The translations under genes were made by a program, and so were the position numbers. A stretch of 63,864 nt of DNA, the filler included, from Reclinomonas americana ATCC 50394 (lineage: Eukaryota), in assembly GCA_048213135.1 (NCBI GenBank). It is 7 parts of 3 records of this genome, joined end to end, with 100 filler letters (N's around TTAATTAATTAA, not from the genome) between each part and the next. Parts side by side here need not be neighbours in the genome. Positions count along the whole stretch, not along the records: positions 52,536 to 62,618 come from PS015300.1; 6 more parts are not named here. One strand, 5' to 3'. The notes under the pieces were generated by a model. It did no database searches and had not been told where the DNA came from. It was given only the letters and a program-made list of their open reading frames with translations. Shown here piece by piece: positions 1 through 63,864 of the stretch (its first letter is position 1; each line of letters starts with the position of its first letter).

Positions 1-13079: not shown

Positions 13080-16000
13080 TTATCTCCGCCCTCCGCTGCG
13101 CTTGATCGGCAAGTCGGGGAAGCGCAGTGGTGTCTTCAGGTAGACAATGGTGCGCGCCACAAAGTCGCCGGAGGCCGGCGCGGCCGCAGATCGCGATCGC
13201 TTGCTGCTACCGGTGCTCTCTTCCGCCGCCGCCGCCGCCTCATCCTCCTCGGTGGCGTCTGGCATCGGTTCGTCGCCGTCGAGAATCACAATCTTGCCAC
13301 TGCGAGACGCACACGCAGAGTTAGCACACTGGACGACGACAACATACAGCGGTGTGCCAACAACGCAACGATGTCCGGCTCACACGCGCGGCTTCCTGCG
13401 CGCATCCGAGCTCGCGGAAATGCGTCAACAGTTGCGCCCGACCAATTCCCAAATCGTCAATCAGCGGCGTCGGGTCCAATCGGAAGTCGGGCGACGTGGA
13501 GAGCGCCAGCACCAGGGCGTAGTTGAGCATTTTCAGCTTTTTCGCTTCGCTCCACGAGTAGCTGGCCGGTGTCGGCCCCTCGGCCGGTCGCAGCTCCATG
13601 AAATCGGTCTTCAGGCGCTCGTACACCTCTGGCGGCGCAAACAACATCTGCGACAATCTCTTATGGTCCTCCTCGTTGCGCAGCACCTTGCGGTGCGCCT
13701 TGTACAGTTTCAGGAGCATGCGGCAGTAGACCAGGATCGACAGCACGAATTCAACATTGTCGGGAGCGGCGACGAGAGAGTCGAGCACGCTGAGCACAAA
13801 GAACGACTCCTTCTTCTCCCGCCTCGCCTCAGCCAGCTGCTCTGGTTCGGACACCAGGCGGAAGAGGTGGCGTGTGTCGAGGGCGTTCCACTGTTCCGTG
13901 GTCAAAATGCTGCCGAGAGGGTACACGTCGGCGGGGGTCTCCGCGTCCAGGTTGAAGGGGGGGAGGAGGGGGCGGTCTGTAAAGGGGAAGGGGGTGGGAA
14001 AGGGAAAGGGTGAGGGGGTAAAAAGGGAAAGGGTGAGGTAGGGGAAGGGAGATTGGGGAAAGGGGGAAGGGGGAAGGGAGATAGGGGAAGGGATAAATGG
14101 AAAGGAACAGGAGTATAGTGGAGGCTTGAGGGCTGCGAGTTGAGGGTGGAGGATTGAGAGTTGACTGTGCAGGGTGGAAGGAGACGGGAGTGGGAAGAGG
14201 AGGGTAAAGCGTGGAAGGGGTATTGTGGAGGGTTGATGGTGGAGGATTGACAGTTGTGCGTGCAGGGAGGACAGGGGAGTGGAAAGAGGTGGGTAAAATG
14301 TGGAAGGGGTATAGTGGAGGGTTGAGGGTGGAGGATTGAGAGTTGAGCGTGCCGGTGGTAGGACAAGGGAGTGGAAAGAGGTGAGTAAAGCGTGGAAGGA
14401 GTATCGTGGAGGGTTGAGGATGGAGGATTGAGAGTGGGGTGGAAGGACAACGGAGTGGAAAGAGGAGGGTAAAGCGTGGAAGGGTATAGCGGAGGGTTGA
14501 GGATGGAGGATTGAGAGTGGGGTGGAAGGACAAGGGAGTGGAAAGAGGAGGGTAAAATGTGGAAGGTGGTGGGTGCAGGGCTGAAGATGGAAGCAGATGG
14601 AGTGAAGTGGGTAGGGTGGCGGTAAAGTGTGAGGGCAAAATGTGGAAGGTGATGGGTGGAGGATGGAGGAAGGATGGTGGTGAGAAGAGATATAGCAGTT
14701 GGGTGCGGAGAGAGAGGACACTGATCAATAGATATCAATCAAAACCGGAATGATGCAACTGCAGAGATGAGACTGAGGGCGAATATAGAGACAAGCGAGA
14801 GAGGGTGGGGGCTGAGGGTAGATCAGAATGGAGAGGCAGGATGTGAATTATGCAGAGTGCACAGCAACACGATGTGAAGAGAAAGTGATACCACGGCACT
14901 GTGCAAAGACTACAGGATAAGCACAAGCAGCGACACTGTTGCTAGATAGAGAGGGGTTTCCCTGATGCGTCTGTCTGATGACGAAAGGGAGGAGAAGAGA
15001 TTGAGGACACAGACAGAGAGAAGACAGAGACACGTCCTCTGTCAAAGGAATAAACAACCATCGAACTCTCTCATGCCCCTTTCCCAATCGGCCACTCACC
15101 CACTTCCACCGACACAGTGGCAGCGCGCGCCACCCTACCCAGCAACTCCGATCGCTGCGCCACCAGGCCCATCACATGACTCACGTCGCCCGTGCGCTCG
15201 TACGACACCTGATACTCGGCATTTGCCTTGATTGAGTTGCGCTTTTGCACGCTGCCAAACTCGCCATGTAGCCTCTCCATGTCCTGGTGGAATGCAGTCA
15301 GATTGCCTGTGTGCACTGGCAGATGGAGATTGAGCAAAAAAACAACAGACCTTGTAGCGGCCCTCGGGGTTGTGCGAGTTGGCGGTGAGGAGGGTGTCAC
15401 GACGCGCGCCTTCGCGACGCACCGTTTGCATCATGCGCACGGGTTCGGGGACTTCGACGACGCGGACTTTGTTGGTTTCGGGGTCGTAGAGGCCGACGGC
15501 GTACCTGCATATAGGGGAAGGGGTGGTGAGGAAAGGAGAGGAGGGAGGGGAAGGGAGGCGAAGGGATGGGATGAGAGGGGAAGAGAGGAATGGATGGGAA
15601 GCGAAGCGATGGGAGGAAAGGTGAGGGGAAGGGAATGGAAGGAAAGGAAGAGAGGGAGGGAAGAGAGGGGAAGAGACTAGAGGTGATGAGAGGAGAGGAG
15701 ACAGGAGAGAATGGAAGGCAAGAGAGACAATGAGAAGGGAAGGGAAAAGAAGAGGAGCGAAATGAGAAAACGCTTGAAGAGCACACGATTGAGAGTGCAC
15801 CACGACTACATCTCAACCGGGCCAATACAACAAGTGGTGCAAGTAACAAAGGAAGAGACTCCGTCTGTCTCTTTCAAAGAGTGAGAAAGTGTCTCTGAGA
15901 AAGAGAAGCTCTCTGAAAGAGAAGAGCAGAGAAGAATAGAGACTTAGCCATACTCAGGGCGAATGGCGAAAAGGGAGCACATCGTCTTCATGACAGAGAC

Positions 16001-16307
16001 GAGGCAACAGAAGAGCCAGCACTGGCCAAATACATCGAGAACTGTGCCACCTCAGGCCTCCCTTCCACCCTCTCCCATCGACTCACCGCACAGCACGTGA
16101 CGACGACCGCGCAGGGTTGGCTCGACCCTCGTACTGCAATCGCTCGGTCTCGGCGCGGTAAATGACGCGGTTCGGCAGCCGCTTGCCCTCCAGGCTCGCC
16201 GCGACAGAGGGCGACGAGGCCGCGACCACTGCCAGTGGTCGCTTTCGATCGAAGCGGGTGAAATGCAACTCGGAGAGGTGCGAGGGGACGCAGCCGGGGA
16301 AGGTCAC
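13080..16307 (-). CDS. POLR1E: RNA polymerase I subunit RPA49/A49 (5' exon(s) lost in a gap)
   Basis: YAVGLYDPETNKVRVVEV, LHGEFGSVQKR, LLPPFNLDAETPADVYPLGSIL, KLKMLNYALVLAL...LIDDLG...LLTHFRELGC and C-terminal LKTPLRFP match the A49-like family layout. Confidence 0.85.
14113..14566. repeat. Intronic minisatellite, about 5 degenerate copies of an ~80-92 bp unit
   Basis: Recurring GGAGGGTTGAGG..GGAGGATTGAGAGT...GGAGTGGAAAGAGG..GGTAAAGCGTGGAAGG.GTAT units within an RPA49 intron. Confidence 0.85.
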
Positions 16308-16374
16308 TATGAGGGGGAAGGAAGGATGCAAGTGAGTCTAAGTGAGTGAATGAGAGAGGGAGAGAGAGAGAGAC

Positions 16375-16499
<125 letters not shown>

Positions 16500-16985
16500 G
16501 AGGAGTAGAGTAGTAGTAGTACGTACGTACGTAGAGACCGTAGTAGGAACGTAGGTAGGTAGTAGCGTACGGTACGTACGGTANNNNNNNNNNNNNNNNN
16601 NNNNNNNNNNNNNNNNNNNNNNNNNNNNNNNNNNNNNNNNNNNNNNNNNNNNNNNNNNNNNNNNNNNNNNNNNNNNNNNNNNNNNNNNNNNNNNNNNNNN
16701 NNNNNNNNNNNNNNNNNNNNNNNNNNNNNNNNNNNNNNNNNNNNNNNNNNNNNNNNNNNNNNNNNNNNNNNNNNNNNNNNNNNNNNNNNNNNNNNNNNNN
16801 NNNNNNNNNNNNNNNNNNNNNNNNNNNNNNNNNNNNNNNNNNNNNNNNNNNNNNNNGAGTGGTGGTGGTAAGTAGCGAGTGGAGTGGACGAGGTGGACGA
16901 TATGCAGATCGGAGTGCTGCTGTACCGTACCGATCGCCCTTGGCCGTACCAGCAGATGCAGAGACTGAGTGCAGACAGAGTGAGC

Positions 16986-17032
<47 letters not shown>

Positions 17033-17332
17033 ACACTCGCGCACACACATGCGCACATGCACTGTCACTCTCATCATGCAACTCGTCACACACTGCAATC
17101 AGCAGAAACGCTCCTCTCTCACACACACGCTCTCTCTCTCTCTCTCATCACTCTCAGAATGCACTCTGCTCACACAAGAGGGGCGAGTGTGCCGCTCGTG
17201 CACATGCACATGCACAACCCACTCACACACTAAATGCACTCTCACTCTCTGCGCTCTTCATTCTCACTGTGAGAGTGGACGACGCAACAGAGAATAGGTG
17301 GCTCGCCTGAGCTCACACGCACAGACACGACG

Positions 17333-18192
17333 TCCTCGTCTCCTCCGGCCGCCATCTCCACCGTAGACTACGAGTGGTTATGTAAATTGACGAGTCGGTT
17401 TCTAAACTGGTTTGGTGACCAGACCGGCACATCTTTATCTTCACGTCGTCCACTCTTATGTCATACGCGCACATGCGCGACATTAGGCCGACGTCTCCAC
17501 CGTCAGGATGAGAAATTTGCAGCATCAAGTCAGTTTCCTGTGCTTTACCGCAAGCCTTGACCTCTTGAGGTCCTGATCCTTCTGTATGAGGTACTGAGCA
17601 CTGAACCAATTGGCCTTTCGTTGTTATGCAACAACAATGACAACAACAACAACAACAACAACAGCGCCAACCACCAGCCACCACCGATATGAGCCTCACC
17701 AACATCATGACAAGCTCTCTTCTGTTTCAACCACGTCACACCACCACTGTTTTGATTTGCCTGCTTCACGGATCCGGACGCGGCTTTGCTTTGTTTGCCT
17801 GGCTTACGGCCTTTTCCCGATTTCAATGAGCCGTGTACGATCGCAGAAAACGCTATGCGTCTATGCAAGTGCGTCAAATCCACCGTTCAACCACGCTTAT
17901 GCGGTGAAGATCGCAGTTCTCGACTTGTTCGGAGCTCCGATCGCGAGAGCGAACACACGCACATACACAGGAAACCTGCTGCTGCCTCAAGATTGGTGTC
18001 TGTGTTGATGTTTGGATACGGTTGAACTTGGTCATCAAGACAGCTGTGTCTTGTTTGTTGGTGAACGAATTTATCGCAGTTCTCGACTTGTGAGAGCGAA
18101 TTCGAACAAACGCACAAGAAAACCTGCCGCTGCCATCAAGGCTGGTGTTTGTGTTGATGTTTTGGATATGGCTGTCCTCGGTAATCAAGACA
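17333..18192 (-). other. Possible hypothetical gene or pseudogene with a tandemly duplicated exon-like block
   Basis: Non-repetitive ORF segments (TKGQLVQCSVPH...; IAFSAIVHGSLKSGKGRK) and a duplicated ~150 bp block; no family recognised. Confidence 0.25.
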
Positions 18193-18347
18193 CCTGTCGC
18201 TTGCTCACGCTCACCCTTGACCCGCCCTCTCCCCACGTCTCTCTGTGCCATCTCCCAACATCTACCTTTATATCTCCCTTCCTTCACACACACGCACACA
18301 TGCACTGTACAGTTAAAATAGTACACACACACGCTCCATCACGCGCC

Positions 18348-20961
18348 TCATGTCAGCTGCCTCGGATCCGACGCGTACTCCCACTGGCATCGCTGATCGA
18401 GATCCTCGTAGAAATCGAGATACTCCCGCACATTCTGCTTGCGCACAAACGGGAAGAGCACATTGCTGGAGGTGCTGGTGGTGGCGATGAGTGAGCGTGC
18501 GTGGCTGGTGGCGCGACGCATGGGTGTGCACGAGTGCTTGGCCGCGACGGTGCGCGCCGCCTCGCCCGGCACTCGCGGCAACTTGCTCATCTCGAGTAGC
18601 ACATCTTGCGCGGCCACCAGACCCGCCGCGATCCCGTCGTCAATGTGCGAGTAGACCCACGCCGCCAGCGGGATCAGTTGCTCGTGAAGCAACTGCGTGC
18701 ATACGTGAGGGAGGGCGAGAAGCAAGGAGAGAAGGGAATAGAATCCACCTCTTTTGAGGCCGACTCGAATTCCAGCAGGTGAAACGTGTGCACGTCGAGC
18801 AGCAGCTTGAGGAGAAGCAGGTGCGACCCGGAGACAATGGAGCGCCGAATCGATCGTACTGTGGTCTACAATACAGAGGTCAGTGCGCCGTGCACGTGGT
18901 GATCTCGTCTCCGCGCGACGCACCTCGAGCGTGTCTAATGACGGCAACAGATTGACGAGCTCCACAAAGGCGCGCGCTCGAGCCGCACATTCCGCCTGCT
19001 CGCGCATGATTGTCGTCTCACCATCGTAGCTCTCGCACGGCGCGGACGACGATGGTGACTGCGATAATGGCCGCTTCAACCGCAAATGTCTCCACGTGGT
19101 GGCGGTGGCCAGTGGCGGTCCCCGGTCCACGTCCATGTAGTACCTGTAGTGCTCCTCGACGACCTGCACCAGGCACTGCAGCATGTCGTCGCCACCGAGG
19201 ACACGCGACAGGGAGAGGTAGCCGGCTGCACAGAGATGAAAAGTGCGTGAGCTTGCGCTTCATGTGTGCGTGGCAAGAGCGTGGAGACTCGCCTCCTTCC
19301 AGGCACTTGAAGACTTCGACACCGAGAGCCGTGTTGCAAGGATGGATGCGCGAGAGGATGACTGCGGGCCAAGGGTGATGAGCAAGGGGACGTGAAACGA
19401 TTTACGTCCTTCACACACGCACGCACCAGCATCTTGTGGGTCCACAGGTCTACCGTGCAATCGGCTGCGATAGGGGCGCGCCCACATACGTGGCTCGCAG
19501 CTGCATTAACTTGTTGGCAATGAATAATTCGGAAGAGATTAAGCAAGTTGTTGGCGGCCGCAACTCTTCACTGGCATCCGAGTCGGAGCTCTCGTCACTG
19601 TTTGAGCGGAGGACAGTGAGTGTTTGTGAACGTGATGGATCGACGATATGCAGATCGGAGTGAACCAGTGGGAAAAGAGAATAGAAGGGAACCTGAATGC
19701 CGTGTGCCCGAATGTGAAAGAGTGAGTGCTGGTGAATGCGATGGATGGACGAGGTGACGATATGCAGATCGGAGTGACTCAGTGGAAAAAGCGAGAATAG
19801 AACGGAACGTGATTGTCGTGTGCCTGAATGTGAAAGAGGAAAGGAAGCGTGAAGGGAGTGTGTGCAAAGTTGAGCTGCATCGTCAACATGATACAGGCGC
19901 GGAAGACGAGTGAAGGAGAAAGGCATGAACGAGTCTGCGTGCAAAATAAGCGGGACGACACGCGTCCGCGTGAAAGAAATTGCAAGTGCCCTCTCTCTCC
20001 CTCACTCCAAACCTGTCGCCATCAAAGAAGTCCACCACCGACACATACTGCAGCGGGTCTTCGTCTCCACCTGCATCCTCCACGCCTCTGCGCCCGCCGC
20101 CGCGACCACCATCCTCCTCATACCCGACCGGCACAATCTCGTCATCCTCGTCCTCATCTTCTTCTTCCTCCTCCTCCTCGGCCCCCGCCTCCTCCTCGGC
20201 CGCACGGCGAACATCCATGATACGCCGCCGCACGTACTCCTCATACGAGGTCACGTCGTTTTCCACACCATAATGTTCCTCCTCGTCTTCTACTTCCTCC
20301 TCGTCGTCCTCCTCCTCCCCATCCTCGTCAAACACGCCGCCTCCAAACGGCACCAAGTGACGCATGTGCCCCATGTCGTGATCCACATCATCATCGCCCT
20401 CCTCCTGCTCATCCTCACCTCCTCCATCTCTCCCACTGCGCAGCGACAGGTACCGATAGTCGTGCGACTCCTCGTCGGCATTGTCGGGCCCATGTCGCCA
20501 CGCTGACGCAGAGAACACTAGAGGCGAGTGGCGACGTCGCAGCATGTACTCGTCTTGTTCCTCCTCGTCCTCCTCTTCTTCGTCCTCCTCGTCGTCGTCA
20601 TCGATGACTGCCTCGGGTGCAATCGTCACCACCGGAGGACTGTTTTGTGTGTGTGTGAATGAGATGATCACGGGACATTACATAACAGAGGGCGCTCCGC
20701 TGCTGTTGTGTAATGCCACACTCACCGATGATGAGAGTGGCGCGAGAGAGGGCGGCGATCGTCTGCGAATGTTGTGTGCGGAGAGCCGTGAGCATCAAAT
20801 TTTACAAGAGAGCGTCTGTGTGTGTGTGTGTGTGACTCTCTCTGTCTCTGTCTCTCTTTATGTGTGTGTGTGATGTGTGAAGAGAGAGAAGGGAGAGAGG
20901 GAGGGAAGTGAGAGGGAGAGCGAGTGTTTTGATCACCTCCGAGACGCCAAATTCGACTCAT
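18348..20961 (-). CDS. Hypothetical protein with a long D/E-rich N-terminal region and a helical C-terminal part (multi-exon, start uncertain)
   Basis: Coding-like GC3-rich exons at 20005-20639 (acidic), 19420-19615, 19290-19360, 18920-19220 and 18348-18860, separated by short GT-AG introns. Confidence 0.5.
19642..19840. repeat. Two-copy ~114 bp tandem duplication in an intron
   Basis: GACGATATGCAGATCGGAGTG...GAGAATAGAA.GGAAC.TGA.TG.CGTGTGCC.GAATGTGAAAGAG at 19642 and 19756. Confidence 0.85.
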
Positions 20962-21307
20962 TGTTCGTTCGCTGTTCTTCACGGTTGAGGCCCCCTCTTG
21001 TCGTGTGTGCGTGTGAGAGTGATGAACGAGAGAGAGGGGATCAACGAGGGCACACACAAGCGCGCGAGGGTTTGTGCTGGTGTTTGAGCAAGATGGCCAA
21101 TTGTGATGTCCGAACTCGCGCAAGAGAATTCGCGCCAAAATCGAATACAGAAACGTGCGCCGATGAGAGACAGCCGTGCGAGAAAGAAGAGTGTGAGGAA
21201 TGCAGAGAAGAAAAAAGAATGAGAGAGTGGATGAGTAAGAGCTCTTCCCATTTGTATTTTTAAAAGAAAACACGAATAAAACACCTCTCTCGTGCTTCAC
21301 GCGCTGC

Positions 21308-22842
21308 TCATCTCTGACTGCCGTGACTGCTGCCGACCGACAGTGGCGATCCGGGTGGTGAGTTGCCACTGGCAAACGACGACGGTGGCAGGGTACCCGA
21401 GCCCGACAGGCGACGCAGCTGATTGCGGAGGCGTTGGTTCTCGGCGGCGGTGGTGGTCAGGTTCTCCGAGGCGCGGTCGAGACGCTCGCGCAGCATGCGT
21501 TGCTCCTCCTCCATGACTTTGGCGTAGACGCGCCACTGGTCGTCGGCGCCACCTACGCCGCCACTGCTGGTGTTGGTGTCGCGCTTGTTGGTAGCGGAGG
21601 AGTGCGAGCGAGCGGAGGTGTGCAGGTCGTCGTAGGCGCGGGTGGCGGGTGGTGGTGGTGCGGAGAAGAGGGTGGTGGAGGAGGTCACGGAGGGGGTCGG
21701 GGTGGGCTGCGAAAAAGGGAAAAGGTGATTTAGGAGAAGGCTAAGGGGAAGGAGATTTAAGGAGAAGGGTGTGAGGGAGTGGGGAAAAGGAAGTAACTCT
21801 CAACGGGGCATGAAGAAGAAAGTTGACTTTCTGTATAAACAGACAGAAAGATGGATTGATGGAGAGAGAGAGAGAGAGAGACAAAGAGCGAGAGAATGGG
21901 AGACTGAGAGAAAAGGGAGAGAGTGAGTCCTCACCCTTGACCGTGAGATATTTTCTTTTCTCCTTCACATTTTCCTCCTTCTCCCAATACCTCTCTCTCT
22001 CTCTCTCTCATCACTTCTTTCTTCATGCCACCTATTACTCAGTGGTTACGATACTCAATGTATTTCCACTCGACTAAATGTGAAGCGAGGTACAGGTGTG
22101 TGTGTGTGAGAGTGTNNNNNNNNNNNNNNNNNNNNNNNNNNNNNNNNNNNNNNNNNNNNNNNNNNNNNNNNNNNNNNNNNNNNNNNNNNNNNNNNNNNNN
22201 NNNNNNNNNNNNNNNNNNNNNNNNNNNNNNNNNNNNNNNNNNNNNNNNNNNNNNNNNNNNNNNNNNNNNNNNNNNNNNNNNNNNNNNNNNNNNNNNNNNN
22301 NNNNNNNNNNNNNNNNNNNNNNNNNNNNNNNNNNNNNNNNNNNNNNNNNNNNNNNNNNNNNNNNNNNNNNNNNNNNNNNNNNNNNNNNNNNNNNNNNNNN
22401 NNNNNNNNNNNNNNNNNNNNNNNNNNNNNNNNNNNNNNNNNNNNNNNNNNNNNNNNNNNNNNNNNNNNNNNNNNNNNNNNNNNNNNNNNNNNNNNNNNNN
22501 NNNNNNNNNNNNNNNNNNNNNNNNNNNNNNNNNNNNNNNNNNNNNNNNNNNNNNNNNNNNNNNNNNNNNNNNNNNNNNNNNNNNNNNNNNNNNNNNNNNN
22601 NNNNNNNNNNNNNNNNNNNNNNNNNNNNNNNNNNNNNNNNNNNNNNNNNNNNNNNNNNNNNNNNNNNNNNNNNNNNNNNNNNNNNNNNNNNNNNNNNNNN
22701 NNNNNNNNNNNNNNNNNNNNNNNNNNTAGTCACCGACTTACTTACTACTAGTTCGGTAAGTAACCTACCTAACTAGTATTACTACTCGCTAAATAAGTAG
22801 GTAGGAGAGGCGAGGTAGGTGTGTGTGTGAGAGAGTGTCCAC

Positions 22843-22898
<56 letters not shown>

Positions 22899-25800
22899 CT
22901 CTCGCTTGCTTGCTCAATAACTCGTGGTGCGTATTAGCTCACTGCATTTCAGCTCACTGATAAGTGGAAGTAGACTGAGGGTGCGTGAGAGAGGATTCGC
23001 CCCATGTCGCTATTTCTCTCTCTCTCTCTCTCTCTCGTTGCACCTTCCTCACGTAACAACTGTCTTCACAACAGCGCACTGCATTCCATCTGTGCCAGAA
23101 GAAAGAGTCTCTCATCCACGCAACGTGCAACCCGCTGGGCCCTGGAGACGCCGGTCGGTGCGACCGCAGCGCGGTCCTACTTGGCGACTGGTGCTGCGAC
23201 TGCTGCTGTGCCGGCTGGTGTAGTCTGGCGGACGGCAGCGACGACGATGGCTGCGAGGGCGGCTGATGCTGCAGCTTGCTGAGTTGACCGCGCAGCAACG
23301 CGTTCTCCATTTCCACGGCGTTGACGCGAGCCTCGAAGAGCGACCAGTCACGCTCGAGACGCTCCTTTTCGTGCAGTAGCTGTTCGGTGCCGGGCGGAGC
23401 CGACATGGAGGAGGAGACGGAGGAGGAGGCGGAGAATGGGCGACCGCCCCATGTTGATGGAGTGCCTGAAGGGAAGGGAAGAGGAGAGAAGGGATTTGAG
23501 ATGAAAGAGAAAATCTTGTGGTGAGCGTCTTGGCATTGCGACGATCAACGCTGAGATGATGGTGCACCGATAAGGGTGCAACAATGGACTCAAAAAAGAG
23601 GTAACGATTAACAGACAAACACAGCGTCGCGAGATGTGGACCCATCGACAAGAGTACAAGAGACGATGAGTGTCGCGAGATGGCGATAGGGACATGCGTC
23701 GAGAGAAAACGGAGGAAAACGGATGAGAGCAAGATCTCGAGACGATAATCAACCATCACGAGATGCGAGTCCAGCACGAGAGACAGTGAACACAACAGGA
23801 AAGAGAAAATCGCGCCCAGTCTCGTGAGATGAGGTTCGGGCAAGGTCGCGCGACATGGGTCGACACTTCCTCTCCCACCCTTCCCCATCTCCCTCCCTTC
23901 CCCATCGGCCTCACCCCTCGAAACCCCCACGGCCGCAGCACCCAGTCCACTCCCCGACGCCGCCAGTGGTGTCGACGACATTATCCCCGCACCCGTGACC
24001 GGCCGGTGTGGCGACGGCGACGGCGTGGCCGCCCCTCGATGTATTTGCGACTGCAAAATGGCATTCTCCACCATCATGCGCTCCAGCGACAGCTGCACTT
24101 CGCGCAGCTCCTCGGGCGACGGCTGGCGCTGCAGCTGGGCGCGCAGATCGCTGTTCTCCTGGGTCAGCCGCTCCAGCATGTCCTTCATCTCGCTGACCTG
24201 GCTGAGGGTCTCTTGCGAGGCCAAAATCTTTTGTTCCAGCACGTGGGCCTGGCGGTCCATCTGGTGGTGGTGGTGGTGGAGGGGGGAGGTGAGTGTGGGT
24301 GTACAGCAGAGGGATCACATTGTCTGTCGTACCTGTTGGCGCAGTCGTGATGCCTCCTCTTGTGCTTCGTCGGCCTCGTCGCGAGCGGCATTTATTTGTG
24401 AGCGGAGGTGTGAGCATTCATTTTGCGCCTTGCCGACGGTGAGTTCCATGTCGCTTCGCAGGCGTTTTTGTTGCTGGACCTCGGCGTCCTGCGGTGGGGA
24501 GAAGGCATAGGAGAAGGGATGGGTGAGAAAAAGAGAGATGAGATTGGAAGAATCAATGTGCACAGATTCGGGAAGGAAATGAGCGGGCGGACATCGCGAT
24601 CAATGGTTCGATCGCCGAATACATCGAGAGAAAGAGTGATAGTAAGCGCAAAATGTTGAGAGAGACAGGTGTCGGAAACAACCCAGAAGAGAGAATGGGA
24701 GCAAACAACGAGCAATCATCGAAGAGCAAGGGCTCTCATCCGAGTAAAAATGAGTGAGATTGCACAATGGATCTGGAAACAAGTGTGAAACAGGGCAGGA
24801 AGAGAACGGCAATCGGCGAAGTGCGACGGCTTCCGTCTCAATAATACAACGAGAGATTGTACAGAATAGAAAACAACCCAAGGAGAGACGCATTCAAACG
24901 ACAAAGAACAAGGCCCTCCATCTCAACAAAGGATGAGGAATCATGCAATGAAGAGTGCCGCATTGTGCAGGGAATCAGAAAACAAGGAAGGCCATAAAAG
25001 AGAACAGGAGCACCGACGAAACGCGATGGCTTTCACCTCAACGAAGAGTGCGGCATTGTGCAAGGGAGAGTACATCATTGTTCAGCGGGCCAGAAACCCG
25101 AAATACAATCCAGAAGTGAAAATGGGGGCGATGCACTCAGACAACAAAGAGATGGCTTCCGTCTTGCGAGAGAGCGAGAGATTGCACAAGGGAGACAATG
25201 CAAGAGTCCTCTTCAGCTGAATAGAGAATAGGAGGATGAAGAGCCACCAGATGTTTCAGACTTCGAGACTGCTCACCTTGGCGTTGAGAGCTGCCTCGAG
25301 CTCGGCGATCCGCGACACGTGGTGTACATTCTGCTGCTCCAAGTGCGCGATCATCCTGTTGCAAAAGAAGGGATGAGAACATCATCATCGTTTCTCACTG
25401 GCGATGGTGTACACATGCGCACTCTTTCAGTTCGCTGACAAACTTGTTGGCCGCCACCAACTCCGTCACCAGCTGCTTGCGTTCCTCCGCACCCGTGTTC
25501 TGCGAGTCCATCAGCTGCCTCTGTAGCGAGTCGACGAGCGTGTTGAGGTCGCTCGACATGACCGACGACATCATCATGGGTGCGCTGCTGTTGACGCTGT
25601 GACCGCCAATCCCCGATGCCTGGTCACACAAAGTGAGTGGGTGGCTCGAGTAGACTGTGGGGAGGGAGAATGCAGCAGCAGCTACCTGTCCACCAACACC
25701 ACCACCACCACCGTGCGCCGTCGCGTAGTCTTGTCGCAAGCGAGCCAGTCGCTTGTCGATCTCCAGCTCCTCCGACGAGGGGAAGCTCAGGGAGGAGGAG

Positions 25801-26906
25801 GTGAGCATGGGCGTGCGGTGGGTGCGTGAGGTGCCGTCGTAGGCTGCGAACGGTGAGACGGGAGAAGGGTGATGAGAACAGCAACGAAGTGGAATGAATA
25901 CAGGCGATGTTGCGCTGAGGAGAGGAGCAGAGAAGGCGAAGAGGAAGGCATTGATGACGGAAGACACGCGACACGAGGAAAGGGAAGAATAGAGAATGCA
26001 TTGAGCTGCAAGCAAGAAGAAAGGCAAAGCGCATGTTGCGAGAAAAGAGGAACAAGAAGCACAAGAGCATGAAGAGAAGGACGGGGTGAACAGAGGAGCA
26101 GGGAAGACGGATGACACCAAGCGCACGAAGCGAGAAACACGAAGCAGAACAAGATGCAGAGAGAGAACGGGGAGAAGGGAGAGGTCTTGTAGTGAGAGGG
26201 GAGTCATCGAGCCCCACCTGCAGGAAACAAAGCACAAGAGGATGAAAAGAAAGACAAGAAGCTCCAGACTCCTGTTGGCCGAAAGAAACTGAGGGAGAAG
26301 CCGAGGAGGGCGAAGAGAGAGAGAGAACGAAGACACAGAGTGCCCGTCGCGAGAAACGACGAGAGGAAGAGAATGGCAATCAAGGCTGAAGTAACGAGAC
26401 ATGAGCAGAGCCAACAACGGGGAGAAGAGAGAGGCCCTGTAGTGGGGGAGAAGCAGAGGAGGGCGATGAGAGAGAGAACGAGACACAGAGTGCCTGTCGC
26501 AAGATATGACGAGAAGAACCAGAAGACGAGGAGAGAATGGCACATCAACAACATCAAGGAAGAGCAGCAAGAACAGAACAAACAACGGGGAGAAGAGAGA
26601 GGTCCTGCAGTGAGGGAGAGGCAGAGGAGAGCGATGGGAGAGAGAGAGAGAACTGATACTGCTGCGAAGAACCAGAAGACGAAGAGGGGATGGCGGATCA
26701 AGGCTAAAGCAACGAGACATGAGCAGAACAAGAACCAACACTCTCCACCCTTCGCCCACTCCGATCTTCTCTCTCCACTCTCCACAAAAACACACACCAA
26801 CAAACTCACCCGACAACCCGCGAAACGCCGACGTCGGTGGCCTCCCCGCTCCTCCTCCTCCTCCACCATTGCCATTGCCACTCAACTGCCGCGACACATC
26901 TTCCAT
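21308..26906 (-). CDS. Hypothetical long coiled-coil protein (multi-exon; crosses a gap; start uncertain)
   Basis: Heptad-rich exons: EELEIDKRLARLRQDY, LNTLVDSLQRQLMD...ELKE, DAEVQQQKRLRSDMEL, MLERLTQENSDLRAQLQ, LLHEKERLERDW...VEMENALLRGQL, MEEEQRMLRERLDRASENL. Assigning 21308-21690 to the same gene is inferred. Confidence 0.55.
26300..26740. repeat. Degenerate intronic block repeats
   Basis: Repeated CAACGGGGAGAAGAGAGAGG..CTG.AGTG, GAAGAACCAGAAGACGA and ATCAAGGCT.AAG.AACGAGACATGAGCAGA segments. Confidence 0.7.
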
Positions 26907-27076
26907 TGCCGACAGCAGCGACATTGAAATGAAAAAGGTGAAACGAGCGCCGTAACGTTCACGAAATTTCGCGCTCATCTCTCACACACAAACACAAACA
27001 CACAAACAACCGCAGTCACTCGCTCACTCATAGTGTGTGTGCGTCTGTGTGTGTGTGTGCCTCGTCTCCAATCACC

Positions 27077-27556
27077 ATGGAGGAGAACCTGGAAAAGCTG
27101 GCTTCCCGCGGTAAATCATCATTCGTGTTCAGAGTGTGTTTCACTCTCTCTCTCTCTCTCGCTCTTGCTCTCTCGTGCTCTCTTGTTGTCTCTGTTTGCC
27201 GCTGTTCTTTGCTGAGCTGCGTCGCTCGACAGACATCAAGGATCGACTGCATGCGGTGACTGAGTTGGAGGAGTCATTGCGGGAGGAGGCCAATCTCGAT
27301 GTTGCGTCACTCACTCTCGCCACACAGACGCTCTTCACATACATGTGCATGCATCACTGTTCGTGTGATGAGAGAGAAAGAGAGAGAGGGAAAAGAGGGC
27401 ACTGACAGGGGTGTTGCGTCATGTCGTGGTGGGACATAGCCTCTCTCTCGCGCGCTCTTGCCCACTCTCTCACGCGCGCACAGACGTCGCTGGTGGGTCC
27501 CATCACCGCCGCGCTCACCAATGTCCTGGGTGATAACAACTTCAAGGTCGCGCAAG
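27077..27556 (+). CDS. CLASP: CLASP (CLIP-associated protein) N-terminal TOG domain, 5' fragment
   Basis: Spliced MEENLEKLASR|DIKDRLHAVTELEESLREEANLD|TSLVGPITAALTNVLGDNNFKVAQ resembles the start of CLASP TOG1 (D.K.R...V..L...L...L.D.NF.V.Q); truncated by the linker at 27771. Confidence 0.8.
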
Positions 27557-27665
27557 GTGCGTCGCGTAACATCGAGAAAGAGTGATGATCCACGCCGCCT
27601 GACTGATGCGCTTGTGTGCCTTGGTGTCTCTCTCTCTCCTTCTCTCCTTCCCCTCTCTCTCTCCT

Positions 27666-27704
<39 letters not shown>

Positions 27705-28124
27705 TGTGTACATCACGAGGTGCTCTNNNNNNNNNNNNNNNNNNNNNNNNNNNNNNNNNNNNNNNNNNNNTTAATTAATTAANNNNNNNNNNNNNNNNNN
27801 NNNNNNNNNNNNNNNNNNNNNNNNNNAGCAGAAGGGTCTCTCTCTCTCTCACACACACACACCAACGGTCGCGACAATCACAATGTGCGCTCGCAAAACC
27901 CAACGCCACAAGTGTCGCCGGTGAAACCTGGTGCCCGAAACCAGGGCTCCACACAGCAACATGAATGCGGGGCGTCGACAGCGAGACACATCCGGTGCGT
28001 CTCCGAAGGCGGCGGAAAGACATCACAAAGAGAGGAGAGGGGAAAAATGGACAACGTACATGAATTCCGAGTGGCATAGGTCGCGAAACAATCATACAGA
28101 AGACCAAGGAGAAGAGGCTCGTCA

Positions 28125-30602
28125 TCACAACCGATCGGGTTGCTGGTTGGCCATGCAGCTCTTGCACACGTTCTCGAATAGTCTCTCGATCTCAGCCGCG
28201 CAGTGGATGAACGACTTGTGCCAGAAATCGTACCGCGGGTTCTTGACCAGCTCGATAAAGGTGATGAGCAGACCCCACGGATGTGGCCGGTTCACAATCA
28301 GTCGCTCCAGCAACACTCTGCACACACATTCGTCAATAGGGAGGGGAGGGGAGGGGGAGAGAGAAAGGGAGGGAGCACGCACCGCGTAATCTGCTCCTGA
28401 ATGTACTCGTCGATTCTCTCGGCGGATCCAAACAGGTACAGCAGCACGCAGCTAAAGTAGTGCGTGTGCGAGTTCGGGTAGCGCAGCTGGTTCGCGATTC
28501 CGTTCAAGAACAGATAGCGACCTGCAAGAAAGAATACAAAGCCAGTGAGTGAGCGAGCCAGCTGATAAACACACACACTCTTGTAGAGGAGCAACCTTCA
28601 GCGTCGAGCTTCTTGCACAGCGTCTCGAAAATGGCCATCGGCGCCGAGTCGACCAACGAGTGTCCCTCAACATTCAACAGCTTAATCGCCTCAATGCCGG
28701 TGTGGTACACCAGGGCATTGATGAGCGACGTATTGTACGAGTAGCTGCCTGGTGGACGAGCGACGCCATCGCTTAGTCTCAACTTGGCCGGCAGTGTCTC
28801 CAGGAAATCGGCCGGTGTCCGGTGCTCGAGGAACTCGTTCAGCGGCTGCAAGAGGCCAGCATTCAACAGCGTGTCCTGGTGCAGTGGCAAGACGCGCGGG
28901 TGCTGTCGAATCTCGGGAAGCAGGTCCACCTACACACGAAACTTTAGTTACCACCATCTCCGTCAACCGACAACACCCAGCCACTCGATCAGTACCTTCA
29001 AGTTGGGCATGAACGGGTCGGGCAGACGCATGTGGCGCGGGAACGACGACAGGATGAGATTGCGCATCTGGATGCAGGACGGCGGAATGACGTCGCACAG
29101 CGTGAAGTGGTACTCGCACAGGAACTCGGGGAAGTCATGCAGAAGCACCAAGAGTGTGCGCAGCGTGCCGCGATACAGATGGCGAATCGGCTCGTGCAAC
29201 GACGCGGAGCGCAGGAACGGGTGCAAGAACTGGAACAGGTCCACCAGCAGCTCATGGAACAACTCCCAACCCTGCAATTCGACAGGCGATGAGAACAAAG
29301 CAATCTCTCTCTCCCCTACACAGCACAGCATGGCGACGCAACATTGTTGGCCTTGTCGAACAGCAGCTTTGGCATCAGCGTACGATGCGAGATCAACTCC
29401 AGCCACGCAAAGCTGAAGCCAGGTACTCTTGACGGGCGCAGCAAGTGCAGGTACCGGCTGTGGATCACTGATAAGCACAGACAGCAAAGAAACAATCTCG
29501 ATGAAAAAAAGATACGCACCAGAGAATGGCCAGCGTCTTGGACACCACCGGCTCGAAATCCGTGGCCTCCGCCGACAGCGTGTCGAGCAAGATGTTCACG
29601 AAGAAGCGGTAGAAGAGGCGCTGGTTGAAGACCTCGCGCGGTGAATCGTGCAGTGTTGCCAGGGTCTTGCACACGGCGTTGAGGATGACGGCGAGAATGT
29701 CAACGGACTGCGCCTGCTTCACCGTGTTGCGTAGCAACCACGTGGCCAACTGGTTCACCGCATCGACGTAGCCGAACTGCGAGCCAGTTTGATCTCTGCA
29801 ATCACCACCACCGCACCGCGTAAGGGACAAAGAAAGAAGAGAGCTTGTGTAGAAAGGAGGCNNNNNNNNNNNNNNNNNNNNNNNNNNNNNNNNNNNNNNN
29901 NNNNNNNNNNNNNNNNNNNNNNNNNNNNNNNNNNNNNNNNNNNNNNNNNNNNNNNNNNNNNNNNNNNNNNNNNNNNNNNNNNNNNNNNNNNNNNNNNNNN
30001 NNNNNNNNNNNNNNNNNNNNNNNNNNNNNNNNNNNNNNNNNNNNNNNNNNNNNNNNNNNNNNNNNNNNNNNNNNNNNNNNNNNNNNNNNNNNNNNNNNNN
30101 NNNNNNNNNNNNNNNNNNNNNNNNNNNNNNNNNNNNNNNNNNNNNNNNNNNNNNNNNNNNNNNNNNNNNNNNNNNNNNNNNNNNNNNNNNNNNNNNNNNN
30201 NNNNNNNNNNNNNNNNNNNNNNNNNNNNNNNNNNNNNNNNNNNNNNNNNNNNNNNNNNNNNNNNNNNNNNNNNNNNNNNNNNNNNNNNNNNNNNNNNNNN
30301 NNNNNNNNNNNNNNNNNNNNNNNNNNNNNNNNNNNNNNNNNNNNNNNNNNNNNNNNNNNNNNNNNNNNNNNNNNNNNNNNNNNNNNNNNNNNNNNNNNNN
30401 NNNNNNNNNNNNNNNNNNNNNNNNNNNNNNNNNNNNNNNNNNNNNNNNNNNNNNNNNNNNNNNNNNNNNNNNNNNNNNNNNNNNNNNNNNNNNNNNNNNN
30501 NNNNNNNNNNNNNNNNNNNNNNNNNNNNNNNNNNNNNNNNNNNNNNNNNNNNNNNNNNNNNNNNNNNNNNNNNNNNNNNNNNNNNNNNNNNNNNNNNNNN
30601 NN

Positions 30603-30647
<45 letters not shown>

Positions 30648-33600
30648 AACGTTAGTTACCATCATCTCCGTCAACCGACAACACCCGTCCACTCGATGCA
30701 TACCTTCAAGTTGGGCATGAACGGGTCGGGCAGACGCATGTGGCGCGGGAACGACGACAGGATGAGATTGCGCATCTGGATGCAGGACGGCGGAATGACG
30801 TCGCACAGCGTGAAGTGGTACTCGCACAGGAACTCGGGGAAGTCGTGCAGAAGCACCAAGAGTGTGCGCAGCGTGCCGCGATACAGATGGCGAATCGGCT
30901 CGTGCAACGACGCGGAGCGCAGGAACGGGTGCAAGAACTGGAACAGGTCCACCAGCAGCTCATGGAACAACTCCCAACCCTGCAATTCGACAGGCGATGA
31001 GAACAAAGCAATCTCTCTCTCCCCTACACAGCACAGCATGGCGACGCAACATTGTTGGCCTTGTCGAACAGCAGCTTTGGCATCAGCGTACGATGCGAGA
31101 TCAACTCCAGCCACGCAAAGCTGAAGCCAGGTACTCTTGACGGGCGCAGCAAGTGCAGGTACCGGCTGTGGATCACTGATAAGCACAGAGAGCAAAGGAA
31201 AAATCTCGACGAAGAGATGCGCACCAGAGAATGGCCAGCGTCTTGGACACCACCGGCTCGAAATCCGTGGCCTCCGCAGACAGCGTGTCGAGCAAGATGT
31301 TCACGAAGAAGCGGTAGAAGAGGCGCTGGTTGAAGACCTCGCGCGGTGAATCGTGCAGTGTTGCCAGGGTCTTGCACACGGCGTTGAGGATGACGGCGAG
31401 AATGTCCACGGACTGCGCCTGCTTCACCGTGTTGCGCAGCAACCACGTGGCCAACTGGTTCACCGCATCGACGTAGCCGAACTGCGAGCCAGTTTGATCT
31501 CTGCAATCACCACCACCGCACCGCGTAAGGGACAAAGAAAGAAGAAGAGTTTGTGTAGAAAGGGACGCNNNNNNNNNNNNNNNNNNNNNNNNNNNNNNNN
31601 NNNNNNNNNNNNNNNNNNNNNNNNNNNNNNNNNNNNNNNNNNNNNNNNNNNNNNNNNNNNNNNNNNNNNNNNNNNNNNNNNNNNNNNNNNNNGGCACGCA
31701 ACGGCTCCGGCAGCACCACACCCGAGATGTAAAACTCGGCACCGACACGGAACAAGATCTCCAGCGCGCTGTCGTACTTGTTGAAGAACTCGCTCTGCAG
31801 TTTGCCGACAAACGCCTTGATTTCGTCGTCAAAGTCGGCATCGGCATCCGCCGGCCGGCCACCGGCCACGCGACGATGTGCGAGGAGCATGCTCTGCAGG
31901 CGGAACCACTCCTCCAGCAGCTGGCGCACCTTGATTTGCACATCGCGCGGCACGTCAGTCTCCAGCGCACGGGAGACCTCCTCCGGCGACAGCAGCGACG
32001 GCGCCAACGGGACAATGCCCTATTTGTACAGCACAGTGAGCAAACAAAACACATAGGTACATGAAAGGGGTTAAAAACGGTCACGCAACAGACTGGCGGG
32101 GACCCAGAGCGGCGGCGCCACCAGCGCCAACGGCACTCGCCGCCGAGGACGGCAGCGGTGGTGACGTGCTCTGCGGTGGCGGTGACACGGTACCGGGTGT
32201 AAGTGCCTCCACCAGCATGATGAGCGACTCGGGCACGCCGGGCATGCGTGCGAGCTGGGCCAGGGTCTTGACCGTCTTCACAAAGTCCATTGGTTGCAGC
32301 ATGCGCGACTCGGAGAGCACATACTGCTGCAGCACCAGCACGGCATACTCGAGCACCTTGGCATTGCGCTGGGTGATGCCTTGCGCCAGGAACGTGTCGA
32401 GATCGCTCACTTGCAGCAGCTTGGCACGAAGCAAGCCATTCAGCACCTCCAAATGTCTCAGGACGTTTCTGCGCAACACACGCACATAAAAAATCGGTCA
32501 GATTCGATTGGCAACGAAGGAAGCCTCACGAGCGCAGTCGACGAAACTTCCTCATCGGCAAAGAACCACTGCGGCAGCGCCGTGTGCAGCGAGTTGCACA
32601 CAGTGCCGACACCGTGCAGCACCGCCAAAAGCACCTCCAACAGGAACTGTTCTTGCGCCTCGTACAACTGCGCACAGGTAATGTCAGCTCACTGTGCGCT
32701 GACTGAAAAAAATTGTCTCGCCCTCGTACCACCCACCTTGCTGTACACAAACTTGGCAAACGGCAGACCGACGTCGTTCTTTGACGAGGTCTGCGACAGA
32801 ATGCGCGGAATCTTCTGCAGCACCGTGCCAACGTCCTTGCGAATGGTGGGACTCTGTGACGCATTGCGACCGAGAGTAACCAGCTCGCCAAACGCCGTCT
32901 TCAGCTGCTCCAACACCTCGCCCGGCGTCAGTTCCTGCGGAATGGCGCGGAACTGATCCGGCTGCGGCTGCTGCGGCTGCGCACCGCCCAGGCGTGACGC
33001 CATGTTGACGCCGCCGGACACCGCGTACTCGTTCGGTGAGCCGAGGGAGAAGGCCGACGGCATGCCGGGCGGGACATGCGGGTGCTGGCCCATCACTGGC
33101 GACGACGAACCCACTGCCACAGCAGTACGGTGTGAGGAAACGAACGGAAGCGGTGGGGTAAAGAGANNNNNNNNNNNNNNNNNNNNNNNNNNNNNNNNNN
33201 NNNNNNNNNNNNNNNNNNNNNNNNNNNNNNNNNNNNNNNNNNNNNNNNNNNNNNNNNNNNNNNNNNNNNNNNNNNNNNNNNNNNNNNNNNNNNNNNNNNN
33301 NNNNNNNNNNNNNNNNNNNNNNNNNNNNNNNNNNNNNNNNNNNNNNNNNNNNNNNNNNNNNNNNNNNNNNNNNNNNNNNNNNNNNNNNNNNNNNNNNNNN
33401 NNNNNNNNNNNNNNNNNNNNNNNNNNNNNNNNNNNNNNNNNNNNNNNNNNNNNNNNNNNNNNNNNNNNNNNNNNNNNNNNNNNNNNNNNNNNNNNNNNNN
33501 NNNNNNNNNNNNNNNNNNNNNNNNNNNNNNNNNNNNNNNNNNNGGAAATGCGTGCGCAACTCGGCGGTGGCGGAGAGAAACGCGCAGGTCCTTGCGGAGG

Positions 33601-36084
33601 CTGCTGGACACCGTACGGATGTCCGCCACCACCGGCACCGCCAGAGGCCACGGCAGCCGCAGCCACGGCGGCCGCCACGGCCACTGACGACAGCGCAAAG
33701 TCGCCATAGACACGCTCTTGCATCGGCAGCAGCGGTGGCGGTCGCGGGCGCATGAAAGCCGGCAGCGTACCGGGGATCTTGCGAGCCTGATTCTGGTCGT
33801 AGTACGCCTGATTCATCTGCACCAACAACAGTGAGCACACTGGTGAAGAAAGAAACAAAGAGGACACAACACAGGACTCACCTCGCGGTACTTGCGTCGC
33901 TCGGCCAACTGATCCTGCAGATGTTCATCGATCTTGGCCACGGCCTTGTCGAGCACAACCTTTTCGACCAGACCCGTGCACATGTCAATGTTGTCGTTGA
34001 CCAACACCGGCAGCGTCTGCTCAATCAGCATCATCTCCCGCTGCGACACACATATTTTCGTTCAGCAACAGGACACAATCGCCCGTCTCCACACAGCTAC
34101 AAAACCTCATTGACTTGGCTTGCGAGCACTTGCTTGAGGCTGCTGGTGAGCGTGGCGCGCAAGTGGTCCTTGGAGGTGACCAGCGACAGGCTGCCAGCCA
34201 GACCCTGCACCATGCGGTGCGCCGCATCACGGACGCGCTCCGGCGACGACTCCATCGAAAAGTCCTTCATCACCAACTCGCGAGTGGTAATGCAGGCAAT
34301 CGACACAGCACGATCCGCCACAACCGTAGTGGTCTCGCGAATGGCATTCTCAAACGCCATCGCCAGCAGCCGCTTCAGATCGGGATTACCAAAGAACGGC
34401 AGCGTCGGGCTCACACTGATCATGTTGTACAGCGTCATGGCGGAGATTGCCGAGGCACCACCCACTGCGCATTCTCACACGGTGTGAGGCGCCAGTGCAA
34501 TCAACACACATAATAATAATGATGAGCAAGCACGACAAACTCACCGCCTCCGCCACCACCGCCAATCATAGGCAAGCGCTGACCGCCCATGTCGGCCGAA
34601 ATCGGCGGCACGTCCGGCGAGTACGGGTCATCGCGAGTTGGCGACGACGGGCCGCCGAGGCCGTCGCCCGACGAAGCCGAGGTGTTGAAGTCGGGGCTGG
34701 CCAGCTTGTCGACTGAGCGACCAACCAGATAGCCACGAGTCTCCACCTCGCTAATGGTGAGATTCAGCGTCTTGCAGATGAGCTCGACTTCGAACTTGAG
34801 GTTGAGCTTGAGATCCGGCAACTGGTACATCTCCACCAGGATGGCCACAATGCTCATCGTCCACGGATTCGGCACCTTGAACACGCGATTACCGGCCGCC
34901 TGGTGCAGCAGCTTGGTGACAAACGGAATCACGGAGAGCAAGCGGCCACGCTCGAGCGCGTCGATAATGATCTGCTTGAGGTCCAACTTCTTGTGCAANN
35001 NNNNNNNNNNNNNNNNNNNNNNNNNNNNNNNNNNNNNNNNNNTTAATTAATTAANNNNNNNNNNNNNNNNNNNNNNNNNNNNNNNNNNNNNNNNNNNNAA
35101 TCATGCAGGCGTAGACCTCTTGCTCACTGCAAGCACATGAGAGTGTCAGAGCCATGATACAGAGAGAAAGGCTATGAAAAATGTCGTCAATTATAACAAA
35201 CCGAGCATCACGCGAGTTCTTGAACAACTTCAGCACCTCCACTACGTCCTGCACCGACTTTTGCTTCACGTACATCTGGTGGAACCACGAGTTTGCCTCG
35301 TCCTCCACGTCCTTGGAGAAGACTTGCATCTGCACGTTGCCGGTGGAGACGAGGGCCTGTGTTGCACAACAGGAGGCGCGTGAGGAAGAGGGATACGGTG
35401 ACAGAGAGATAGGGATTTGCGTGTTGCGTACCTGCAGTTGCGGGTGGCCGCGCACCGCCGAGCCATACACCTCGCGCAACGCCTCCTCACACGGCTGTCC
35501 CAGCAGCGTGCGCTTCGACAAGACGACGCGGAAAATGGTGGCTGCCGTCTCCAAATGCTCCGACACATTCGGACGCGACTCGCCCTCCGGGTATTGCACC
35601 AGCTTGTCTTGCAGGTACTCGATGCACGCGTACACGAACTCGTCCTTGTACTCGTCGACCTTGTTGCCGATCCACATCTCGAGGTTGAGGAACTCGCGCT
35701 GCGCAGCCAGCGCTCCCAGCTCGATGGTGAAGGTGAATGGTCGTGCCTCGAGAACAAGCATCAGATCCTGCAGTGTGAAAAGTAGGGAGTCAGCAACAAC
35801 AGATGATGATCTGCAATCAAGGCGCGAGTCCACTTCTGAACCTTGCGCTCTTCCACGACCTCCAGGATGCGCGGCAGGGTGGCCGGATCCTTCTTGAAGA
35901 GGCGACTCATGCCGAGGATGAGCAAATCGCGCTTCGACGACCACATGTACTCGAGCATGGTACTCGAGCTCGGGTGCGCCATGACGAAGAGTGGAATGAG
36001 AATGTCGAGCAACTCTTGGCGCAGGTACACGGTCACATGCTGCGACAGTTCGTCAGTATCACAGTCACAAACATCGCTCCACAA

Positions 36085-36115
<31 letters not shown>

Positions 36116-37010
36116 CACAAACCTCAGACTGCGACACCGTGCCAAGCAGCGTCTCCGGGCAGTTCTTGATGGGATTCTCAAAGAGTGGAACCACTTGCGC
36201 ATACAGCGGCGTCTCCGACAGTGACAGCAGCGTGTCGACAAGATCGAGCGACGACCACGTTTGGCTGAGCACGCCACCACGCAGTTCGAAGCCGGGAATG
36301 ATCACGCGACGCGCGCATTGTGCAAAGGACACAATGTCGGGAGGCGCCACCACCGCGGCCTTCAGCAGCGACAGTTGTCCGCGAATGTTGTTCCAACGAC
36401 CAAACAGCACGTCCACGGGGAACGGTGCCTGCACACACAGACAGAGACGTACGTGTCAACAACTCGACAAACACACACAAACCGAGTGCACACAGCAAAA
36501 CGCAACATCGGCCGCCTTGCGGTAGAACGAGGAGATGATGGCCAAGCCGCGGGTGTCGGGCAGGAAGAACTCGGGGAAGTCCAGCGACTTGAGCACCCGC
36601 TTCCAGTTCAGATGCGGGCACTGGCACACACAAGGAGAGGAGAAAGAATCAGTCACCAAAACAGTGGCGCCTCTCACCCTCCCTCCTATCTCTCTCTCCC
36701 ACACACCTTTTCAGTGAGCACCGCCGTGAACACGTCGACTCGCCAGCTCGACGACAGGTACTCGCTGGCACTGGCGGCGCGAACCGAGGCCGTCAGCGAC
36801 GCCAGACCACCCAGGATGCCAGTCTCGTCGATTCCACGCAGGGTGGCCGGAGCGATACTGTCATCGCGTAGGTACGCCGGAGCCGGTGAGGGATCCTCGC
36901 CAGCCGCCGCCGCCGCCGCCGCCATTTGCACCAGAGCCTGGTTGGTGGCCGCCATCATGCCGAGGATGCGGGCGGCCGAGGCCTCGGTGAGCTGCGGGAA
37001 GTGCGAGAGA
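28125..37010 (-). CDS. CNOT1: CCR4-NOT scaffold subunit NOT1 (multi-exon, gapped, 5' end missing)
   Basis: [168 protein letters not shown]. Confidence 0.97.
28931..31568. repeat. Near-identical ~930 bp direct duplication of CNOT1 exons (28931-29861 and 30640-31568) flanking a gap
   Basis: The same exons and introns occur twice, with a few SNPs and small intronic indels. Confidence 0.9.
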
Positions 37011-37969
37011 NNNNNNNNNNNNNNNNNNNNNNNNNNNNNNNNNNNNNNNNNNNNNNNNNNNNNNNNNNNNNNNNNNNNNNNNNNNNNNNNNNNNNNNNNN
37101 NNNNNNNNNNNNNNNNNNNNNNNNNNNNNNNNNNNNNNNNNNNNNNNNNNNNNNNNNNNNNNNNNNNNNNNNNNNNNNNNNNNNNNNNNNNNNNNNNNNN
37201 NNNNNNNNNNNNNNNNNNNNNNNNNNNNNNNNNNNNNNNNNNNNNNNNNNNNNNNNNNNNNNNNNNNNNNNNNNNNNNNNNNNNNNNNNNNNNNNNNNNN
37301 NNNNNNNNNNNNNNNNNNNNNNNNNNNNNNNNNNNNNNNNNNNNNNNNNNNNNNNNNNNNNNNNNNNNNNNNNNNNNNNNNNNNNNNNNNNNNNNNNNNN
37401 NNNNNNNNNNNNNNNNNNNNNNNNNNNNNNNNNNNNNNNNNNNNNNNNNNNNNNNNNNNNNNNNNNNNNNNNNNNNNNNNNNNNNNNNNNNNNNNNNNNN
37501 NNNNNNNNNNNNNNNNNNNNNNNNNNNNNNNNNNNNNNNNNNNNNNNNNNNNNNNNNNNNNNNNNNNNNNNNNNNNNNNNNNNNNNNNNNNNNNNNNNNN
37601 NNNNNNNNNNNNNNNNNNNNNNNNNNNNNNNNNNNNNNNNNNNNNNNNNNNNNNNNNNNNNNNNNNNNNNNNNNNNNNACTCGCTTATCAGCACGTCCTC
37701 TTGCTGAGTTGCAGCAGTTTCTCGAGGTGCCTTGCTTCTCTCACCGTGCTCTCTTGTGGGCACGAGCTTGTGCATTCATGTTCTTGAGCTGCATGTCCGC
37801 CCGTCATGCCACTGTCTCTGTTCTCTGTGCCATGTTCGATGCGCCAGCGCACGTTGATTGCGTTGCCCTGCACATCTTCCAGGCTGTCCTCTCTCACTCA
37901 GTCGGATGCCATGTCTCCGTCTTCACAATACCTTGTCCTTCATCCTTACCCTTCCCCCCTCGCTGTCAG

Positions 37970-38068
37970 ATCGCCTCGCGAGATGTTGTCAAGTTCCACA
38001 TGAAGCTCTCAGAGGTGGCACGAACGCGTTTCAACGCACTGAAGAAGCGCGAGAAGAAGAGGAAGTAG
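37970..38068 (+). CDS. SRP14: Signal recognition particle 14 kDa subunit, last exon
   Basis: After a polypyrimidine-CAG acceptor: IASRDVVKFHMKLSEVARTRFNALKKREKKRK*, which resembles the SRP14 C-terminus (VSSKEVNKFQMAYSNLLRANMDGLKKRDKK). Upstream exons were not found. Confidence 0.6.
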   Translation: MASRDVVKFHMKLSEVARTRFNALKKREKKRK

Positions 38069-38271
38069 ACGGACGAGTGTTGTGGCCACCATGGAAGTCG
38101 AGGTATTGCAAATGAAAAACTGAATCGACAGCGTGTGTTCGCGTTCTTGCCCCTTGTGACACCGTGTGTGTGGCCGAGGGGCATCAGGTGATCCACGTTG
38201 ATATTATCATCTTCCCACGCGGCGACTTCCACAAACGAGACGGGACAACTCACACACACATCCTCAGATAG

Positions 38272-39741
38272 ATGTCACGCAGCGTGTGCCTGCTCATCGG
38301 CCTGTTGCTGCTGGTCGCCGCCGTGGCCCACCTCACAGAGGCACGCGCCTTGCCACCGACGCAGTCATACAGGCTTCTGACAACCTACAGAGGAAGCGGC
38401 TTCTTCGCGGCCTCCAATTTCACGTTTGAGACCGAGAACGATCCCACCAACGGCTACGTGGACTATGTGGGTCGCGACGAGGCACTGTCACGTCACCTGG
38501 CCGATGTGGATGCCTCCGGGAATGCCATTCTGCGCGTCGACACCTCGCAGGTGAGTGCATTCACTCAATGCGTTTTCTTCCGATCGCCACCACTCACTGA
38601 TTGTGTGTTTGCGTGTGCAGATCCCCAGCAACACGGCGCGTGGTCGCAAGTCTGTGCGCATCACCTCCACCACCGCCTACAATCCCAACACGCTGTTTGT
38701 GCTCGATCTGGACCACATGCCCACCGGGTGTGCGACGTGGCCGGCGTTCTGGCTCGTCGGCGACGACTGGCCCAACAATGGCGAGATCGACATTATCGAG
38801 GGCGTCAACACGCAGTCGGTGGTGCAGACCACGTTGCACACCAACGACGGCTGCTCCATGGCCGGTCAAAGCTCGTCGCTGATGACGGGGCACTGGGCGC
38901 TCGGCACCAACAATCAGCCGGCCACCAACTGCTACGTGAACGCACCGAATCAGTTCGGCAACCAAGGGTGCGTGACTCGAGCTGCATCTCTTGCCACGTA
39001 GCAGGCGCGAGCTGACGCTGTGTTGTTCCCATCGAGGTACAGTTGCGGCATTGTTGGTGGCGATCAATCGGTGCGTCGCCACTCCTGCTTCTTCTCCTCT
39101 TCTGTTTCGCCTTGTTGTTGTTGTTGCTGTCCTTCTTCTTCTTCTTCTTCTTCTTCTTCTTCTTCTTCTCCTCCTCCTCCNNNNNNNNNNNNNNNNNNNN
39201 ACCACCACCACCACCACCACCTCCTCCTCCTCCTCCTCCTCCTTTTCTCTTTCTTCTTCTTGCTTGCATTGTGTGACCATTCTCGCAGATGGGCTCTCCA
39301 TTCAACAACCTCGGTGGTGGTGTGTATGCCACCGCCTTTGAGACATCGTCCATCCGTGTGTGGTTCTGGCCGCGTGGACAAGTGCCCAGCAACGTGCAGT
39401 CGGCCTCGCCCGACCCGAACACCTGGGGCGCCCCGTACGCCTACTTTACACTTGGTCCGCAGTGCCCCACAAAGCACTTTAACAACCTGCGCGTGGTCAT
39501 CAAGTTGCGCACACTTTTCTCTCGCCACCACCGCGTGCTTCCTGTGCACACTCCCCTCATACTTTTGTCCCCCGCGCTCAGCACCACTCTGTGCGGCGAT
39601 TGGGCCGGCGCGGTGTGGGCCGCCAGCGGCTGCGCGCAAAAATTCATGGAGCAGTCGTGCAGCGACACCACCCGCTTCCACCCGGAGATCTTCACCGAGG
39701 CCTACTGGTCCCTGCGATCGCTGGCGGTGTACACGGCTTGA
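38272..39741 (+). CDS. Secreted GH16 endo-1,3(4)-beta-glucanase (fungal Lam16A-like)
   Basis: Signal peptide MSRSVCLLIGLLLLVAAVAHLTEARA; DPTNGYVDYV; GRKSVRITS; HMPTGCATWPAFW; catalytic WPNNGEIDIIEGVN; FNNLGGGVYA; N|TTLCGDWAG; FTEAYW. Confidence 0.93.
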
Positions 39742-39821
39742 GAGGTCACCCTTGTGCATGAACGACGGCAACGACGACGGAAGCTGTCCGTCCTGCTGTT
39801 TTCCATTTTTCCTTGTTGTTT

Positions 39822-40824
39822 ATGAGCGACGACGCAGACAGTGGCACCCTCCGACGATCGCAGCGCAAACGCACTCGCCCAAGATCTCCATCGCCACCCG
39901 CACCATCCTCCTCTGCACAAGAGAAGACGATCGACACTGCAGACGAGCCACCACTCAAACGCGCCCACACATCACCCGCCGCCATGCATCCACTCATCGG
40001 AGCACTCCGACTCTCCTTTGCCGCACGCGCCGACCCTGTGCGAGCCGCCGCCCAATCCGCGTGTTTCGTGTCTCTCTCTGTGTGTGCACGTGCACGCAGC
40101 GTGTGATTGACACACTGTGATTGCAGACATGCGCAACAAGTTTGAGTTCTTCGGCCTCTGCGCTCCCGATCGTCGCGAGTGCCAGCGGGAGCCCTTTGCA
40201 CAGCATCCACCCGCCACACTGCCAGTGTACGTGCAAGGTTGGTGTTTCCTCTCGCGCGCGCTCTCTCTCCCCTTCTCCCTCCTCTCACACAAACTAGTCA
40301 TGCGCGAGATGTGGGCGCAACCCGAACGCGACTTCCAGCAGGCCGCTCTCGACTACGGTGCCAAGTTCCAGCCGCGTCTGTGCCACTCACTGGACGACGC
40401 CACGCACCTGCTGTCGGTGTACCGTGATCTGGCGGTCGACAAGTCGTGGTGGGATACCGTGGACATGCTGGCGTCGAAGCTCATTGGTGGTGTGGTGCGC
40501 GCTCATCGCGACACCCTGCTGCCGGTCATCGACAGCAGCTGGATTGAGCCGCCCGACGGCAATCTGTGGATCCGACGCTGTGCGCTGCTGTGCCAGCTCA
40601 GCTGGAAACGCGAGATGGACTTGGAACGCGTGTGGCGCTACTGCAGGATCGCGTGCGCTGTGCCGAAACACGAACACGAGTTCTTCACGCACAAGGCGGT
40701 CGGCTGGTTGCTGCGGGAGACCGCCAAGACATTCCCCCAGCAAGTTCGCGAGTTTGTCAGAGAGGAGCGCGACCAGATGCCGGCATTGTCGTTCCGTGAG
40801 GCCACCAAGCACATAAAAGCTTGA
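39822..40824 (+). CDS. AlkD-family (HEAT-like repeat) DNA alkylation repair glycosylase, 2 introns
   Basis: Spliced AQSA|YMRNKFEFFG, MWAQPERDFQQAA, KSWWDTVD, NLWIRRCALL.QL, EFFTHKAVGWLLRE.AK, LSFREATKH; basic N-terminal extension. Confidence 0.9.
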
Positions 40825-41077
40825 GCAAGAGTCCGAACAATCTGCGGTATTGGCCTGTCGTGTTTCCAGACACGCGGCTCTCGTCAACACAACACTGACT
40901 GCACCTGTGATTGACTCGTGCTGAGTGTGTGTGCACGCACCACACTCTCCAGGCTGCCACTGAAGAAACGGCGAGTGTGCGCGCGTGCGCCGTCTCTGTG
41001 AAATCGCGCGAAGTCGAACATGGCAAATTTCACTCTCACCTGCGCCCCGCTCCGCACACACACACACACGCGCGCAG

Positions 41078-42587
41078 ATGCAAGCGCCGGCCATTCAGCT
41101 TGACGTGCTGGAGACGGTGCTTGGCGACAGTCGCCTGCACCTGCCTCCTCTTGAGCGCGACACCGGCAATGCCACCTCGTCGTCATCTCTGTCCGCGGGT
41201 GCGCGACCCTCAAAACGCTCTCCCACCGCCGCCGCTGCCGCCACTGCTGGAGGTTCTCCTGTGCCACTAACGGGCATCTCACTGAGTCCACTCTCTGCGG
41301 GCGGCAGCGGCGACATGATCACGGTGATTTCACCGTCAGACCGTGATCGTGTGGGAAGGCGAGAGGCTGCTTCTGGTGCTCCTCCGCCTCGCAGACCAGC
41401 ACGCTCAGGTACGCGCGTGCCTCTCCCTCCTCTCTCTCTCTCTCTCTCACTCTCCACTCCACTCCTCTTGCGGTGTTCCATTCAACATTGATGGGCGAGT
41501 CGCGCAGTGTCGCCCATGGATCACTTGCGTTCGTTAATGGCGGCGGCGCCTTCATCATCCTCCGGCAAGATGCCACCGCGCAGTGAGCACACAAGTCCGC
41601 GGAATGAGCGAGGTGGTGGTGGCGGTGGTGGTGGTGCGGTGGGTGGCAAGCCGGGAGCGCTGCGTTCAGGCCGAGTGGCGCCCATGCCGACTGCGATTGA
41701 AGACGAAACGCGGGTTTCGTACCTCGTGTGCTGCTGGCAAAGTATATGGGGGTTTTTCCTCACACTTGCTGGTTGGTGGGCAGTTTACGCTGGAGGCCGC
41801 GGCACAGAAACTGGTGGTGGCACCGTCGATGGAGATGCATGGTCTGAGCGATCAGGATACGCGGGCAGTGGTGGACCGGCGTGCCTACTTGCGGTCGCTG
41901 CGCACGATTGAAAGCGACGCCACCATGTCCTCCATGTATCTCGACGCACCACGTCTGCCGCTGTCGCTGTCGTCGTCCGACTCGTCACGAGGGTCGTCAC
42001 CACGGCGGGCTGGTCAGCAGGGCGACGTGAAGATGATCAAGGGCGGCTACACGGCACACGCCGACGACCTCGGTATGCGGCTGTGGGAGCGTGTGGAGAA
42101 GCGCAAGAACGGCAATCTCCCGGCTCCCGGTGGCGCCGGCAAGTCTGCGCCTTCGCCGCCCACAGAATCGTCACTGTTGTTGCGTTGCGCCGTCCCCGTG
42201 TCGCCCGCATCACTGGAGGGGAAAGCTAATATATCTGCAGTGCTGCTACTCGACTGGCGCCAGTGGACTGCCCAGCAGGCTCGCCGACAGCGACCACGGA
42301 GGTCAGCCCTGTGGCCGGTCGTCGATCACGGACACGCTCACCGCAACCCATGCCGGTGGGTCGTCGATCGCCTTCGTCCTCAACAACAACAGGAGCAACC
42401 GCGACGCAGCAGCAGCAACAACAACAACTGGTCCAGCCCGCCGGCTCATGTTGCGTTGCTTGACGTGCCGTGCGGCCGCTTGTTGCCGGTAGCTCACCTT
42501 TATTGCCTCCCCAGTGTACGCTGCTCGACGTGCCCCCCTGGCCGAAGTCGACGAACGGTGATCGTCCGGCGCGCCTGCACTGCTTAA
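41078..42587 (+). CDS. Hypothetical S/P/G-rich protein (multi-exon)
   Basis: GC3-rich exons at ~41078-41408, 41507-41712, 41784-42175 and 42263-42449 bounded by GT/AG; no family recognised. Confidence 0.45.
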
Positions 42588-42670
42588 TCATTGTGCAGTC
42601 GTCGTTTGTGTGTTGTCCTTCGNNNNNNNNNNNNNNNNNNNNNNNNNNNNNNNNNNNNNNNNNNNNNNNN

Positions 42671-45040
42671 AGGAGTGTGGAAGAGGGGGAGGGGCGAGAG
42701 TGCGAACCGCGGCCGATGCGTCGCGCAGTCGGGCGATCACTGGCAGTGGGATCGAGTAGCTTTGTGCTGGAGACTCGATCTCTGACGTGTCGAAGCAGAC
42801 GATGATGCACCCGTCGCTGATGAACAGCAGTGGGCGAGAGAGCGCCTTGGCCACGAGATTGAGACGCTGTGATTGATTGATGAGTGAGTGAGCGAGAATC
42901 ATCACGCTGCGAGTGGATGCGTGAGTTGTCCATGCGCATGTGCTTGCGCACCCACAGTGGTGGTCGTGGTGAATTGGGGCCGAGATGTGAGGCGTACACA
43001 CGATTGCAGGCCAAGCCAATGGTGTCAACAGCACGTTCCGATCGCCACGGTCGTTGAATGTGACGCGACCACAAGGGCGTCGCTCCCCCACCAGTTCGCA
43101 TTTCGATTCTCCCACCCTTACACTTGATTACGCANNNNNNNNNNNNNNNNNNNNNNNNNNNNNNNNNNNNNNNNNNNNNNNNNNNNNNNNNNNNNNNNNN
43201 NNNNNNNNNNNNNNNNNNNNNNNNNNNNNNNNNNNNNNNNNNNNNNNNNNNNNNNNNNNNNNNNNNNNNNNNNNNNNNNNNNNNNNNNNNNNNNNNNNNN
43301 NNNNNNNNNNNNNNNNNNNNNNNNNNNNNNNNNNNNNNNNNNNNNNNNNNNNNNNNNNNNNNNNNNNNNNNNNNNNNNNNNNNNNNNNNNNNNNNNNNNN
43401 NNNNNNNNNNNNNNNNNNNNNNNNNNNNNNNNNNNNNNNNNNNNNNNNNNNNNNNNNNNNNNNNNNNNNNNNNNNNNNNNNNNNNNNNNNNNNNNNNNNN
43501 NNNNNNNNNNNNNNNNNNNNNNNNNNNNNNNNNNNNNNNNNNNNNNNNNNNNNNNNNNNNNNNNNNNNNNNNNNNNNNNNNNTGCAAAGGGGAAAGAGTA
43601 GAGGCAACCGCTCACGCAACGCGGCAACATCATCGACCGCATGCGGTCCACATACATGCACGCCAGCTCCCGCAACTCGTGGTCCAACAGGAACAAGTCT
43701 GTGGGTGGCAAGTGAGGGCATGCTCAACCTTTGGGCAATCAGCGTGGAAATCATCACGCAACGCGATTTCGAGCAACACAGAACGAGGTTCTCCGGATCG
43801 ACACCATGTGATGGCGCAGCTCTGAGCGACTCAGTGAGGGGCAAGTCATTTCCCGTCAAACTCGATGAGTCGAGTACGCAACTCGGGCGGAGGTGGAGAA
43901 GCAGCGGCGGCGGAGCCCGACGCGACTCCGTCAACAACAACAGAGCTCGAATCATCAGCAGCCGGTATTCTCTCTCGCTGTGATCCACTGCCATCACTGT
44001 CGCCGTCCTCGCCATCCGCTCTGCCGTCAACTTGCCCAGCTCCATCCTCCCTCATTTCGCCGTCCACCTCCTCATCTTCCTCACCATCATCGTCGTCGTC
44101 GTCCGCATCACCGTCCGCGCGATCGCCATCAGCCACCCGTCCACCACCTGCATCGCCGTCATCACTTTCCTCCTCCTCTTCCTCCTCCTCACCGCTCTCC
44201 ACGCCATCTTCGATCGAGTCGTCGAGCTCTTCCTCGCGGAGCATCGCCGGAGTACGCAACGCGTGTGAGGTGAGGAGACCGTTGATCACCACGAGCCAGA
44301 ATCGCTGATGCGCACTGCAACACGAGTGCTGTCAGTCAACTGCACGCATACGTGTCGACGCTGGCACGCACCGTGGTATCCGCATGATGCTGCTTCGTTT
44401 CAACCATCGCACAGACCACAACCTGCAGTGCAGTGCACTCGACTGCTCAGAAACAAACGCGCTTGAAAACGAAATACAGAGCGATCGCGAACCATTCGGT
44501 GGATACGGTGGCCGACACCACACAGGCGTTGCTGCGATCAGCAGTCTTCCACACTCGCACCGAGCTGTCGATGCTGCAGGAGACCAAGAAGGAACCGTCC
44601 GGCAGCACGTCTGCGAGGGGAGTGAGCGGCAACGCACACTCCTTTATCACAGAAGAAGCACAGACACACCGATGCATGGCACGTTATGAGCGTGACCGCG
44701 CAACACGCTGCCGCGTTGTGTGCCGCTCACAAGATCGTGACAAGTGATAGTCCACTCGTTCGAGCCGGCGGCCACGAACGCCCCAACCGGACTGCAGCAC
44801 AGCGACCAGGCCGACTTGGGCTCTCTGTTGTGCGACACTCGCGATGAGACAACGGCACTGTGTGGGACGCGATCCCACGAAAAGCCCCTCGCAACTGGAC
44901 AACCACGGGCGCAGCTGTCTCGAGACTGCCGATGAAATGAATGCTGACAAGACCCGCATCGTCGGCCACCATCAGAATCTCCTCGCCGTGCACGAAGCCC
45001 GTGCGCAGATAGTTGACATCCTGTCACACACCGCCACGTG
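42671..45040 (-). CDS. WD40-type protein, CRT10-like, with an internal acidic tract (gapped, exon order possibly scrambled)
   Basis: VNYLRTGFVHGEEILMVADDAGLVSIH, KSAWSLCCSP..FVAAGSNEWTIT, LRGHAHNVPCI, LPDGSFLVSCSIDSSVRVW; D/E tract at 43990-44250. Confidence 0.55.
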
Positions 45041-45212
45041 AGAATCGCATAGNNNNNNNNNNNNNNNNNNNNNNNNNNNNNNNNNNNNNNNNNNNNTTAA
45101 TTAATTAANNNNNNNNNNNNNNNNNNNNNNNNNNNNNNNNNNNNNNNNNNNNCGGGGAAGGAATGAACATGACACTGACACTGCCAAACGAATAGGCGGT
45201 AACCTACGGGTG

Positions 45213-45251
<39 letters not shown>

Positions 45252-45269
45252 CAGAGGGCAGTCGTGGCC

Positions 45270-47606
45270 AACAGACGAGCGAGCCCACGAAACACACCGA
45301 CGACGGTGAAGAAGAGCGAGCCGGTGCGGTTCTGTACATCGACCTCGTCGTAGCCTAGCCGCAGGAACACCAGACCGAGGCTGTGCAATAGCAAATGATT
45401 GAGCATGAGCCGAGCCGGTGGTGATCTTCACAGCGCGAGTGCACGCAACAGCAGCGAGATGAACAGGTACTGCATGATTGTGCCCTTGAAGTGCAGCGGT
45501 TCACTGTGTGGGTGCGGAGATGAGACAATGGAGAAGTGAGGGAGAAAGGCGTAGGCGCACGCGCGACGCAACCGCCAAGCATCCAGGAAGCCGCGACGGA
45601 CCAGAATCGAGTACTGGTTGATGAAATTGGCGCGCGACTTTTTCAGCTTGTTGAGGTCCACCTCCTTTGGAGCTGGTGGTGCTTCCACGGAGCGCACATA
45701 GTACGGCGAATCGCGGAACGACTGGGCGAGCTGTCGCGCTGTGGATGTGGCATGCTCGAATTGATTTATCGGCATGTCGTCCAACTCGTTGTGCTGCTCA
45801 TGTCGATGCTCGCCGTGAACCACGGCCATGAGGTACTCCACTGGGTTCTCGAGGTCCGGCATTGGGTAGCCTGGATTTATGGAGGGGGCAGCATGCGCAG
45901 TGAGTGCGACAAATGCAGAGGGGAGCTGCGAAAAGGGGAGGGGAATGGAGTACCGAGCGCGGCAAAGTAGTCTGCCACCTCTGGCTGCGGGCCGAAGTAC
46001 ATGGTTTCACTGCGTGCCAGCAACACGTAATTGTCGAAGAGCGAGAAAATGTCGGCACTCGGCTGGTGAATGGTGAGAACAACTGTGCCTGTGGTGGTGC
46101 ACGAGATAGATGAGGAACGGGCGCACGGCGGCGACAGCGGCGGCGGCGGAACACACGAAACGATTCTTGTGGCGCGCCAGCTGCTGCAGCGTCTCCACAA
46201 TGCTGAGGGCGGTGAAGGAATCGAGACCCTACATCGCACGGGGGGAGTGAGGGACGGGGGAGGATGTTCAGGAGTAGCAATCGTAGCTGACCGAAGTCTG
46301 TTCATGATGGGGGAGGAACAGTGAGTGGAGTGAATGGAAACAAGAGAATAAAACGGGGGGAGCGTCACGCAACAGGCTCATCCAAGAACACCAACGCCGG
46401 CTCCGACAACAGCTCCATGCCAATGGCACTGTGTTGAAGAGAGAGAGAAATCAGAGAAAAGTGCAAGACCATAACCAGGTGGAGTGTGTGGCGCGACGCA
46501 ACAGACGCTTGCGTTCACCACCAGAGAGACCGCCCTGAATGCCACTGTTGGCCGCGTCCACTCCCACATAACTGCAGCGCAGTTGATTAATTCATACGTG
46601 CCACTGCGGCAACAAATAGCCATTAGCAACGCACCCCGTCACTGTGTCGGCGCACGACTGCAAGCCGAGCTCCTCAATAATGCCGGCCACCTGCGATACA
46701 GTCAGCGCCGAATCCGCATCCAGTGTGAGAAAATCGACTCGACGCAACTCGTTCCTCCTTCTCCTTCTTTGACACCGAGTCGGCGAGTTCGAGATCGGCC
46801 GCAAACCGCAGTGCCTCGCGTGGTGTCTGTGTGCCAACCAGTCAGTGAAAGGAAACATGAAGAGCGGTCGTGTGCGCACGAACCAGAGTGCCCATGAGCA
46901 CGTCTTCCTGCGACACAAAGCCCGCCACACGATGCAACTCCGTCGGCGACACTTGCACACCGTTGAGGCGAATGGCGCCCGAAAGCTGGCCTGCACGATG
47001 ACGACGACAAAAGTTTTTCAGGCCACCGAATGACCACCGACACACTGATCAGCACCGACCTTTGCCTTCCAGCTGACCCGCCAGCACCTTCATCAGCGAC
47101 GTCTTGCCTGTAGTGGAGTGTCACCACACACAAGAAGAAAAACGAGCGCGAGTGTCTAGGGGGAAGAGCAAACCAACCTGCACCACTCGGTCCAGTAATG
47201 GCAGTGATCGTTCCTGGCTGACACACACCCGACACGTTGCGCAGAATGTACTTGGTGGGCTCCGCACTGCCCTCGGGCATCGGCACGCCCAAGCACACGT
47301 CTTCCCATTCCAACTGGCGAATGAACGCATCGTCGTCATGATTGTGTCACAAAAGAGAATTTCGCGACCGGAGTCTTGTGTTACCTGCACACGCGCGACA
47401 GTGGCGCTGCTCATGAGGAAGCTCGAGGACATGCGTCCACGTGAGCTGCTGTGACGCATGAGTCGGCCACCCGAGGGAGTTCTCGCGACTGGCGTCACTT
47501 CTCCATCGCCACCAATGACAGCAACAGGTCCACTGTGTGCGGGATCGCCCAGCTGCACAGGCTCCGGTGCGAAGCGCGTGCTGCGAGTCGAGTGCGTCGC
47601 AGCCAT
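45270..47606 (-). CDS. ABCG (White-like) transporter, NBD plus start of the TMD (3' truncated at a linker)
   Basis: ILRNVSG, Walker A GPSGAG|KTSL, GFVSQEDVLMGTL, signature LSGGERKR, VFLDEP|TS|GLDSFTA, TIHQPS, NPVEYL, QYSILVRRGFLDAWR. Confidence 0.95.
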
Positions 47607-48005
47607 CGCTCCTTCGCCGTTCTGTGATGATGACTTGAAAAGAAATGCTCGCGGCCGCGGAGTCGGCGCCGAATTTGGCGATGTCGGCGCGCGACGCATT
47701 GGGCCCCGGGAGGACGATTCGCAACGGGCGTCTTGTGCCCTTTGTGTATGCATGCGCTCTGCCGCGGTCCAGAGAGAGGCAACATGAGCGTTGTGAATCG
47801 CGCGCGCGCGGTTTTGTCGACGTCGACATGTACCAAAACATGTGTGAAGTTGCGCTGCCATCACGTATCGCTCTGCTCCTTTTCCCCTCTCGCTCTCCCT
47901 TCGATCTCTATCGACGCACTTGCCGATCCACGGACCTGTTCGCTCGTCATTGCATTCCACCATTCCGATCGGCCGACCTACTTTCATCACACTCAGAAAT
48001 AAGCA

Positions 48006-48937
48006 ATGGCGACCCGCGGACGTGCTGGTGCGACAGGCAACAAGTTCCGGTGAGTATATAGCGGCGTGTCGTGATGAACAGGGCAATGATGGAATCAGTG
48101 GGAGGAAGAAGAGAGGAAAGGGGGGAGTGCTGCTGCACATGAATGTCCAGTGAGACATGCGCCCCTCGCCTGCCCACCCACTGTCGTGTGCGTGTGTGCG
48201 TGTGTGTGTCTGTACAGAGTTGCTCTCGGTCTGCCAGTGGCTGCAGTCATGAACTGCGCCGGTGAGTGCTTACTCTGTGTGTGTGCGCGCGTCTTGTGAG
48301 TGTGCATGTCGATCGCTCACGCCGCCTTTCCCTCTCTGTGTCTCTGTGTGCAGACAACACTGGTGCGCGCAACCTCTACATCATTGCCGTGAAGTGCATC
48401 AAGGGCCGCTTGAACCGCCTCCCGGCCGCCTCACCTGTTGCGTCTTTCTCTCTCTCTCTCATGTGATTGATTCGTGTGCCAGAGCCACTCACTCACCACT
48501 CGCACGCGTGTGTGTTGCTGTGTTGCGTAGGGCGACATGATTGTGTGCTCGGTCAAGAAGGGCAAGCCCGATCTCCGTAAGAAGGGTGCGCTGGTTGTGC
48601 ATGTCTCGAGAAGAGTGCGCCATGTGCTGCCACCCGCCCGCTCACTCTCTCCTCCTCAGTCATGTTGGGCGTGGTCATCCGCCAGCGCAAGTCGTGGCGC
48701 CGGTTCGATGGCACCACCATCTACTTTGAGGGTGTGTATGAAATCGCTTGCCTATGTCCTTGTCGTGTTGAGCAGAGTCATGACGTACCCTCCCCCGCTT
48801 CGTGTCACGCAGACAATGCTGGTGTGATTGTCAACAACAAGGGTGAGATGAAGGGGTCGGCCATCACTGGCCCGGTGGCGAAGGAGTGCGCCGAGATCTG
48901 GCCGCGTATCGCTGCCAACTCCAGCGCTGTCGTGTAA
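48006..48937 (+). CDS. RPL23: 60S ribosomal protein L23 (uL14), 6 exons
   Basis: [40 protein letters not shown]...[39 protein letters not shown]...[37 protein letters not shown]. Confidence 0.98.
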
Positions 48938-49149
48938 TGCGGCCTCACTTCGTACCATTGCCTGTCACACAAGTCGCTGTTGCTTACTCTTAAAAAATCC
49001 CATTGCGGCACTTGATCGGGTTGTGGTTTGCTGTTGTTGTTGTCGTGCATGCGTACGTACGCGTGTGCTCCCATCACCAGTGCCAGTCGGCGACGACAAG
49101 TCGATTGTCAAGTCTGTGGACTGCGTTTCCTTTGTTGCTCGTTTTACTC

Positions 49150-50179
49150 TCAACGCCCCGTAGCAATGCTGTTCATGGTCTCCTTGAGCCACTGGATGAA
49201 CGGCTTGCTGCTTTCGGGATTGGGAGCGAGTGACGATGACGGCGCCGCCGATCCACTGCCCTCGCCCTCGCCCGGCGGTGCAGCGTATCGTTGCAGAATG
49301 CGATCCTTGAGCTTTTGCAGTGTCCTTGCGTCTGTGAGGCACGCACACACACAAAGTGAGACTTTTGCAGAGGCAGCCATAAGTGGGGCACGGACGGACA
49401 AACCAGTGGAACCAAAGCCAAGCCGATAGCTGTCGTCGGGTTTGCTGCGCAGCGCCCGTCGACTCCTCTTGGCCGACTCGGGCATATCGGGGTCGTCCTC
49501 GTGCTCCTTGAGCCAGCGTGCGTACGCCTTTTGATCGAGCTTCTCATTGGCGGCATCCTCGACCGCATCGCGCACAAAGTGGAAGATGGAGCGCAGATAG
49601 ACGAGAATGCTCATGAAGATGTTCTGGTTGCGCTCCAGATGCCTCTCGTAGACGTGCGCAATGGCCACGGTGCCTTGCGGCGACACCAGTGGATGCCGCA
49701 CATCGCGCGTCAACATGGTCAGCGACGGACACTTGTACGGGTACTCGTCGGGGAACTCCAGGCGGAACTTGTACGCGCCACCCGCAAATGGACCCGCGCG
49801 CACAAACAGAATGCCATCCCACACTATGCACACAGGTGAGAGAGGGGTGAGAGAAGGGTGAGAGAGAGAGAGGGAGAGCAAGGGAGAGCGACGCACCAAA
49901 TGGACGCGTTGCCGATGGAATGACAAAGATGCCGCGTGGCTTGCGCTCCTTGATCTTCTTACTGCGCGTGTGCACACACACCGTGTATGTGAGTGAATGA
50001 GATGGACAGAGAGAGAGCACACCCAAGCACAAACTCAACTACTCAATGAGCAACCGCAATGACGACAACGAGTGCGCCACCGCAGGCGGCAAACCGGCGA
50101 TCGAGTGTGTTGATGGCACACTGCCGGCACCAGGTGGTGAGGCGACTCCACTGCCGGCTGCTCCTTGCTTCGCCGCCAT
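49150..50179 (-). CDS. AKTIP: AKTIP/FTS (crossbronx)-like inactive ubiquitin-conjugating enzyme variant
   Basis: LLIE|YKKIKERKPRGIFVIPS...|VWDGILFVRAGPFAGGAYKFRLEFPDEYP..CP...HPLVSPQG...ILVYLRSIF; UBC fold with no catalytic Cys. Confidence 0.75.
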
Positions 50180-50266
50180 TAATATTACACACACAAACGA
50201 ATTTGCAGAATGGCAAATTTGCCGCTCTCGTGTGAACGTTACTCTTTTGTGTCACTGTGAAGGAGA

Positions 50267-51427
50267 ATGGTGAGTGCTTATACACCCTCACACGCACTCT
50301 GCGTATCCGTGAGTGCATGGGGGGGCGAGGGGAGGGCGGTGAGGTAATGAACGAACACTGACGCGCGCGCGCTCGCGGATATCTCTTTCTCTCTCTGCGC
50401 AGTTGGGCGCACCGACCGTCCTTGCGCGTCGCCTCGAGTCCACCAACTCGACCTCGGTGCTTCGCGATGACCTGGAGGGCGCCGGCCTGCTCTCACCAGT
50501 CGACCAAGTGCACCTGTCGGAGGAGCAGCGACGCGGCATGCGTCGCCTCTTTGTCAAGCTGCTGCTCATCAACTGGCTGCAGACGGCCTACCTCGCCTGC
50601 GCGGTCAGTGTCACGCAGCACGCGTTTGGTGGTCACATCGCCACCTGGCTGCGCAACTGCGTGCCTCTGCGCGCCTCGCTGCTGGCCTTCATTCTCGTCG
50701 TGCCCTTTTCGTGGTCGTTTGGCTGGGAGAACGGCAAATCGCGATGGGTCACCATTCCGCTCCTCACGCTCTTCCTTGGTGCGTTCGGGGCCTTTGCAGC
50801 GGCGTGGAATGCCACCGAGGGCCATCACGTCATTGAAATGAGTTGCGCTCGTGTGTGAGCGAGTCTCATTGCTCGTTGCTCATTGTGGTGTCGCAGCCTT
50901 GTACTTGGTGCTCATTGTGCACACGTCGGTGCTGGTCACGGTGGTGATCCTCGCTCGCTGGTCGATCGTGGCGCACCTGCCGTCCATTCTCACCCTCGTC
51001 GCCGTGGCCATTATCCTGTGCGTCACCAGCGCCATGGTGATTCAGTTCACGCTGCCGTCGGTTTCCATGTACCCTTCGTGGTCGACGTTTGGCTGGAGCC
51101 TGGCCTTTTCGGTGCTGCTCTCGCTCGGTGTGGTGGAGCTGGCGTGCTTTGTCGGCATGATCAGTGAGCCAGACGAGGTTGATCTGGTGGAAGGTGCGTA
51201 CACGGTGACGAAATCGAAGGGGAAAAAGAGAAGCGAGGAAACTGATTGACCGCGCAGCTGCATTCTTGCCGTGGATCGCTCGCTTCAATATCACCGAGTT
51301 CATCTTCTCGTGCATACGCCTGTGCTGCTTGACGGCCGATGATCCGTACTTTGCGCGCCACCACGCTCGCGAATACTCGCCAGTGCCCGGCTCCGGACGC
51401 AAGCTCGGCACGTCGACGGCCCGATAA
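50267..51427 (+). CDS. Polytopic membrane protein, possibly a divergent Bax inhibitor-1/TMBIM family member
   Basis: First coding exon is the ATG alone; RRGMRRLFVKLLLINWLQ is followed by about 6-7 hydrophobic segments; ends EPDEVDLVE|AAFLPWI...IFSCIRL. Confidence 0.5.
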
Positions 51428-51580
51428 GAGAGAAGAGAAAAAGAGAGCGATTTCTCTGCGGTGTAATAGGATAGAAGGAGCGGTACCGCATGGCCAGCCG
51501 GTCTGCGTGTGTGTGTACAGTTTGTTGTTGGCGACTTGTCCTCTCGTCCTTGCAATCACAATCACAGCAAGCAAGTATCG

Positions 51581-54500
51581 ATGTTTGGGAAGAAGAAGGG
51601 CTACTCGCACGAGTACACGCTCACTGTTGAGGGTGTCAGCGGTGAGGCGCATCCGCTGAAACCAAGAAAGCGTGTGTGTGTCGTCCTCATTCGCAGTTGT
51701 CGCCAGGTTTGCCGCAGTATGATGGACAACTGCTGTATGTGCAATGGAAACGCGGTGGAAAGCGCTCAGGCGAGACCAAACCGGTAAGCTTGTGTGTGTG
51801 TGTGTGTGTGTGGCAGCGAGTGGCAAGCGCAGTGTGTGCCTCAAGCGCGTGCGTTTGTCGGGAGATGTCCCATGCCCGCAGCGTGCTCTCTTTCTCCCTT
51901 GCTCTTCTCATTCTCCCTCCTCTCCACCCTTCTCTTCTCCACGCCGTCTACTGGTGCCACCGATGCTATGTGTCTTTGTGTGAGATAATAATGTGATGTA
52001 TCAGTGAGTGTGATGACCGTTTGTGTTCTGGTCTCGGTCATCGCGTGAGAAGTGGGGCATGATTGCGATTGTTTGTGTGTGAGAGTGGACACTGTGCACG
52101 AGCTGTTGTCTTGCATGCGCGACTGTGTGTGTGTGTGGGTCGGTGCATGTCTGGCGTAGAGAGTGATATATATGTGTGAGTTGTCTTGTTTGTCTGCCTG
52201 CGTTTCGTGTGTGTGTGCGCGTGTCTCTTTCACTGTGTATGTGTGTGGTGATGCGTAGCTGAGAATAGCTCTCCTTCTTCTCCTCCTCCTCTTCCTTCTC
52301 CTCGTTCTTCTGTGAGCTCATGGAGTATTATTGTTGGATTGCATCAGCAACAATGCGAGGATGGAGTGTGTCTGTTCAACCAGCGCTTCTCGTTCACCGG
52401 CACGCTCTTCCGCAAGAAGGAGAACGGCCCGTTCGNNNNNNNNNNNNNNNNNNNNNNNNNNNNNNNNNNNNNNNNNNNNTTAATTAATTAANNNNNNNNN
52501 NNNNNNNNNNNNNNNNNNNNNNNNNNNNNNNNNNNCGCCTCGTCGCAGTAATGACGGGCCGGGCGCACTCGACACACTGTATCTATCGTCGTCGACGGCA
52601 GCCGATCCCGACATCACGGGTCCCGAGTGACGATCCCGCGTGCGATTGTCGGTGCCTCCACGTGCTGGCCTGTCGTCGTAGTAATCTGGAGCGAAATAAA
52701 TGTGAGTCGCCCGGCATCACACTGCGTCGTCGACGAAGGGACATGCGCGCACCTGGTGCGTCGAATCCACTGGACGACACGTCGTCACCGTAGCGCGAAT
52801 CAATGTCCTCGGTGGCAGTGTTCACGCTGGGCGCCGTCATGGCCGAGCCTGAGCCCTCGCCGACAAAATGAGGGGCCAGTCGGATGCGCAGCTGTGCCCG
52901 CGCTCCACCACGCACGGCCAGCGTGCGCGAAATCGGCTGGGCGGCGATCTCATTGTTGTCGTGCTCCATGCAGCTGGCGGCGGTGAACTCACTCAAATCC
53001 AAAATACTCTGCCCGAGCTTGTGCCGACGCTGCTTTTGGTCTTGCGTCATGAGATTCAGCTTCAGCTCCTTCTTGTNNNNNNNNNNNNNNNNNNNNCTGG
53101 CGCAGCCGGCAGTCAGACACTGGATGTGGCAGACTCGCCCGTGGGAAGTGCGAGCCGAAGAGGCAACCGTGCGCGGTTCGCGCCGGGCGCCAGTTCCACG
53201 GCTGCGCCCGCAGCCGCGGCGGTCACCGATCCACCGGCCAGACCTAGCGCGCCTGCAGACTCGGGGAGCCGTGGCAACGGGTCGACTGGGACGGCCGTCG
53301 CTGTGGCTTCGGCGCCGGGCAAGTCGCGGACCGCCACCGCAACTGCCACCGCTGTCACTGCAGTGCGTGTTGAGGAGTAGAGGGTTGTGACGCTGTAGCA
53401 GTCGTCTCACACGAGATGTTTCGTTGATGTGCGCAGCCAGCAGCGCCAGCCCCGTCATCGACTGCCAGCACGCTGTCGGCGGATCGGCTATCGGGAGGTG
53501 CGCCATTTGGCGGCGGTGTTTCGGGCGTGCGGGCAAACTCGAGTCCGAGTGCCGACGACGACGATTCGCAAGTTGTGTGTCTCTCAGCGTGTGAGTGGGC
53601 GCGCCTCACGTGTGCCAACCATCGTGCATTCTCGTGCAGGATGACGCCGATTTTGTGGACGAGCTGGTGTACTTGCAGGCACCCGCCACAGATCATGGAA
53701 CGGTTCGTTGTTCGCGCCTGCTGGGATGCGGCTCGCTTGCGTTGTTGTGTGTTTTGTTGACGTGTGTGCGTGCATGCGTAGCCAATGGCCGGTCAGCGAA
53801 TTGTGGACGGTGTGCATGAGCGCTGTGTGTTTGCGACGTCTTCAAGGCGCGCGCTTGCGTTCCTCGATCGGCTCCTGAAGGCCATGGCACAATTCATCAA
53901 GGTGTGCTGATATTCGTCGCAGCCATGCCGTGCTTCTCTGTGACTCACTTTGGTGTCATTGTCTTGCGCAGGCGTATGATGAGTACGATCAGATTCGCTT
54001 GTTCTGGCTGGCTTCGTGTGGCTTTATCGTCGCCGAGTACGCAGTCAAGTACCCGGCGGAGCTCAGTCCGGCCACTGTTGCGTACCCCCACTCAGCGAGT
54101 GAGCACCGCAGTTGTCATTCACCACTGTTTCCCTTTCACCACGCAGGATGCTGGCTCGGCGGGAGCCGTTGGCACAGCGGCGAGCAATGGAAGGGGTGCG
54201 GGGCGTGCGAGGACTGTGGTGCCCACCGCGGCAAAAGTGCAGTCGTATTACACGGTGGCTGCGGAGGACAGCGGAGCACCTGGTCTGCGCGGACCACAGC
54301 TCGGCCACGCCGCGTGGACGGCGACTCACCACTTTAACAAGGTTTCCCGAGCGATTGCGCACTGCGCGTGTTCGGCATTCTTAACGGCGTGCTGCGTGCA
54401 GTTGTTGGAGTCGGAGAGGAGAAACGACAGCGAGTCGACGGTGCTGGAGTTGGCGTTTGCGCTTGCCGTGCAGAATATCTACGCATGGTGCTGTGCTTTG

Positions 54501-55508
54501 TGATGTGACGAATGTGCTGGTCCGTGCATGTCACTCACTCACGTCTCCACCGCAGGGTGTACGCATCGTCGCTGCTGAGCGTGTACCGCCGCATCGACGA
54601 CATGCTGTTGCATGATGTGTTCGACTACACGCAGTTTGGGTCGGCGCTGAAAAAGTTGCGCCCGAGCTGGCTCGTGTACGTTCCTTTGGGAGAGCAGCAG
54701 CTAAACAACGAGGGAATAGGGGTTCTGGGCGCGATCCGATGGATGGCATGGTGCGCCTGTTGGAGAAGCAGAATGCGGCATTGGTGGCAGCTGGTACGTA
54801 CGCACAGCTTCTTCTTCTTCTTCTTCTTCCAAATATCACCGTCCTCATCCACCGACTACCGTAGGTTCCAGTGTCGCGTTGCGCTCCTCGATGATTGGCC
54901 AGCTGCTCCACTTTGTGTCTTGCCGAGTGGTCAACACGGTGTTGCAGAACGAGGAGTACATGCAGACGCAGACGGCGCTAAAGGTGTCGTGTTTCACCCT
55001 CGCGCACACACACTCTCCTCGTCACTCATGTGCTCTTGTTGCAGCTGAAAATGGGCCTCTCCAAGCTCTACCAGTTCTTGTCGTCGTCGACGATTGGACT
55101 CGCCCACTCACTGTTGCGTTTGTCTGTCTGCATGTGTGAATCTTCAGTGGCTGACATCGTGACTGCACGCGCAGCGACGGCAAGTTGCGCCCGATTGCCA
55201 GCACCGCCGACGTGCTGCTCATCTCCAAGGAGCACCTGGTGGAGGACGACACGCGTGGCGAAGTGTGCGGCGAAGGTGGCCTTACTCCTGCGCAGCTGCT
55301 GCATCTCGTCAAGAACTTCAAGCCCGACGAGTACGAGGACATTGCCGTGGTGCGCCGTGCTCATTCGGAACTCGACCGCAAGATCGGTGCGGTGCCCGGC
55401 TCTCCAGGCTTCCCCATTATCCCGGGAGCCTCGGCGCGTGGTCGTTTCCAGCTGCCGCAGCAGCTGCTGCTCGATGCCGACACAATACCACTGCCGCCCA
55501 CCGCCTAA
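51581..55508 (+). CDS. NT-C2 (EEIG1/EHBP1-type) plus Dilute (DIL) domain protein; segment 52536-53076 is assembled inverted
   Basis: NT-C2: YTLTVEGVS|GLPQYDGQLLYVQWKRGGKRSGETKP|...FNQRFSFTGTLFRKK.GPF|DKKELKLNL...KLGQSILDLSEF. DIL: QLLHFVSCRVVNTVL..LK|LKMGLSKLYQF..LRPIASTADVLLISK...VC..LTPAQLLHLVKNFKPDEY. Confidence 0.8.
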
Positions 55509-55715
55509 ACGCGCGGGAATAAGGAAAAAGAAGACGACGAATACAAAAAGCGTCCTATGTGTTGCTGCTCTTGCTGTCGCCGTCCTCCGCTTCTTTTCCA
55601 TCATTCTGCTGAGGAGTGGCACAGTCATCGCATGGAGGAGGGAAGCCAGGCCGTGGCTGCCGACAGTCAGCGCGCGGGGCGGGCACGATCACGCATCACT
55701 CGCCTGTTGTCTCAC

Positions 55716-57014
55716 ATGTTTCCGCGCGCCACTCTCCTCACCCGCCTGTTGCGGTCGCCACACGATGCACAGCCGAGTGCTACCAATGCACACGGTGCGC
55801 CTCTTGTCTCTCCAGCCCATGATGAATCACCGTCACTTTGCTGACTGGACCGATTGCATGCAGAGAGAGTGATGGCCAACGCGGCAGTGGAGGAGGACGA
55901 GGTGGGCGAAGGAGATGAGGAGGAGGGTCTGATCACACTCCAAAAGGCTCTGCAGCAGTCGACGGCGAGTGAGGCGACGCCGAAAGTTGTGGATCGGCGA
56001 CTCATTGGCTTCCCGCGCACCGTGGCCAACGCCACGCTCTTCTCGCGCGTCATGGAGCAGGTGTACCAGGAGGAGAAGCAAGTCATTCCCGACTCGGGTT
56101 CGTTAGTTTCATCAGTCTTCGTGCATCCCTCTTTCTCTCCTTCCACCCACGCCTGCCTCAAACCCGCAGACTTGGTGGAGATGCCCAAGGGCGAGCCTCC
56201 GTCGCTCACCGAGTTGTTTGGCGACGAGTTCCCGTCGGGTCACGTGTGCGTCGTCGGCCCCACCGGATCCGGCAAGAGTACGATCGTCCGCGGTATCCTG
56301 TGTGCGCTCTGCGACCGTCACACGCTGTCGATCTACTCGCTGGAGTTTCCCGTGGAGGTCAACCTCAACACGCACGGTCTCTTTCACGTGTGCCAGATCG
56401 ACATGTTTCAGCAAGTGGCCGGTCGGCAGCGATCGCTGCACGAGGTCGCCAACGCGCTTCTGCATCACGATCCCGACCTGCTGTACTTTGGCGAGCTGCG
56501 CAACAAGACCGACTTTGAGACGGCGACGAGTGTGGCGCTGAGTGGAGTGGCGTGCATCAGCACGGGCCATGCGCACTCGCCCATGGACCTGTTGGAGCGT
56601 TTGCGCGCGATGAACATTGACCTGTCGACGCAGTTTCGTGCCTTTCGCTGCATCGTCGGCGTGAAGCGCGTGCCCATTCTGTGCGACGTGTGCAAGCGCA
56701 CGGTGGTGTTCCAGGGTTCGCCGTCGGATAATCGCGCTCTCCGACTCTTCTTCATGTATCGCACGGTGACGTTGAGTCGGGTGCGTCGACGGCAGACGCA
56801 GCCTCGTGTGTGCATGCCGGGCACGGGCACGAACTGTTCGGCGTGCACCGGTGGCTACACGCACAATCACACCATCTACGAGTTCCTGCGCATCCACCCG
56901 ACAGACACGCTGGAGTCGCTGCGGCGCAATCACACGTACACGACGGAGGAGACGTTGCTGGACCTCATCATGCAGGGCAAGGTCAATCCACAGTATCTGG
57001 AGAGCCTGCTTTGA
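55716..57014 (+). CDS. gspE: GspE/PilB-family secretion ATPase, nuclear-encoded with a putative mitochondrial presequence (exons 55716-55794, 55864-56097, 56170-57014; ~385 aa)
   Basis: Walker A GPTGSGKST; Asp box SLEFPVE; Walker B HHDPDLLYFGELRN; His box SGVACISTGHA; LLERL; tetracysteine LCDVC...CSAC followed by GGY....IYEFL; two GT-AG introns (69 and 72 nt); N-terminus MFPRATLLTRLLRS. Confidence 0.9.
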
Positions 57015-57044
57015 GAGGTTATTAAGTTTTCCCTTCACTGCGAT

Positions 57045-59243
57045 TCATGACGGGTGTGACGTGGTGGTTCCGTTGAGTGTGCTGCTCGCGACCGCGGCTC
57101 CGCCAGCGACCGCCGCCGCCGCCGCGGCGCCTCCCTTGGTGGATGCTCGCGAACCGGGGCGTGTTGGACCGTAGCGGATTGCGCGATCAATCTCCAGCAC
57201 CCACTGGTCTCGCGTCAGCGCCGACTCGCAACTCAATTCGTACTTGCGCGTCGGTGTCTGCAGCGAGAAGCGGAATCGCGGTCCTGTTTCGCCCAGCCGT
57301 GACATGGGTCCCGACACGCGACATGCCAGCTCGCCACTGCCGCCCATGGGGATGGAACCTCGTGGCTCCGTGTCGCTCTTGTCGTGACAGTACCGCAACT
57401 CACACCGCTCGGCGTCCAGCTCGAACCAACGCCGCTGCCACACGATTCCGAGGAAGCCGCCGCGCTTGTGCACCCAGCCACGCAAGCTCTGCGGCGGTAC
57501 AATGTAGCCGCGGGAACTCGAATACACGCCGTCGCTGTAGTCGCCGCCGCCAGCGTAGCTCGATGGTGGAATGTAGTAGCTGGTTGTTGTGCTACCGTTG
57601 CTCACGGCCGCGGATCCCGTCGCGTAGCGAGTGTAGATCGGATCGCTGCTGGTGGCGTGCGGATTGACGCCAGTGGCCAGCAGCAGCGGCTCCAATTCGG
57701 CGCGTGTGGGCGACAGCAGCGGGTGAACAGCACGGAGGAGGCCCAGTGGGTTTCGACCGTGACGATTCAGGCGCTCCATCGATGCATTCGCCGTCAGCAG
57801 CAGGGTGACCGCTGTCACGTCGCCGTCGACCACCGCCTGTCCGAGTGGGGTGTTGCCGTCGACCATGCGGCACGTCTGATCGAGATCGACCAGAGGATTG
57901 CCAACAAGATGCTCCAGCAGCGACGTCATTCCCATCTCGATCGCCACACCGACCAGACTCGTGCCGTCGTGCGCGAGTGCGTTGAGGGCGGCAGCGTCGG
58001 ATTGTTGCGCCAAAAACAGCGCTGCGGCCTCGTGACCGCCCTGCGCCGCGAGCATCACCGGCGTTGCACGAGCTCCCACGGGGGCCACCAACGAAGCGTC
58101 CTCCATGGTCTTGACACGCGGCACAGTATTCGGGTTCGCACCGGCCGACACCAGCAACTCGCACACGCGCACGTTGCCGGAACGCGCCGCATGGTGCAAT
58201 GCAGTCTCGTCAAAAATGTCTGCCAAGCAGGTCAGGCTTACAGAATACAAACAAAGAGCCTCTCCCCTCCACAAACCTGTGACATGCAAGTCGCACACCT
58301 CGGCATTGCGCGAGTCCGCCAACAACTGCTGCACCATCTCCTCATCTCCACGCCGACACGCCGCCATCAGTGGCGTGACTCCGTAGCCCAGGTGGCCCAC
58401 ATTCACCGACGGCACCACCACCGAACCCACCTCCCGCTGCTCGGCGTGCAAGTCAAGCAGCACACGCGCCGTACTCGCATCGCGGACGACAAGAAGCGGG
58501 AAGCGCGTCCACCGCGTCGCCGACCACGGCTCGAAGCGACTCGACCGCTCCCGCCCAACGCCATCGACCAGCAGCAGTGGCTGCTGGCTCCCAGAGGCCG
58601 CACTCACCACCGCCGCCATGGCCTCTGCAGCCTCGGCAGCCGCCACCGCCGCCAACGCCTGCTCATCACTCTCAGCGCTGTCACCACTGGCAGCCACAGT
58701 TGTCGCAGTCGCCGCCGCCTTGCTTTGACATCGATGCACGAACGGCAGTCGACCGTCGCCCGTGAGCGCCAGCATGCGCAACTTGTCAGGCGGGCCCACA
58801 TCCTCCTCCTCCTCTTCTTCTTCCACCTCTTGTCCACCACTGTCATCATCATCATCATCATCACGACGAGGCCGCTCTCTCTCCTGTCGCGCCTTGACAT
58901 ACGCCTGCAGCAACATCTGCACCGCCTCTGCTGTGCAATCGCGTTGCGCACACAATGCAGTCACAGCCGCACGCACAAGAGACCGCGGCATGGTGACGAG
59001 GAATCTGCGCGCACACTCTCTCAGTGTAACACACACACAGAGAGACGCAAGCTGGCATATGTGTGCGCGTCGCAACTCTTGCAACTCGCGGACTTCGCCG
59101 TTTGCTGCGTCGCCGGCCTGTGCATGTGTGACGGCCGAGACGAGGGCGGCAGTGAGAGGAGTTCGCCGACTGCCCTGTGCCAGCACCGACTCGACCATGC
59201 TGTCACTGCCGTCGCCAGCAGTGGCAGAGGCCGTGTCGCCCAT
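57045..59243 (-). CDS. Ankyrin-repeat plus C-terminal PH-domain protein
   Basis: TPLMAACRRGD, ETALHHAARSGN, TPVMLAAQGGH, GNTPLGQAV; PH: GWVHKRGGFLGIVWQRRWFEL...LRY...PRGSI...FSLQTPTRKYELSCES...DQWVLEI. Confidence 0.9.
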   Translation of the reverse strand: MGDTASATAGDGSDSMVESVLAQGSRRTPLTAALVSAVTHAQAGDAANGEVRELQELRRAHICQLASLCVCVTLRECARRFLVTMPRSLVRAAVTALCAQRDCTAEAVQMLLQAYVKARQERERPRRDDDDDDDSGGQEVEEEEEEEDVGPPDKLRMLALTGDGRLPFVHRCQSKAAATATTVAASGDSAESDEQALAAVAAAEAAEAMAAVVSAASGSQQPLLLVDGVGRERSSRFEPWSATRWTRFPLLVVRDASTARVLLDLHAEQREVGSVVVPSVNVGHLGYGVTPLMAACRRGDEEMVQQLLADSRNAEVCDLHVTGLWRGEALCLYSVSLTCLADIFDETALHHAARSGNVRVCELLVSAGANPNTVPRVKTMEDASLVAPVGARATPVMLAAQGGHEAAALFLAQQSDAAALNALAHDGTSLVGVAIEMGMTSLLEHLVGNPLVDLDQTCRMVDGNTPLGQAVVDGDVTAVTLLLTANASMERLNRHGRNPLGLLRAVHPLLSPTRAELEPLLLATGVNPHATSSDPIYTRYATGSAAVSNGSTTTSYYIPPSSYAGGGDYSDGVYSSSRGYIVPPQSLRGWVHKRGGFLGIVWQRRWFELDAERCELRYCHDKSDTEPRGSIPMGGSGELACRVSGPMSRLGETGPRFRFSLQTPTRKYELSCESALTRDQWVLEIDRAIRYGPTRPGSRASTKGGAAAAAAVAGGAAVASSTLNGTTTSHPS

Positions 59244-59478
59244 GTTGTCTCTCTCTCTCTCTCTCTCACAGATAGCAGGCGCGCGCACGCCACGCACCAA
59301 CGATACACGCACTGAAATAGTTGTCCCGTGAAGTGATTTCACTCACAGAGAGAGATAGAGAGAGAGATAGAACGAGAAGAACATATAGGCAAGAGGAGAG
59401 GGATTCACACACATACACACGTACACGCGTACAGATACAGGAAAGGTGCAAGGTTTGTCGACCAGTGCCGATTGGATT

Positions 59479-62335
59479 TCAGTAACGTCGCCGGTACCGC
59501 GAAGGAGGTGGGACTTGCGGTTCCGGTGAGGTTGTCCGCAGCACGAGTCCAGGTGGTGGGTGATTCCTGCCCAATGCCTGTGCGACAGAACAGTGAGTAT
59601 CCGGGAAGAGTCCGCAGAAANNNNNNNNNNNNNNNNNNNNNNNNNNNNNNNNNNNNNNNNNNNNNNNNNNNNNNNNNNNNNNNNNNNNNNNNNNNNNNNN
59701 NNNNNNNNNNNNNNNNNNNNNNNNNNNNNNNNNNNNNNNNNNNNNNNNNNNNNNNNNNNNNNNNNNNNNNNNNNNNNNNNNNNNNNNNNNNNNNNNNNNN
59801 NNNNNNNNNNNNNNNNNNNNNNNNNNNNNNNNNNNNNNNNNNNNNNNNNNNNNNNNNNNNNNNNNNNNNNNNNNNNNNNNNNNNNNNNNNNNNNNNNNNN
59901 NNNNNNNNNNNNNNNNNNNNNNNNNNNNNNNNNNNNNNNNNNNNNNNNNNNNNNNNNNNNNNNNNNNNNNNNNNNNNNNNNNNTTTTTTCCCCGCCAGTG
60001 GGAGGCGGCGTCGGTCCTCCACCGACCAATGGTAATGGTGGCGGCGGTGGCGGTGGTGTTGGTGGCGGTGCGCGTGGCGGTGGCGGCGGTGGTGTGGGTG
60101 GCGGTGGCGGAGGTGGCGGTGGTGGCGGAGGTGGCGGTGGCGGCGGCGGTGGCGGTGGTGGTTCTAATCAAGGCGGTGGTGTGCGACAATTCGGTGTACA
60201 TCAGCCACACATGGGTCACGTGCCACTCGGCCCGACCTCCACAGCCCCCGCACCGGCAGCGGCCGTGGGCGCTGTTCTCGGCACCTCCTTGCAACAGAAC
60301 GCAGTTGCGTGTGCTTGAGCGNNNNNNNNNNNNNNNNNNNNNNNNNNNNNNNNNNNNNNNNNNNNNNNNNNNNNNNNNNNNNNNNNNNNNNNNNNNNNNN
60401 NNNNNNNNNNNNNNNNNNNNNNNNNNGAAAAAAGCACAACGTGAGAACAGTGAAGAGAACGAGAGAGGGGGTCAATGCGACAGTCGACTCACCTCTTCTC
60501 ATGTCTCGCGAGGCCGGCACAGGCTTACTGGGCTTGCCCTTGTTCGACTCGTGGATGAACGGGAACTGGAACTCTTCTCGTTTGGGTACACCATTCGGCT
60601 GCGCCACAGCAGAGGGTCAGACACGGCTCGCTCACCAAGCCGATCTTCGTTTGCATACCTTTAACCGCTTCTTGTTCATCTCGTCGGCACCTGGATCGCC
60701 CGACAGCAACGGCAGTGCCACCAACCGCGGATACGCCTGTCTTGGTGTGCGCATGTTCACCGGCAAGTTCTCCTGACTGCCTCCGTGCGACAGTGAGCCA
60801 GCTAATGACATGCCTCCGCCGCCGCCGCCGCCGCCACCACCGTAGCCACCAGTGCCGCTCAGAGCCGACGGCGGACCCATATTTGACATTCCACCACCGA
60901 TTCCGTTAATGCTGAGAGACGACACGCCACCGCCCATACCAAGGTGATATGACGCGGGGATGGCGGTGAGTGACATGGATACCGGCATGGTCATGCTGGT
61001 CTCGCGCAGTGTGCTCGCATGCGACGTCGGTGCTGGTGGGCCTGTGTGATCCAAGTGCAGCACGTCACTCTCCGTTCCATGAGACATGTACTGTGAAAGC
61101 AAGTGAGTGAGTGAGTGAGTGAGTCGATGAGTTGCACGACGATGACGCAACGTCGGCCAGCGACGGCTCCGAGGGTGTTGGTGAGGTGGGTCGCGAACGA
61201 AACGCCTTCCACGGATTAGAGAAGCCGGTGTGGGTCGATGGCGATGTCTTCGGCGGCACCAGGTGCTCCGCCTCCAAGAGCATTTGAGGTCCTGTATTGA
61301 CATCCGCATTCTGAATACAGCGACAGCAATACGAAATTCTAGTGCGTGCGAATACCAGTACCTGTTCGCAACGGCATTGGTTGCTCTTCCAGATCGTCGC
61401 CGCCGGCGCCACCGCCACCTCCGCCCCCTGACGAGTCGCCAATGCCACCATTGCTGCCGGATGCCGTGGCTTGCCGTTCGTCGTCGTCGTACCCCCGCGA
61501 CCTGCGCGCCACGTGACGCAGAGGTTGAGAGACTCGCGCACGCACGCACATACACTCTACTCCACAAATGGCAGGCTCGCACCTGTAGTCGCCGTCTTCC
61601 CTCTTGCGCTCGTGCTTCTTCGAGAGGCGTTTCCGTCGCAGAGCACTAGGATTCTCATCTGCCGACGCCGTCAACTCTCGTAGCTCCTCCTCCATCTCCC
61701 CAATGAACTCCTCGTCAAACAACGGATGCTGCAGCAGCTGCGCACACGTCCACCGCTCCGACGGTTCGTGGTGCAAACATGCCTGCCAAAAAAACATCCC
61801 CTGTGAGAGAAGAGAATCCACACCATGTTTTTTTGGACGACGGGAGAAGATTGCACCTTGAGAAACGACAACACATCGGGGGCAACGCTGGGGAATTTGA
61901 CTTCCAGCGGTTCTAGTTGAGTGGGTAGCGGTATTGTGACCCCTTGATAAAGGGGATTTTGCCGAAAGATCTCCAGATGCCTCTGCGAGAGTTGGCCTGC
62001 ACATCGCGAGCGTGAGTGAGTCACGTTCACGAGTACCACCACCGCCGCCCAATATGCGCGTACCGCAGCACTTGAGGATCAGTGACAACTGATCCAAATC
62101 CGAGTCACCGGGAAATAGTGGCAGTCCGTTGAGACACTCGGCGAACAGGCAGCCCACCGCCCACACATCCACCGGTTTCCCGTATTCCACGTCGCCCACC
62201 AGCAATTCCGGCGCCCGGTACCACCGCGTGGCGACGTAGTCGGTGTACTTGGCCCCCGCCCCGCCCAGCGTCCGTGCAAAGCCAAAGTCGCACACCTTCA
62301 GCAGCCCGTTCTTGCTGATCAGAATGTTCTCCGGC
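59479..62335 (-). CDS. CDKL: CDKL-family kinase (5' exons missing; long low-complexity C-terminus; 3' end uncertain)
   Basis: [21 protein letters not shown]...[47 protein letters not shown], with a TDY activation loop. Confidence 0.9.
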
Positions 62336-62718
62336 TGCGCGTGCGTGAAAAACCAATCAATCAGGCGCAATGGCGGACGAAGCGCATGCCAGTGAGGAGG
62401 AGAAGAAGGAGGAGGAGGAGTATGGGAGTAAGCGGGGGAGAGAGAATGAAGGGGAAGGCGTGGTGGGAATGAAAGGAGACAGAGGAGAGGGAGAAGGAAA
62501 GGAAGCGAAGGAGAGAGCATGAAGAGGAGAGGATGGAGAGAAAGGAGAACTGTCTTTCCCCTGTGCGACTTTCTCTCTCTCCTGGACTCGCAGGCAACGC
62601 ATAGCCACTTGCTCCTCTNNNNNNNNNNNNNNNNNNNNNNNNNNNNNNNNNNNNNNNNNNNNTTAATTAATTAANNNNNNNNNNNNNNNNNNNNNNNNNN
62701 NNNNNNNNNNNNNNNNNN

Positions 62719-63740
62719 CCGCTGCACCACGCATCGCAGCGTTGACCAGAGCCGGATTCGGAGCCACCAGATCCCACAGTGCTTGCATGTGGTGCAGCCA
62801 TTCGATGCTGGAGGGAGCGCGGTGAGTCGACGCACAAGCATGCTCGCCGATGACAGCTGCAAACCTCAACGACGGTGACTTGCGAAAGTCCTCACAGCAC
62901 ACCAGCGTCTCCACCGCTGTCACTGCCGCCGATCGCTCCTGCCGTATCCACCCGACAAAGAACTGCATGAGGGCGGCAACAAGTGCATCATCTGCGAGGC
63001 ACGACCCTTGATGAGAGGACGTTAGGAAATGAAGACTGCGAGCACAGCACTCGACTTGAATCGCCGCCGCGTCTCGGCATATCCAGTGCATTGCGTTGTG
63101 TTGGGTCATCCGAGAAAAGCTCAGTGAACACCTGCGATGAGAACCGAGCATTAGAAGCCGCAGAGATAACGGACGACACCTACGCCGTGACGCACTGTTC
63201 GATCCCACGCTCGCAGATGTGTGCGCACCAGCACCAGTGCCGACAAGAGAGCGCTCTCCTGCGTTCGCGAGAGTGAATGAGTGGATGCTGAGAGAGGAGG
63301 AGGTATCACCGTCTTACCATTGTCAGTGGCGGCGCAGATGCCTCGTCGTCAAGCCTGCAAAGGGGAGCAGCAGCTGTGATAGAGGTGATCGTCGTTGTTG
63401 TCGTAGAGTTCACTGTTTCCGGTATGCGAGGCGGCGGAACTGGAGCAATCACCAATGGCTGCGGTTGCGGTGGTGACGGAGGGGAAGGTGCAGCGGGTTC
63501 CTCGTCCCACGGTCCCTCCAGCACATCGAGCAGTGCCACTGACCATCGCGAAGGTGAGAGACTCGAAGAAGAAGCAGGACTGTCCAACAAAGAAATGCAC
63601 CTTCTGGACACGCCGTCGGCGTCTCACGCAGCCGTGCGCACAGCTGGCGCACTTGCTGGGCCAACGGGCCGTCGGGGTGCTGCTGCAGGAGAGTGCGGCC
63701 ACACACGGAGAGTGAGCGGGCGGCGAGGGTGGTCACACGC
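62719..63740 (-). CDS. Hypothetical protein fragment(s)
   Basis: Coding-like exons (ALLDVLEGPWDEE..., VFTELFSDDP..., ALMQFFVGWIRQE...HMQALWDLV) with GT/AG boundaries; no family recognised. Confidence 0.4.
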
Positions 63741-63864
63741 TGTGCCAGTTCAAGGCACAGGTTGGAGGCCAGGGGTTCGGTGGTTGGTTGGGTGATTTGG
63801 TGGAGGCCGGATTGGTAGCTGGCGAAGGGGAAAGGGGGGTGAGGGAGAGGCGGAAGGGGGGGGG

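Follow-up and report, generated by a model that had tools for sequence, protein, structure and literature searches.

The closest described counterparts of the locus reported here belong to the mitochondrial T2SS (miT2SS), a system for which Reclinomonas americana was one of the two jakobids where it was first reported (Horváthová et al. 2021, Nat Commun 12:2947, PMC8134430). According to that study, eukaryotic GspE consists of the CTE domain only, and the proteins of N. gruberi and G. okellyi (NgGspE and GoGspE) are mitochondrial when expressed in yeast. The displayed part of its supplement carries R. americana rows for GspD, GspF, GspG, GspDL, GspDN1-3, GspEL, GspEN2A/B and Gcp proteins, and three Pex7-like (PTS2-receptor-like) WD40 proteins, Gcp1-3, were found to co-occur strictly with the miT2SS. 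Judging from the protein family and from this earlier work, GspE would form oligomers that act as a motor at the inner membrane, on the matrix side, where it would spend ATP on the assembly of a GspG pseudopilus at the GspF platform, and the N2E domain that it lacks may be supplied by a separate polypeptide, GspEN2A, as PMC8134430 proposes.

We analyzed a window of DNA (the whole stretch under study, 63,864 nucleotides) that is not one contiguous sequence but a series of contigs with N44-TTAATTAATTAA-N44 linkers between them, the piece with the gene of interest covering positions 52536-62618. Positions 55632-57014 on the plus strand are almost certainly a three-exon nuclear GspE gene, encoding the miT2SS ATPase, of the jakobid R. 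americana or of a near-identical strain. The gene model, which yields a spliced protein of 413 residues, is made up as follows.

55632..55794, plus strand: exon 1, 163 nt, with the ATG at 55632-55634 and a protein start MEEGSQ, placed by the conservation of an N-terminal motif and by the match to the published R. americana GspE
55692..55718, plus strand: nonapeptide RITRLLSHM, residues 21-29, followed by FPR; a conserved, PTS2-like tag
55795..55863, plus strand: intron 1, 69 nt, GTGCGC...CTGAC...GCAG, with GT..AG ends and an in-frame TGA inside it (55842-55844)
55864..56097, plus strand: exon 2, 234 nt, an acidic linker and a conserved GFPRT...FSRVME block, placed by homologue alignment
56098..56169, plus strand: intron 2, 72 nt, GTTCGT...CGCAG, with GT..AG ends, in frame and free of stops
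56170..57014, plus strand: exon 3, 845 nt including the stop TGA at 57012-57014, carrying the entire ATPase (CTE) domain (PF00437, E 1.8e-23)

Both introns had been proposed in an earlier note on this DNA, and both hold up. Translated, intron 2 would add a 24-residue insert that is missing from 19/19 homologues covering this stretch, and its excision leaves a gap-free alignment; the published R. americana GspE also lacks these residues in the displayed part of Supplementary Data 1 of PMC8134430. Excision of intron 1 takes out the sole in-frame stop, the TGA at 55842-55844. This intron is one of 15 in-frame GT..AG options, and the one chosen yields the published protein as displayed, with an identical junction (...NAH/E/RVMAN). 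The support for the introns and for the start thus comes from comparison and from a published model that may itself have been predicted from genomic DNA.

The match to the published protein extends over the whole displayed sequence. Three peptides of the spliced model each occur once in the displayed part of Supplementary Data 1, always in the row 'Reclinomonas americana, GspE', and the 400 residues displayed there are the same as those of the model when compared by eye (the last 13 lie outside the comparison), the stated length of 413 being equal to that of the model. The published entry, which is given without an accession, has the same MEEGSQ start and the same two exon junctions, and we saw no difference between the two over the displayed residues, the supplementary table in its displayed part being without genomic structure such as the two introns and the neighboring genes. 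The R. americana GspE is therefore real but already known, having been published in 2021. From the protein match it also follows that the organism is one of the two jakobids mentioned above. The earlier note had placed it among lineages with a known mitochondrial T2SS, and had otherwise allowed for a new lineage or an independent acquisition; the former is borne out, and the latter falls because the organism belongs to one of the lineages that the note named. Gene product, lineage and system were thus all published in 2021, in a species that is among those defining the system, and what is added here is the exon-intron structure and neighbors of the R. americana gene, together with the evidence for the MEEGSQ start.

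The position of that start departs from the earlier note, which began the protein at the ATG at 55716 and read the residues that follow, MFPRATLL, as the onset of a mitochondrial-type presequence. The reading frame is open from 55509 and offers an ATG at 55632. Among full-length eukaryotic GspE sequences, the nonapeptide R-[LIV]-x2-[LI]-x2-[HQ]-[LIVM] is found in 16/16, whereas shuffles yield 0.4 on average. Because this motif spans the ATG at 55716, whose Met is residue 29 and the final residue of the nonapeptide, we place the start of the coding sequence upstream, at 55632 (84 nt before 55716), on the strength of sequence conservation. MFPRATLL is therefore internal, the tail of a conserved N-terminal tag rather than an N-terminus, and 161 residues precede Walker A instead of the roughly 130 counted before. 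Translation from 55716, with MFPRATLLTRLLRS as an N-terminal presequence of the classical matrix-targeting kind, would agree with the Arg/Leu/Thr-rich composition after that position, where 16 residues pass without an acidic one, and an internal or alternative GspE start is conceivable. We nevertheless consider it improbable, since it would split the conserved motif after residue 8, the open frame and its ATG lie upstream, and the curated published protein, as displayed, starts MEEGSQ.

An upstream start had been taken to imply a cytosolic protein, which does not follow from the predictions published for this same sequence. In the displayed part of the supplement of PMC8134430, R. americana GspE is called mitochondrial by TargetP 1.1 (mTP 0.784), MitoFates ('yes', 0.586) and WoLF PSORT (mito 12), but not by TargetP 2.0 ('OTHER') or MitoProt (0.12), so that the predictors disagree.

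Further downstream, exon 3 encodes the motifs of a secretion ATPase, aligned in the following with those of EpsE.

56256..56279, plus strand: Walker A, GPTGSGKS, residues 162-169, matching GxxGxGK[ST] and invariant in 17/17 aligned sequences
56340..56360, plus strand: Asp-box equivalent, LEFPVEV, residues 190-196, opposite EDPIE in the alignment to EpsE, where the two Glu are retained and Phe stands in place of Asp
56469..56501, plus strand: Walker B, DPDLLYFGELR, residues 233-243, matching DPDxxxxGExR and aligned to EpsE
56559..56573, plus strand: His box, STGHA, residues 263-267, aligned to EpsE
56682..56693, plus strand: first CxxC of the tetracysteine module, CDVC, residues 304-307, aligned with a CxxC of EpsE
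56835..56846, plus strand: second CxxC of the tetracysteine module, CSAC, residues 355-358, aligned with a CxxC of EpsE

The core of a T2SS/GspE ATPase is therefore found where the earlier note had located it, and an HMM search places it in the PF00437 (T2SSE) superfamily with 82-83 bits against a Pfam gathering score of 24.9 (E 4.4e-23 and 1.8e-23), the best NCBIfam rows being GspE, ComGA and PilB. The motif set, previously described as complete apart from an atypical Walker B, stands for Walker A, Walker B, His box and CxxC...CxxC, all of which are intact, but not for the Asp box, which is degenerate. All four cysteines (C304/C307 and C355/C358) are invariant in 17/17 aligned sequences. To our knowledge, the tetracysteine CxxC...CxxC module is missing from PilT and sets extension ATPases apart.

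Structure-based comparisons point the same way. When a profile of the eukaryotic clade was run against solved structures, the best matches were GspE of V. vulnificus and of V. cholerae (E 9.6e-19 and 3e-18), and the two CxxC pairs coincided in the alignment. An AlphaFold model (pLDDT 84.9, pTM 0.82) used as a Foldseek query retrieved extension ATPases at the top, with E from 1e-19 to 1e-16 (PilF 5oiu_C at 1.1e-19, PilB, and EpsE 1p9r at 4.8e-17), whereas the retraction ATPases PilT/PilU reached only about 1e-11 to 1e-10. The predicted fold is accordingly nearer to extension than to retraction ATPases; a PilT-type reading was considered and rejected. Relative to bacterial GspE (Vibrio EpsE/GspE; 1P9R, 4PHT, 4KSR) and PilB/PilF (5TSH, 5OIU), the fold is the same (TMq 0.64-0.74) and Walker A/B, His box and both CxxC pairs align, but identity is only about 20-22% and neither N1E nor N2E is present. 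The absence of the bacterial N1/N2 domains, which had been suspected, is thereby upheld: T2SSE_N (PF05157), present in most bacterial matches, has no match in R. americana GspE, and the residues before Walker A are without a bacterial N1E/N2E counterpart. Further differences from bacterial GspE are the lost Asp of the Asp box and a nuclear gene with introns. Scores against the NCBIfam equivalogs for bacterial GspE, NF007755 and TIGR02533, lie below the cut-offs (72.7 vs 617 and 57.5 vs 630 bits, respectively), and the protein thus reads as a derived, truncated form and not as an equivalog of bacterial GspE. It is because the scores are so far under these cut-offs (72.7 vs 617 bits) that we call the protein only putatively competent in catalysis.

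The degenerate Asp box could also mean that the gene is the inactive paralogue GspEL instead of the catalytic GspE, since according to PMC8134430 there is a GspE-like paralogue in which the motifs are abrogated. This is very hard to credit, given that Walker A, Walker B and His box are intact, that the displayed supplement gives another sequence for R. americana GspEL, and that the same change in the Asp box (E-[FYS]-P-V-E) is common to other eukaryotic GspE orthologues.

Homologue searches support the assignment to GspE of the miT2SS. They returned 22 eukaryotic matches at E 4e-122 to 4e-65 and 49-74% identity, among which those of Andalucia godoyi, Malawimonas jakobiformis and Acrasis kona are named GspE and those of Naegleria and Willaertia are hypothetical proteins, and the next matches were bacterial, at E 5e-13 or weaker and with at most 34% identity. 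In a tree with 18 bacterial sequences as outgroup, which did not include P0021, the second model from Andalucia, the eukaryotic GspE (22 rows) form a clade with 100/100 support on a long branch, and R. americana GspE lies inside it, although not as sister to the other jakobid, Andalucia (a weak node, with a support of 84/86). Phylogeny thus agrees with the earlier description of the gene as a nuclear, intron-bearing orthologue of mitochondrial T2SS GspE. With the orthologues of Andalucia godoyi (P0016), Malawimonas jakobiformis (P0009), Gefionella okellyi (P0008), Naegleria, Willaertia and Acrasis it shares 63-66% identity in the ATPase domain, the clade, the CTE-only architecture and the same N-terminal nonapeptide; it differs from them in the Met at nonapeptide position 9, and the linker between tag and ATPase cannot be aligned.

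As GspE is otherwise a prokaryotic protein and the window is pieced together from short draft-assembly contigs, two bacterial origins have to be weighed: contamination, or a recent transfer that is specific to this lineage and stems from a single bacterial clade. Against it stand the two spliceosomal-type introns, the identity of 59-74% to eukaryotic GspE versus at most 34% to any bacterial match, the monophyly of eukaryotic GspE on its long, fully supported branch, and a convergent neighbor on the same contig piece, which confirms the eukaryotic surroundings described before:

57048-59342, minus strand: ankyrin and PH gene, convergent with GspE and on the same contig piece

Taken together, this evidence makes a bacterial origin of the locus by either route extremely improbable.

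Besides fixing the start of the R. americana GspE gene, the N-terminal nonapeptide resembles PTS2, whose consensus is [RK]-[LVI]-x5-[HQ]-[LAF] within the first 40 residues (PMC7710942). RITRLLSHM has Arg at position 1, Ile at 2, a hydrophobic residue at 5 and His at 8, but its Met at position 9 falls outside the strict consensus, and the GspE motif, unlike PTS2, runs on as -F-P-R. Hence R. americana GspE fails the strict pattern, which 7/16 GspE orthologues fit, while RIx5HM has been described as a probable functional PTS2 variant in an oomycete thiolase (PMC7710942). When the displayed rows of the PMC8134430 supplement were inspected by eye, the relaxed tag stood at the head of 58/62 sequences of GspE, GspEL, GspEN2A, GspEN2B, GspF and GspG, and the strict pattern in 31/62 of them; the tag was not seen in the covered rows of GspD, GspDL, GspDN1, GspDN3, Gcp1, Gcp2, Gcp5, Gcp7, Gcp8, Gcp10 and Gcp11.

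Two readings of the tag were weighed. It may simply belong to an ordinary mitochondrial presequence, or serve as a helix by which proteins dock to one another, its likeness to PTS2 being coincidental, and this is the reading towards which we lean slightly. The strict pattern fits fewer than half of the GspE rows, R. americana not among them, the motif reaches beyond PTS2 (-x-P-[RNK]), and an F-P-R-[VIL] half-motif without the Arg/His part recurs in the displayed rows of Gcp9 and Gcp12. Moreover, GspE, GspEN2A and GspG are reported to be mitochondrial and not peroxisomal (PMC8134430), PTS2 being a peroxisomal signal, and several tag-bearing proteins have predicted presequences in the displayed data. 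Ordinary presequences, however, do not keep the same residues from jakobids to malawimonads, heteroloboseans and hemimastigotes; the tag, in the rows displayed, occurs across six protein families, four of them derived from GspE and two, GspF and GspG, without relation to those four; and there is the strict co-occurrence of three Pex7 paralogues with the miT2SS. These observations leave some room for a tentative second reading, in which the tag could be a PTS2-type signal of the whole inner-membrane/matrix side of the miT2SS with Gcp1-3 as its readers, a peroxisomal receptor-signal pair having been co-opted for delivering or assembling a secretion motor of bacterial type in mitochondria. A link between the tag and PTS2 is unmentioned in the texts that were searched, the alignments in Supplementary Fig. 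4 of PMC8134430, which lie outside that search, being a place where the motif may be marked. If true, the presence of the tag on six miT2SS families would suggest that the Pex7-like proteins are receptors and the tagged proteins their cargo, which lends itself to a direct test, and the tag pattern could be used to screen these genomes for more miT2SS components or cargo.

The joined pieces are ordinary neighboring contigs, because a CNOT1 gene spans the linker at 34999-35098 with its domains in the correct order. We therefore gave up the notion that there might be one Gsp/Gcp gene to every linker-joined piece. In a Pfam scan of 74 ORFs, domains of the secretin, T2SSF, pseudopilin and WD40 families were all absent. 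CNOT1 also speaks for a eukaryotic and not a bacterial sequence, as do the ankyrin and PH gene, a PMI gene and an RNA polymerase I A49 ORF of the window. The A49 ORF, for which none of 8000 scored candidates reached E 1e-5, an outcome that carries no weight with a query half of low complexity, lies as follows:

13324-14724, minus strand: RNA polymerase I A49 ORF, the N-terminal half of which is of low complexity

An open frame of 389 codons (55845-57014, + strand), on the piece spanning 52536-62618, matched Pfam T2SSE (PF00437) when translated (E 4.4e-23, 82 bits; gathering score 24.9), while the best NCBIfam rows were GspE (NF007755, 72.7 bits), ComGA, GspE (TIGR02533) and PilB, all far under their equivalog cut-offs of 300-675 bits. 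A database search returned 22 matches (E 4e-122 to 4e-65, 49-74% identity), including proteins named GspE from Malawimonas jakobiformis, Acrasis kona and Andalucia godoyi (the last as [quoted passage not shown]) and hypothetical Naegleria and Willaertia proteins, followed by an abrupt fall to bacterial proteins (E 5e-13 or weaker, at most 34% identity). Since the top identity was 74%, the window's own protein is absent from the searched collection.

The frames 55509-55841 and 55845-57011 share one reading frame, with a single TGA (55842-55844) between them. Three candidate gene models were aligned with the 22 eukaryotic homologues, and the spliced model retained (1242 nt, 413 residues) is as follows.

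Exons and introns of the GspE gene
55632-55794, + strand, exon 1, beginning with the ATG at 55632 (MEEGSQ)
55795-55863, + strand, intron 1, as chosen in the earlier note; removes the TGA at 55842-55844
55864-56097, + strand, exon 2, from the homologue alignment
56098-56169, + strand, intron 2, from the homologue alignment
56170-57014, + strand, exon 3, with the stop codon at 57012-57014

Left unspliced, intron 2 would add 24 residues (GSLVSSVF...LKPA) that occur in none of the 19 homologues covering the region, and with it removed VIPDS meets DLVEMPKG gap-free (compare VRPES-DLVEMPKG in the database match P0001), which bears out the intron proposed earlier. The junction of intron 1 is not fixed by comparison alone, because 15 in-frame GT..AG pairs could remove the TGA and the linker is unconserved; in the proposed intron a branch-like CTGAC lies 18-22 nt from the 3' end, and the junction that this intron creates (...TNAHERVMAN...) reads, by eye, as in the published R. 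americana GspE. The start codon, by contrast, has to be moved. Homologue N-termini share a motif (RVYRLLSHI in Andalucia, RIQRLLSHL in Malawimonas) that aligns with SRITRLLSHM of the window, where the nonapeptide RITRLLSHM is encoded at 55692-55718 (+). The ATG at 55716, from which the earlier note read a presequence, is the motif's final codon. Translation must therefore start upstream, and both start and "presequence" need correcting. Starting at 55632, as in the published protein, 20 residues precede the motif (homologue range 8-45). The in-frame ATG at 55557 is an unlikely start, as it lies only 49 nt past the upstream gene's stop.

The published protein is that of the mitochondrial type II secretion system-derived apparatus (miT2SS; Horváthová et al. 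2021, PMC8134430), for which GspD, GspE, GspF and GspG were reported in heteroloboseans, two jakobids (R. americana and A. godoyi) and two malawimonads. Three peptides of the window protein each occur once in Supplementary Data 1 of that paper, all under "Reclinomonas americana, N.A., GspE". The 400 residues displayed in this row agree by eye with the spliced model, including the MEEGSQ start and both exon junctions (...TNAHERVMAN... and ...VIPDSDLVEMPKG...), and the length of the published cell, 413 characters, is that of the model. On these three grounds we identify the window gene with the published R. americana GspE, with the same start, junctions and length. The gene, species and system are hence already published; the initial observation is real, and its main interpretation, a miT2SS GspE, is right. 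For R. americana, partial genome assemblies were used and all models were manually curated (PMC8134430), and the published model may, like ours, be a DNA-based prediction rather than independent transcript evidence.

The phylogeny agrees with this identification. In a maximum-likelihood tree of 40 rows (the window, 21 eukaryotic sequences and 18 bacterial ones as outgroup; P0021, a second Andalucia gene model, was excluded), the eukaryotic sequences formed one clade (100/100) that contained the window and stood apart from all 18 bacterial rows. Within it the window lay beside the malawimonads and a heterolobosean-rich group without a settled position, and Andalucia and the database match P0020 branched outside the malawimonad/heterolobosean-rich group (84/86 and 97/99). 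Five environmental or run-assembly proteins (P0017, P0019, P0020, P0001 and P0022) formed branches of their own inside the clade, P0017 and P0019 being paired (100/98) and P0020 being sister to all other members. The eukaryotic GspE clade may thus be wider in distribution than its named species suggest.

A solved-structure search with the single sequence retrieved PilT, GspE and PilB chains (E 1.7e-13 to 1e-10), and a profile of the eukaryotic clade (17 sequences) placed Vibrio GspE on top (4pht_A, 9.6e-19; 1p9r_A, 3e-18). Most of the ATPase core described earlier stood up in the alignment with EpsE, namely Walker A (GPTGSGKS), Walker B (DPDLLYFGELR), the His box (STGHA) and both CxxC pairs; the Asp box did not, as LEFPVEV lies opposite EDPIE of EpsE, with Asp replaced by Phe and both Glu retained. 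Exon 3 as modelled by AlphaFold (280 residues, pLDDT 84.9, pTM 0.82) resembled the extension ATPases PilF, PilB and EpsE (E 1e-19 to 1e-16, TMq 0.64-0.74) more closely than PilT-type retraction ATPases (~1e-11). PF05157, present in most bacterial matches, had no match in the window GspE, in keeping with the proposed absence of the bacterial N-terminal domains. Judged from its sequence, the window GspE is of the GspE/PilB extension type: its P-loop ATPase is intact and includes a tetracysteine module, and N1E and N2E are both absent.

This architecture is that reported in PMC8134430, where eukaryotic GspE consists of the CTE domain only, N2E-like domains occur as separate proteins (GspEN2A and GspEN2B), GspEL is an inactive paralogue and a GspE-GspEN2A pair was proposed. 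There, NgGspE and GoGspE were mitochondrial when expressed in yeast, NgGspE fell in the mitochondrial proteome cluster (marked "M"), and GoGspE interacted with itself in a two-hybrid assay. The R. americana GspE would accordingly act as a matrix-side motor that powers assembly of the GspG pseudopilus at GspF. Its mitochondrial import is plausible, though not firmly predicted, since the scores in the table of PMC8134430 disagree (TargetP 1.1 mTP 0.784, M, reliability class 4; TargetP 2.0 OTHER; MitoProt 0.12; MitoFates "yes" 0.586; WoLF PSORT mito 12).

The N-terminal motif merits attention beyond its bearing on the start codon. Full-length eukaryotic GspE were taken as rows that start with Met and have Walker A past residue 90 (16 rows, six further N-terminally short or fragmentary eukaryotic rows being left uncounted), and the tag R-[LVIMAQ]-x2-[LVIMFHQ]-x2-[HQ]-[LAFIVM] was found in the first 80 residues of all 16, at positions 9-46, a count that measures conservation rather than independent origin because the rows are orthologues. 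Over 1000 shuffles of the same N-termini, a mean of 0.4 of 16 carried the pattern (maximum 4), and it occurred in 1 of 98 bacterial matches. The strict pattern of the peroxisomal targeting signal PTS2, [RK]-[LVI]-x5-[HQ]-[LAF], fitted 7 of the 16. PTS2 usually lies in the first 40 residues, with a hydrophobic residue at position 5, and RIx5HM is a probable functional variant (PMC7710942); the window GspE has RITRLLSHM at residues 21-29. Other miT2SS families were scanned by eye in Supplementary Data 1 of PMC8134430 (parts 1-6 and 8-10).

N-terminal tag by family (Supplementary Data 1, by eye)
GspE: 8/8 relaxed, 4 strict PTS2
GspF: 8/8 relaxed, 2 strict PTS2
GspG: 15/16 relaxed (all but R. americana GspG), 8 strict PTS2
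GspEL: 9/10 relaxed (the tenth row has Thr at position 2), 6 strict PTS2
GspEN2A: 10/10 relaxed, 5 strict PTS2
GspEN2B: 8/10 relaxed, 6 strict PTS2

Across these six families the relaxed tag was present in 58 of 62 rows and the strict one in 31. The R. americana tags are RITRLLSHM-FPR (GspE), RVRALLQHV-FPR (GspF), RVRVLLSHV (GspEL), RVRVLLSHI (GspEN2A) and RVRRLLQHL (GspEN2B); the published 5' end of its GspG, the sole tagless row of 16, may be incomplete or mis-modelled. In the rows covered, the tag was not seen by eye (such negatives being less safe than the positives) in GspD, GspDL, GspDN1 or GspDN3, nor in Gcp1, Gcp2, Gcp5, Gcp7, Gcp8, Gcp10 or Gcp11, and two of the 9 Gcp6 rows, both from Naegleria, carried it. 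By this distribution the tag marks components whose expected place is the matrix side and inner membrane, not those of the outer membrane. An F-P-R-[VIL] element lacking the Arg...His part occurs near the N-terminus of Gcp9 (IMFPRV, FFFPRV) and internally in most Gcp12 rows (LFPRVL); its counterpart in the window GspE is MFPRA after the nonapeptide (55716-55727).

The same organisms encode Gcp1-3, three WD40 proteins whose closest relative is Pex7, the PTS2 receptor (PMC8134430). It is possible, if rather doubtful, that the tag is a PTS2-type signal and that Gcp1-3 read it. As the main alternative, it would be a presequence or docking helix specific to this system that resembles PTS2 by chance. 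In the main text of PMC8134430, "PTS2" appears once, only in explaining Pex7, and the phrases "N-terminal motif" and "conserved N-terminal" do not occur, while its supplementary PDFs may mark the motif; neither "PTS2" nor "Pex7" appears in a 2023 review (PMC10128026). In the literature searched, PTS2 and GspE came together in three records (PMC8134430, its preprint and a PEX1/PEX6 review on an unrelated matter), and Pex7, mitochondrial type II secretion and Naegleria, from 2021 onward, in PMC8134430 only. The PTS2-like tag is offered as a lead for specialists, not a result. Separately, GspDN2 carries [KR]-L-x5-H-F in 12 of 13 rows by eye (e.g., RLVAFLRHF in the R. americana row), a match to the strict PTS2 pattern that lies, however, inside a Secretin_N-like domain, and a PTS1 predictor scores 10 of the 13 rows as positive (their C-termini include SRL, ANL and PRL); this is a further hint that the miT2SS may use peroxisome-type signals.

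The window is not a single contiguous sequence but contigs strung together, with ordinary N gaps and six identical 100-base spacers (N44-TTAATTAATTAA-N44), and no other Gsp-type domain was found among its 74 scanned ORFs, as the earlier note had reported for Gsp genes.

Surroundings of the GspE gene
9250-9349, 27727-27826, 34999-35098, 45053-45152, 52436-52535 and 62619-62718, spacers; TTAATTAATTAA gives a stop in all six frames
57045-59342, - strand, convergent ankyrin and PH-domain gene, from the ORF scan

CNOT1 domains follow in order on the minus strand (HEAT, 35764-36123; CAF1-binding, 34504-34998; DUF3819; connector; Not1), and because this order continues across the spacer at 34999-35098, the joined pieces are true neighbours in genomic order. 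The GspE stop lies 30 nt (57015-57044) from that of the ankyrin and PH-domain gene, so the 3' untranslated regions of the two genes overlap or are very short. Near-identical copies of one CNOT1 exon, at 28966-29595 (-) and 30674-31300 (-), flank an N run (29862-30602) and both match Not1 profile positions 63-156 (E 6.2e-41 and 5.7e-41), which suggests that the assembly duplicated one exon and that these are not two genes. Finally, the ORF at 40111-40821 (+) has a match at E 5.5e-40 to PF08713 (DNA_alkylation), a Pfam family of DNA alkylation repair enzymes.
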